DNA of 48,998 bases from Candidatus Spechtbacteria bacterium SB0662_bin_43 (GCA_009839835.1 VXOY01000005.1:1-48998), one strand, 5' to 3'. Shown: positions 1 through 48,998, counted from the first letter of the stretch. Notes: generated from the letters alone by a model not told the origin. Translations and numbers: made by a program.

Positions 1-2
1 CA

Positions 3-251
3 AGACCTGTTTTGGTTTTAAAGAAGGTGTCAACAGAGAAGTTTATAGGGTTACCCATCACTTCCAGAAAGAAACGTTTGCCAGGATATTTTATATATAA
101 AAAAGATAGTATTGTTTTTGAACAAGTCAAGGTGTTTGATGCAAGGAGATTACTGGACAGAAAGGAAACCGTTCCTTCTGAAAGTTTCAAAGAAGTTGTA
201 GGGAAGTTCTTAAACTATACGAACCCCCTTGCGGGGGTTCGTGGCGACTAG
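3..251 (+). CDS. PemK/MazF-family toxin, C-terminal part (ORF open to left window edge)
   Basis: The frame is open from nt 3. RPVLVLKK...LPITSRKK..PGY...EQVKVFDARRL...VPSESFKEV resembles (from memory) the RPxxVL, T/S-loop and DQ(V/I)..D..RL blocks of MazF/PemK endoribonucleases. TAG stop at 249-251. Confidence 0.55.
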   Translation, partial: RPVLVLKKVSTEKFIGLPITSRKKRLPGYFIYKKDSIVFEQVKVFDARRLLDRKETVPSESFKEVVGKFLNYTNPLAGVRGD

Positions 252-555
252 TGTCGATCTCATCTATAATTTAACATTTCACACATATTTTTTCAAGTAC
301 CATTATCCACAAACCGAAAGGGGAGTGCTGTAATCAAGAGAAAGGTTATTATTCTTTTTGTCCTATTAACATTGCAGTTGAAAATAAAGTGCGATATACG
401 CTATGATAACAAAGGAAATCCGCAGCATATCATCATTATTTCTTATGAAGAAATAGATAATGTGGAACAATCTATGCTGGATATATGATACATCTAATTT
501 TCTGTAAGGATGGTTGGGATATCAATAATTCTATCTATATAATTGAAATATTACT

Positions 556-1086
556 ATGAAACAATCAATACAGAACAAGAAAAATAATATAGCTCTCATT
601 GATGGACAGAATTTACATCTTTCTACAATGGAGGATGGATGGAAGGTGGATCATAGACGACTCAGGATATACCTGAAAGAAAATTATGGTGTTGAGAGGG
701 CATACTATTTTCTTGGGTATTTAAATCCAAACAAATATAGTGCTTTATATACCGCACTACAAGAATCTGGTTTTATTTTGAAATGGAAAGGCGGTTATGA
801 GATACTGGAATTAAATTCTGAAAAGAAAGGTAATGTTGATGTTGATATAGTGTTTTTTGCACTGACAAATTTTATTGACAATAGGAATGAGTTTAATAAG
901 TTTATTTTGATTTCAGGAGATGGAGATTATATAAATCTGGTGGAGTATCTGATAGAGAAAGAAAGATTAGAAAAAGTATTGTTTCCAAGTATAAGAACAA
1001 AATCTTCGCGGTATAATACATTACCTTATCGTTATAAAGCTAATTTAGAGGATGCAAAGAAAAGAATTGGATATAAGAAGATATAG
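556..1086 (+). CDS. NYN-domain (LabA/DUF88-like, PIN-fold) protein
   Basis: 176-aa ORF. IALIDGQNL..., GNVDVDIV and LISGDGDYINLV match the conserved acidic blocks of NYN/LabA-like domains. Confidence 0.7.
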   Translation: MKQSIQNKKNNIALIDGQNLHLSTMEDGWKVDHRRLRIYLKENYGVERAYYFLGYLNPNKYSALYTALQESGFILKWKGGYEILELNSEKKGNVDVDIVFFALTNFIDNRNEFNKFILISGDGDYINLVEYLIEKERLEKVLFPSIRTKSSRYNTLPYRYKANLEDAKKRIGYKKI

Positions 1087-1887
1087 GATTGTGAAAAATC
1101 AACGTTGTGTTTTTCAAAATAAAAAAGGGGCGTCTCAGGCACCAACACCTTTCAACATCCCCTTCATCAGGATATGTCCCCATAATAGCATCTCGTTGCA
1201 TAAAAGTCAATAAGGGTTATACACATAAGGATAATCAAGAGTAGTGAAATACTGGATAAATATAGATAAAAAGACTTATTGGATTAAACTAGATCTAAAA
1301 TAACAAAGAGGAGGGGAATGGTGTAATGCGAGGAGAGTAGAGCACTCCCCTTTCTCTTGACTTTTTAATTTTTTGTGTTGTTAGTTATATGGTGTGTTGT
1401 TTATGCAGGAATGTTGAGTGTAGAAAAATAACTTGGAAAAAGATTTTTGTTTATTTTTTGAGTTATTGAATAATTATATAATTGACAATTGTACAGAGTT
1501 CATTTTTATCAGCAGTTCAAGATTTGCTTTGGTTATTTCAGGTGTCATAACACCTGTACAATAAAAGCGGTGCTTAAAACGCAAATATGAGGGTCGTTTT
1601 TTGTGAGGTATTGGGGGATTTATGTAAATGGATATGTGTTGGGATTATAAAATTAAAAAGAGCAATAGATTGAAGGTAAACTATAAAATATGATAGCATG
1701 CGGCATTTATGCGTACGATATTATATATATATACAAGCATACATTGATAGGTAGGGTGATTAAGGGGCTGTGTTTTTGTTATACTTCGCTTTACCTGCAT
1801 TGTGCGAATATAGATAGTATGCTAATTCTCTATCGTTCTTCCCCCTATACTCTATCGTAGGAGGCGGATCTTAGAAAAAAACTACTA

Positions 1888-2067
1888 AATAGATCAAACC
1901 CCCTGGACGTATCCAGGGGGTTATAATGCCGTGAGAGACGGAGCGTTCACCTAAATGAACCCTGTTGGACGTCTCGGCACTTCCCTCTCCTTTTCGTTGT
2001 GTTTGCTGTTTTGTTATCTGGTACGCCATACTTACGTGGCGACCAGACCCTCCTTTCGTGCAGGATT
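1888..2067 (-). ncRNA. orphan structured sRNA candidate (unknown family)
   Basis: The 70-aa track ORF across it (1871-2083) has no family resemblance, its ATG lies inside the promoter spacer upstream of the predicted TSS, and it runs through the terminator hairpin. The unit is bounded by a TTGACA-17-TATTAT promoter (2074-2102) and by the hairpin CCCCCUGGA/UCCAGGGGG plus a U-rich tail (1888-1920). Internal structure is an 11-bp bulged stem (2017-2047) and the stem GCCGAGACG/CGUCUC(UCA)CGGC (1927-1979), joined by an A/C-rich linker with AAGGAG-like runs. Confidence 0.4.
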
Positions 2068-2073
2068 GTTTAT

Positions 2074-2102
2074 ATAATAACATATTATTATATTTTTGTC
2101 AA
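2074..2102 (-). promoter_or_regulatory. sigma70-type promoter TTGACA-17-TATTAT
   Basis: On the minus strand TTGACA lies at 2097-2102, followed by a 17-nt spacer and TATTAT at 2074-2079. Confidence 0.45.
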
Positions 2103-2403
2103 GTGCATTGAAGCCCAATTCTACACAATGTATTAAAAGTCCTCATATCGCTTCAATCACTCAAAGAAGAGTCGCACGCCACTTCCCTTTTGTTGCTGTG
2201 AGAAGTTTTTACAGATATAAAAAGATGTAAAGCGCAACACACCTATGCAGCAAAGACAGAAGAACGATTGCACAATAGAACATTACTTTTTGTGAAAGTG
2301 CTTCTGTCGCACAATAGAAAATATCTCTACATACTTTCTTGGAGTTTGAAAAAAAGAGAAGGTGTGCGATAATGACAATGAGTGACACGAGAGGAGGTAT
2401 AGA

Positions 2404-2598
2404 ATGTCACACACATCACCCTTCTACTGCTTCTTTTGTGGAGAGCAATTGAAGTGGAAGGAGAAAATCTGGCTTGAGTGTCTAAGTGTTGCTTGTGGCA
2501 GGCGATACACACTGGACGGTGTCACAAGAGACGATGCTCAGATCAGCAGGAGTCGCGGGTTGAGAATCAACGCTCACGCTCCTCGTTCACGGAGATAG
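2404..2598 (+). CDS. small zinc-ribbon-like protein (64 aa), hypothetical
   Basis: GGAGG lies 7 nt upstream of the ATG. The Cys pattern is CffC...C-x4-C. An intrinsic terminator lies about 40 nt downstream. G+C is locally higher than in the flanks. Confidence 0.45.
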   Translation: MSHTSPFYCFFCGEQLKWKEKIWLECLSVACGRRYTLDGVTRDDAQISRSRGLRINAHAPRSRR

Positions 2599-2637
2599 AA
2601 GCACTCAACCAGTGTCCCCTAACTACATCAACGTACT

Positions 2638-2670
2638 ACCGCCAGCGTTCAATGGCGGTTTTCTTTTTTC
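2638..2670 (+). terminator. intrinsic terminator
   Basis: Stem CCGCCA/UGGCGG with an 8-nt loop, followed by TTTTCTTTTTT. Confidence 0.6.
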
Positions 2671-2833
2671 AATAAAAAATAGATGCTATACCCTGAGAAT
2701 TATTTTTGTGCACAAATGTCTTCTCTCTATATGCCTTTTCTGCTTGCCTTATATCCTTGCAGTGCGAGACGGAAGAAGAAAAACAAATCTATACAGAGAG
2801 TTCTTTCTGTTTTTGGGTGGGGTACTTAAAGCC

Positions 2834-2865
2834 ATACAACAACTCCCAGCTGGGAGTTGTTGTAT
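2834..2865 (-). terminator. perfect 32-nt palindrome downstream of the TAXI-like gene
   Basis: The palindrome is atacaacaactccc/agct/gggagttgttgtat, 28 nt past the stop at 2893. There is no clear U-tract. Confidence 0.4.
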
Positions 2866-2892
2866 AGAAAACGCACTATTTTACTATGTAGT

Positions 2893-3858
2893 TTATTCGT
2901 CTTCTTCGTCTGTCTCTGCGTCGCCGATAATCATCTCTGCCATACTTTCTTCTGTGATATATTCTAGTGCGGAGTGTTCCTCTTGGATTGTTTCAATATT
3001 ATCAATAAAGAGCTTGCGTAGATACTCTACCTCTTTATCCTCTACCTCATCGCTGACTGCAATGACTGCCACTAATCCAATTGTTTGGATGGGGTCTTCT
3101 ACTGTTTCATAGGTGTCTTCAGGAATGATTGACTTCTTGTAGAAGGGGTACTTTTCTGTCATTTTCCTTATCGTGCTGTTTTTGAGCGACAGGGTCGTAA
3201 TCGTATTTGGGCAACTGTTAAGCGCTTCTTGTATTTCGGTTGAAGGATAACCAACAACATAGAACACTGCACTCACCTCGTTATTACTACACAGTTGCGC
3301 GAATTGACTACTGATGTCTTCTATATCTTCCTCCTCAACATCAGCGATAATGGCGTCGTCCACCCCTATTTCTTCCAGCACTGCCCGCGATGTCTTGTAT
3401 GTTTGAGAATCTTCGCTGCCAATAATAATTTTTCTCCCTGCTAAATCGCTCAATGATTCAATATCCACATCATTACGGACAATAACCATAAGGTTTTCAG
3501 TGTGCAGAGCACCAACCTGCTTTAGATTCCGTTGATTTGTATAAAATATATCAGATTGAACAATACCAATCTGTGCATCTTCGTCCATTATTGCGTCAAC
3601 GTTGTCTTGCGATCCATCAGATTCGATACGGTCACAGTCTTCTGCCTCTGTTTCTTTTTCAATAATGGAGCACAGCGCTTTGCCTGCTGGATAGTATACT
3701 CCCTCTCTGCTTCCTGTTGTTATGATAAATTCTCTGTCTTTGAAATCGATTGAGTCTCCTTGAAAAAATACCAAGATGATAAAGATGATAAAAACGATAA
3801 TCCCAATCACGGTGAGATATTCTCGCTTTATCCGTCTCAATAGTTGAAATATGTTCAT
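2893..3858 (-). CDS. TAXI-family (TRAP-type) solute-binding protein-like, membrane anchored
   Basis: N-terminal TM segment. TTGSREGVYYPAGKALC and QIGIVQSD resemble the GGxYYPxG and alvQsD blocks of TAXI receptors. No permease partner is present in the window. Confidence 0.55.
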   Translation of the reverse strand: MNIFQLLRRIKREYLTVIGIIVFIIFIILVFFQGDSIDFKDREFIITTGSREGVYYPAGKALCSIIEKETEAEDCDRIESDGSQDNVDAIMDEDAQIGIVQSDIFYTNQRNLKQVGALHTENLMVIVRNDVDIESLSDLAGRKIIIGSEDSQTYKTSRAVLEEIGVDDAIIADVEEEDIEDISSQFAQLCSNNEVSAVFYVVGYPSTEIQEALNSCPNTITTLSLKNSTIRKMTEKYPFYKKSIIPEDTYETVEDPIQTIGLVAVIAVSDEVEDKEVEYLRKLFIDNIETIQEEHSALEYITEESMAEMIIGDAETDEEDE

Positions 3859-4008
3859 AGATACTTGTAAGTGTGCGAATAAGAAAAATCAGTTTGTTAT
3901 TTTTCATCCTATACCTTTTTTGTTGTGTTTTCAAGGTATGTGTGAATCCACATCGCACTTGTTGTATATATATGATATAATATAGTATGTTATTATTTAT
4001 TCATTCAT

Positions 4009-4389
4009 ATGCGTATGCGTTCTAAACTTCTCAAGAGAAAACATAGTCATACCGACACCATCAGTCTCTACTTTGCGGTTATCATCATTTTGGGAGTCAT
4101 CAACTACTTTGCTGAGATAACGTTTGTTTGGTACATATGGAACATCGCTGTTATCGTTGCTCCCCTCCTCTTTCTTGCAACACACCTGCGAATGAAAGAT
4201 CACGCATCAAAGTACCTTGTTGTTGTGCTTCTTGCTTTAGCATCTGTTGGTGTTATTGGAATGGGTCTTACTGATAACTGGGGTACGGTGGAAGCAGATA
4301 GTATTGCACAGGACTACTGGGATATTATCACATTCTATGTTATTGCACTCTACGCATTCCTTATCGGTACAAAGTTGCGCATAGAGTAA
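4009..4389 (+). CDS. hypothetical polytopic membrane protein
   Basis: 126-aa ORF with 3-4 hydrophobic segments. TATAAT at 3976-3981 and a terminator downstream. Confidence 0.45.
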   Translation: MRMRSKLLKRKHSHTDTISLYFAVIIILGVINYFAEITFVWYIWNIAVIVAPLLFLATHLRMKDHASKYLVVVLLALASVGVIGMGLTDNWGTVEADSIAQDYWDIITFYVIALYAFLIGTKLRIE

Positions 4390-4440
4390 TACACACTCTT
4401 TTATATTGTAGTGTTGTACAACTCTATACAATGTACAAAA

Positions 4441-4476
4441 ACAAAAAGACAGCCCATCGTTTGGGCTGTCTTTTGG
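4441..4476. terminator. bidirectional intrinsic terminator between convergent genes
   Basis: Stem GACAGCCCA/TGGGCTGTC flanked by an A-run and a T-run. Confidence 0.6.
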
Positions 4477-4523
4477 AAAAACTATATAAGTGTTGACAAA
4501 AGGTCAGTACCACAAGAAAGAAC

Positions 4524-5621
4524 CTATATATAGATAGTGGAGTTATCACCAACGATGAATTGGTAGCTGTCTGTTAGTGGAGATGGAGCATTGGTGATGC
4601 TCGTTTTTTTGCCGATAATACTGTTGGTAATAGGTGTTGGTGTTGTAATGGTTGCGCCCTCAAAAACGATTGAGTTTTCAATTTTTGCGTTGTGGAGTTC
4701 AACATCGTTGCCAATAGACGAATATGGACCAATATACGAGTTGTGAATCAGGCAGTGCGACCCAATAATAGCAGGACCACGGATAATAGTATTACCGCTT
4801 ATCTTTGATGAAGGGTCAATTGACACCACACCTTCTAATTGGACTGTGTGTTCAAAAGAACGAGAGGCGCGTTGCGAAAGGGTGCTGCATAAGAGCTGAT
4901 TTCCTACGAGCAAATCGCTGTATATTCCCCTATCCTTCCACCATCTATGAATGTGTTGGTATTGGAGAGAGTATTTCTTTTGTGCTAAATGCGTGTGCAT
5001 ATCTGATATTTCATACACTCCTCGTTGCGAAGGCTGTAGTTCGGCAAAAAGAGTATGTACGATAGGCTTATAAAAATAAACACCACAGACAGCAAAAGAA
5101 GAGGCAGGATTGACAGGTCTTTCTTCTATTTTTACAATAGTGCCTTTTTTATCAAACACAGGAACACCGAATTGTTGTGCGTTTTTTGTTTTTGCCAAAA
5201 GCAATAAACAATCTACTGTGTGCTCTAAGAAATAATCCCGTGCTTGCGTAAGATCGTCTAAAATAATGGTGTCTCCTAAATGGAGTACAAAAGGGCTTTC
5301 TCCTAAAAATGAACGAGCCGAATGAATAGCAAACGCAATACCCAAGTTATCTTCCTCTTGCGTGATATATGAAAAGGCAACGTTCCATTTTGATCCATTG
5401 CCGAGTGTGCGTTGTATATCTTTCTCACCTTTACTGACAACAACACCGATTTCTTGAATACCCAAAGACAACAGCTTTTCTACTGCGTATAGAATAATAG
5501 GCTTATTCGCCAAAGGAATAAGGTGTTTATTGGTTGTGTTTGTGATCGCCCGCACCGTACTCATTCGTGTCGCAGTAATCAGTCCTTTCAGGGGCGTATT
5601 GTTATTCGGGTGTGATTCCAT
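4524..5621 (-). CDS. rmlA: glucose-1-phosphate thymidylyltransferase-like protein (long form with C-terminal left-handed beta-helix)
   Basis: NKHLIPLANKPIILYAVEKL, LGIAFAI, GDTI, WWKDRG and hexapeptide-like repeats at the C-terminus. The N-terminal Gly-rich signature is degenerate (see findings). Confidence 0.7.
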   Translation of the reverse strand: MESHPNNNTPLKGLITATRMSTVRAITNTTNKHLIPLANKPIILYAVEKLLSLGIQEIGVVVSKGEKDIQRTLGNGSKWNVAFSYITQEEDNLGIAFAIHSARSFLGESPFVLHLGDTIILDDLTQARDYFLEHTVDCLLLLAKTKNAQQFGVPVFDKKGTIVKIEERPVNPASSFAVCGVYFYKPIVHTLFAELQPSQRGVYEISDMHTHLAQKKYSLQYQHIHRWWKDRGIYSDLLVGNQLLCSTLSQRASRSFEHTVQLEGVVSIDPSSKISGNTIIRGPAIIGSHCLIHNSYIGPYSSIGNDVELHNAKIENSIVFEGATITTPTPITNSIIGKKTSITNAPSPLTDSYQFIVGDNSTIYI

Positions 5622-6162
5622 AGTGTGATACTAATTGTAAAACCTGTGGTATGTCTATTGCTTTTGGTTTTGCGTAGTCGTCTTCATCGTACCCTTGTGT
5701 TCCTGTTGCAACAATAGTAGCAGGGATATGGGATAGTTTCCACCACGCATGCCACACAAGGGGAGGAATCCGTACCTGTGCAACAACGTTGTCTTCCAAA
5801 AAGAATGAAGGAATGCTATGCTTTTTTGCAATCTGTTGCTTCTTTGTATCGCGCAGCGCATTTCCTGAAACAAATGCAAACGATTGTTGGTACGAGGGTG
5901 ATTCTTTGTTGAAATCGTGGAGAACGCAGAGCGAAGTTCCTGAAATAGTGTAAAAATCCTCATACAGCGAGTAGTGGTAGTGCTCTCCCCTACTCTTGTT
6001 CTTTGTGTGTGCGATAACGGCGTGGATATGTTTTGTGCTTTGTATAGTGGGGTTATCTGTTTCTGCCAAATCAAGAAAATACCCTCGCTGGTCCTGCACA
6101 ACCTTGTTGAGCAGGATACTCACTCCTTGTAGTGGTGTTGTTTGTTCTTGATACGATGCCAT
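5602..6162 (-). CDS. RmlC-like cupin (dTDP-4-dehydrorhamnose 3,5-epimerase family or related ketoisomerase)
   Basis: DQRGYF and SRGEHYH blocks. Sits between the rmlB and rmlA homologues and overlaps rmlA by 20 nt. Confidence 0.5.
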   Translation of the reverse strand: MASYQEQTTPLQGVSILLNKVVQDQRGYFLDLAETDNPTIQSTKHIHAVIAHTKNKSRGEHYHYSLYEDFYTISGTSLCVLHDFNKESPSYQQSFAFVSGNALRDTKKQQIAKKHSIPSFFLEDNVVAQVRIPPLVWHAWWKLSHIPATIVATGTQGYDEDDYAKPKAIDIPQVLQLVSHYGITPE

Positions 6163-6164
6163 AG

Positions 6165-7349
6165 TTATATGTACCTACTCATTTCTTTATCCTTTTCTTG
6201 GGTCGTCTCCACCCACTTCGTGTTATTCTCGTACCACTGTATTGTTTTCTGTATGCCATCTTCAAACGAAACCTCTGGTTTCCACTTGAGCGATTTTTGA
6301 ATCTTTCCTGTGTTTAAAGAGTATCGTAAGTCGTTGCCAGGCCTATCGTCAATAAACGTGATGAAGTTGCTCTTTTTTCCTAACAAGCGTAGTATCTTGC
6401 GAGCAACATCCAGAACGCTATACTCTGCTTGTGCTGCAATGTTATATACCTCGCCATCTTCCCCATTTCGCAGTATCGTATCTATTGCTTTGCAATGGTC
6501 GGTAACAAAGAGCCAATCCCGAACGTGCTGACCATTGCCGTGAATGGTGATTGGTTTATTGTTGAGAACGCGAAACAGCGAGTTGGGAATTAATTTTTCA
6601 GGGTGCTGGAATGGTCCGTAGTTATTTGTACAGTGCGTTACAATGACAGGCACGTTATACGAGTGTCGCCACGCTCGGGCAAGGAGGTCGCCTCCTGCTT
6701 TTGCTGCAGAGTATGGAACGTTTGGCTTGAATGGGTCGTCTTCAAAAAACGAGTAATCTTCTTGCAATTGGAGCATTCCATACACCTCGTCAGTAGAGAT
6801 GTGAACAAAGCGCTTGATAGAGGGGTATTTTCTTACGGTTTCCAACAAAGAGTGCGTACCTATGATGTTTGTTCGTAAAAATTCATCAGAGCCATAGAGG
6901 CTGCGGGTGACGTGCGTTTCTGCTGCAAAATTGACAATGTAGTCAATGTGTTCTTTTTCTATAACCATTTCTAAGGTTTTTCTGTCAACAATATCGCCTT
7001 GGTAGAACGAGTAGCGAGGGTTATTCTGCACAGAACGAAGGTTATCTTTATTCCCTGCATAGGTGAGCTTGTCGTATACGACAACGATGTCGTATGGGTA
7101 CTTTTCTAAAATATAGTGCACAAAATTAGAGCCAATAAACCCTGCTCCTCCACACACCAAAATCCTGTTCTGTCTTATCATCCCTTTTTCAATAAATATT
7201 TCTTCCAACCTTCTTTCTTCTATGCCAGAAATATCAGATGCTTCCTGAATACTGATGTGTCCTGCTTGAAATAGCCTGCCTGCCAGTGTCGTGCGGTAGT
7301 GAGCAGGAGAGGATATTTGTGGTCTCATCGGTGTAATTTCAAGTGTCAT
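6165..7349 (-). CDS. rfbB: dTDP-glucose 4,6-dehydratase
   Basis: GGAGFIGSNF, FAAETHV, STDEVYG and PYSAAKAGGD motifs. The start is uncertain: an internal Met at 7181 would remove a 56-aa N-terminal extension. Confidence 0.85.
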   Translation of the reverse strand: MTLEITPMRPQISSPAHYRTTLAGRLFQAGHISIQEASDISGIEERRLEEIFIEKGMIRQNRILVCGGAGFIGSNFVHYILEKYPYDIVVVYDKLTYAGNKDNLRSVQNNPRYSFYQGDIVDRKTLEMVIEKEHIDYIVNFAAETHVTRSLYGSDEFLRTNIIGTHSLLETVRKYPSIKRFVHISTDEVYGMLQLQEDYSFFEDDPFKPNVPYSAAKAGGDLLARAWRHSYNVPVIVTHCTNNYGPFQHPEKLIPNSLFRVLNNKPITIHGNGQHVRDWLFVTDHCKAIDTILRNGEDGEVYNIAAQAEYSVLDVARKILRLLGKKSNFITFIDDRPGNDLRYSLNTGKIQKSLKWKPEVSFEDGIQKTIQWYENNTKWVETTQEKDKEMSRYI

Positions 7350-7421
7350 AGTAAAAATATATTATGGCATTATATAGCAAAAAATAGTATAATACAACTA
7401 CTGGTATCATACGGTGTTTTT

Positions 7422-8282
7422 ATGAAAACTCTCATTATAGGATCAAATGGTCTGTTGGGGCACTACCTCGTTGATGTATTTTCAGATTGGGATAGCGTTG
7501 CATGGGATAGGAACGATTGCGATGTTACGAACATCAAAGAGATGGAGAAAAAAATACAAAATCTCTTGCCAACCGTTATTATCAACGCAACAGGGTACAC
7601 CCAGGTTGATAAGGCAGAACAAGAAATTCAGCAAGCAACAATGCTCAACACAACGGTGGTACAAGCACTATCAGCGATTGCTCACTCTATTGATGCAGTG
7701 TTCGTCCACTACTCTACTGATTATGTCTTTGATGGAACCCGCAAAGATGGCTACTCAGAGGAAGATTTTCCAACAGATACTCCTATGAATGTGTATGGAG
7801 CAACAAAGTTAAATGGCGAGGTTGCAGTGTTTGAAAATGCACCACAGTCGTATCTTATCCGTACTCAATGGCTCTTTGGGCTCTATGGAAAAGATTTTAT
7901 AGACACGATGTTATCTCTGCAAGGCAAGAAACAGGTATCGGTTGTGAATGACCAGTACGGAGTACCAACGTACGCGCGCGATGTTGCAGAGGCTACAAAG
8001 CAATTGATTGCAAAAAAACACTCATACGGTGTTTATCACATTGTTAATGAAGGGGGTCCAGTGACGTGGTACGATTATGCTCGCTTTATTTTTGAAACGT
8101 ATAGGCACAGTACAAAGGAATCTATTCCTTCGGTTACACCTACTACAACACAGGAAACAGTACAGTACGGTACAAAAGCACGGAGACCCCAGTTTTCTCT
8201 TTTGAAAAACACAAAATACCCTGCGTTGCGCCATTGGCACGAACCAGTAAAAGAGCATATTCTTTCAGTGACAGAGCAATAA
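7422..8282 (+). CDS. rfbD: dTDP-4-dehydrorhamnose reductase
   Basis: MKTLIIGSNGLLG, INATGYTQVDKAE, STDYVFDG and VYGATKLNGE. The track ORF start at 7299 was trimmed to the ATG at 7422, which gives the canonical N-terminus. Confidence 0.85.
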   Translation: MKTLIIGSNGLLGHYLVDVFSDWDSVAWDRNDCDVTNIKEMEKKIQNLLPTVIINATGYTQVDKAEQEIQQATMLNTTVVQALSAIAHSIDAVFVHYSTDYVFDGTRKDGYSEEDFPTDTPMNVYGATKLNGEVAVFENAPQSYLIRTQWLFGLYGKDFIDTMLSLQGKKQVSVVNDQYGVPTYARDVAEATKQLIAKKHSYGVYHIVNEGGPVTWYDYARFIFETYRHSTKESIPSVTPTTTQETVQYGTKARRPQFSLLKNTKYPALRHWHEPVKEHILSVTEQ

Positions 8283-8358
8283 AATGTTTTTCATAAACGC
8301 ACTTTCATCGCATATCCATTGTTCTCAGTGGACAGATATATTATCCACATATTATATC

Positions 8359-8386
8359 TTGCGGAAAAAATGATGTGTACTATACT
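8359..8386 (+). promoter_or_regulatory. promoter TTGCGG-16-TATACT, preceded by TTATCCACA at 8341-8349
   Basis: Hexamers read directly from the sequence. A second TATAAT overlaps at 8385-8390. Confidence 0.4.
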
Positions 8387-8393
8387 ATAATCA

Positions 8394-8566
8394 TGGGTTG
8401 CAGATTGGTTGATTATCACCACTGCTTCCCCGCGTTTCATTCGTAGTTTTTCTACAATGGCAAACGCAACTTGTGCATTTTTGTGGGATTGTACCTGGTT
8501 TGCATTTTGCTGACTCGGTCTCCTACGACGGAAAGCCTACCTTATCAAAGGAGGGCTTTTCGTTTT
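8394..8566 (+). ncRNA. orphan sRNA candidate (unknown family)
   Basis: A promoter lies upstream. The stem GCGUUU/AAACGC (8432-8467) encloses GUAG-UUUUU-CUAC. The 3' terminator stem AGCCUACCUU/AAGGAGGGCU (8534-8557) is followed by UUUCGUUUU. No ORF longer than 17 codons starts at the 5' end. Confidence 0.35.
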
Positions 8567-8596
8567 ATGGTATTACAATAAAACATCTCATAAAAG

Positions 8597-8696
8597 AGAG
8601 GCTGGGGTTATACTTTTTTGCGTATGAATACTATGACTATAGACACTATTGTCTCGATAGATGACCTTGACGCAAAAGAGTATAACCCCAGCCTCT
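8597..8696. repeat. long palindromic intergenic element (26-nt arms, 25/26 complementary, 48-nt spacer)
   Basis: The left arm agaggctggggttatacttttttgcg (8597-8622) is complementary to 8671-8696. The single mismatch is a G:U on the plus-strand RNA. Confidence 0.85.
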
Positions 8697-8723
8697 TGCG
8701 TGTATCTCTACACAAGATAGGTA

Positions 8724-11423
8724 TTAGTTGTTTTTGTAAAACAGCTTTCGTATCCCCTTCCATATCTCGCCTGCAATAAATACCGAAGAACTTACTGCAA
8801 CAATAAAGAGCCATTCGTTCAATGTGAGAGGAACTGTTGAGAAAAGAGATTGTCCGGTTCCGCTATGCACCATTGCAACAACGAGTCCTATGGAGAACAG
8901 GAGCGCAACAACGATGTATCTGTTTGAGAAAAACCCGAGTTGAAAAACAGATAGAGAAAGCGATCGCATACTGAGCAAGCTCCAGAATTGAAAGAAAGCA
9001 ATACTCACAAACGCCATTGTTCTTGCCTTATCAACATCGGGCAGATAGTGGAAAAATATCAAAAGAGAACAAATGGACATAAGGGCAACAACAATTATTC
9101 CATAGGGAATGATGTCTTTTGTTAAAAGCTTGGTATTTTTCACCAAACGCTTGTCCTGCATTGTGTCGTGGTGATTGCCTTCCATTGCCAACGCAACGTC
9201 AGTAAGCCCTCCTGTTACTAAGTTGAGGAAGAGGATTTGAATCGGCAATAGGACTAATGGTGCGTGTATTAATAGTCCTGATAAAATGATCACACCCTGT
9301 CCGACACTCGTGGTAAGAAGAAACGCAATGGTCTGGCGCATATTACGGAGTATGACCCTTCCTTCTTCCATTGCATCAATAATAGAAGAAAAATTATCAT
9401 CCATTAAAACCATTTGAGACGCTTCCCTGGAGACATCTGTGCCCGTAATACCCATAGCAATACCAATGTCTGCTTGTTGTAATGCAGGAGCGTCATTGAC
9501 TCCATCGCCTGTCATAGCCACAATCTCACCCTGTTTTTGCAGTGTTTCCACAATACGCAATTTACTCCGTGGTGTTGCACGGGCAATGATTGCTGCGTTG
9601 GCGAGTGCGGAGCGTAACTCTTGATCGCTCATATCTTCAATCTCACTTCCCTTGATAACAGGTGGTGTAGTGCTCTTTACAACACCAACCTGTTTCGCTA
9701 TCTCTGCTGCAGTGTCAGCGTGATCTCCTGTTATCATAAGGATACGCACACCTGCTTGTCGTGCTTTTTGTATTGCGTCTTGAATACCCTCTCGGGGCGA
9801 ATCAATCATTCCACACAATCCAACAAAAACCATATGTTGTACTGCTTCTTCTTGTGAGACGGGGTGTTTTTTGAGTAAGCGGAACGCAATGCTCACAACT
9901 CGCAACCCGCGCATTGACAACTCGCTGTGTTGGCGTTCAAAATACTTTTTATCTTGTTTTTGTAGCGTTCGAAAAGTGCCTCTATCGTAGACCAGTGTAC
10001 TTTTCTGGATAACATCTTCGTACGCTCCTGCAACAGATAATACACCTTTTGCCTCGAATCTCTTTTTCGTATAGTTTCCGCTATAGCGATACTGAGAATC
10101 AAAAGGATAATGGACGACATCTTCACCTCCTTCGTGTAAATCTATTCGTTGAATACCTGCCTTTGCAGCAACAACGACCAGTGCTCCTTCTGTTGGGTCT
10201 CCAATAATGGAGTAAGTGTTATCGTGTTTTTGTTCAAGGTGTGCGTCTGTAGCATGTGCTGCGTGTTCCAAGAGACACGTTACTTCACCGTACGATAGTG
10301 GATCTATGGTCCTTCCATTTTCTGTAAAAAATCCTTTTGGCGTGAATCCATCTCCGCTAACAGTTATTGTCCTGTTGCGCGTCACAATCTGCTGCGTCAT
10401 CATTTCTCCTTTTGTGAGCGTTCCTGTTTTATCTGTACAGATGATACTGACAGATCCACACGTCTCAGCAGATGGCAATTTTCGCACAATCACATTTTGC
10501 CGCGACATTCTATATACCCCTATTGCAAGAACAATTGAAACAACCGCTGGGAGTCCTTCAGGGATAAGAGAAACGATTGTTGCAAGTGTTAGCAAAAACA
10601 TCTCATTCAACTCTTTTCCTCTTTCAATACCAATACCGAAGATAACAATACCCGTCAGGATAGAAGCAGCAAGTATCTGTGTGCCTAATGTACGAATCGC
10701 GTGCTGAAATTTCGTAGTAGGAGTCTTTGCTTTTTGAATATCCTCTGAGATTGAACCAATCTCTGTGTTTATGCCGACAGCAACGACAACGCCTGTTGCT
10801 TTGCCACGAACAACAAATGAACCCATAAAAACCATATTATCTTGCTCGGCAAGAATACAGTCTTGTTTTTCTATGGCATCAATGTTCTTAATCTGCGATT
10901 CGCTCTCCCCTGTCAAAACCGCCTCCTGTGTTGAACAGTTGTGTTCCTCTGTGAGTCGAATATCAGCAGGCACAATATCGCCTGCCACAAGATCTACAAC
11001 ATCTCCTATCACAAGGCGAGAGGCGTCTATTTTATGAAGTGTTGCGTCTCTGTACACTTTTGCCCACGAACGCACCATTTGTTTTAATGCGAGAATACTC
11101 TTTTCTGCGCGCCACTCTTGTGTAAAGCCAATCAATGCATTTACAAGGAGCACAACTCCAATAATCAGAGCATCTAATCTGTGTCCTATGAACCACGAAA
11201 TACCACACGCTATCATCAAGATGATAATGAATGGATCAATAAATTGTTTGAGAAAGAGGAAAAAAGGAGATGTTTGTTTTTGTGCTGGTAGTTCATTGAA
11301 TCCATCTCTCTCGAGTCGTTTTGTTGCCTCAAATGTCGTGAGTCCTTGCTTTTTTGTGCCCAGCATCTCGTGCACTGTGTCAACACTCAAAGAGTACCAC
11401 CTTGTTTTGGTTGTTTTTCTCAT
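8724..11423 (-). CDS. cation-transporting P-type ATPase (P2 / Ca2+-ATPase-like)
   Basis: CTDKTGTLT, MITGDH and MTGDGVNDAPAL. 899 aa with about 10 TM segments. Confidence 0.9.
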   Translation of the reverse strand: MRKTTKTRWYSLSVDTVHEMLGTKKQGLTTFEATKRLERDGFNELPAQKQTSPFFLFLKQFIDPFIIILMIACGISWFIGHRLDALIIGVVLLVNALIGFTQEWRAEKSILALKQMVRSWAKVYRDATLHKIDASRLVIGDVVDLVAGDIVPADIRLTEEHNCSTQEAVLTGESESQIKNIDAIEKQDCILAEQDNMVFMGSFVVRGKATGVVVAVGINTEIGSISEDIQKAKTPTTKFQHAIRTLGTQILAASILTGIVIFGIGIERGKELNEMFLLTLATIVSLIPEGLPAVVSIVLAIGVYRMSRQNVIVRKLPSAETCGSVSIICTDKTGTLTKGEMMTQQIVTRNRTITVSGDGFTPKGFFTENGRTIDPLSYGEVTCLLEHAAHATDAHLEQKHDNTYSIIGDPTEGALVVVAAKAGIQRIDLHEGGEDVVHYPFDSQYRYSGNYTKKRFEAKGVLSVAGAYEDVIQKSTLVYDRGTFRTLQKQDKKYFERQHSELSMRGLRVVSIAFRLLKKHPVSQEEAVQHMVFVGLCGMIDSPREGIQDAIQKARQAGVRILMITGDHADTAAEIAKQVGVVKSTTPPVIKGSEIEDMSDQELRSALANAAIIARATPRSKLRIVETLQKQGEIVAMTGDGVNDAPALQQADIGIAMGITGTDVSREASQMVLMDDNFSSIIDAMEEGRVILRNMRQTIAFLLTTSVGQGVIILSGLLIHAPLVLLPIQILFLNLVTGGLTDVALAMEGNHHDTMQDKRLVKNTKLLTKDIIPYGIIVVALMSICSLLIFFHYLPDVDKARTMAFVSIAFFQFWSLLSMRSLSLSVFQLGFFSNRYIVVALLFSIGLVVAMVHSGTGQSLFSTVPLTLNEWLFIVAVSSSVFIAGEIWKGIRKLFYKNN

Positions 11424-11544
11424 TGTTATAATCAGGGTTTCCTATCCCTCAATTATACCAAAATTCAGTCAAAATATTTTGTTGTTTGTTACACAACGGA
11501 AAGAAATGTTAGGTAGGGTGCTACTGATTTATATCGTTTCAGAA

Positions 11545-11578
11545 CGCAAAAGAAAAAGCCCCTTGCTTATGAAAGGGC
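11545..11578 (-). terminator. intrinsic terminator downstream of rarA
   Basis: Minus-strand stem GCCCUUU/AAGGGGC (one G:U that exists only on the minus strand), followed by UUUUUCUUUU. Confidence 0.5.
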
Positions 11579-11861
11579 TCAATCTTTAGTATTCACACCA
11601 CCAGTGGCGTACAAAAATACTATATATATACTTCTTACTCAATTCAGTACCAACTGTACGAGAAGAAATAATTGTGGTTTGTTTATAGTGCCAAGACAAT
11701 TGAGATAGTAAGGACTCCAAATGCACTGAGGACGCAGAGTGCAGAAGCTATGCTTGCATTTTTCATAAAGGTGCGCAGAGACAATTATATATCCACAGAA
11801 TAGCATAGTATTCCACAGTATGCAATTCTCTTATCCCCATATTATACACATTTGTGTATTA

Positions 11862-13004
11862 TCACTGGCTTTCTTTGGTTTTGAAGTATGTTTTCTTATG
11901 CAATTTTTTTGGGCGTAAATCATTTTTTGTATACATCTCGTAACCCTTTCCATACTCAAGATCTTTCATCAATTGCGTTGGTGCGTTTCGAATCATCAAT
12001 GGTATGGGAAGGGCACCGAACTGTTTGGCGTCTTTGAGCGCCTCCATTATTCCATCGTACGCTCGTCTATCTTTATTGCACTGGGATAGATACACAGCAC
12101 CGTGACCTAAGTTGATAACGCACTCTGGTAATCCTATTGTTTCTACGGCGCGAAACACTTCGTTTGCAACAACAAGAGCAGTTGGGTGCGCAACTCCAAT
12201 ATCTTCAGATGCAAAAATCACCATTCTTCGTGCTATAAATCGTGGATCTTCTCCACTCTCAATCATCCGTGCCAAGTAGTAAAGCGCAGCGTTTGGTTGG
12301 CTTGCACGCATGCTTTTGATAAACGCACTGATTGTGTTGTAGTGCTCTTCTCCTTTTTTGTCGTAGCGAAGATGTTTTGACTGAATCGTGTCTTTCAACG
12401 TATCAACAGTAATAGTCTCATAGAGTGAGCGCGCGTTTTCAAGAATGGTCAGTAGGAGACGTGCATCGCCATCTGCGTACGAAATGAGCATATCTTTTGC
12501 ATCATCTGAAATAGAGTAGCCAGTGCGTTCTATGAGCACGTGCATATGGTCTGGATGCAGTGATTCTAATACAAACACACGACAACGAGATAAAAGCGGA
12601 GGGATGACTTCAAAAGATGGGTTCTCTGTTGTTGCACCAATGAGGATAAGCGAGCCATTTTCAACGTTTGGCAGTAAAAAGTCTTGCTGACTTTTGTTGA
12701 AACGGTGTATCTCGTCTAAAAAGAGAATAGGTTGCTGCGATTGATTCTTGGTAAGCAGAGCACGAATATCGTTCTTACCACACGAGACTGCAGATAGTTC
12801 GTATAGCTCTGCATCAAAAGAAGAGGCATACAGACGGGCAAGGGTTGTTTTCCCAACGCCAGGAGGTCCCCATAAAATAAATGAAAACAGGTGGTGCTTT
12901 TCCATTGCAACCCGCAGAGGTTTATTCTCCCCTACTAAGTGTTCTTGTCCAACGAACTCGCCTAACGATTGTGGACGCAATAATGATGCGAGCGGTGTGT
13001 TCAT
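11862..13004 (-). CDS. rarA: replication-associated recombination protein A (AAA+ ATPase)
   Basis: LRPQSLGEFVGQEHL, WGPPGVGKTTLA, LFLDEIHRFNK and the C-terminal MgsA-type domain. The start was set at the Met at 13004; the track ORF extends to 13079. Confidence 0.85.
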   Translation of the reverse strand: MNTPLASLLRPQSLGEFVGQEHLVGENKPLRVAMEKHHLFSFILWGPPGVGKTTLARLYASSFDAELYELSAVSCGKNDIRALLTKNQSQQPILFLDEIHRFNKSQQDFLLPNVENGSLILIGATTENPSFEVIPPLLSRCRVFVLESLHPDHMHVLIERTGYSISDDAKDMLISYADGDARLLLTILENARSLYETITVDTLKDTIQSKHLRYDKKGEEHYNTISAFIKSMRASQPNAALYYLARMIESGEDPRFIARRMVIFASEDIGVAHPTALVVANEVFRAVETIGLPECVINLGHGAVYLSQCNKDRRAYDGIMEALKDAKQFGALPIPLMIRNAPTQLMKDLEYGKGYEMYTKNDLRPKKLHKKTYFKTKESQ

Positions 13005-13070
13005 ACTGGTATGATACTCTTTTTTTATTATGAAAACAAAAAACACCATACGTATATGATGTTTTTTGTT

Positions 13071-13268
13071 GTGGGTCACCTATGCAGCGCGTTTCAGTAT
13101 TGGCGGCGAGCCGAGGCACAGTGGGTGCAACCGAACTTCCCACGTAGGAAGCAGTCGCAGATGTGCCGCCAGGAACATCTTTGCCCTGTGCCTTGTGCTG
13201 ATTGGAAACCGAAACAGAGAGGTCGGTGGCTCGAACCACCTCTATCTCTTTGCTACACAAGTGACCAC
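13071..13268 (-). ncRNA. structured ncRNA candidate (~198 nt, unknown family)
   Basis: A 17-bp closing helix pairs 13252-13268 with 13071-13088. It contains 3 G:U pairs that are valid only on the minus strand. Several internal hairpins are present. The loop UGGCGGC (13165-13171) is complementary to GCCGCCA (13101-13107). Own promoter at 13273-13300. Confidence 0.45.
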
Positions 13269-13272
13269 TTCT

Positions 13273-13300
13273 TTTGTAGCATAGTAAGAAGAATTGTCAA
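13273..13300 (-). promoter_or_regulatory. promoter TTGACA-16-(TGC)TACAAA (extended -10 type)
   Basis: On the minus strand TTGACA lies at 13295-13300, TGC at 13279-13281 and TACAAA at 13273-13278. Confidence 0.4.
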
Positions 13301-13414
13301 CCCTACTTGTGGTAATACGGTAACCAGAGCGTTGTTTTATTCTTATCTCCAGAGAGAATAGAGGTTTTGTGCAGATACAAAGCGCAGTACACAGAACATT
13401 ACTGGAACGTTTTT

Positions 13415-13933
13415 CTACTTTTTATTCTGCGACTCTACAATAACTTTCAGGGCAGATTCTTTATTTTTGAACTCTTGTACTTTTACCCACTTGTGGTTTT
13501 CCAAGTCTTTGTATCGTTCAAAAAAGTGCTTCATAGAGTCAAGCGTCATCACATTAATGTCTTGAATGTCCTGAATATGAGAAAAGAATGGGTCAATCTT
13601 TTCAACGGGGACAGCGAGTATTTTGTGGTCTATCCCTTCTTCGTCTTCCATCTCTAACATACCAACAGGACGGGAAGCAATCACGCTTCCAGCTACAATT
13701 GGGTGCGTGGAGAGCACTAATATATCCAGAGGGTCGCCATCATCTGCGTAGGTGTGCGGCATGAATCCGTAGTTAAAGGGGTATCGCATTGTTGTGTGCA
13801 TAAACCTATCAACGAATAGAAAACCTGAGTCTTCATCAAACTCATATTTGATAGCACTTGATGACGGTATCTCAATGATAACATTGATTTCATGCGGAAC
13901 ATCGTTCCCACTTTCAATAGATGATAAATTCAT
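13415..13933 (-). CDS. ppa: inorganic pyrophosphatase (family I)
   Basis: INVIIEIP..S.IKYEFDEDSG.LFVDR, YPFNYGF.P.T..DDGDPLD and the family I Asp-rich signature. The start was set at the Met at 13933; the track ORF start at 14041 adds an atypical 36 aa. Confidence 0.85.
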   Translation of the reverse strand: MNLSSIESGNDVPHEINVIIEIPSSSAIKYEFDEDSGFLFVDRFMHTTMRYPFNYGFMPHTYADDGDPLDILVLSTHPIVAGSVIASRPVGMLEMEDEEGIDHKILAVPVEKIDPFFSHIQDIQDINVMTLDSMKHFFERYKDLENHKWVKVQEFKNKESALKVIVESQNKK

Positions 13934-14030
13934 AAAATATTTTGATAATAGCAATCGTACTTTTAGTATAGGGTGTTCTCTCTGCTTTTTCAAGATTCTG
14001 TTCTCATAGATTTTATGTTTTAAAATGAAA

Positions 14031-14080
14031 CCCCCCATCACTGAACTGTCTTTGGGTTGATGCGACAGAAGTGATGGGGG
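14031..14080 (-). promoter_or_regulatory. terminator-like hairpin inside the long ppa 5' leader
   Basis: On the minus strand, stem CCCCCAUCAC(U)/AGUGAUGGGGG with inner CUGUC/GACAG, followed by GUUUCAUUUU. It lies about 100 nt upstream of the ppa start. Confidence 0.35.
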
Positions 14081-14150
14081 TTGGTATGGGCGAGTGCGAG
14101 CGTCATTGCTCTCCCCTCCTTCCTAAAGAGAGAATTCTCCCGCCACTTTC

Positions 14151-14179
14151 TTTGTAGCATAAGAACGGTAAAAAGTCAA
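14151..14179 (-). promoter_or_regulatory. promoter TTGACT-17-(TGC)TACAAA upstream of the ppa leader
   Basis: On the minus strand TTGACT lies at 14174-14179 and TACAAA at 14151-14156. The -10 and start-site sequence matches that of the 13273 promoter. Confidence 0.4.
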
Positions 14180-14284
14180 GTGTTTGGCGCACAAGGGTCT
14201 TGACGACCACTCTCTTTTGTAGTATTTTATTGAACGAGTGCAAAGGCACTGATACTACACTCGATACCCAGAAAGGACTTGGAC

Positions 14285-15025
14285 ATGAGTCGCATCGCAC
14301 AGATAGTATCTGACAACATCTTGTTGTCAGTGGTGGCTCTCAAGATTCTGTTGGTGGTAGGAGTGATAACAATCACTCTGGTCAAGGTGCTTGTCCACCC
14401 CGACCAAGAAGACCAGCACATCAAGGTCATCCTGGTTGAGCAGAACTCGTACAATCAGCCAGTCGTTCGTGGGGATTCTTCAGCACCCTTGACGCAAGAG
14501 GTGTCTCCTCGTGACCCAACGGCAGCGCCACAACACGACTTGCAAGACGTTGTCCTGCTCGTAGAAGCATTGGCAGGTGGTGACACTGCAGCTCTTGAAG
14601 GCGCAGCTGAACAATCCTCGGGCAACCCGCGTATCACACAGACAACGCTTGATCTCCTCAAGGTACTCTCAGAACGGTCTGAACAACAGCCGCTCACAGA
14701 TGTTACCTGGTCTGGAGATGCCCTCTCAGAACAAGCAGTGCTCTCGCTCGTTTCGCAATACGACTGGGATCACCAAGAAGCCTTGGACGTCAGCTTCTGT
14801 GAGTCTGGGAGAAACCCGAACGCAATTTTCATCAATTACACGACCCGTGACTATTCAATTGGTCTTTTCCAAATCAACTTGTTTCAAGATCTGGCACGGC
14901 ACCGACCAAGCGTAGAATGGCTCCTTGTGCCAGAAAACAACGTGGCTTACGCGTACAAGCTCTGGTCTGAGGATGGGTGGAGACCGTGGTACAACTGCGC
15001 GGAAAGACTCAACCTTCTGCCCTAA
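14285..15025 (+). CDS. membrane-anchored lysozyme-like / lytic transglycosylase-like protein
   Basis: AAAGGA lies 9 nt upstream of the ATG at 14285. N-terminal TM segment. The C-terminal block CESGRNPNA...DYSIGLFQIN resembles the CES...DYG(L/I)FQIN block of lysozyme-like/SLT folds. Confidence 0.55.
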   Translation: MSRIAQIVSDNILLSVVALKILLVVGVITITLVKVLVHPDQEDQHIKVILVEQNSYNQPVVRGDSSAPLTQEVSPRDPTAAPQHDLQDVVLLVEALAGGDTAALEGAAEQSSGNPRITQTTLDLLKVLSERSEQQPLTDVTWSGDALSEQAVLSLVSQYDWDHQEALDVSFCESGRNPNAIFINYTTRDYSIGLFQINLFQDLARHRPSVEWLLVPENNVAYAYKLWSEDGWRPWYNCAERLNLLP

Positions 15026-15031
15026 CCCACA

Positions 15032-15075
15032 AAGCGAGTGATTCAATTCATTGAATCACTCGCTTCATATTTTTA
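15032..15075 (+). terminator. intrinsic terminator
   Basis: 15-bp stem aagcgagtgattcaa/ttgaatcactcgctt with a 4-nt loop, followed by CATATTTTT. Confidence 0.65.
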
Positions 15076-15180
15076 ATACTACATTCTTCGCACTCTATTA
15101 TTTGACGTGGATGGTTTTTTCCATGCAATCACTATTGTTATGTCGCTTACAATACATAAAAAAAAGAATTACGCTGAATG

Positions 15181-15251
15181 CTGTCGGGCAGGGATTCGAA
15201 CCCCGACTACTTGGGCCAGAACCAAGCGTTCTACCATTAAACTACCCGACA
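15181..15251 (-). tRNA. tRNA-Gln (anticodon CTG)
   Basis: A 71-nt cloverleaf was read by hand: acceptor TGTCGGG/CCCGACA (U1-A72), D-stem GTTT/GAAC, anticodon stem CTTGG/CCAAG with loop TTCTGGC, and T-arm CGGGG-TTCGAAT-CCCTG. CCA is not encoded. Confidence 0.9.
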
Positions 15252-15375
15252 AATCTATTGATTATAATGCCATAAAACACATCTAAAAACAACGGTGCAA
15301 TAACCTCTTTTTATCATTACTCGTTTCATTATATTCCTTTTTGAAGTATAGCAGAGAAGAACAGGGATTTTGTTG

Positions 15376-15478
15376 AGAAAAGGATTTTTACCTTTTTTAT
15401 ACCTAAAATGCCACCTCTATACATACCGTTGTATATTTTAGGTGAGATGGGGTATAAAAAAGGTAAAAATCCTTTTCT
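15376..15478. repeat. long palindromic intergenic element (28-nt perfect arms, 47-nt spacer)
   Basis: agaaaaggatttttaccttttttatacc (15376-15403) is the exact reverse complement of 15451-15478. Confidence 0.9.
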
Positions 15479-15544
15479 TTGAGTATGTTGTAAGAGGGTA
15501 TAGCACGAAAAGAAAATTTTGTTTTGAGATACAGGATACGCAAA

Positions 15545-16486
15545 TCACTCTTCCTCTTCAGGTTGCGAAGCATCGGCAGGTACTGGGTTTTGGGGTACAG
15601 GAGTTGTTTTGTACCAATGGAACAATCTATTTCCGAATCGAGCGTCAATGTATCCTAACTCGTTTTTTCTTCTTTGAATTTTGTTTAGGACATGCTCTAT
15701 ATTCTCAACCTGTGCAACCAAAGGTTCTTTTCTTGAAAAATATGCCTCCCATCCTCCAAAAAACCCTGCACGAATCTCTTGCACATCTTGTATGCTGATA
15801 TAAGCAGGTTGCTCTGAGATTGACCCCAGTGCTTTGTATAGTAAATCGACTTCTTGTCTCTCTTGTTCTGTGAGAACAGTGTCTCCTAACTCAAACTCAT
15901 TCTCACGGGCATCCCGCACAAACCGTAGTAAAAAACCTCGCGTTGTGTTCGGTGCTTCTTCAAAAATAACACCATCTTTTGAGTAGAAAAAGCACCTCTC
16001 AGCTCCATAGGTAGAGCACCAAATACCTTCGTGTTCTCTGGATATCACCTTTACATACATTGTATTTGGTAATTCAAACGAGATATCCATTGTGTGTATT
16101 ATTGGATTTTCTTTTCGGATTTTCTTCTCTACACCTCCGAACGATGAAAAAATAGTAGTCCGAGGCACAAACCCAAACAATGTTTTTTGATTTTCCTCTT
16201 CAAAGTACTCTTCTACAGCCCCACGGATGTACTCTGTGTTGCTCTCAACAACAATGGTCTGTATAGAGAAATAGCCCGAGAAGAAAAGAACATAGCATAC
16301 TCCACCCACAAACAAACACACGGCAATAACACCAATATAGATACGAAGTGGTACATTGATGAGAAATCGTAGTACTGCCTTTGCGTAGCGCCTCCACCTT
16401 CTATGCGTAATAAAAGAGACAAGGGTTGAGACAATACTTTTTACAATACTGTTCCTTTTCTTTTTGTAAAAAAACTCTGTTTCCAT
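15545..16486 (-). CDS. FtsQ/DivIB-like cell-division protein (TM + POTRA)
   Basis: A single TM segment is followed by a POTRA-like block: FSIQTIVVESNTEYI...ENPIIHTMDISFELPNTMYVKVISRE. Confidence 0.5.
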   Translation of the reverse strand: METEFFYKKKRNSIVKSIVSTLVSFITHRRWRRYAKAVLRFLINVPLRIYIGVIAVCLFVGGVCYVLFFSGYFSIQTIVVESNTEYIRGAVEEYFEEENQKTLFGFVPRTTIFSSFGGVEKKIRKENPIIHTMDISFELPNTMYVKVISREHEGIWCSTYGAERCFFYSKDGVIFEEAPNTTRGFLLRFVRDARENEFELGDTVLTEQERQEVDLLYKALGSISEQPAYISIQDVQEIRAGFFGGWEAYFSRKEPLVAQVENIEHVLNKIQRRKNELGYIDARFGNRLFHWYKTTPVPQNPVPADASQPEEEE

Positions 16487-17742
16487 TACGAGATTCTATC
16501 AAACCCTGTATATGGCTGGAGCACAGATGGTATGCGAACAGATCCATCGTGCTGTTGGTAGTTTTCCAAGAGTGCTATGAGTATTCTACCGATTGCAAGT
16601 GCTGTACCATTCGCAATATGGACAAAGTGGTTAGCCTTGTCTTTACGGTATCGTATATTCAATCTGCGAGCCTGAAAATCACCTGTATCGCTCGTTGAGT
16701 GAGTCTCGCGGTACGTCTCCTGGCTTGGTATCCACGACTCAATATCGTACTGACGTTTGGCAACAAACCCCATATCTCCTGTACAGATAGAGACGACTCG
16801 ATACGGAATTTCCAGTCTTTGCATCAATCGCTCTTGGGTTTCAAGCATCAGTAGGTGTTCTTTTTCTGCTTGTTCTACTGTTGCAAATGACACCATTTCA
16901 ATCTTATCAAATTGATGAACTCGCAGAATACCTTTTGTGTCTTTTCCATACGACCCTGCTTCTCTACGAAACGCAGACGAAAAACCAATAAATCTTCGTG
17001 GCAAGGTTTCGCACTCTATGACTTCGTTGCAAAACATCGGAACAATAGAGTGCTCTGCTGTTGCAACCAAGTATAAGTCATCCTTTTCTATATAGTACGC
17101 TTCATCTGAGTCTTTTTCTAAGTACCCTAATCCTTGCATTGCGTTCTTGTTGATCAAAACAGGAGGCACGATAGGCACAAAGCGCTCTTTCATTACCTCG
17201 TCAAATACAAATCGTACAAGGGCAAACTCAAGCAAGGCTGCTTGGTTTTTGATGTACCCAAATCGAGTTCCAGACACCTTTGCAGCTCGGTCTATGTCAA
17301 TCAAATCGTATGCTTTTGCTATCTCAAGGTAGTCTTTTGGTTTGAATGAAAACGATGGCTTCTCGCCAAAAACACGCAGAACAACGTTGTCATCTTCGTC
17401 TGTTCCGCGAGGCACATCATTGCTCGGTATGTTTGGTATCTTGTGCAGCGCTGTATCAAGTGCCTCCTTTTTTGTACGGAGTATAGACTCATTGTGTTGT
17501 ACTTTTCGTTTTATTTCTTCAGCTTTTTTCAAAAGACCACTCCTTGCTTCGCTGTTCTTTTGTGCTGCAATCTGTTCTGTTATTGTATTGCGAGAAGCAC
17601 GCAAATCTTCTGTTGTGCGCAGCACCTGCTTGTACTCATCATCCAATGCTATGATGTCGTCAATGCGAATATCGCTCTTTTTCGCACGGACACCTTCTTG
17701 GACTTCCTTTCTATTATTGCGAATATAGTCAGGTGAAATCAT
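16486..17742 (-). CDS. serS: serine--tRNA ligase
   Basis: N-terminal coiled-coil arm plus class II motifs (FRREAGS..DT.G..RVHQF.K.E, GTA.A..R). Confidence 0.95.
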   Translation of the reverse strand: MISPDYIRNNRKEVQEGVRAKKSDIRIDDIIALDDEYKQVLRTTEDLRASRNTITEQIAAQKNSEARSGLLKKAEEIKRKVQHNESILRTKKEALDTALHKIPNIPSNDVPRGTDEDDNVVLRVFGEKPSFSFKPKDYLEIAKAYDLIDIDRAAKVSGTRFGYIKNQAALLEFALVRFVFDEVMKERFVPIVPPVLINKNAMQGLGYLEKDSDEAYYIEKDDLYLVATAEHSIVPMFCNEVIECETLPRRFIGFSSAFRREAGSYGKDTKGILRVHQFDKIEMVSFATVEQAEKEHLLMLETQERLMQRLEIPYRVVSICTGDMGFVAKRQYDIESWIPSQETYRETHSTSDTGDFQARRLNIRYRKDKANHFVHIANGTALAIGRILIALLENYQQHDGSVRIPSVLQPYTGFDRIS

Positions 17743-18440
17743 ATATGTATTATATCACTTATTCCTTCTTCTTGTTGGAACGCGCATACTGCGCAGCGCG
17801 AATTGGGTCGTGGAGGAGCGTCCTCGTTCATAACACCTATTGCTCTTTGTATAGTACGCATTGCTTGCGCGCTTGAAAGAGTAATGCGTTGAACATCAAT
17901 ACCGAATTGCAGTACCCCTTGTTTGACGACCTTTTGTGGATAGTAAAATACCAAATATCCGTATGGCGCAATCTTGTAGTCGTTTTTCTCTATTAGCAAT
18001 GAGTACACATCTAATTGTAGCTGATAATGGTAGTTTCCTTTCTCTTGTTTTTCGTATCCTCGTGTTTTGTAGTCAATAGGTGCGTAGCAATTATCAATGA
18101 TCATACAGTCGTCCAGCGCTCCGATAACAAGGACATCAGTGTCGTCAATACGGTACGAAAGCCCTTTTCGCCAATTTCTCCACTTATCTATTGTGTTTTG
18201 TTCTACTAACGCGCCATCGGACACGGTTTTCATCTCAGGAGGTAAAGTATTTTGTGCGCGATACGTATCAAAGTACTGCTTCACAACAGAATCCATACCT
18301 GACGCAATAGAAGGAAATGGATACCTGTTTGCTTTGTGTTTTGTGTTGGCGTGAAACCAAAAACATCGTGGACAGTCTTGAAAAATGCGCAGTGTTGAAG
18401 GAGAAAGATATACGTTCTTGCCACCAGTCATATACCTCAC
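17739..18440 (-). CDS. PD-(D/E)XK nuclease family protein (Cas4/RecB-like with terminal Cys pairs)
   Basis: LSPSTL..FQDCPRCFW, GALDD, IDYKT and YQLQLDVY, with C-terminal CAVC. Its stop overlaps the serS start (ATGA). Confidence 0.55.
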   Translation of the reverse strand: MRYMTGGKNVYLSPSTLRIFQDCPRCFWFHANTKHKANRYPFPSIASGMDSVVKQYFDTYRAQNTLPPEMKTVSDGALVEQNTIDKWRNWRKGLSYRIDDTDVLVIGALDDCMIIDNCYAPIDYKTRGYEKQEKGNYHYQLQLDVYSLLIEKNDYKIAPYGYLVFYYPQKVVKQGVLQFGIDVQRITLSSAQAMRTIQRAIGVMNEDAPPRPNSRCAVCAFQQEEGISDIIHI

Positions 18441-18534
18441 TATAGCGCATTTTTTGTTGTATCAAAAGGATACCGTGATACATTAGATGTGTACCATTGC
18501 AACCAATACTTTATATTCACAGATTGATATTTTA

Positions 18535-18565
18535 AACAAAAAAAGAGGTCGCGCAAGCGACCTCT
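18535..18565 (-). terminator. intrinsic terminator
   Basis: Minus-strand stem AGAGGUCGC/GCGACCUCU with a 4-nt loop, followed by UUUUUUUGUUU. Confidence 0.7.
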
Positions 18566-18575
18566 TGACTGTGCG

Positions 18576-18854
18576 TCATCCCGCAGACACCAACAGTATG
18601 CCTACGAGAAGTGCTATGTTGGCAATAAAGGCACCAAGCGCTTCCTCAATGCCAAACCCAAAGGTTGCACCAGCAGTGACGGGTATGAGGAGCAGCAGGA
18701 GCACGAAGATGCGAGGCAAGGTGATGATGGTTTCTGGTCCGTACTCCTCCGTGTCTTCTCTTCTCCGTCTCTCCATGTGCGCCTGTGCCGTAAGGGGACC
18801 CATTCCAGACGTCTCCTTGAGGTGTCTCTTTCTGCGGCTCTCCGTTTTAGACAT
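18576..18854 (-). CDS. small membrane protein (92 aa), hypothetical
   Basis: AAAGGA lies 6 nt upstream of the ATG at 18854. Charged N-terminus, two hydrophobic segments, and a terminator immediately downstream. Confidence 0.45.
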   Translation of the reverse strand: MSKTESRRKRHLKETSGMGPLTAQAHMERRRREDTEEYGPETIITLPRIFVLLLLLIPVTAGATFGFGIEEALGAFIANIALLVGILLVSAG

Positions 18855-18979
18855 ATCACATCCTTTCTGTTCTGTTGACACATGTGACTACTTTTTTATT
18901 GCCATAATATATTATAATAGTCAAGAGCATTCATCTCTAAAAAACAAAAAACACTCAAAGAGTGCTTCTTGCTACTTCG

Positions 18980-19199
18980 TGTCTCAAAATGAGAGCAGAA
19001 GTACAGTGCCTACCTCTTATATAAATATACAATGCAAGCAGAGTATACTATATAAAAAGATAGACACAGCACTTCTGCCATCAATCACAGAATACAAGAT
19101 CCTATGAGAGACGACAGAAGCAAAGTGTACTCACTTTCGCAAGTACAATATCAGTATAATCTATGCTTGTTTTTTTGTCAAGGGGGTTTGTGTGGATAA
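18980..19199. repeat. inverted repeat copy A (220 bp, 100% identical to the reverse complement of 27673-27892)
   Basis: Compared block by block in 10-nt units with no mismatch. Confidence 0.95.
18981..19146 (-). ncRNA. structured RNA unit inside repeat copy A (identical to 27726-27891)
   Basis: On the minus strand, TTGACA (19176-19181), 17-nt spacer and TATACT (19153-19158). Long hairpin and a U-tract. Contains a 23-codon mini-ORF at 19010-19081. Confidence 0.4.
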
Positions 19200-19201
19200 C
19201 G

Positions 19202-20950
19202 CTATTTGTCATACGGTATTGAGTAGTGATGGAAAAGGAACTTGGCAATATCGTGAAATACTGGAGATAACGAATCAGTAGCAAATCTAATAGTTTGTGG
19301 TCGATCTACCCTCAGGATGCCAACAAACTTTGGATTGTACGCAGGTGCATACCCTACAAAGGAGTGTATTACCCTATCCTGATAATATCCTTGACCATCT
19401 TCTTGTGCTACCTGTGCTGTACCTGTTTTCGCAGCAATACTGTAGCCAGGGACTGCCAGCTTTGCGCCATACCCATTCTCTGCTGTACTAACAAGCATAT
19501 CGGTTATCCGTGTTGCAGTAAACGAAGAAATTGGTCGTGCAACTTCTTCAGGCTCTGTTATGGTCTCATTGCCTTCGTGGTCAACGATTCGTTCCACAAT
19601 ATATGGTTGCATCATAATGCCGTCGTTTGCCAACGCAGAAATTGCTGTAAGCATACGGAGTGGTGTTATAGATATACCTTGTCCATACGTTGCAGTTGCA
19701 AAGTTTACATCAGGTGCTCCTTTGCGAACACCGTGAAGGCTACCTACTGTCTCTCCTGCCAACGTGATGCCTGTTGCTTTCTTGAGTTGGAACTTTTCTA
19801 AATAGTCAGAAAAGGTTTCCTGCCCCATTTGTTCCATTGCAAAAACAGTACCTGTATTCAAAGACTCTTCCAATACCTGTGTCATTGTTTGTTTTCCTCT
19901 TCCAACTCCTCCAACATTGCTCAATCTTCGACCACTTACTACTACAAACCCATTGTCTTCGTACGTGGTAATCGGTGTTATTGCTCCTGAATCTAAAGCA
20001 GATGCAATGGTGATTGGTTTAAAAATAGACCCTGGTTCAAACGCACCACTTATTGCGTTATTTTTGAAAACAGCGTATTTGTCCTCCTGGTCATCGGAGA
20101 TATACTTGCTATAGTTATTTGGGTCAAACGATGGACAGTGAGCCATTGCAAGGATTGCACCTGTTTGTGGGTCCATAAATATCGCACTCCCAGACTCTGC
20201 GTGCGTCCTCTCAACGACATCACACAATATTTCTTCAACTTGGTACTGTACTGTGTTATCAATTGTCAGTTCGATATCTGCACCAGGAAAACCTACTTTT
20301 GTTTTATCAATACCCAAAAATGGCAGCGCTTCTGCAAAGCCCGATGTTCCAACCAACGTGCTGTTAAAGTACTGCTCTATACCGTATCGCCCTATTATTC
20401 CTTGATCTTTTGAGTCTCCCACATACCCAATAACTTGTGCTGCACGACTATTTCGTGGATAGAAACGAGTATCTTCATATCTGATATATACACCTTGCAA
20501 TTCTGCGTCTTGTATTTTTTGAACCTCTTCTTGTGAGAGACGATCTGCAATACGGACATAGCGCGAATCGCGGTCGCTCAATTGAGTAAGGAGAGTGTCC
20601 CATTCTCCGTCGTCAATCTGCACTAACTGTGCAAGAGCCCCTAATATAATAGTTGGGTTTTCAATTTGTGCTGGCACTGCGAACACGTGAGGCGTCTCTT
20701 TGTTGGTCGCAACAAGCACCCGTGCTTTCCCTGCTCTGTCTTGCATATAAATCTGACCTCGTGGTTGCTCTACCTCATTGATTTCGCTTCGTTGCCCCAA
20801 TTCTTTTGCTGCATTCAGACTTCCATTTTGAATCTGAAACTTGTAGAGCTGAAAGAGGACAGTAGACGAAAGTACAAGAAAAAAAGCACCAAGCAGTATC
20901 AAGCGTGGCACCCTTGTAAAGAGACTGAGGAGAGCTGAAAGAGGTATCAT
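19202..20950 (-). CDS. ftsI: penicillin-binding protein 2 / FtsI-type peptidoglycan D,D-transpeptidase
   Basis: N-terminal TM segment and PBP dimer domain, plus SIFKPIT (SxxK), SLN (SxN) and KTGTA. Located in the mraZ-rsmH-ftsL context. Confidence 0.9.
   Translation of the reverse strand: MIPLSALLSLFTRVPRLILLGAFFLVLSSTVLFQLYKFQIQNGSLNAAKELGQRSEINEVEQPRGQIYMQDRAGKARVLVATNKETPHVFAVPAQIENPTIILGALAQLVQIDDGEWDTLLTQLSDRDSRYVRIADRLSQEEVQKIQDAELQGVYIRYEDTRFYPRNSRAAQVIGYVGDSKDQGIIGRYGIEQYFNSTLVGTSGFAEALPFLGIDKTKVGFPGADIELTIDNTVQYQVEEILCDVVERTHAESGSAIFMDPQTGAILAMAHCPSFDPNNYSKYISDDQEDKYAVFKNNAISGAFEPGSIFKPITIASALDSGAITPITTYEDNGFVVVSGRRLSNVGGVGRGKQTMTQVLEESLNTGTVFAMEQMGQETFSDYLEKFQLKKATGITLAGETVGSLHGVRKGAPDVNFATATYGQGISITPLRMLTAISALANDGIMMQPYIVERIVDHEGNETITEPEEVARPISSFTATRITDMLVSTAENGYGAKLAVPGYSIAAKTGTAQVAQEDGQGYYQDRVIHSFVGYAPAYNPKFVGILRVDRPQTIRFATDSLSPVFHDIAKFLFHHYSIPYDK
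19212..19234. repeat. 23-nt direct repeat copy 1 (last codons of ftsI)
   Basis: tacggtattgagtagtgatggaa is identical to 27595-27617 in the same orientation. Confidence 0.95.
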
Positions 20951-21030
20951 AGCTACACTATCTTACGAATGAGAACAAGGAATAAACAAAATAAAAGTTG
21001 CTCATTGCTCTGTTTCTCATCTTTGTTTTG

Positions 21031-21435
21031 TTAGTTGTTTTCAACAAACGTAAATGGTGATTGCACTGACCGCTCAACGTAATGAACAGAACTGATAGCA
21101 GCGTACGATGACGATAGGCTTGCTTCCAATAGGTGCTCTAAAGAACTTTCCTGACTCATTGTTATTTGTAGATTCCTTGATTCTGTTTGCGCTGCTGTTA
21201 TTTGGTTGTGGAGGTCTTTTATAGCGTAGTCGCGTTCCATTAGAGCGGTTGCTGTAATAATATATCCTACCACAACAATAACAAAAATACTTATCAAGAT
21301 AAAAAGAAATGGGTATGAGCGTCGAAATTGCAACCCATGTGCGAGAAAGTGACCTACTCCTGATACGTGAAAAGAAGGTACAGCAAACGAGCTTCCTGCT
21401 AACGAGAGTAACGGTTTGATAGTATGAAAAGACAT
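21031..21435 (-). CDS. FtsL-like membrane protein (TM + coiled coil)
   Basis: Position between rsmH and ftsI. One TM segment followed by a heptad-like segment (IKDLHNQITAAQTESRNLQ). Confidence 0.5.
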   Translation of the reverse strand: MSFHTIKPLLSLAGSSFAVPSFHVSGVGHFLAHGLQFRRSYPFLFILISIFVIVVVGYIITATALMERDYAIKDLHNQITAAQTESRNLQITMSQESSLEHLLEASLSSSYAAISSVHYVERSVQSPFTFVENN

Positions 21436-21458
21436 AGGTATAAATTAAATATTGGTAA

Positions 21459-22352
21459 TTAGATAGTATGAAATGCTCGTAATTTCGCGCTCCTGCTTCG
21501 TCTGTTGCGCTGAATTTCTGTGAAGTGCGGAACAACGACTTTTTTGGTGAGAATGTTTCCAATCCCCTTCTTTTTCCAGTCCTGAAATACAGTTTTTACA
21601 ACACGATCTTCTAAGGAATGAAAACTAATAACAACAATTCGTCCGTCTTTTCCTATGTGAGATTGCGCTGCGTACAATCCTTGTTTGAGTGCCCCTATTT
21701 CGTCATTTACTGCGATTCGCAACGCTTGGAATATACGAGTTGCCGGGTGCATTTTCCGCTTTGTATGACGAGGAATAACAGATGTGATGATATCTACAAG
21801 TTGTTGTGTTGTGCGTATCTTTTCCTGCCGCCTCTTTTGAAAAATTGCTTTTGCAATGTGCTGTGCTTTTGGTTCTTCACCGTACTCTTGAAAAATGTAC
21901 TCCAGAGTATCACGCGGTGCACTATTGATGATGTTAGCTGCTGTTTGTGCCGAAGTATCTGTTGCGTTATAGCGCATATCCAAGGGTTCGTCTCGTAAAA
22001 ATGAAAATCCTCGTCCGCTATGCTCAACGTGCCAAGAAGAAAATCCAAGATCAAACAACACACCACTCACGTTCTCAAACTGCTCATCTTGGCACATATC
22101 GTCCAAATCACGATAATTGCCATTCACTACTACTACGTTTTGATAGAGCCTCTGTTGTATCACTCGCTTGCAAAGAAATGATGCCATTACGTCGTCTCGC
22201 TCTATGGCTAAAATGTTGCCTTTGCTTCCAATAGCGCGAGCTATAGCAAATGTGTGTCCACCATATCCTGCTGTTGCATCTATAACCGTATCCCCTTGTT
22301 GTAATGCGAGATAGTGCAATACCTCATCTATCATTACAGGAGTATGAATCAT
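21459..22352 (-). CDS. rsmH: 16S rRNA (cytosine1402-N4)-methyltransferase
   Basis: HTPVM..EVL, DATAGYGGH, DLGFSS.H and FHSLEDR. Confidence 0.9.
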   Translation of the reverse strand: MIHTPVMIDEVLHYLALQQGDTVIDATAGYGGHTFAIARAIGSKGNILAIERDDVMASFLCKRVIQQRLYQNVVVVNGNYRDLDDMCQDEQFENVSGVLFDLGFSSWHVEHSGRGFSFLRDEPLDMRYNATDTSAQTAANIINSAPRDTLEYIFQEYGEEPKAQHIAKAIFQKRRQEKIRTTQQLVDIITSVIPRHTKRKMHPATRIFQALRIAVNDEIGALKQGLYAAQSHIGKDGRIVVISFHSLEDRVVKTVFQDWKKKGIGNILTKKVVVPHFTEIQRNRRSRSAKLRAFHTI

Positions 22353-22362
22353 AACCGCATTG

Positions 22363-22794
22363 CTAAACGCCTATATCGCCCAAGCGCTCTGCCATATTAC
22401 CTGCATCTTTTTCACTCTTCGTTTTGTATTCTTCCCATGTGCTGCTATCCCAAATCTCCATACGGTTGAATAATCCAGCAACAACCACCTGCTTTTCTAA
22501 CTCTGCGTATTCCTTCAAGTAGTCAGGAATAATGATTCGCCCCAATTTATCGACCGAGACTTCCATCGCACCTGCCAACATTAACCTACTGAATCCCCGT
22601 GCATCGCTTTGTCCTAATGGCAGCGCACCGAGCTTTTCTGCTAATAACTGCCATTCTCTGTGCGGAAAAACAAATAAACAATGATCCAGACCTCTGGTTA
22701 CAACAACAATGTTCCCTGCCTCAGTACGAAACTTTGAAGGAATCGCCAACCTTTTCTTTTGGTCTATAGAGTGAGTGTATTCTCCAAGAAACAT
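22363..22794 (-). CDS. mraZ: transcriptional regulator MraZ
   Basis: MFLGEY.HSIDQKKRL.IPSKFR plus a second SpoVT/AbrB-like DKLGRIIIP repeat. Confidence 0.9.
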   Translation of the reverse strand: MFLGEYTHSIDQKKRLAIPSKFRTEAGNIVVVTRGLDHCLFVFPHREWQLLAEKLGALPLGQSDARGFSRLMLAGAMEVSVDKLGRIIIPDYLKEYAELEKQVVVAGLFNRMEIWDSSTWEEYKTKSEKDAGNMAERLGDIGV

Positions 22795-22845
22795 TGCAGT
22801 ACGAAAGATAAATTACGAAAAGGTGTACAGCGGGAAGAATTAACA

Positions 22846-23030
22846 TTATCCACAATTCTGCTTACTTATCCCCACTTTTATCCACTGCTACCCTTTTACT
22901 CCCCTATTGTACCTTACTCTACCTTTGTACTCAATAGATTTTATCCACATAAAAAGTATGGAAGTACCTGTGTTTTGTCATATTTATACACAATAATTTT
23001 ATTATCCACAGATTTTTTATGTATTCCACA
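22846..23030 (+). promoter_or_regulatory. cluster of DnaA-box-like TTATCCACA motifs (3 perfect, 2 with one mismatch, 1 with two mismatches, all same orientation)
   Basis: Perfect copies at 22846-54, 22941-49 and 23002-10. TTATCCCCA at 22866-74, TTATCCACT at 22878-86 and TATTCCACA at 23022-30. AT-rich flanks, in a non-coding 400-nt gap upstream of mraZ. Confidence 0.5.
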
Positions 23031-23128
23031 TCGCCCCACTCTTCAGTATAAAACACCTATTCTCTCTTCATCTTTTCCAATTCTCAATTCTGTTCATAGA
23101 GAAAAATAAGGATTGTAAATACAAATAT

Positions 23129-23162
23129 CAAAAAAACAACAGAGATTCTGTTGTTTTTTTTT
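23129..23162. terminator. bidirectional terminator-like hairpin
   Basis: Stem ACAACAG/CTGTTGT with an A-run before it and a T-run after it. Confidence 0.55.
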
Positions 23163-23192
23163 GAACCTGCTGAGCGAGGTTTCGTTACTACT

Positions 23193-23756
23193 CTACTGTT
23201 GTGGGTTTTGAGTAGGAGGCTTTTGTTCTTGTGGGGGCATTGGTCCTGTGGTCTGTTGTGGTTGTGCTCCTGGATTCTGGGGAGGAGAAGGATTCTGTGC
23301 TGGTGATTGCGTTATATCAATAGAGGGAGGTGCAGGAGAAGCAGTAGCAGGTTCGCCTGTTGGTTGTGATGTAGGTGGTACATTCTCACCACTCATAGGC
23401 TGTGGCTGTGACACTGATGGCTGCATTGGCTCTGCGGCACCGTTGTTCATTGGTGTTGGTGGTGTCTTCATTGTTTGCTGTACTGGTGACTGAATAGAAT
23501 CAGAAGACGGTGAAGGTTGAGATGCGGGCTGCTGTGGAGGTTGCATTACTGGTGTTGAATCTCCTCCGTCAAAAGAAGATGGTGAATACATGCCACCCTG
23601 CTCTCCTGTTGAGTCAGGCGATGGAGAGCCATTTGGTTGCGAGTCTTGAGATAATATCTCGTTCGATGTTGTATGTTTTCTTATGAAAAAAAAGTAGTAT
23701 CCTGCTATTGCCAACACAACTATCACTATAAGTACAGGAAGTAAAAAACCGCTCAT
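23193..23756 (-). CDS. membrane-anchored Pro/Gln/Ser-rich low-complexity protein
   Basis: N-terminal TM segment (LLPVLIVIVVLAIAGYYFFFI) followed by about 150 aa of P/Q/S-rich sequence. Confidence 0.5.
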   Translation of the reverse strand: MSGFLLPVLIVIVVLAIAGYYFFFIRKHTTSNEILSQDSQPNGSPSPDSTGEQGGMYSPSSFDGGDSTPVMQPPQQPASQPSPSSDSIQSPVQQTMKTPPTPMNNGAAEPMQPSVSQPQPMSGENVPPTSQPTGEPATASPAPPSIDITQSPAQNPSPPQNPGAQPQQTTGPMPPQEQKPPTQNPQQ

Positions 23757-23853
23757 AATAATGTATAATTAAGAAATAATAAGATACACTTTTAGTATAC
23801 CATAATACAAAGAATAGTACTGTAATACGAAAGTAACCAAACAACAACCATTT

Positions 23854-25710
23854 ATGTACCTCTACTCTGTCATTCCGCTCGTATCTCTCCCCCGTTCATA
23901 TCCGCACAGTGTTACCTATTTCAGCGGAGAGTTGTTGCGCGCAGGGTGTCTTGTACGAGTGCCATTACAAAACACAACTGTCTGTGCCATCGTTATACAG
24001 CGCCATAGTGCGGACGAACAAAAACAAGCAATCCGCAAATCAGAGTACTCTCTCAAAAAGATACATACCGTCCTTTCAAAACAGCCTGTTGTGTCAAAAA
24101 ATACTCTTTTGCTCGCAGTATATCTTTCACACTACTATTACGAATCAACGGGTCTTACTCTCAGATATATACTGCCTGCTTCCTTTTCAAAACCAACCCG
24201 TGGCTTTGAAAAGGCGATCGAATCATATTCATCACAAAGAGCACCACAACCGCAACCCGACACATACCACCAGTCTCAGATCGTTATGAGCCAAGACTAC
24301 AGCACGCCGCAGGAACACGCTATTGTCCTCTATCCTACTCTGTCACACATACCAAAGAATACCTCCTTCCCTATCCAGCACTTCTCGCACCGTACAAATG
24401 AATACACCCAATGGATCCCTCCTATTCCCCCCGCCTCTTTTGCAGGAACAAAGCGGCTTGCATTTTTGCCGACCACTCCTACAACACCCTTTGTTCTCCA
24501 CAATGAAAATAACGCACTCTATGTATCACACAGGAAGCGACCGCATATTGACGTTCGTGTTGTTGCGCGGCTTCGTGCGTCTGTAGAAAAAAAACCTATT
24601 ATTGTTCAAGAAACCGTCCCGTCATTAGAGATGTATCACTTTTTCAAACAAAACAAATTCACTATCACAGATACGTCGCACAAGATGGCTCCACTCACTG
24701 TTGTAGATGCTCGTCACGCATCGCCTATGTCGTATATAAACGAGCACATACAAAAAAATATTTGCGCACTCAAGCAAGACGAACAAGCGCTAATCTTCAC
24801 GCACAGACGAGGCATTGCATCTGTGTTGCTCTGTCGTCAGTGCGGATTTATTTTCAAGTGCAGTGATTGTGACACACCATACATTTTACATTCAACCTTT
24901 TTACTGTGTCACAGGTGCTCTCAACAACGGACGATTCCTACCTATTGTGTTGTCTGCAACAGTACACACTTCAAAGATCTTGGTGCAGGAACAGCTCGTA
25001 TTGAAAAACTCATCCGCGAAGCAGCACCTCATTTATCAGTACAGCGGATAGACACAGACAACACCCGAACACAAAAACAACGGGATGCAATTTTTTCTCA
25101 GTTCGCAAATAAAGAGTACAACGTTTTGGTTGGTACAACCTCGCTCATTCATCATCACACACTTCTTCCAGACGTACACCTTACCGCAACACTTAATATA
25201 GATGATATGATGAGCATCCCCTCGTACCAAGCGTCTGAACAAACGTTTCTTACTATATGGCGTATGCGTGAAAAAGCCCGTGGAAAATCGTTCCTCCAAA
25301 CACACCTTCCTCATATTCCTCTTGTGAAACACGCACAAGAAAACAGCTCTCTGCCATTTTTAGAGTACCAGCTTGCGTTTCGTAAAAAAATAAATGCTCC
25401 TCCTTTTTCACAAGAAACGCACCTGGTGTACGAACATAAAGAGTATGCAACTGCACGGAGTAACGCTACACGACTCGCAAACATATTACAACAAGCAGTA
25501 GCGCGGCTACCACACAAAGAAGATGTCACCATCATAGGACCTGCCCCTGGGTACCATCAAAAGCGCAAAGGATATTTTCGGTGGTACATCATTATACAGT
25601 GCAAAAAAATCAAAACACCTCCTTTTATTCGCGCACAAGAACGCAATAAACTACTTGCGTTAGTGCCGAAAAAGTGGGATATTATTATTGATCCACAGAA
25701 CGCATCATAA
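23854..25710 (+). CDS. priA: primosomal protein N' (PriA) homologue with degenerate helicase motifs
   Basis: PriA-type N-terminus, LIFTHRRG (motif IV), a Cys-rich zinc region (CRQCG...CSDCD...CHRCS...CVVCNS), G.GT..IE and VLVGTTS. Walker A and DExH are not recognisable. Confidence 0.75.
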   Translation: MYLYSVIPLVSLPRSYPHSVTYFSGELLRAGCLVRVPLQNTTVCAIVIQRHSADEQKQAIRKSEYSLKKIHTVLSKQPVVSKNTLLLAVYLSHYYYESTGLTLRYILPASFSKPTRGFEKAIESYSSQRAPQPQPDTYHQSQIVMSQDYSTPQEHAIVLYPTLSHIPKNTSFPIQHFSHRTNEYTQWIPPIPPASFAGTKRLAFLPTTPTTPFVLHNENNALYVSHRKRPHIDVRVVARLRASVEKKPIIVQETVPSLEMYHFFKQNKFTITDTSHKMAPLTVVDARHASPMSYINEHIQKNICALKQDEQALIFTHRRGIASVLLCRQCGFIFKCSDCDTPYILHSTFLLCHRCSQQRTIPTYCVVCNSTHFKDLGAGTARIEKLIREAAPHLSVQRIDTDNTRTQKQRDAIFSQFANKEYNVLVGTTSLIHHHTLLPDVHLTATLNIDDMMSIPSYQASEQTFLTIWRMREKARGKSFLQTHLPHIPLVKHAQENSSLPFLEYQLAFRKKINAPPFSQETHLVYEHKEYATARSNATRLANILQQAVARLPHKEDVTIIGPAPGYHQKRKGYFRWYIIIQCKKIKTPPFIRAQERNKLLALVPKKWDIIIDPQNAS

Positions 25711-25722
25711 CCACTGTGCCTT

Positions 25723-26229
25723 ATGGTACAACCTGTTATACAACGAGGAGCAACCATACTCCGTACCCCAACAAAACCAGTCACAGATTTCTCAGACCCA
25801 TCTTTTGGGGGTCTTATTCAAGATATGCAAGACACTCTTATAGAGCAAGACGGTGTAGGGCTGGCTGCTGTACAAATCAATGTTGCGAAAAGAATTTTTA
25901 TCATACCCCCTGAATATGCCCCGAGCGTACGTACCCGTTCATTACCTTTATCATTGCTTCGTCCTCTTAGACCAACAATTTTTGTGAATCCAGTCATAAC
26001 CTCTCTATCAAAAGAACTCGTTCTCTTGGACGAAGGGTGCCTTAGTGTTCGCAATAAATTTTACCCAACACCCCGTGCAAAAAAGGTAACGCTTCAAGCA
26101 CAAAACGAAAGAGGAAAACATTTTACTGTTGAAGCAGAAGATCTACTGGCGCGGATTTTTCAACACGAAACAGACCATCTTGACGGCACCTTGTTTATAG
26201 ATCGTATCCATGAGAACCTCTCAAAATAA
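25723..26229 (+). CDS. def: peptide deformylase
   Basis: GVGLAAVQIN, EGCLSV and HETDHLDG. Confidence 0.9.
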   Translation: MVQPVIQRGATILRTPTKPVTDFSDPSFGGLIQDMQDTLIEQDGVGLAAVQINVAKRIFIIPPEYAPSVRTRSLPLSLLRPLRPTIFVNPVITSLSKELVLLDEGCLSVRNKFYPTPRAKKVTLQAQNERGKHFTVEAEDLLARIFQHETDHLDGTLFIDRIHENLSK

Positions 26230-27292
26230 CGGACAGAACCTCGCGTTTTGGGGCACAACACCGTTTGCCGCCAGCATCCTTTTGCACCTTCACGAAGCAT
26301 CTATCAACTTATATTCTTCGCCAGACGAAAAAGAAGGGCGACAAGAAAAAACACGCAGTAGTGCTACATTGCCTCCCCTCCCTCACGAAGACCAGCGAGA
26401 ACAGACAACATTATCCCCTCCCCCTCTGGTCGTTATCACAACGCCAGACAAGAAAGGAAATAGAGGTAAAAAAACACAGAGTGCTGTAGCGCAAACAGCG
26501 CGCCACCTATCGCTCTCCGTGCTTCAGCCCGAATCTCTTGATAATGTGTTCTTTGATTACTTCTCTCAAACAAGGTGCGCTCTTTCAATTGTTGTTGCGT
26601 ATGGGAAAATTCTGCCTGCGCGATTCATCAAACACCCTGCGTGCGGAACAATCAATATCCATACATCTTTATTGCCGCGTTACCGAGGAGCCTCGCCTGT
26701 ACAAGCAGCACTTCTGAACGGCGACACAGAAACAGGCATCACGCTTATGCGTATGGATGAAAAAATGGATCACGGACCTATCATCGCTCAAAAGCGACTC
26801 GCCCTTCTTCCAGACGACACACCTGAGAGTGTATTCCAACGTATGACTCCGCTTGCTATCTCTCTCCTTGAACACTATCTCCCCAAAATTCTTGCAGGCA
26901 CAGCACCCGAGAACCCACAAGACCACAGCAAAGCTTCGTACACAAAATTGCTCACTCGCACGAACGGATGCATTGATTGGACTATGCCTGCTCTCGCTAT
27001 AGAGCGAATGGTTCGCGCGTTCACCCCTTGGCCTGGTGCGTATTCTTTTTTAGAAAACAAACGAGTCAAGATTCTCAAATGTGGTGTAACAAAAGATTCT
27101 CACGCAGACTCCTCACCAGGTACACTGATTGAATACAAGCAACAAGGACAGAAACCAAATCTTGCTGTTGCAACAGGAGGCGGTATTCTTGTTCTCTATA
27201 CTATTCAACAAGAAGGCAAAGAGCCACAAGACGCACAGGTTGTGTACGCAACCCAACCCACGATTATTGGTCGCGTATTGCAATCACAGTAG
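26210..27292 (+). CDS. fmt: methionyl-tRNA formyltransferase (with ~45-aa N-terminal insertion)
   Basis: Follows def. INIHTSLLPRYRGASP.Q.A...GD.ETG.T.M.M....D.G and the C-terminal fmt domain. Confidence 0.85.
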   Translation: MRTSQNNGQNLAFWGTTPFAASILLHLHEASINLYSSPDEKEGRQEKTRSSATLPPLPHEDQREQTTLSPPPLVVITTPDKKGNRGKKTQSAVAQTARHLSLSVLQPESLDNVFFDYFSQTRCALSIVVAYGKILPARFIKHPACGTINIHTSLLPRYRGASPVQAALLNGDTETGITLMRMDEKMDHGPIIAQKRLALLPDDTPESVFQRMTPLAISLLEHYLPKILAGTAPENPQDHSKASYTKLLTRTNGCIDWTMPALAIERMVRAFTPWPGAYSFLENKRVKILKCGVTKDSHADSSPGTLIEYKQQGQKPNLAVATGGGILVLYTIQQEGKEPQDAQVVYATQPTIIGRVLQSQ

Positions 27293-27489
27293 ATGTTTTT
27301 GTCAGTCACCACATACAGCAGCACGACCACCCCTTTTCTCAATCCCCATACCATCGCAATTACCCTGTAACCCTATATCTACAATTCGTAAACACAATAA
27401 AGATAGTGCATTGTTGTTTGCGGAATACTTGCTCACACTATCTCTATACAATAAGCCGTCTTTTTGTTATACAGAAACTATACCCTTTT

Positions 27490-27562
27490 GCCCCCATCGT
27501 CTAGTGGCCCAGGACATCAGCTTCTCACGCTGGAAACAGGGGTTCGATTCCCCTTGGGGGTA
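27490..27562 (+). tRNA. tRNA-Glu (anticodon CTC)
   Basis: Cloverleaf read by hand: acceptor GCCCCCA/TGGGGGT, D-arm GTCT-AGTGGCCCA-GGAC (Glu-like), anticodon stem TCAGC/GCTGG with loop TTCTCAC, and T-arm AGGGG-TTCGATT-CCCCT. Confidence 0.9.
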
Positions 27563-27594
27563 CTACATTCGTGAATCAAAAACAAATCCTCTCT

Positions 27595-27617
27595 TACGGT
27601 ATTGAGTAGTGATGGAA
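27595..27617. repeat. 23-nt direct repeat copy 2 (duplicate of the ftsI 3' end, 32 nt past tRNA-Glu)
   Basis: Identical to 19212-19234. Confidence 0.95.
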
Positions 27618-27672
27618 TTTGAAATGCTCTATTTTACGCTTGTTCTTGCTGGTTTGTTCACTCACTTTGCTC

Positions 27673-27892
27673 TTATCCACACAAACCCCCTTGACAAAAA
27701 AACAAGCATAGATTATACTGATATTGTACTTGCGAAAGTGAGTACACTTTGCTTCTGTCGTCTCTCATAGGATCTTGTATTCTGTGATTGATGGCAGAAG
27801 TGCTGTGTCTATCTTTTTATATAGTATACTCTGCTTGCATTGTATATTTATATAAGAGGTAGGCACTGTACTTCTGCTCTCATTTTGAGACA
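27673..27892. repeat. inverted repeat copy B (220 bp)
   Basis: Exact reverse complement of 18980-19199. Confidence 0.95.
27726..27891 (+). ncRNA. structured RNA unit inside repeat copy B
   Basis: TTATCCACA (27673-81), 9 nt, TTGACA (27691-96), 17-nt spacer, TATACT (27714-19). An 85-nt hairpin has the outer stem GCAGAAGUGCUGUG/CACUGUACUUCUGC (27793-27877), followed by UCUCAUUUUG. Mini-ORF at 27791-27862. Confidence 0.4.
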
Positions 27893-27964
27893 TATATAAG
27901 GCAATCTACTGCTATAAAGCAAAAATCAAGTAATAGTTCATTATAATTATAAAGCCCGAAATGC

Positions 27965-27978
27965 ATATATATATATAT
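27965..27978. repeat. (AT)7 dinucleotide tract
   Basis: Counted directly. It begins 1 nt after ATG 27961-63 and ends at the first base of the long ORF's TTG. Confidence 0.95.
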
Positions 27979-29549
27979 TGGGGTCACATACAAAAAATAA
28001 GCCCTTGATATTGTATGTGTTGTCAGTGTTATTTGTGGTGCTCTTGATAGTAGCACTGTTTTTTATTATATTGCAGCAACAAAAAATAGTAGCAAATACA
28101 GATACGTTGCCAACTATTGGCTTTGATCATAATGCAGTTACGATTAGTGAAGGTGGTAATATGGCGATAATAGTTATATCACCTAAGAATGTTACTAATT
28201 CTGGTCCTTATTTTGATTGTAGTCTACCACGTGTAGATTATGGTCGCGGGCTACAATGTGCTCTTGTTCCAGGATCTCCCAGCAGTATTCCCCCGAACGT
28301 TTCTGATCTTAAAATCACAATGAACGGTACGGCAACCCAAGCAGACTATTTTACAAAATTAAATGCTTCAAGTGGTACAATACACTTTGCAGTATGGGCA
28401 CAGGCTGATAACAAAATTGAGGGCGACGAAACTTTCACTGTTAAAATATTGCCTAATGCAACAAAATATAAAATTGCCGAGCAAAACACTCTAACGGTGA
28501 CCATAAAAGACACGACTAAACCACCACTCAGGGCAAAGGTTAAGGTTGAAGATGCTACACAAGGAAGTGATATTACAATAACAGTAGAATTGGATAGACC
28601 TGTTGTAGGAATAGATCCCACATACTATCTTACGACAATAGCAAACTGTGATGGAACTAACTGGGCTCCCCCCGAAGCTACTGCTGCTAAATTCAACCTT
28701 AATGCAAGTGCAAGGTGTGGTAGTAATAATCAAGCAGTTATAGATAATGATATGGTGAAACCATCAAGCAACATAGCCTTCAAATACATAGCAATCCCCG
28801 TTGGTACAACTACCGGCTCGGTAACGTGGTCTACGATAAGCGATAGTGATACCAGAGACGAGACACTTTTGTTCAAGGTTGCTCCTTCCCGTGGATATTA
28901 TTCTGGTTGGCTGGATTCCAGCACCCCTCCTACAGCAGGTAGAGAAGATGGACACAGTTTTTGGAGAGCACGAATTCTGGCGCATGATAGCCTCATCGAT
29001 TCCAATATCTATAATCCTTATCCTCGTAAAATTACCGGAATAATTGATGATGAAAAAACCCACGATTCTATTACAGTATCGTGGAACAAGGATTCACATG
29101 CAGACAAGTACAAATTACAATATTGGGTGAAAACGCAAAAAGATACTACTCTAACAAGCCACGATATAAAACAAAACAAATCGGTATACAAAATTACAGA
29201 CCTCAACCCTGATACTGAGTACGTCATAACGGTGACGCCATATGCAGATGGTAAATTCTACACTGAGTTTGTCAGCGATAGTCTTGTAGTGCGTACACTA
29301 TCTACGTCGCCATCTTTTAGGAGGGCAATGATTTCTCAACAACAAGAACCTCAGCAACAGCAGCAAGAAGAACCAATTTCTATTCCCCTATCAGCAGATC
29401 ATCCATTAGTCAAATATGCTATTCTTATTGAAAAAATTGAAGTATATCTCAATAGTCAAGATTCCAATATCGATAGCGATCAATATAAACAAAGATGGTC
29501 ACGAGTCTTGAAAAATCTCCAAGCATTTCTGAGTAATGTTTTATCTTGA
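27978..29549 (+). CDS. membrane-anchored surface protein with Calx-beta-like and fibronectin type III domains
   Basis: Signal-anchor. NGTATQADYF...SGTIHF...EGDETFTVKIL is a Calx-beta-like signature. DSITVSWN...YKLQYW...YKITDLNPDTEYVITVTPY is FN3-like. The frame has no ATG start; only TTG/GTG starts exist (see findings). Confidence 0.6.
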   Translation: MGSHTKNKPLILYVLSVLFVVLLIVALFFIILQQQKIVANTDTLPTIGFDHNAVTISEGGNMAIIVISPKNVTNSGPYFDCSLPRVDYGRGLQCALVPGSPSSIPPNVSDLKITMNGTATQADYFTKLNASSGTIHFAVWAQADNKIEGDETFTVKILPNATKYKIAEQNTLTVTIKDTTKPPLRAKVKVEDATQGSDITITVELDRPVVGIDPTYYLTTIANCDGTNWAPPEATAAKFNLNASARCGSNNQAVIDNDMVKPSSNIAFKYIAIPVGTTTGSVTWSTISDSDTRDETLLFKVAPSRGYYSGWLDSSTPPTAGREDGHSFWRARILAHDSLIDSNIYNPYPRKITGIIDDEKTHDSITVSWNKDSHADKYKLQYWVKTQKDTTLTSHDIKQNKSVYKITDLNPDTEYVITVTPYADGKFYTEFVSDSLVVRTLSTSPSFRRAMISQQQEPQQQQQEEPISIPLSADHPLVKYAILIEKIEVYLNSQDSNIDSDQYKQRWSRVLKNLQAFLSNVLS

Positions 29550-29568
29550 TAATTTGTAGTCAACTCTT

Positions 29569-29614
29569 TATACAAAAGAGATACCACGACATATCGTGGT
29601 ATCTCTTTTGTATA
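29569..29614 (+). terminator. 21-bp perfect hairpin after the surface-protein gene
   Basis: Stem tatacaaaagagataccacga/tcgtggtatctcttttgtata with loop cata. There is no U-tract. Confidence 0.45.
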
Positions 29615-29714
29615 AGCACAACATATTGATTACAACACTACCCACCTTGACAGAATAATGTTTTTATACTATAAAATAAGGGTGTCAAAAAAACCTGAAA
29701 GGAGATATGGCGCA

Positions 29715-30035
29715 ATGAATTTTCCACGAACAGGGACTCGTCGCCATTTCAACGGAACAGTCAAACAGGAAATTCACCGTCGCCCTGATGGGACAGTGGA
29801 AAAGAAAATTCTCTTCCGTCCTGATGGAAACAAGGAACGAGAGGTTCTCTACTACTGCGACGGGGTGACGCGTTTCCGAGAGATAGAACTTCTCTACAAC
29901 TCCAGCAACACGCTGGAACGAGAAATCTGCCGTCGTCCTAACAAAATGGTAGAATGGGAGACCATCCATCACCCTGATGGAACAACCGAGAAAATCAGTG
30001 TGTGTCCTGTCAACACTCTTGCGGGGAGAGGATAA
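29715..30035 (+). CDS. MORN-variant/YwqK-like repeat protein (106 aa)
   Basis: AGGAG lies 11 nt upstream of the ATG at 29715. About four repeats of the type (R/H)RPDGT.E.. ...Y..G. A TTGACA-17-TATAAA promoter lies upstream. Confidence 0.5.
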   Translation: MNFPRTGTRRHFNGTVKQEIHRRPDGTVEKKILFRPDGNKEREVLYYCDGVTRFREIELLYNSSNTLEREICRRPNKMVEWETIHHPDGTTEKISVCPVNTLAGRG

Positions 30036-30038
30036 ACC

Positions 30039-30073
30039 CCCGCACTTATTTTTATAATAAAAATAAGTGCGGG
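30039..30073. terminator. 15-bp hairpin between convergent genes
   Basis: Stem cccgcacttattttt/aaaaataagtgcggg. Confidence 0.5.
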
Positions 30074-30116
30074 AAACTCACCATCTGTACTAAAAGACTT
30101 TATATAATATAGTATC

Positions 30117-30368
30117 TCAGCAAAGAGCACAGGAGTGATTTTGAAATGCTTCCCCTACATACTCGTGCGATAAAACAAACGAATCAAAGTGTGAAGAAGT
30201 GTCTCCTTCCACAATACGATGGACTGTATCAGGGTTATTTTCTGCAAAGGTAAACGCAGAAAAACCACAGAGTAAGGCAAATAATAGGAGAAAAACAACG
30301 TAGTACACTGTTCCCCAGACCGTATCTAATATCTGCCCTTCCCACCCTATTTTAATATCTACCTGCAT
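30117..30368 (-). CDS. small single-pass membrane protein (83 aa), hypothetical
   Basis: ORF with a central TM segment (VYYVVFLLLFALLCGFSAF). It is divergent from the ABC exporter genes. Confidence 0.4.
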   Translation of the reverse strand: MQVDIKIGWEGQILDTVWGTVYYVVFLLLFALLCGFSAFTFAENNPDTVHRIVEGDTSSHFDSFVLSHEYVGEAFQNHSCALC

Positions 30369-30515
30369 AATTTTTCGTTATTCACATCGTACTCGCGAGT
30401 ATAGCGATATACAATCATATTTATTTTCATACTTCTTTCTTTTTCGCCACTATCATACAACATAAAACCTCAAAACGCAATACTGTTGTACTCTGTAGCG
30501 CATTATATTATACTA

Positions 30516-31199
30516 ATGAATATGAATACACAAATACAACTCAAAGATCTTACAAAAACCTACCAAGATGGTACGCAATCATTTACTGCACTCCACGACA
30601 TCAACCTTTCTATCAAGGCGGGAGAACGGGTTGCAATTATTGGAAAATCAGGCAGTGGAAAATCGACGCTTATGCATGTTATGAGCCTGTTAGACTCACC
30701 TACTGCAGGCGACGTTTTGATAGAAGGTAAATCTGTATCTCGTATAAATGAGTATCAAAAAAATAAGTTGCGCAATAAAGCATTCGGCTTCATATTTCAA
30801 CAGTTCTTTCTTAATCCACAGCAGAATGTGTTGCACAACGTTGCACTCCCACTAAAAATTGACGGAGTTCCATCAGCTGAACGAAACGAAAAGGCAAAAA
30901 GTCTCCTCAAAAACGTTGGTTTGGAAGACAAAATGAATGAAAAAGCAGTAAACCTTTCAGGAGGACAAAAACAACGCGTTGCGATAGCACGAGCGCTGGT
31001 GAATGACCCCCTTGTTATTTTTGCAGACGAGCCAACAGGCAACCTGGACACAGAAACAGGTAAACAAGTTATAGATCTTCTCCTTCAGTACAACGAAGAA
31101 AAAAATATTACGCTTGTCGTTGTGACACACGATGACGATATTGCAGAAATATGTAAAAAGCAAATCCACCTATCAGATGGAAAAATAACCAAGAAATAA
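30516..31199 (+). CDS. ABC transporter ATP-binding protein (MacB/LolD/FtsE-like)
   Basis: [35 protein letters not shown] and VVTHD. The start was set at the ATG at 30516. Confidence 0.9.
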
Positions 31200-31211
31200 C
31201 TACTACGATAT

Positions 31212-32537
31212 ATGAAAATTACAGATTATATAATCACTGCCCAACAGAATCTTTTTCGTCAAAAACTCCGCACATCTTTGACAATGATTGCTATTTTTAT
31301 TGGAGCTCTCACCCTTTCACTGACCAACGGTATTGGTGAAGGCGTACGTAATTTCTTCACAGACCAACTCTCGTCAGCAGAATCAGAAAATACAATCCTT
31401 ATCGTTACCAATCAAACAAAATTTTCAACCGAAGATAGTGGATCTCCGGTTGGATCAATACCTGAATATAACCCTGAAAAACAATCTTTAGATGGATTTG
31501 CGTTCACGATTCTCACACAAGAACAGTGCGATTTCTTGCAATCTGACCAAAAAATAAACGATAATCTTTCACTAAAAGACGCTGTTCAATCTGTATACTG
31601 TGGCTATCCCCTACAAATAGAGTACATCACGAACCCACAGGAAGATAAGAGATACATTGCAGACATATCAACGTACGTTCCTGAAATTCGTGTAGAATTA
31701 TTAGCAGGTCGCCTCATAACCAAAGACGATGAAAACGCAATTGTTGTGAGTGAGCGGTACGCAACTATATTGGGATTTGAAGAGCCGCAGGACGCTGTTG
31801 GTAAAACAGTTCATGTTGGAGTAGAAAACCCAACAAGTGTTATCAAAGAATTTCCTGTAACGATTGTTGGAGTACAGCCCAACTCTTTTGTCAACGGCGG
31901 GCAACCATTCGGCAACGAGTCACTCGTTCGAGAAATGTACCAATACGCTGTTGGCAATAACGAAAAACTTCTTGATTCATACTCGGGGGCAATAGCTGTT
32001 CTTGATTCTGACCTATCAGAGGACGATGTTTCAGAAGTACGTTCCTATCTCCACGCAGAAAATTTTGAAACAGAGACATTCGAAGAGATTATAGGAAGGT
32101 TTGTTCTTCAGTTTATAGATTTGGCAAGATGGGGTCTCAATTTATTTGCACTTGTCGTACTCCTTGTTGCAGCATTCGGTATTGCCAACACGATCTTAAT
32201 GAGCGTATATGAAAGAACTCGCGAAATTGGATTGATGCGTGCATTAGGAGCATCAAAGAAAAACGTCTTCTTCTTAATGAGCTTCGAAGCAATGATACTG
32301 GGGTTCTGGGGCGCTCTTATAGGACTTATTGGGGGGATTGTTATAGGAACTATCCTTTCAAGCATAGCATCAAATACAATACTGGAGGGCATTGATGGGT
32401 TTACACTCTTTGCATTCCCTATCCTTTCCTCAATAGGTATTGTTGTTCTCATCATCCTTATATCTTTTATCGCCAGCATCATCCCTGCAATCAAAGCAAT
32501 GCGACTTGACCCAATCAAAGCACTACGGCACGAGTAA
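31212..32537 (+). CDS. ABC transporter permease, FtsX/MacB family
   Basis: N-terminal TM segment, a large extracytoplasmic domain, then a C-terminal FtsX-like 3-TM bundle (ERTREIGLMRALGA). Confidence 0.85.
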   Translation: MKITDYIITAQQNLFRQKLRTSLTMIAIFIGALTLSLTNGIGEGVRNFFTDQLSSAESENTILIVTNQTKFSTEDSGSPVGSIPEYNPEKQSLDGFAFTILTQEQCDFLQSDQKINDNLSLKDAVQSVYCGYPLQIEYITNPQEDKRYIADISTYVPEIRVELLAGRLITKDDENAIVVSERYATILGFEEPQDAVGKTVHVGVENPTSVIKEFPVTIVGVQPNSFVNGGQPFGNESLVREMYQYAVGNNEKLLDSYSGAIAVLDSDLSEDDVSEVRSYLHAENFETETFEEIIGRFVLQFIDLARWGLNLFALVVLLVAAFGIANTILMSVYERTREIGLMRALGASKKNVFFLMSFEAMILGFWGALIGLIGGIVIGTILSSIASNTILEGIDGFTLFAFPILSSIGIVVLIILISFIASIIPAIKAMRLDPIKALRHE

Positions 32538-32541
32538 TACG

Positions 32542-32778
32542 ATGTGTATGTCAAGAAAAATAGAGATAAAAAATCAAGACATCAACGCTCTACTCAACAT
32601 TCAAAGTCCTGTATTCCCAAAATATGCGACGCAAATCCTCAATCTCGCGAATAGAAACGCTCAAGGAACAAGGCCCAAAATAGTTGGAAATATGAGTGAG
32701 TTGATACAAGAATTTCCAGGAATAACGATTGAGGAATGGAAGATATGTGGTACATTCAAAAACAAACACACTCTATAG
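32542..32778 (+). pseudogene. truncated N-terminal fragment resembling MjaI-family type II restriction endonuclease
   Basis: FPKYATQILNLANRNAQGTRPKIVGNMSELIQEF resembles (from memory, unverified) the N-terminal block of RE_MjaI proteins. The ORF stops after 78 aa inside a terminator palindrome, whereas full-length members are, as I recall, more than twice that length. Confidence 0.3.
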
Positions 32779-32793
32779 AGTGTGTTTGTTTTT
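32758..32793. terminator. perfect 36-nt palindrome (bidirectional terminator)
   Basis: aaaaacaaacacactcta/tagagtgtgtttgttttt, with A- and T-runs built in. Confidence 0.6.
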
Positions 32794-32810
32794 GAACTTG
32801 ACTTTGTTTG

Positions 32811-33905
32811 TTAGTTTAACATTGGTACAAAATCAATCCATCCTTCAAAGCAATTATATTCTAAGTTCCCGACTTCGCGGTAACAATTCAAAGCTTGTTG
32901 TTCTAATTTGCGTTGTTCTTGTTTCTCATCATATCCTTCAGGATATGTAGTACCAGAACTGGTTGTTCTTGCTGGTGAGAGTGATGAACCATTGTTGTTC
33001 TGATTATTTCGTTCACTAACTCTTACTGGGTCTCGTACAACCGTTGGTTGTGTTTGTCGTGGGGTTATAGCCCAAAATGAATCAGCGCTGTCAAGAATGT
33101 AATAGGTTGTTCGGCTACTATCCCCAGAGTATCGTACGTTAAACTCACTTGCTTCTTGCTCCCAACGAATACCTGGTGTTAGTTGATTTTGTTCACACAA
33201 TTCGTGAAGGGCAATATAGGAACTGTGAAATATAATCTCTACGCCCTTTTGTTCATCATCACCATAATCTTGGTATCCTGTTGGTATTCCTGTGTATGGG
33301 CGTAATACCGTTGTTCCATCAGTGTCGTATATAGGTGATTTATAATCACACGCATCCGTTTGTCTACTGTTGAGTATAAGATACAATCTATCTTTTTCTG
33401 CTTGCTTCTCTTCGTCTGTTAGGCTTAGATAATCTTTATTATCTATGTCATCGTATGCTGCGTTTAATTCTGTACTGTATTGCCAGAACCCTTTGTTTCC
33501 AGCAATCGGATTGATATAAATCCTTCTACTCATTCCAGTGTAAGAAGTTGTTGTACCTGATGTGTCATACCTTACTCTTTCATCTCCTACTTGGTATCCT
33601 CCTATATGGCTATAATCAGCAGCTCTACTCTCTGATTGAGCCGTTCTAAACTCAGCAGTTGCCTGATCAAATATGGTATGCAACTCTGCTAACCAATCTA
33701 AAGTCTTCTTTATTCGTGCTGCGTCATATCCATTATTTACAGTCAGGCTATAAGTTCCACCATCTGTCTTTGGTTCAATATAGCAGTAATCATTGGTAGA
33801 AATATGTGTAGGACACGCCTCTACATGATAATGGTCTGGGTCATTTGTATCAGTGTGTGCTACTGCTTTTGAAACATTAAAAAAATATACCGCTCCTACT
33901 GCCAT
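32811..33905 (-). CDS. hypothetical secreted protein (364 aa as drawn)
   Basis: Long ORF with no family recognised. The N-terminus as drawn carries only half a signal peptide (see the (TA)7 finding). Confidence 0.5.
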   Translation of the reverse strand: MAVGAVYFFNVSKAVAHTDTNDPDHYHVEACPTHISTNDYCYIEPKTDGGTYSLTVNNGYDAARIKKTLDWLAELHTIFDQATAEFRTAQSESRAADYSHIGGYQVGDERVRYDTSGTTTSYTGMSRRIYINPIAGNKGFWQYSTELNAAYDDIDNKDYLSLTDEEKQAEKDRLYLILNSRQTDACDYKSPIYDTDGTTVLRPYTGIPTGYQDYGDDEQKGVEIIFHSSYIALHELCEQNQLTPGIRWEQEASEFNVRYSGDSSRTTYYILDSADSFWAITPRQTQPTVVRDPVRVSERNNQNNNGSSLSPARTTSSGTTYPEGYDEKQEQRKLEQQALNCYREVGNLEYNCFEGWIDFVPMLN

Positions 33906-33916
33906 AAGAGCAATGA

Positions 33917-33931
33917 ATATATATATATATA
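33917..33931. repeat. (TA)7 tract (15 nt, TATATATATATATAT on the minus strand)
   Basis: Counted directly. It lies between upstream ATG 33959-33961 and ATG 33903-33905. Confidence 0.95.
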
Positions 33932-34088
33932 AGATACTGAGATTATTGATACGTTTTTCATTTTAAATTTGAATTATTATACATATATCATACCACTATT
34001 ATTACTCAGAGGCAACCCCTGCTCTTGATATCCACAAGCGCGTGTAGTATAAAAATAACACACAACCCATGCAATGAAAGGAGCTACG

Positions 34089-34403
34089 ATGTTTGAGAAA
34101 GAAGAAATTCTTCTTGAGCTGATGGTAAACAGACATGAAGTGTTCCGTCCAGGCGGAACACTTGCAGAAAGGCATTACTACTCTACTTACGCGCTCAGCT
34201 GGATAGAACTCTATCACGCAAACGGCACTATAGCCAAAACAGAGTTCTATCGCCTGCCGTGTCACACACTTTCTTCGCAAAATTTCTACCAACCCGATGG
34301 CACACTGATGATGCGGTGCACTTACTACTCTGATGGCACACCTCGTCAGACTATTTTCTATGACCGTCACGGTTTCATCAAAAAAGTAATCGCATTCTAC
34401 TAA
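34089..34403 (+). CDS. MORN-variant/YwqK-like repeat protein (104 aa)
   Basis: AAAGGAG lies 5 nt upstream of the ATG at 34089. Repeats such as FRPGGTL.E, YHANGTI, YQPDGTL and YYSDGTP. Chosen over the antisense 181-aa ORF. Confidence 0.5.
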   Translation: MFEKEEILLELMVNRHEVFRPGGTLAERHYYSTYALSWIELYHANGTIAKTEFYRLPCHTLSSQNFYQPDGTLMMRCTYYSDGTPRQTIFYDRHGFIKKVIAFY

Positions 34404-34413
34404 CTTCATACAA

Positions 34414-34446
34414 AAAGACCTTCCAAAAACAAGGTCTTTTCTTTTT
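34414..34446 (+). terminator. intrinsic terminator
   Basis: Stem AAAGACCUU/AAGGUCUUU followed by UCUUUUU. Confidence 0.65.
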
Positions 34447-34491
34447 GCTTCAGAATCAGATTTCCAACTCATTGCTCTTTTTTCAAAAACA

Positions 34492-34510
34492 AAAACCCTG
34501 TGAGGGTTTT
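34492..34510. terminator. short bidirectional hairpin terminator
   Basis: Stem AAAACCCT/AGGGTTTT with flanking A- and T-runs, 24 nt downstream of the minus-strand gene end at 34534. Confidence 0.5.
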
Positions 34511-34533
34511 TGTTTGGATGATGCGTGTTCTTT

Positions 34534-34863
34534 TTAGCACTCGCCACCCATCATACATACATTGGTCTCTGCATCCCAAACAAAGTGCTCATAGGGTGTA
34601 TCAGTGCCGCGAAATTTCTTTTGTATTGCCCAACATTGCTCCTCTGTGATGCTACCACACGAAATTGCTGTACATGTTTCTTGAGAGCTATCAAAGAAAA
34701 AGCCAGGTGTTTCTTGGGTGATTACAGTACCACCTGTATCTTCACACAGCCCTTTTGCCTCCTTTGATTCTGAGAAAAAGGAATAGACAAGAAAAATAAT
34801 CAGGGCGGTAATACCGAAAGAAACAATGAATCGCAGAATGCGTTTTACGATATTGTTGTCCAT
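34534..34863 (-). CDS. small Cys-rich secreted/anchored protein (109 aa)
   Basis: N-terminal TM or signal segment. Six Cys residues in the C-terminal 70 aa. Promoter and terminator are present. Confidence 0.45.
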   Translation of the reverse strand: MDNNIVKRILRFIVSFGITALIIFLVYSFFSESKEAKGLCEDTGGTVITQETPGFFFDSSQETCTAISCGSITEEQCWAIQKKFRGTDTPYEHFVWDAETNVCMMGGEC

Positions 34864-34908
34864 AGAATAAGGTATAAATGCTTGTGCATATCAATAATAA
34901 TGCACAAT

Positions 34909-34937
34909 ACCATAATACAATATATATATAGTGTCAA
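34909..34937 (-). promoter_or_regulatory. promoter TTGACA-17-TATGGT with (TA)5 inside the spacer
   Basis: On the minus strand TTGACA lies at 34932-37 and TATGGT at 34909-14. The tract tatatatata occupies 34921-34930. Confidence 0.35.
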
Positions 34938-34956
34938 TGTAGCGTATCCACAAATT

Positions 34957-36120
34957 TCACATACTCAATACATCAACGGGAATCTTGATTATCTTATCGT
35001 CGCCCAGCAATGGATCTCCGCGTCCGTCTCGGTTGCTTGTTGTAATATAAAGTGCGTTCTCTGCTTCGTGGTAACGAACTGTGCGTATTCTACCAAATGT
35101 ATCTGTGTAGAATTTTTTCAGTGTGCCCGTATGTATGTTGTAACCGTATAATGCACTTCCTCGCAACCCTCCAAAAAAGAGAGTGTCGCCAACAAACGAA
35201 GCAGATGCAGGTGCCCATGTTTCACTTCCCGAATGCAATACTGGTGCTACAAATCCACTTTCTGTTTCACTCCCCTGTAATAGTGGCCAACCATAATTTG
35301 TACCAGGTTGAATTTTATTTATCTCATCTAACCCAGACAAAGAGCCAGATCTGCCGTGTTCTGTGCTCCAAAGCGTGCCATCTTTGTCCCATGCAAGCCC
35401 TTGAGGATTCCGGTGCCCAAGAGAAAATATAGCACTACCAAAAGGATTATTAGGCGCTGGAGCACCCTCATCAGTTACTCGCAGTATTTTTCCTGCAAGT
35501 GAGTTTCTGTCTTGTGAAATATTTGGAGTGGTCGCATCGCCCGTTGTTATATAAAGATATCCATCGGGACCAAAGTCTATCCGTCCGCCGTCGTGATATA
35601 TCGCTCCTGGTATAGTGTCTATAATAACTTTGTTGTTGGATAAATCAGTATCATGCAGAGTAAAACGTTCTACACGATTTATTGTACCCTGCTCTATCTG
35701 TTGCGTACTATAGAGATAAATATAATTATTTTCTTCAAATAACGGGTGAATTGCGACGCCGAGCAGTCCACCTTCTCCTCTGTGATGTGCGCCAACCTGC
35801 GTGATGTGAATACGGGTACCGTCCTTCCTTATTCTACTCAAGGTACCGTTTCGTTCTGTTGCCACTATATCGCCATCAGGCAGAAACGCAATATCCCATG
35901 GTATTTCAAGGTTATCTGCAATAACTGTGTACGTATCAACATTATCCTTTGGCATTACATCCTTTGTTGATGGGCGTTGCGTATCTTGGATTTGCTCATT
36001 TTCTTGTGTATTTTGGCTCTGCTCATTTTCCTGCGCATCTTGACCAAACAACAACACCCCACCAACAACGGCAAAGATTATAAAAACGAATAAAAATAGA
36101 AAAAGAAAACGATTAGGCAT
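34957..36120 (-). CDS. PQQ-dependent sugar dehydrogenase (soluble glucose/sorbosone dehydrogenase family)
   Basis: IPWDIAFLPDG, GEGGLLGVAIHP, HDGGRI.FGPDGYLYITTGD, GKILR, LGHRNPQGLAWD and NYGWP. Confidence 0.8.
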   Translation of the reverse strand: MPNRFLFLFLFVFIIFAVVGGVLLFGQDAQENEQSQNTQENEQIQDTQRPSTKDVMPKDNVDTYTVIADNLEIPWDIAFLPDGDIVATERNGTLSRIRKDGTRIHITQVGAHHRGEGGLLGVAIHPLFEENNYIYLYSTQQIEQGTINRVERFTLHDTDLSNNKVIIDTIPGAIYHDGGRIDFGPDGYLYITTGDATTPNISQDRNSLAGKILRVTDEGAPAPNNPFGSAIFSLGHRNPQGLAWDKDGTLWSTEHGRSGSLSGLDEINKIQPGTNYGWPLLQGSETESGFVAPVLHSGSETWAPASASFVGDTLFFGGLRGSALYGYNIHTGTLKKFYTDTFGRIRTVRYHEAENALYITTSNRDGRGDPLLGDDKIIKIPVDVLSM

Positions 36121-36168
36121 TGCTTATAGTGTACATTTTTACTCTATAAAATGAGTATCTATATACAA

Positions 36169-37215
36169 TTATTTACTTTCTTTTTGTTGTTGCACGTACA
36201 TACTGCTTATCGTGCCGACGCTTGTTCCATAAGTATTTTCACATAATTTTACAAAAGGACTGACACTGAAAAACCCATCTATCAAAATATATGCCTCCCA
36301 CAATAAATCCTTTTCACTATTTTCCACTAAATTAACCTGAAGACCTACATTTTTCATATCATCATACATCAAAGGTCGTGTATGGCTTTTATGAATATTG
36401 TAATTGCCAAAATATGATGCAATTTTCTTTATACTCGTTCTCTTATTGCTAGAGTTCTTAAACATATAATCCGTTAACCATTTTTCTGCCAACTCTCTTG
36501 ATAAATCCTCTGCTTTCTCACATACCTCAAGTATGTCAATCGAATAATCTTCGATGAGAGGAATATATGCTGGTAAGCTCTCTACTCCATTATTTTTAAA
36601 TGATTCTTTCATCTTTTCAAAACCGTCTAATATAGATCGTGCAGGAACAAAGCGCATCCCATTCTTCGATGGAATTCCAACTTGAGGATCTACTGGGCCC
36701 AATGTAGCACTCGGGTGCATTGAAATACTATCACCAGATAGTGCAAGGAGTGTAGCTGCAGAATAAGCAGAATGTGGTATTAAAAAATGAACCTCCTCAA
36801 ATCTTTTGCGGAGTAGTTTTACTATTCTTTCTGTAGCATTTGCATCTCCACCAGGACTATGTAATAGAATATCTACACTTCTTACATTACTTTCTATAGA
36901 ATCTATTACATCAGTAAAATAACGAATATCTTGAATGTCTATATTATTAGGAGTACCAGGCAAAGCATTTTCTGTAAATCTTGACGCATAAACAATGAGT
37001 GGACGACCGCGTTGTTTTTCTATATCCTTATAACAATTGATCCTCAATTCTAATAATTCACTGGGGTTAATGCCTTGTTGACTTGCTGCCTGAATATAGT
37101 TTTGCCAATCTTTTGTATTTTTAAAAATTCTGCGTTGTTGATTTTTCCCCATAAATATTAATATCAAAATTAGAAGTGGTGGGCACAAAATGAATATGGG
37201 ATGGCTTTCGCTCAC
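36169..37215 (-). CDS. SDH-family Clp-fold serine protease
   Basis: DILLHSPGGDANATERIV...IPHSAYSAATLLALSGDSISM...LGPVDPQ matches (from memory) the serine dehydrogenase proteinase family. The start is uncertain (alternative Met at 37152). Confidence 0.65.
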   Translation of the reverse strand: MSESHPIFILCPPLLILILIFMGKNQQRRIFKNTKDWQNYIQAASQQGINPSELLELRINCYKDIEKQRGRPLIVYASRFTENALPGTPNNIDIQDIRYFTDVIDSIESNVRSVDILLHSPGGDANATERIVKLLRKRFEEVHFLIPHSAYSAATLLALSGDSISMHPSATLGPVDPQVGIPSKNGMRFVPARSILDGFEKMKESFKNNGVESLPAYIPLIEDYSIDILEVCEKAEDLSRELAEKWLTDYMFKNSSNKRTSIKKIASYFGNYNIHKSHTRPLMYDDMKNVGLQVNLVENSEKDLLWEAYILIDGFFSVSPFVKLCENTYGTSVGTISSMYVQQQKESK

Positions 37216-37445
37216 CCCTTAATTTATCTAATATATCAACCGTTGCCCTATATCTATCGTAAGCAACAAAGCTATTATTGAGCTTTTTAATGTTTTTCTT
37301 TCCTGCGATTTTTTCAACTATTCTTTTGCTGTTCTTCATAGTGAATTAATTGATATTAACTATACATCATATTTATATAATAACCTACCAACAGAAAAAA
37401 TCAATCAATACAACCTTTCTCTTTATGAAAATAATACATATTTTT

Positions 37446-38492
37446 TCACTGGTGGCGTCGCATTCTCCGAATCGTGTCTATGGTGTATGGAATCCAGTAT
37501 TTATGCGACACACGAATATCTTGTGCGTGAAGGTAGTCTTTTCCAATTCCTCCAAATCCCTTTTTGAACTTTGTAAGCCCAGCCCACGGATGGTGTGGGT
37601 TGGTGCTCTTTGTAATACCCCAAAAGTTATACATTGTTTTACCTGCGTGCTTTGCGTCTTGAATTGCCCTCCATTGCAATGCGTACGAAGATGGTATCTT
37701 TGTGTGGTGTGATGAGTTTGCACCGTGGTGATAGTACGCGTTATTGCCGTAGTAAATAATGATAGCAGAGGATAAAACGGTGTCGTTCCAACGTGCGGTA
37801 TAGAGTTTTGCATCTGATACTCCGCCCCTCTTTTTGAACTCATCTATCTCTGTTCGTAAAAAGGATCGCGCAAAAGGAGTAAAGTGATGTTTTTGAACTG
37901 TATCGTTGTACAGTCCCATAAATGAGTCCAAGTGCTCATCGTCTGTACTGGATTCAATAACTACCCCCTCTTTGTCTGCGCGCCTAATGAGATTTCGTGT
38001 TGTTTTGCGCATATCCAACAACAGATCTTTTTCTGTTTTTTCAAGCGGCAACATCCATGAGTTCTCAGCGTGCATATAGATTGGAGCACCTCTGTACCCT
38101 AACCGAGACACCAGTGTTTTGTTTTTTGGCGTATCCTCTAATAGAAAACTCACGCGGATAAAAGAAGTGCCACGTTGTATCGCCTCTTGTCGTAAAAAAT
38201 GCGAGATCTCCTTTATAACCTTTTGTACATCTGCGTTCTGTTTGAAAATGGGACCATGCGGCACAAACAAAAACGCACCCCGCTTTGCGCGAACAACAAT
38301 CGCTAAGAAAACAGCAATAAGGTTTGAATCCTCGTACACACCGATGCGAAGAATGTCTTCTTCGGTTTTCTTCTGCACCTCACCCCACGCCCAGGAGTGA
38401 AGAAATGAGTACGAATCTTGCTCTACAACGAACGAGTCCCATATAGTACTATTGTGAATTGGTTGAAGTCTCATACTATGTTGTAACAACAA
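37446..38492 (-). CDS. FemAB-family peptidoglycan interpeptide-bridge aminoacyltransferase
   Basis: FLHSWAWGE, the LRFL-type central region, and YYHHGANS...SYALQWRAI..AK..G...YNFWGI. Confidence 0.8.
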   Translation of the reverse strand: MLLQHSMRLQPIHNSTIWDSFVVEQDSYSFLHSWAWGEVQKKTEEDILRIGVYEDSNLIAVFLAIVVRAKRGAFLFVPHGPIFKQNADVQKVIKEISHFLRQEAIQRGTSFIRVSFLLEDTPKNKTLVSRLGYRGAPIYMHAENSWMLPLEKTEKDLLLDMRKTTRNLIRRADKEGVVIESSTDDEHLDSFMGLYNDTVQKHHFTPFARSFLRTEIDEFKKRGGVSDAKLYTARWNDTVLSSAIIIYYGNNAYYHHGANSSHHTKIPSSYALQWRAIQDAKHAGKTMYNFWGITKSTNPHHPWAGLTKFKKGFGGIGKDYLHAQDIRVSHKYWIPYTIDTIRRMRRHQ

Positions 38493-39717
38493 GATGTATG
38501 ATTATCTCTGCGTCTCGTTGTGTGGTGTGAATGTGTGTTGGTAAATTAACGACCCGTTCTGCAACCCACTCTGCAACAGGACACATTCCATCTCTGTACT
38601 GCATTTTTTCCTTATCTGTGCCAACTGGATCAATCACATTCTTATACCAATCGCCAAGAATGATGTGGCGTTTTTTTGCCTGTCGGATAAGGGTTGCCGC
38701 GTTATCGCACTGGATGGGGTATCGTAAAAAAATGTCCCCTTGTTTGGTTCTTGGCGTTGCGATTGCTGCTATACCTGAAAACGCATCAGCGTATAATCGT
38801 GCAATGTTCTGCCTGTGTGCATTAAAAAGTGATAACCTCTCAAACTGTGAAAAGGCAATGGCTGCTAAACTATTCGGTAACGTGCACGGAAAGTATGCGG
38901 GCATCTCTCCTTTTTTCTCGCCACTGGTCACTGCCTTTGAGAGCATCTTCGTCTTTTGTGCAATAACGAGTATGACTTTTCCAATACTGTACCGATAGAG
39001 CTTCAACGCAACAAAAGTAAGAGGAATGTGCAATAGTTGCTGAGCAATCCACCAATACGATGGTGTACTGCACTCCTCTTTATATGCAGTCTCAATACCT
39101 TCTTTGTGCTGTTTTTGCGCAACAACACCGCCACCATAAACTGATGAAATAACTTTATCCCTTCCAAAGCTGAATATGGCAACATCTCCAAATGAACCAA
39201 TATTTTTTTCGTTGTGCGTAGCACCCAGGGAATGAGCACAATCCTCTATGACAAGAATGTTGTTTTGTCGCGCTATACCTTGCAGAATCGCAATATCCGC
39301 GCTTATACCAAATGTATGCTGAAGAATGATTACCTTTGTTCTTTTTGTTATTTTTTTGCGCACATCTGCTGCCGAAAGGTTGTATGTATCCTCCTCAATA
39401 TCGCAATACACGGGCGTTGCGCCAACCCACAGGATAGGGTTGACAACCGCATTACACGAAAACGCTTGCAGTAGCACCTCATCACCCCTCTGAACACCTG
39501 CTCCTCTCAAGGCAACATACAACGCACTCCGTCCGCTATTGGTAAGATACACAGAGCCACCAAAGCGCGACTCCAGAGCCTTTGTGAGACGAGCAGTATA
39601 ATCTCCGTGTTTCCACCGCCAAAACAGGAAGAATAGACGAATACTCCTCCACACATCGCTCTTTTGAACATTAGGAGACAGTGAAATATGTAACACAATA
39701 CCATTGCTTACTATCAT
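38476..39717 (-). CDS. DegT/DnrJ/EryC1/StrS-family aminotransferase
   Basis: SGRSALY, DEV...AFSC.A, IEDCAHS.GA and FSFGRDK (PLP lysine). Confidence 0.8.
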   Translation of the reverse strand: MIVSNGIVLHISLSPNVQKSDVWRSIRLFFLFWRWKHGDYTARLTKALESRFGGSVYLTNSGRSALYVALRGAGVQRGDEVLLQAFSCNAVVNPILWVGATPVYCDIEEDTYNLSAADVRKKITKRTKVIILQHTFGISADIAILQGIARQNNILVIEDCAHSLGATHNEKNIGSFGDVAIFSFGRDKVISSVYGGGVVAQKQHKEGIETAYKEECSTPSYWWIAQQLLHIPLTFVALKLYRYSIGKVILVIAQKTKMLSKAVTSGEKKGEMPAYFPCTLPNSLAAIAFSQFERLSLFNAHRQNIARLYADAFSGIAAIATPRTKQGDIFLRYPIQCDNAATLIRQAKKRHIILGDWYKNVIDPVGTDKEKMQYRDGMCPVAEWVAERVVNLPTHIHTTQRDAEIIIHLVVTT

Positions 39718-39742
39718 ATTTTACCATACCCTGATTGGTACT

Positions 39743-41485
39743 CTATTTTTTCTTTTTGTCTTTTTTGTTCTTTTGATCTTTTGTTGCGTTTTGATTTTTC
39801 TTGTCCTTGGATTTCTCTGATCCATTACCGTTCTTCTTTGCCAACAAGCCTTGAGTGATGCTTGGGTTGATACGATTCTCAAGCAGAATGATGTCTTGTT
39901 TCTGCACCATTTCTTTGATATGTTGCACTACTTGGTCTGGTTTTGTAATACAGAGCATTTTATCTTTGTGCATACCGTGTTTTACTGCTTCTTCGTAAAG
40001 AATAGGAAAGTAATCTTGCGAAACAACGATACACGCATCACACACCTCCCCTATCTTTGCTCCGATATCCTTATGCGCTTTTTCTGCAATACTTCCTAAT
40101 TCAATAAGGGGAAGGAAAATCATAATTTTTTGCTTCCCTTGCATCCTTTGCAACACATCCAAGGCTGCGAACACGCCGTGCATATTTCCAGAATAACTAT
40201 CATCTATCACCAGAGATTCGTTCAAGCCATACAAAGGCTTCAACGTATGCTCTATTGACTCAATCTTCTTGATGCCTTGTCGTATCTCGTCAAAACTCAT
40301 ACCAACCTCCCGTGCAACAGTTATCGCGCCCATCAAATTGCTCACATTATGCTTACCCAATAAATCAGTGGTAATGGTTTCAGTTTTTTGTTTTTGTCCC
40401 TCACGCACTTTTATCTCCGTCCCTTTGTTGATATATTTTGTTGATTCAGCACGGACACCTGGAGCGTTCTTATCAACAAATGCGTTGCTTGCGTACAGTC
40501 GTTTTGGTTTTTCACACTGATAGAATAAATCTTTGACAATATCGTTATCACCATTGAACACTGCAAGTCCTTTTTCAGGCAGCGCTTCAATCAATTCATA
40601 CTTTGCTTTTTGTGTATTTTGCATACTCCCAAACAACGAGAGGTGCTGTGGTCCTATACCCGTAAGAACACCAATGGTTGGTTGAGCAATAGATGCAGTT
40701 GTGGCTATTTCTCCTTTTTTATATGCTCCCATTTCTGCAACAAAGATGTCGTACGAATTGTTCAAATCGTTCAGGATTGTTCGTGCAACACTCATCTCAG
40801 TGTTATTGTTCGCAACTGTTGTCAAAACTTTAAATCGCTCCGAGAGAAGTGCTACAATAAACTCTTTTGTGCTTGTTTTTCCATAACTACCTGTAATTCC
40901 AATAACGAGCAAACCCTTCATCTGTTCTCGTTTTCTGCGAGCCCCTTCTAATATGCGTCTCTTCATTATCCGTGCGATAGGCGTTGAGACAACAACCCCG
41001 ATTGAGCACAGCACAGGAGCCAAGAAGTCAATAGTAACCAATGCTACAAGGAGATAGGTGTTGTCAAACTGCAGTACTGCGGCGACAATACCAAGATGTA
41101 CGAGAGCAGAAACAACCAATACCATAGCAGCCCGAGACGTTATTTGTGGATAGTGTGTCTCTTTTCTTCGCACTTGCTCAAAGAAACGGAGAAGCATTAA
41201 GACATAGAATGCGAGAATGGCGACAGAAAGAGGCCAGTCTATAAACCAAAACCCTTGCCATAGTACCATCACAACGCTCATACAGAGCAGTGCAAGAGAC
41301 AACAAAAAACGTGCGTTCAAAATAGTTGCACGAGAAGATGGGAGCTCAAAGTACGCCGTCATTCTGTCCAACCGATACTCCTTTATTTGCCACACATAGG
41401 TCCAGAAAATAATGTTTTTCAACGCAGTCAGAACCCAAAAACCGAGAATGGCAAGATGGAGAAAAATAATGACATTATCGTTCAT
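39743..41485 (-). CDS. murF: Mur ligase (MurF-like) fused to an N-terminal polytopic membrane domain
   Basis: GITGSYGKTSTKE, EMGA....GEI and the D-Ala-D-Ala-adding-enzyme-like C-terminal domain. The first ~175 aa form ~5 TM segments. Lys-rich C-terminal tail. Confidence 0.75.
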   Translation of the reverse strand: MNDNVIIFLHLAILGFWVLTALKNIIFWTYVWQIKEYRLDRMTAYFELPSSRATILNARFLLSLALLCMSVVMVLWQGFWFIDWPLSVAILAFYVLMLLRFFEQVRRKETHYPQITSRAAMVLVVSALVHLGIVAAVLQFDNTYLLVALVTIDFLAPVLCSIGVVVSTPIARIMKRRILEGARRKREQMKGLLVIGITGSYGKTSTKEFIVALLSERFKVLTTVANNNTEMSVARTILNDLNNSYDIFVAEMGAYKKGEIATTASIAQPTIGVLTGIGPQHLSLFGSMQNTQKAKYELIEALPEKGLAVFNGDNDIVKDLFYQCEKPKRLYASNAFVDKNAPGVRAESTKYINKGTEIKVREGQKQKTETITTDLLGKHNVSNLMGAITVAREVGMSFDEIRQGIKKIESIEHTLKPLYGLNESLVIDDSYSGNMHGVFAALDVLQRMQGKQKIMIFLPLIELGSIAEKAHKDIGAKIGEVCDACIVVSQDYFPILYEEAVKHGMHKDKMLCITKPDQVVQHIKEMVQKQDIILLENRINPSITQGLLAKKNGNGSEKSKDKKNQNATKDQKNKKDKKKK

Positions 41486-42267
41486 AGTGAAAGAGGTTTT
41501 TTATGAAGAAAAGTAGTGATATGCTCTGCTAATAGTGCAGGGCATTCTCGTTGCAAAGAATGACCTTTGTCTTTGCATACTATCAAGGTACTGTTCGCAA
41601 GCAATGTGTCTGCAAGGCGCGCGTCTTTCAAAGGTGTTGCAGAATCTTTATCCCCCCACAATAACAGAACAGGAATTGTGATTTGACGTAGGTAGTGTTG
41701 CAATGGTTTTTCAATAACACGGCTCATCACTACACGCATTGTTTCAGATGCAGTGTAGTAATCTTTAACACCAATGAGGGCATACAATCCTTTCCTGCAA
41801 TACTCGCGAAACCGTGAGAGGAAAGGGATGGAAAAAATACGATTGCCTGCTTTACTTATAATAAAAAAAATCCGTACCCTTTTTTTACGGTGTCGTTGAA
41901 TACCTGCTGCCCCACATAAAATAAGAACATCCAGCGAATCCTGATATAGGGACGCATACTCTATCGCAACCCTTCCTCCAAAAGAATGACCCACAAGCAC
42001 AGCGCGAGGAATATCTAATGATACAACAAGATTGCGGACTAATGCAACATATTCGGTCAAACTCCAGTCACGCGGAGGTTCAGGAGAGAGTCCAAAGCCT
42101 GGTAGGTCGGGAACTATCACGCGATACCCCTGTTGCGATAAGAGCTGGGCAACATCTTGCCAGCCTTCAGAAGAAGAACCCCATCCATGCAAAACAAGAA
42201 GAGGTACCCCCTTATCTCCGTACAGCGACACTGCAATGCGCACGCCATCAATCGTATAAAATTCCAT
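41482..42267 (-). CDS. alpha/beta-fold hydrolase
   Basis: LLVLHGWGSS and GHSFGG (nucleophile elbow), plus a C-terminal His block (KGHSLQ). The start was set at the Met at 42267. Overlaps the murF start by 4 nt. Confidence 0.75.
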   Translation of the reverse strand: MEFYTIDGVRIAVSLYGDKGVPLLVLHGWGSSSEGWQDVAQLLSQQGYRVIVPDLPGFGLSPEPPRDWSLTEYVALVRNLVVSLDIPRAVLVGHSFGGRVAIEYASLYQDSLDVLILCGAAGIQRHRKKRVRIFFIISKAGNRIFSIPFLSRFREYCRKGLYALIGVKDYYTASETMRVVMSRVIEKPLQHYLRQITIPVLLLWGDKDSATPLKDARLADTLLANSTLIVCKDKGHSLQRECPALLAEHITTFLHKKPLSL

Positions 42268-42326
42268 ACAGTATAGTATTTCTCTATAGTATATTTTTTT
42301 ATTGTTTTTTTCAAGACAACAGTGGC

Positions 42327-42881
42327 TTATTCGTGCCTCCACGGCGTATCGTTCACGCCGTTTTCATGATTTGAGTATCGCGCGAGCGTAAAAAATACAT
42401 CCGATAAACGATTGATGTAGGATAAAACAGTAGTATCTACTGGTTGTTTTTGTGATAATTCAACGCAATGCCTCTCTGCCTGCCGCGTCAAAGCGCGGCA
42501 CATGTGAAGCACTGCTGCTGTTTGTGTGCCTGTGGGAACAATAAAGGCATTGAGGGGCGGTAAATCTTTCTCGTAGGTTACAATGCACTGCTCAGCATAC
42601 TCAAGGTACTCCTTTTTAAAAACAGGGATACGCTCATCGTCTTCATACCCTTCTTCAATACCAAGACGAGACAATGCAACAAAAAGGTGATTTTGTATTG
42701 TTTGGAGTACAGATTCTATTTCACTGTTATCGTTCGTTGTTCGCGCAAACCCAATCAGAGCATTGAGCTCGTCCAACGAACCTAAAGTGTGGAATCGAGC
42801 ACTGTGCTTCAAAACTTTTTTTCCACTACCAAAAAGAGAGGTTTCACCTTGATCTCCTTGTCCTATACGTGGTTTGGGCAT
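42327..42881 (-). CDS. ATP:cob(I)alamin adenosyltransferase, PduO/MMAB type
   Basis: GDQGETSL...K.....F...G.LDELN..IG plus the helical-bundle remainder. Confidence 0.8.
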   Translation of the reverse strand: MPKPRIGQGDQGETSLFGSGKKVLKHSARFHTLGSLDELNALIGFARTTNDNSEIESVLQTIQNHLFVALSRLGIEEGYEDDERIPVFKKEYLEYAEQCIVTYEKDLPPLNAFIVPTGTQTAAVLHMCRALTRQAERHCVELSQKQPVDTTVLSYINRLSDVFFTLARYSNHENGVNDTPWRHE

Positions 42882-42938
42882 AGATATTTGAATGAATTGA
42901 TAATCAATATTTTGTAGTCGTACAGTCGTTCTATTGGG

Positions 42939-43037
42939 CTAAACAGGATTTTACTTTTTTATGCATACACTGCCAGCACTGTACATAAAATTGTCTTTAT
43001 ACACGAAATGGGCATAAAAAAGTAAAATCCTGTTTAG
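42939..43037. repeat. long palindromic intergenic element (26-nt perfect arms, 47-nt spacer)
   Basis: ctaaacaggattttacttttttatgc (42939-42964) is the exact reverse complement of 43012-43037. The arm sequence is related to the element at 15376. Confidence 0.9.
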
Positions 43038-43049
43038 TCAATCCACACA

Positions 43050-43484
43050 TTAAACATACACGTTTTGTGGGAAATTTTTGACCACTTTTCCTATAAAATG
43101 AGATTGCTGCACAAACCCAAAATGACGGCTATCTGTACTGGTGTATAAATTGTCGCCAGCAACAAAATAGCACTGTTCGGGAATGCGCCACTCGTATCTC
43201 TGTTTTTGAGACACAGCTTCAGGCATATGCTTCTTCTGTGGAACATCGTCCACTGTAAAGATAGTTCCATCCAAACAAAGATGCGACCCTGGTGCAGCAA
43301 CAATTCTCTTCAATAAAATACGTTTTGTGTATGGGTGGTACAACACAACAACATCTCCAGTCGTAGGAGCACGAAAAAGATACGATGTACGATTCACTAA
43401 CACTGTGTCGCGCGGAGAAAATGTTGGTAGCATACTCCTACCCGCGACCTTCATCGTAAAAAATGGAATATGTTCACGCAACAT
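43050..43484 (-). CDS. sodX: S26-family signal-peptidase-like protease (SodX-type Ni-SOD maturation protease candidate)
   Basis: GRSMLPTF and GDN...S.DSRHFG. Immediately downstream of sodN. Confidence 0.65.
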   Translation of the reverse strand: MLREHIPFFTMKVAGRSMLPTFSPRDTVLVNRTSYLFRAPTTGDVVVLYHPYTKRILLKRIVAAPGSHLCLDGTIFTVDDVPQKKHMPEAVSQKQRYEWRIPEQCYFVAGDNLYTSTDSRHFGFVQQSHFIGKVVKNFPQNVYV

Positions 43485-43504
43485 ACCAAAATACTACTCG
43501 ATCT

Positions 43505-43921
43505 CTACGAGCTCTGCACTGCTTGGAAAAGCGCATCTACCTCTTCTACTGCTGTGCGTAAATCCTTTGCTAACTCTGTGTTGACTTCCCGCTTATTGCT
43601 TGAGCACAGCTTCACCGCCTTCCATAACACAGTGTGGAGATTAGGGTTGCTTTGTAAATGTTCTTCTTTGAAAAAATCAGCCCACAAGATACAAAGTTCG
43701 TCTTTGCATATTTGCGCCCAACGTTCTTTTGTTGCAGCATATCGCGCAATCGCGTGAGCATCGTCGTTCGCTTGCTGGATTTTCTCAACCATCACCTCAA
43801 CAGTACGCGCCGCTGTTATGGCTTGTTCTGTTGTGTAAATACCACACGGAATGTCGCAGTGCGCAAACACAACTCCTCTTCCTATGATTGCGTGTAAGCA
43901 ACGAACAAAAAAATATTTCAT
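43505..43921 (-). CDS. sodN: nickel superoxide dismutase precursor
   Basis: A 20-aa leader is followed by HCDIPCGIY (the Ni-hook HCDxPCGxY). The rest is of four-helix-bundle size. Confidence 0.85.
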   Translation of the reverse strand: MKYFFVRCLHAIIGRGVVFAHCDIPCGIYTTEQAITAARTVEVMVEKIQQANDDAHAIARYAATKERWAQICKDELCILWADFFKEEHLQSNPNLHTVLWKAVKLCSSNKREVNTELAKDLRTAVEEVDALFQAVQSS

Positions 43922-43929
43922 ACTTTTAT

Positions 43930-44163
43930 TTATGCAGATGCACCAAGCGCCTGTGTAATGGCACCCTTGTCAAAACCAACGATAATCGTTCCATCTATAT
44001 CAATAACAGGAACACCCATCTGGTGCGTCTTATTGAGCATTTCGTCTCGTGCTGCCTCATCGGTCTCTACATTTTTCTCTGTGTACTCAACATTATTCTT
44101 CTGAAAAAACTCCTTTGCCTCGTGGCAAAAGTGACAGCTTGAAGTTGTGTAAATAGTAACCAT
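43930..44163 (-). CDS. glutaredoxin-like protein (NrdH/YruB type)
   Basis: 77 aa with the CHFC active site and VPVI...G motif. Confidence 0.75.
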   Translation of the reverse strand: MVTIYTTSSCHFCHEAKEFFQKNNVEYTEKNVETDEAARDEMLNKTHQMGVPVIDIDGTIIVGFDKGAITQALGASA

Positions 44164-44628
44164 AGAATTGTGTGCCCTCTCATCACCTCGTACGCTAACA
44201 AAATAAAGAGAGGATATTTAATTGATAACACTCTTTACCATACTATCATACCTATAGCCCTGATACAAAATATAGTTGCCACAGATCGACAACCGAAACA
44301 ACAACGTATTCACCACTTATAGCGTTATAGTTATCAGCCTTGTTATATTATAGTACCTCGCTGATTAAGACAGACAAACGGATATCCATTTCTTGGTGGT
44401 CGGTGTCGTTTTGGTTGGTTATAAATAGAAGAATGATTATAAAAAAGAGTACGAAAATAATACTGGCTGCAAGAAAAAGCGGAGTGTGGTTTTTTGGCTT
44501 TCGTCTCAATAGTGGTACAGGTATCATAAAGTGAGATAACTATAATGAGAAGAACACCTCTATTGTACCATACGGTACGAATATGATACGATAACACTAT
44601 CACATATCTTACGTAACGACACGAACCT

Positions 44629-45081
44629 ATGGCAAAAATGACGCGAGAAGGATATAACCAGCTCAAACAAGAGCTTGAAAAACTGGAGAACGAAGACCGT
44701 CCTCGCATAGCAAAAATACTCAAGGACGCAATCGCACAAGGCGATTTATCAGAAAACTTTGCGTACCAAGACGGAAAAGAACGACAAACAAATGTAGAGG
44801 CACGTATAGCAGTCATCAAAGACGAACTCAAAAACGCAGAGATAGAAGAAAAAACATCATCAGGTATTGTGCAACTTGGATCAAAAATTGTTGTAAAAAG
44901 CGAAGATGGGTTAGAAAAAATATTCACCATAACAGGACGAGAAGAAATCAACCCCATGCAAGGCAAAATATCGTACGACTCACCGCTCGGAGAGGCGTTC
45001 CTTGACTGTGCTCCAGGTGACACTGTTGAAGTAACCACCCCATCAGGCATCAAAACCTATACGATTCTTTCTATTACATAA
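44629..45081 (+). CDS. greA: transcription elongation factor GreA
   Basis: T.EGY..L..EL..L...RP.I...I..A...GDLSEN..Y...KE.Q plus the C-terminal FKBP-like domain. Confidence 0.9.
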   Translation: MAKMTREGYNQLKQELEKLENEDRPRIAKILKDAIAQGDLSENFAYQDGKERQTNVEARIAVIKDELKNAEIEEKTSSGIVQLGSKIVVKSEDGLEKIFTITGREEINPMQGKISYDSPLGEAFLDCAPGDTVEVTTPSGIKTYTILSIT

Positions 45082-45209
45082 CCCCCCTCTCCTTTCACTG
45101 CTCATTACTTCGGCAACGCTCTTGCCAAGGAGTTATCCTATATAAAGCATAGAAAAAGGAGTATATACTCCTTTTTCTTGTGTTGCAATGATTGAGAAAA
45201 AGTGTACGT

Positions 45210-45869
45210 TTATGAACACAGTATTGTCTGTGGGCAGTAGCACGCACCCCATAGCCCGCGTACCCAGTGCCGCGCATAGTACTCTGCCAGACGAAAGTGA
45301 GGTCGCAACTGATACGGGTATGGGTTTTGATAGTGCGTGTACTCATACGCATACCCATCATACACCAACGAAAAATTGACATTCACCCACTCCTCTTCTT
45401 GATAAACATACACGTAACGCAACAATCTATCGTATATATCAACATCACCTTGTGATGCATCGCTCACCAAAAAAACAGAATCGTGCTCCTGCAACATATA
45501 CTCCAATCTCTCCTTTGCCTCTGGGCCAAAACACTCATCTTCAAAGCGATATAGATTTGCTATCTCAGGAGTATTAATACCGATAAGCCGTACAGATTGC
45601 ACAGTATCACCAACCATAACATCTATTGTGTCGCCATCAACCACATCCACGATAGTGTGCCAGCCAGCTGACGCTGTGTCAGGTACTGTTATGCTCTGTT
45701 GTTTTGCGTGCTGAAGTTCAGAGAAAACAGGTGCAGACTGCTCTTTGTGCTGTTTCAAAAGAACACTATCATTGCTTGAAGATACAGCACCTCTCATGAG
45801 AAGTGGCAACACAAAAATCGTGCCAAATGACAAAAAAACGCACGATGCAATGAGAGTACTGGTTCGCAT
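45210..45869 (-). CDS. thermonuclease (SNase-like) family protein, secreted
   Basis: Signal peptide plus VVDGDTIDV...VRLIGINTPE...D.YDRLLRYV. Confidence 0.8.
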   Translation of the reverse strand: MRTSTLIASCVFLSFGTIFVLPLLMRGAVSSSNDSVLLKQHKEQSAPVFSELQHAKQQSITVPDTASAGWHTIVDVVDGDTIDVMVGDTVQSVRLIGINTPEIANLYRFEDECFGPEAKERLEYMLQEHDSVFLVSDASQGDVDIYDRLLRYVYVYQEEEWVNVNFSLVYDGYAYEYTHYQNPYPYQLRPHFRLAEYYARHWVRGLWGACYCPQTILCS

Positions 45870-45982
45870 TCCTGTACTATATCACAGAAGGAGCACGAAC
45901 AAAAATAATGCTATTCTTTTATATAATCCCTCTTCCTTTTTTTCTTATCCACATTGCGCTAAAAACCTTGCTCTTTTAACCC

Positions 45983-46012
45983 TTGAATACCGTTACAAAG
46001 AAATAGTATACT
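45983..46012 (+). promoter_or_regulatory. promoter TTGAAT-18-TATACT
   Basis: Hexamers at 45983-88 and 46007-12. A TTATCCACA box lies at 45945-53. Confidence 0.4.
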
Positions 46013-46059
46013 ATACATAGCAGGAATGAAAAATCTCCCTGCATAGAAAGGAGATATCG

Positions 46060-46137
46060 ATGTTCAACCTGCCCACGAAAGAGATGTCTGTTGGCATCAT
46101 CATCCTTGGCATTATCCTCTTCATTCTGGTTGGCTAA
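46060..46137 (+). CDS. 25-aa hydrophobic peptide MFNLPTKEMSVGIIILGIILFILVG
   Basis: AAAGGAG lies 6 nt upstream of the ATG. Own promoter and terminator. Too short for the ORF track. Confidence 0.45.
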   Translation: MFNLPTKEMSVGIIILGIILFILVG

Positions 46138-46208
46138 GAATCCTGTCTGTGCCAACAACAGCAAGAGTGCCACGTATCAAAATAGAACTCTCCTTCTCTC
46201 ATTCCTCT

Positions 46209-46245
46209 CCCCCTATGTTGCGACATACGGGGGCTTTTGTTTTTA
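46209..46245 (+). terminator. intrinsic terminator
   Basis: Stem CCCCCUAUG/CAUA(C)GGGGG followed by CUUUUGUUUUU. Confidence 0.65.
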
Positions 46246-46335
46246 CACTAATCCTCCATAGCAACCCAAACAAAAACCCCTGCCCTGCTTGATGTTCTTC
46301 ACCAAACAAGACAGGGGTGGATGGGATGCGGGCGC

Positions 46336-47562
46336 TTACACAACCCGCTTCAACCCTGCTACGTCGTCCAGGGAGCCCAGTGACACAACAGTGCTAATCT
46401 GAGAAGGAGCGTATCGCCTGAGCAACGTGGCAGCGTCAACAGGATCGACACTCACGATGTCGTCTCCTGAAATCTGCTTATGCCCAAACGGAGCGTAGTT
46501 GATCGCAGGACGGACATCGATGTACCACGGCACAGGAATGTCGTAGATACCTATCGCTGGCAGGCGAAACAGAATGTTGTATGGAGGGTCGTCGAGCGCC
46601 AACCGCAAACACCGCATCGCAACTACCAGGGCATCAGCGAGTTGTGCTAACACCTCTTCACCCCTCATCTCCCGCAAGAAGATGCCTTGGTCAGAAACAG
46701 GGAGATAACGAGGCAGAATCTGCATCTCGTAATCCACCTCTGGAGTAAAGGGACACGACACTTGCCACGAGCCGTTTTCGTACACCACCTGCTTATGTTT
46801 GCGAGCAGAGGCACACAAATCCTCAGTGAGAAACTTCCCGTGCGGCTTGTAGCCAAGATTCATACTCTGTGCCAAATGCTCTGCTTCCTCTTGGTCGCGT
46901 CCAGTGGTTAGCAGGTAGTAAGACGTTACTCGATCCATCCGATGTGCCACCTCCAGAGGAACGTGTTGTGTGGCGTACATCTGGATGTGCGGATGGGGAA
47001 TCGTCTCCCCTGCTTGAGAACCGTAGTTCTGAAAGATCGAGAAGTGGCAGATGCTGGGATCCTGCTCGAGGATGTCATTAGCTCGTTCTGCCAACGCTCG
47101 AAGAGTCAACCACGCTTCACCTAGGGAGAAGTCCGCGAACGTATACGTGGGATAGTCCCAAATCAACAGATCTTGGAACCCGATGCCGACTTCTGTCCTG
47201 TACCCTTCAAGGAATTCCCCTCCCTCAACAGGAGAGGGAATCTCGTCAAACGCGTGACTCAGAGATGGGTACAGGTTCGGCAGAACCATCAATCGCCACT
47301 CATCTGTCTCCGAGTCCACGTACTTCAACACCGGAACCTCGCCCCTGGACTCAGGATCGGCGAAAACATCGCCCTTTTCAGGATGGACCTCGGGGTGCAA
47401 GGCGCGAACCGTCTTCGGGGCACCGCGGTTCTGTCGCGCAGGCGAGATGTACACCTTCCGCCCTGTGAATGGGTTCGTCCGAGTAGTCGGATAAGGAAGA
47501 GCCATTGTAGAACCTTTCCAGGTTGCAGAATACAGATCGTCTTCAAATCTGTATGTAATCAC
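46336..47562 (-). CDS. galactose-1-phosphate uridylyltransferase-like (GalT / HIT-superfamily nucleotidyltransferase)
   Basis: FQNYGSQAGETIPHPHIQMYA carries the HxHxQ active-site signature. Two-half GalT architecture. The start is uncertain (alternative Met at 47505). G+C is markedly higher than in the flanks. Confidence 0.65.
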   Translation of the reverse strand: MITYRFEDDLYSATWKGSTMALPYPTTRTNPFTGRKVYISPARQNRGAPKTVRALHPEVHPEKGDVFADPESRGEVPVLKYVDSETDEWRLMVLPNLYPSLSHAFDEIPSPVEGGEFLEGYRTEVGIGFQDLLIWDYPTYTFADFSLGEAWLTLRALAERANDILEQDPSICHFSIFQNYGSQAGETIPHPHIQMYATQHVPLEVAHRMDRVTSYYLLTTGRDQEEAEHLAQSMNLGYKPHGKFLTEDLCASARKHKQVVYENGSWQVSCPFTPEVDYEMQILPRYLPVSDQGIFLREMRGEEVLAQLADALVVAMRCLRLALDDPPYNILFRLPAIGIYDIPVPWYIDVRPAINYAPFGHKQISGDDIVSVDPVDAATLLRRYAPSQISTVVSLGSLDDVAGLKRVV

Positions 47563-47711
47563 ACCATAACACGAAACAAAATTAAATCAATTTCTTGTTG
47601 TAAATCCCCCAACCCTTTTGCAACCAAGCCAGACAGACGCAATACTATTGCTTCACAGATGTATTAAGTAAACAAAGTCCACCCCGTAGAGTAGTGGTAA
47701 AATGTCTTTAT

Positions 47712-47752
47712 TCAACCAAAAACAAAACAACCCACAAGGTGTGGGTTGTTTT
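47712..47752 (-). terminator. intrinsic terminator
   Basis: 12-bp stem AAAACAACCCAC/GTGGGTTGTTTT, followed on the minus strand by GUUUUUGG. Confidence 0.65.
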
Positions 47753-47801
47753 GTATGATGTACGCTTTTATACTATCAATCTATTGTTGATGTGTCAATC
47801 C

Positions 47802-48998
47802 TCAAGAGTTAGGTGTATATATGCGTAGTCCATCAGTGGAACAACCGTTAGTGTATGTGTACTTATGTAATCTGCGGTCTTTGGTTGTGTCGCTATACAC
47901 CCAACGGCATCTATTGGTGCATTGCGCCCGCCTGCACCTGTTGTTATCCCACCATACGCATTCCTTTGTTGGCTCACCCTCACACTCCCTCCTAACTCTT
48001 GTGATTGGAGCACTCACACAATTTCCATTCTCACATTTCTCATTGCTTCCACAACTCCCTATTGTTGTGTGTTCCTCTCTTGGTTGTTTAATAACATATC
48101 GTACTGAACCTCTTGGGAGGTTTTCAGCTTCACCGTTATTATTCAATCCCCAACAGGTACCACTACAAAGGTTAGAGCCCGATGCAGAACTACATACTTG
48201 TTTTGTTGTTTGTTCTTGGAGGTATTTCTTTGTATCACCTTCAAGACAGGTTCTTTTTGTTATATCTTCTGCATCCCTCCACGCACATACTCCTTGTGGT
48301 TCTATACATCGTCTTACGTCGGGGGTACATATCTGGTTGTTGCTACACTCCATATTGTTTGTTCTACCGTGCCCGAATGGTGTGGGACGCTCACCTGCAT
48401 TCCACCATAGATTATTCCAATAACAACGCCCTTGACAATCGGTAGTACCTTCATACTGACACCGCAACGCACGGTCAAAATCGCCAATGGTGTTAGGGAT
48501 GGTGATAGTTGATGTTTCTCTGTTTTCTCCGACATTAGAACAAGACCATTCGGGGCTGGTGCTAACACCATATCTTGAAGTATATTCCCACCTACAAGCA
48601 GGTATATCTACACACCTTCTGCTATCTGCGACACATTGTTGGGTTGTGGTACAGGTTTTGACATTCTCGTGCAACCTGTCGCCTATTACGCGGCTATATC
48701 CCAAACTACGAATCCCACAACTATCACATTCACAAACAGTCAATGCAACGGGAGATTCAGTTGATATGTTGCTATTACAAGAATACGTAGAGTCAAGATT
48801 AGGAAGTCGTATGCTTGATAGGGTGCAAGATGCACCCTTACTAACGATATTGGTACAATCGTATTCAACTCCATAAGGATTGAGTAATGTTTTTGGTACG
48901 GTGCTTACCGTACATTGAGAGGGAACATTCTGTTGTTGAGGAGTTTGTTGTTGTACTCCTTGTTGATTATTCTGTGGTACTCCTTGCTGAACGGGTGG
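47802..48998 (-). CDS. Cys-rich secreted protein, 5' end outside window
   Basis: The reading frame stays open from 48743 up to nt 48998 (translated by hand as PPVQQGVPQNNQQGVQQQTPQQQNVPSQC...). More than 40 Cys residues and repeated C-x4-5-C-x5-6-C-x4-6-C-x-W modules. Confidence 0.5.
   Translation of the reverse strand, partial: PPVQQGVPQNNQQGVQQQTPQQQNVPSQCTVSTVPKTLLNPYGVEYDCTNIVSKGASCTLSSIRLPNLDSTYSCNSNISTESPVALTVCECDSCGIRSLGYSRVIGDRLHENVKTCTTTQQCVADSRRCVDIPACRWEYTSRYGVSTSPEWSCSNVGENRETSTITIPNTIGDFDRALRCQYEGTTDCQGRCYWNNLWWNAGERPTPFGHGRTNNMECSNNQICTPDVRRCIEPQGVCAWRDAEDITKRTCLEGDTKKYLQEQTTKQVCSSASGSNLCSGTCWGLNNNGEAENLPRGSVRYVIKQPREEHTTIGSCGSNEKCENGNCVSAPITRVRRECEGEPTKECVWWDNNRCRRAQCTNRCRWVYSDTTKDRRLHKYTYTNGCSTDGLRIYTPNS

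What the first reader, a model, noticed from the sequence alone, without database searches (positions are those of the whole stretch)
18980..27892. Perfect 220-bp inverted repeats bracket 8.47 kb of core division/translation genes
18980-19199 is the exact reverse complement of 27673-27892. I compared them in 10-nt blocks and found 0 mismatches, and the identity stops abruptly at both edges. The 8,473-bp interval carries ftsI, ftsL-like, rsmH, mraZ, the DnaA-box cluster, priA, def, fmt and tRNA-Glu. No recombinase, transposase or phage gene is associated. Identical inverted repeats of this length are efficient substrates for homologous-recombination-driven inversion. The segment could therefore exist in two orientations in the population, which would swap leading/lagging orientation and the promoter context of the dcw genes. 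Alternatively it reflects a very recent duplication or gene conversion of a small RNA gene, or an assembly join.
Basis: partly seen in the sequence, partly recalled or inferred. Interest (0 to 1): 0.75.

Follow-up and report, generated by a model that had tools for sequence, protein, structure and literature searches.

The report
Twin inverted small-RNA genes flank dcw–priA block
The perfect 220-bp inverted repeat is real: it is two copies of a small, strongly folded RNA gene with its own promoter in an uncultured Patescibacteria (CPR) bacterium, the copies appear to be kept identical by gene conversion, and the 8.5-kb block between them has the same orientation in both strains that could be checked, so flipping is not supported.

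Summary
18980-19199 is the exact reverse complement of 27673-27892, with abrupt edges, and the genes in between are as listed.

Each arm, read outward, is a complete transcription unit: a DnaA box (TTATCCACA), 9 nt, a near-consensus sigma-70 promoter, then a ~160-nt very strongly folded RNA (z = -8.75) ending in a long hairpin and a U-run. The RNA matches no Rfam family and has no homologue outside this lineage.

The window is a join of three short-read scaffolds that break exactly at the arms. The join is still sound: in a ~98%-identical sister strain from another sample, two contigs read straight through each arm and give the same orientation. The sister strain's two copies share two differences from the window's two copies, which indicates concerted evolution by gene conversion.

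Relatives at ~52-54% FtsI identity have ftsI followed directly by tRNA-Glu. The closest one has a single homologous DnaA-box promoter at that position, so the left copy looks ancestral and the right copy derived.

No recombinase is nearby. Inversion by homologous recombination is possible in principle but I found no evidence for it. It would swap replication orientation of the two operons, but not the dcw promoter, which is internal. Interest is modest.

The parts
18980..19199 (-). Left arm: a complete small-RNA gene transcribed leftwards. It starts 2 nt after the ftsI stop codon.
   Evidence: read through by sister-strain contig L081
27673..27892 (+). Right arm: an identical copy transcribed rightwards, 109 nt after tRNA-Glu and 125 nt before the FN3-domain gene.
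   Evidence: read through by sister-strain contig L088
27673..27681 (+). Perfect DnaA box TTATCCACA at the inner edge of the unit, 9 nt upstream of the -35 (mirror copy at 19191-19199 on the - strand).
   Evidence: the same box-N9-TTGACA arrangement occurs at the syntenic place in relative L082
27691..27719 (+). Sigma-70-type promoter TTGACA-17-TATACT, 11 of 12 consensus positions (mirror copy at 19181-19153 on the - strand).
27726..27892 (+). Predicted ~160-167-nt RNA: 5' hairpin 27726-27745, 14-nt single-stranded linker, long near-perfect hairpin 27789-27882, U-run 27883-27886, and a closing helix GUCUC/GAGAC that ends at the arm edge (mirror copy 19146-18980 on the - strand).
   Evidence: MFE -68.2 kcal/mol, z = -8.75, 0 of 200 shuffles fold as well; no Rfam family; the covariance model finds only the four known copies
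18937..18969 (-). Canonical intrinsic terminator (CACTC-TTTG-GAGTG plus T-run) just outside the left arm. It is conserved in the sister strain and has no counterpart after the right arm.
19200..27672 (.). The 8,473-bp interval. It holds two divergent operons (mraZ-rsmH-ftsL-ftsI leftwards; priA-def-fmt-tRNA-Glu rightwards) with their internal promoter region. It is identical to a stand-alone scaffold in the same-sample assembly.
22846..23010 (+). Cluster of six DnaA boxes (three perfect) upstream of mraZ, conserved in relatives L082 and L083. It is not an origin by GC skew or gene orientation.
27595..27632 (-). Relic of the ftsI 3' end (IEHFKFHHYSIP*) lying tail-to-tail with tRNA-Glu. Its last 23 nt (27595-27617) are identical to 19212-19234 inside ftsI, forming a direct repeat.
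   Evidence: present in sister strain L088
27490..27563 (+). tRNA-Glu(CTC). In relatives this gene lies directly downstream of ftsI on the same strand.

Best explanation
Each arm is a complete, autonomous gene for a small, highly structured RNA. It consists of a DnaA box, a strong sigma-70 promoter, a ~160-nt transcript and a long terminal hairpin with a U-run. The host is a Patescibacteria (CPR) bacterium near Candidatus Spechtbacterales.

The copy downstream of ftsI is in the ancestral position. The copy downstream of tRNA-Glu is a derived, inverted duplicate that arose during rearrangements separating ftsI from tRNA-Glu. The two copies are kept identical by homologous gene conversion between them.

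The interval has the same orientation in the two strains I could check. Crossing-over between the arms could invert it without breaking any gene or separating either operon from its promoter, but nothing shows that this happens at an appreciable rate.

Shown: the repeat, the unit's anatomy, the read-through contigs, the shared substitutions, and the synteny in relatives. Inferred: that the RNA is expressed, that DnaA controls its promoter, that gene conversion is the mechanism, and which copy is ancestral. The RNA's function is unknown. My guess is a regulatory RNA whose expression is tied to DnaA status, alongside the DnaA-box-rich dcw promoter.
For: Anatomy:
- DnaA box, then 9 nt, then TTGACA-17-TATACT.
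- The transcript fold has z = -8.75.
- The structured domain and U-run end at the arm edge, so the repeat boundaries coincide with the boundaries of a transcription unit.

Reality and orientation:
- The same-sample assembly graph forces an inverted-repeat topology, because both ends of the 8,473-bp scaffold attach to the same end of the repeat.
- Sister-strain contigs L081 (ftsI-repeat-nuclease-serS) and L088 (fmt-tRNA-Glu-repeat-FN3-ABC) read through each arm in the window's orientation.

Concerted evolution:
- Both sister-strain copies carry C4 instead of C5 at 27686-27690 and T instead of A at 27882. Both window copies carry the other state. Flanking DNA differs by 1.5-2.4%.

Ancestry:
- L082 and L083 have ftsI -> tRNA-Glu(CTC).
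- L082 has a single TTATCCACA-N9-TTGACA-N17-TAGTAT module driving a short structured RNA downstream of ftsI.
- serS lies downstream of ftsI in L083, as in the window.

No recombinase or transposase was found.
Against: - There are no expression data, so the RNA, its ends and DnaA control are predictions.
- The RNA body has no detectable homologue outside the four copies, so there is no covariation support for the structure.
- Concerted evolution rests on two shared differences. One is a homopolymer length in low-coverage (3-4x) contigs that carry other indel errors.
- Identity of the arms in the window's own record could be partly by construction, because the repeat was collapsed in assembly.
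- The 23-nt direct-repeat relic of ftsI is not explained by a simple inverted duplication.
- The right copy lacks a canonical terminator and could act as a promoter and leader for the FN3 gene.
Confidence: 0.6

Rival explanations
1. Invertible segment. RecA-type crossing-over between the 220-bp arms flips the 8.5-kb block often enough that both orientations coexist in the population. This changes whether the dcw and priA operons are co-directional or head-on with replication.
For: - The arms are perfect, 220 bp long and inverted. From general knowledge, that is well above the minimal length for RecA-dependent recombination.
- The gene conversion suggested implies the arms do interact.
- Neither operon would be broken or separated from its promoter, so a flip should be tolerated.
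- The short-read assembler did not scaffold across either arm.
- There is no origin inside the interval, so orientation relative to the replication fork would change.
Against: - Both read-through contigs in the sister strain show the same orientation as the window.
- That orientation keeps ftsI on the serS side, the gene order also seen in relative L083.
- No contig with the alternative junction pairing was found.
- Assembly breaks at a 220-bp repeat are expected for any repeat longer than the k-mer and say nothing about heterogeneity.
- No invertase is present.
Confidence: 0.12
2. The unit encodes a small hydrophobic protein (a type I toxin-like mRNA) rather than a non-coding RNA. A 23-codon ORF (MAEVLCLSFYIVYSACIVYLYKR, 27791-27862) lies inside the long hairpin, which would keep it untranslated until the RNA is processed.
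For: - The ORF exists with an ATG at the base of the hairpin.
- The peptide is a single hydrophobic stretch with a basic C-terminus.
- This genome shows no Shine-Dalgarno motifs upstream of confident genes, so the lack of an SD is not an argument against translation.
- Multi-copy, highly structured mRNAs are typical of type I toxins (general knowledge).
Against: - U-rich hairpins readily give hydrophobic ORFs, and another frame gives one too.
- No antisense promoter is predicted inside the unit.
- The peptide has no NCBIfam match, and the RNA has no homologues that could test codon-level conservation.
- The hairpin followed by a U-run looks like the unit's terminator.
Confidence: 0.1
3. The arms are duplicated promoter and 5'-leader modules (cis-regulatory) that drive the genes outside the interval: the FN3-ABC-FtsX genes on the right, and the small-ORF/nuclease-serS genes on the left.
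For: - The right copy has no canonical terminator before the FN3 gene, 125 nt downstream.
- Both copies point outward into co-directional genes.
- In sister strain L081 the left copy is only ~150 nt from the nuclease-serS operon.
Against: - The left copy is followed at once by a strong intrinsic terminator that is conserved in the sister strain.
- The unit's own long hairpin plus U-run (U5 in the sister strain) also looks like a terminator.
- There is no riboswitch or T-box match.
- The downstream genes on the two sides are unrelated.
Confidence: 0.1
4. Assembly or curation artefact: the second copy, or the orientation of the interval, was created when scaffolds were joined.
For: - The window tiles exactly onto three same-sample scaffolds with breaks at 19199/19200, 27672/27673 and 27838.
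- 165 nt of the right arm is in no scaffold.
Against: - Independent contigs from another sample contain each arm with unique sequence on both sides, in the same arrangement.
- Logan contigs from the same run enter the repeat from three different unique flanks.
Confidence: 0.03

Closest known systems
Inverted duplicate genes homogenised by gene conversion (tufA/tufB in Salmonella and E. coli; recalled from the literature, not tested here)
   Same: Two inverted copies of one gene, several kb or more apart, stay near-identical within a genome while diverging between genomes. The same recombination can, rarely, invert the DNA between them.
   Different: The unit here is a 220-bp small-RNA gene rather than a 1.2-kb protein gene. 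The copies are only 8.5 kb apart. The evidence for conversion is two shared differences between two strains.
Homologous-recombination inversions between inverted rRNA operons or IS copies, and chloroplast inverted-repeat flip-flop (general knowledge; bacterial recombination background in PMC8262849 and PMC2483231, listed but not read)
   Same: Long identical inverted repeats without a dedicated invertase. An inversion keeps genes intact.
   Different: Those repeats are kilobases long, and both isomers have been observed. Here the arms are 220 bp and only one orientation has been seen.
Site-specific invertible switches (invertons: fim, hin, Bacteroides promoter flips)
   Same: A DNA segment bracketed by inverted repeats.
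   Different: Invertons have short repeats (about 10-50 bp), an adjacent invertase, and usually a promoter or partial gene inside. Here no recombinase is present, the arms are whole genes, and the interval is 8.5 kb of housekeeping operons.
DnaA-box-bearing promoters of the DnaA regulon (for example E. coli mioC and dnaA, B. subtilis sda; general knowledge)
   Same: A consensus DnaA box sits immediately upstream of a sigma-70 promoter. A second DnaA-box cluster lies at the dcw promoter in the same interval.
   Different: The product here is an unclassified small RNA. DnaA binding is untested, and the organism is an uncultured CPR bacterium.

Membership tests
Site-specific invertible element (inverton) | A serine or tyrosine invertase encoded next to the repeats | tested here: not met
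   Pfam, PHROGs and NCBIfam scans of all ORFs within ~5 kb of each arm found no recombinase.
Site-specific invertible element (inverton) | Both orientations present in sequence data | not testable with these tools
   No read-level access. The only contigs that span the arms (L081, L088) show one orientation.
Homologous-recombination inversion between repeated genes | Long, identical, inverted repeats | tested here: met
   220 nt, 100% identical, inverted.
Homologous-recombination inversion between repeated genes | Alternative orientation seen among strains or molecules | tested here: not met
   The window and the sister strain have the same junction pairings. A third population's contigs do not reach the arms.
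Concerted evolution of duplicate genes by gene conversion | Copies more alike within a genome than between genomes, with the same changes in both copies | tested here: met
   C5/C4 at 27686-27690 and A/T at 27882 differ between strains but are shared by both copies within each strain. This rests on two sites, one of which is a homopolymer.
Composite transposon / IS-flanked segment / MITE | Arms encode a transposase or have terminal inverted repeats with target-site duplications; many copies | tested here: not met
   The arms are 220 bp with no long ORF. There are only two copies in 49 kb, no terminal inverted repeats, and no phage, plasmid or viral-contig matches.
Known RNA families (Rfam 15: 6S, riboswitches, T-box, others) | Score at or above the family gathering threshold | tested here: not met
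   Only the tRNAs pass the threshold. The permissive scan gives only miRNA-hairpin noise far below threshold.
Type I toxin-antitoxin | A small hydrophobic ORF in a structured mRNA, plus an antisense or overlapping antitoxin RNA | tested here: inconclusive
   A 23-aa hydrophobic ORF is present. No antisense promoter is predicted, and there is no family match.
Replication origin flanked by repeats | GC-skew sign change and a switch in gene orientation at the DnaA-box cluster | tested here: not met
   Skew is negative from ~8 kb to 49 kb with no switch near 23 kb. Genes far left and far right are on the same strand. In L083 genes are co-directional across the homologous cluster.

The most novel reading that the evidence does not exclude
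The twin DnaA-box-driven RNA genes and the DnaA-box cluster at the dcw promoter form a replication-to-division control module specific to this CPR lineage. The identical arms also let the dcw/priA block flip by homologous recombination, producing subpopulations in which the essential division operon is head-on rather than co-directional with replication.
Probability: 0.1. Interest if true: 0.65.

Novelty: new member of a known kind. Interest (0 to 1): 0.3.

Why it matters
For genome curation, the case is reassuring. A scaffold join made at a collapsed 220-bp repeat in a CPR MAG is confirmed here by independent contigs from another sample.

Biologically, it adds three things:
- An unclassified, strongly structured small-RNA gene with a DnaA-box promoter, in a phylum where almost no regulatory RNAs are described.
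- A small example of concerted evolution of inverted duplicates.
- Synteny evidence that the ftsI-tRNA-Glu neighbourhood was rearranged around this gene.

It does not by itself show a new kind of genetic switch. The conserved DnaA-box cluster upstream of mraZ, together with the DnaA box on the RNA promoter, gives a testable hint that DnaA links replication status to division genes in these reduced genomes.

Tried and rejected
- Close relatives through FtsI. The reference-genome scan and metagenome scan gave only <=38% identity hits, which were useless for synteny. The large protein database was needed to reach relatives at 52-54% identity and the sister strain.
- Exact-protein look-ups with longest-ORF starts failed for three genes, probably because the called start codons differ.
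- The def look-up returned only same-sample contigs.
- The unit has no similarity to phages, plasmids or viral contigs.
- A permissive Rfam scan gave only noise.
- A covariance model of the RNA found no distant homologue in 398 kb of related and candidate loci.
- I tested whether TTATCCACA-N9-TTGACA is a general promoter architecture. In viral contigs the number of hits is roughly what I estimated for chance, and the 9-nt spacing is not preferred. I therefore rely only on the syntenic L082 match.
- A replication origin inside the interval is rejected on skew and gene orientation.
- A target search with the RNA's single-stranded linker found nothing convincing, and duplex energies with the 23-mer were unremarkable.
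- P0123 looked like a possible third-sample junction test but is an unrelated, mis-clustered fragment.
- I tried several single-event models for the ftsI relic: arm-to-arm inversion, inverted duplication, and staggered-break inversion. Each predicts the wrong orientation or position. Only tandem duplication plus deletion, or excision and reinsertion, fits, and that remains speculative.
- A literature search for the sample identifiers found nothing.


Full report
**1. The observation**

The window contains exactly one long inverted repeat: 18980-19199 and 27673-27892, 220 nt, 100% complementary, 8,473 nt apart. Aligning the arms with 60 nt of flank on each side shows identity dropping to background at both edges.

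- ftsI, a weak FtsL-like ORF, rsmH and mraZ on the - strand
- a cluster of six DnaA boxes at 22846-23010
- priA, def, fmt and tRNA-Glu(CTC) on the + strand

Pfam, PHROGs and NCBIfam scans of the surrounding ORFs found no recombinase or transposase. The nearest nuclease is a Cas4-like PD-(D/E)XK protein co-operonic with serS.

**2. What the repeat unit is**

Read outward from the interval (left copy on the - strand, right copy on the + strand), each arm has these parts:
- It begins with a perfect DnaA box, TTATCCACA.
- Exactly 9 nt later comes a sigma-70 promoter, TTGACA-17-TATACT, matching 11 of 12 consensus positions.
- The predicted transcript (27726-27892) opens with a 5'-terminal hairpin, followed by a 14-nt single-stranded linker.
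- It then forms a ~94-nt near-perfect hairpin followed by a U-run.
- A closing helix, GUCUC/GAGAC, ends one base before the arm's outer edge.

The minimum free energy is -68.2 kcal/mol against -37.3 for shuffles (z = -8.75). The repeat boundaries therefore coincide with the boundaries of a complete transcription unit.

No Rfam family matches at gathering or permissive thresholds. There is no similarity in phage, plasmid or viral collections. A covariance model of the RNA finds only the four copies described below.

The left copy starts 2 nt after the ftsI stop codon and is followed, outside the arm, by a canonical terminator. The right copy lies 109 nt after tRNA-Glu and 125 nt before an FN3-domain gene, with no canonical terminator in between.

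A 23-codon hydrophobic ORF sits inside the long hairpin. The genome shows no Shine-Dalgarno motifs upstream of confident genes, so translation cannot be judged from that. I treat the coding reading as a minor rival.

**3. Is it an assembly product?**

The organism is an uncultured Patescibacteria (CPR) bacterium. The nearest named relatives by FtsI are Candidatus Spechtbacterales, and the closest relatives reach 54% identity. The window is a whole 48,998-bp public contig.

Exact-protein look-ups recovered the short-read assembly of the same sample (ENA ERZ23491722, run SRR9841444). It tiles onto the window as follows:
- scaffold_2559 ends exactly at 19199.
- scaffold_6358 is exactly 19200-27672 (8,473 bp, 100% identical).
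- scaffold_2359 begins at 27838, which is a 55-nt k-mer overlap into the arm.
- Logan contigs from the same run stop 30 nt into the repeat from three different unique flanks.

The repeat was therefore a collapsed node in the assembly graph, and the window is a join made at that node. Part of the right arm (27673-27837) is in no scaffold. The graph forces an inverted-repeat topology, because both ends of the 8,473-bp piece attach to the same end of the repeat. It does not fix the orientation of the interval.

**4. Independent confirmation and orientation**

A different sample (ENA ERZ25069580) holds a sister strain that is ~98% identical.
- Contig ctg98673_4x_l (L081) runs rsmH-ftsL-ftsI, a full repeat copy, the terminator, then nuclease-serS.
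- Contig ctg100527_3x_l (L088) is colinear with window 26210-41166. It runs fmt, tRNA-Glu, the repeat, then FN3, ABC and FtsX.

Both contigs have unique sequence on each side of the repeat, and both pair the junctions as the window does. Their names and indel-rich differences suggest low-coverage long-read assembly; that is my inference.

The duplication is therefore real, and the orientation is the same in two strains. A third population (95.5% identical) shares the interior gene order, but its contigs do not reach the arms.

**5. Concerted evolution**

In a four-copy alignment, both sister-strain copies differ from both window copies in the same two ways:
- C4 instead of C5 at 27686-27690
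- T instead of A at 27882

The flanks differ by 1.5-2.4%. Copies that are identical within a genome, with differences shared between genomes, are the signature of gene conversion between the arms.

Three caveats apply. There are only two sites. One of them is a homopolymer in contigs that carry other singleton indels. The window's own identity may be partly by construction.

**6. History**

In the two closest relative lineages (L082, FtsI 54%; L083/L084, 52%), tRNA-Glu(CTC) lies 10-45 nt downstream of ftsI on the same strand. In L083, serS follows a few kb further on.

L082 also has, ~560 nt downstream of ftsI, a single TTATCCACA-N9-TTGACA-N17-TAGTAT module that drives an ~80-nt structured RNA with a terminator (z = -4.9). 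This 15-base pattern occurred nowhere else in the 87 loci held at that point.

I infer that the ftsI-proximal (left) copy is in the ancestral position and that the right copy is derived.

In the window, ftsI and tRNA-Glu now sit at opposite ends of the interval, each beside an arm. A decayed fragment of the ftsI 3' end (IEHFKFHHYSIP* against the real IAKFLFHHYSIPYDK*) lies tail-to-tail with tRNA-Glu at 27595-27632. Its last 23 nt are identical to 19212-19234, forming a direct repeat, and it is conserved in the sister strain.

This scar shows that rearrangement has occurred here. Its orientation is not what an arm-to-arm inversion or a simple inverted duplication predicts. Tandem duplication followed by deletions would fit, but that is speculative.

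**7. What an inversion would and would not do**

GC skew is negative from ~8 kb to the end of the window, with no sign change near the DnaA-box cluster. Genes far to the left and far to the right are on the same strand. In L083, genes are co-directional across the homologous DnaA-box cluster. So there is no origin inside the interval.

It would not change the promoter context of the dcw genes. The candidate mraZ promoters, the DnaA boxes and the terminator of the upstream ORF all lie inside the interval. No gene would be broken.

Recombination between 220-bp repeats is expected at a low rate in any RecA-proficient cell (general knowledge). Nothing here indicates more than that.

**8. Verdict**

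The best explanation is a pair of inverted, co-evolving copies of an unclassified small-RNA gene with a DnaA-box promoter. The copies mark an old rearrangement of the ftsI-tRNA-Glu neighbourhood in a CPR bacterium.

The invertible-segment reading is possible but has no support and is weakened by the sister strain. The assembly-artefact reading is rejected.

The closest known analogues are inverted duplicate genes homogenised by gene conversion (the tufA/tufB type) and inversions by homologous recombination between repeated genes. It is not an inverton, a transposon or a known RNA family. Interest is modest. The RNA itself, and the conserved DnaA-box cluster upstream of mraZ, are the parts most worth following up.

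Noticed in passing
window 19212-19234 and 27595-27617 (relic 27595-27632, - strand): A 23-nt exact direct repeat. One copy is the end of ftsI. The other is a decayed ftsI 3'-end fragment lying tail-to-tail with tRNA-Glu, and it is conserved in the sister strain. Its orientation does not fit a simple inversion or inverted duplication.
   Followed up: partly
window 22846-23010; L082 8097-8201; L083 8111-8214: A cluster of 3-6 DnaA boxes directly upstream of mraZ, oriented against it, is conserved in three lineages of this CPR clade. It is not an origin by skew or gene orientation, and it suggests DnaA control of the division operon.
   Followed up: partly
window 18513-18938: A ~425-nt cassette with its own promoter-like site and terminator, holding a 101-aa ORF (18576-18881, - strand), is absent from sister strain L081. 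This is an indel polymorphism right next to the left arm.
   Followed up: partly
window, upstream of 22 confident genes: No Shine-Dalgarno-like motif appears upstream of any start codon examined, so this genome seems not to use SD-led initiation.
   Followed up: no
L082 12298-12430: The nearest relative has a DnaA box-N9-TTGACA promoter driving an ~80-nt structured RNA (z = -4.9) with UUCG loops and a terminator. It sits divergent from a 126-aa gene and upstream of a 52-aa ORF.
   Followed up: partly
L083 11875-12100: A GC-rich ~220-nt region right after tRNA-Glu and its terminator folds moderately well (z = -2.3) and ends in a terminator. It has no Rfam match and may be another unclassified RNA.
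   Followed up: no
L102 910-933 and 7760-7783; L139 6397-6420 (IMGVR_UViG_3300014205_000110): One 42-kb viral-classified contig, from the same sample as relative L084, carries three copies of TTATCCACA-N9-TTGACA. This is far above chance for a single contig. It may be a CPR phage or a misclassified CPR contig.
   Followed up: no
window 32755-32796 and 29568-29615: Perfect palindromes of 42 nt and 48 nt sit at gene ends. The first lies between the convergent MjaI-like fragment and a 364-aa ORF; the second lies just after the FN3 gene. They are likely bidirectional or strong terminators.
   Followed up: no
window 17739-18440 (- strand): A Cas4-like PD-(D/E)XK nuclease overlaps the serS start by 4 nt. 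It has a strong match to a phage protein family of unknown function (phrog_31195, E = 9e-44) and is absent from the equivalent place in L083.
   Followed up: no
window 32542-32778 (+ strand): A 78-aa ORF matches only part of the MjaI restriction endonuclease family. It is probably a gene remnant and is present in the sister strain too.
   Followed up: no
window ~1-9000: GC skew is positive over the first ~8 kb and negative afterwards (cumulative maximum near 8 kb). This could be a local gene-orientation effect or a replication landmark.
   Followed up: no
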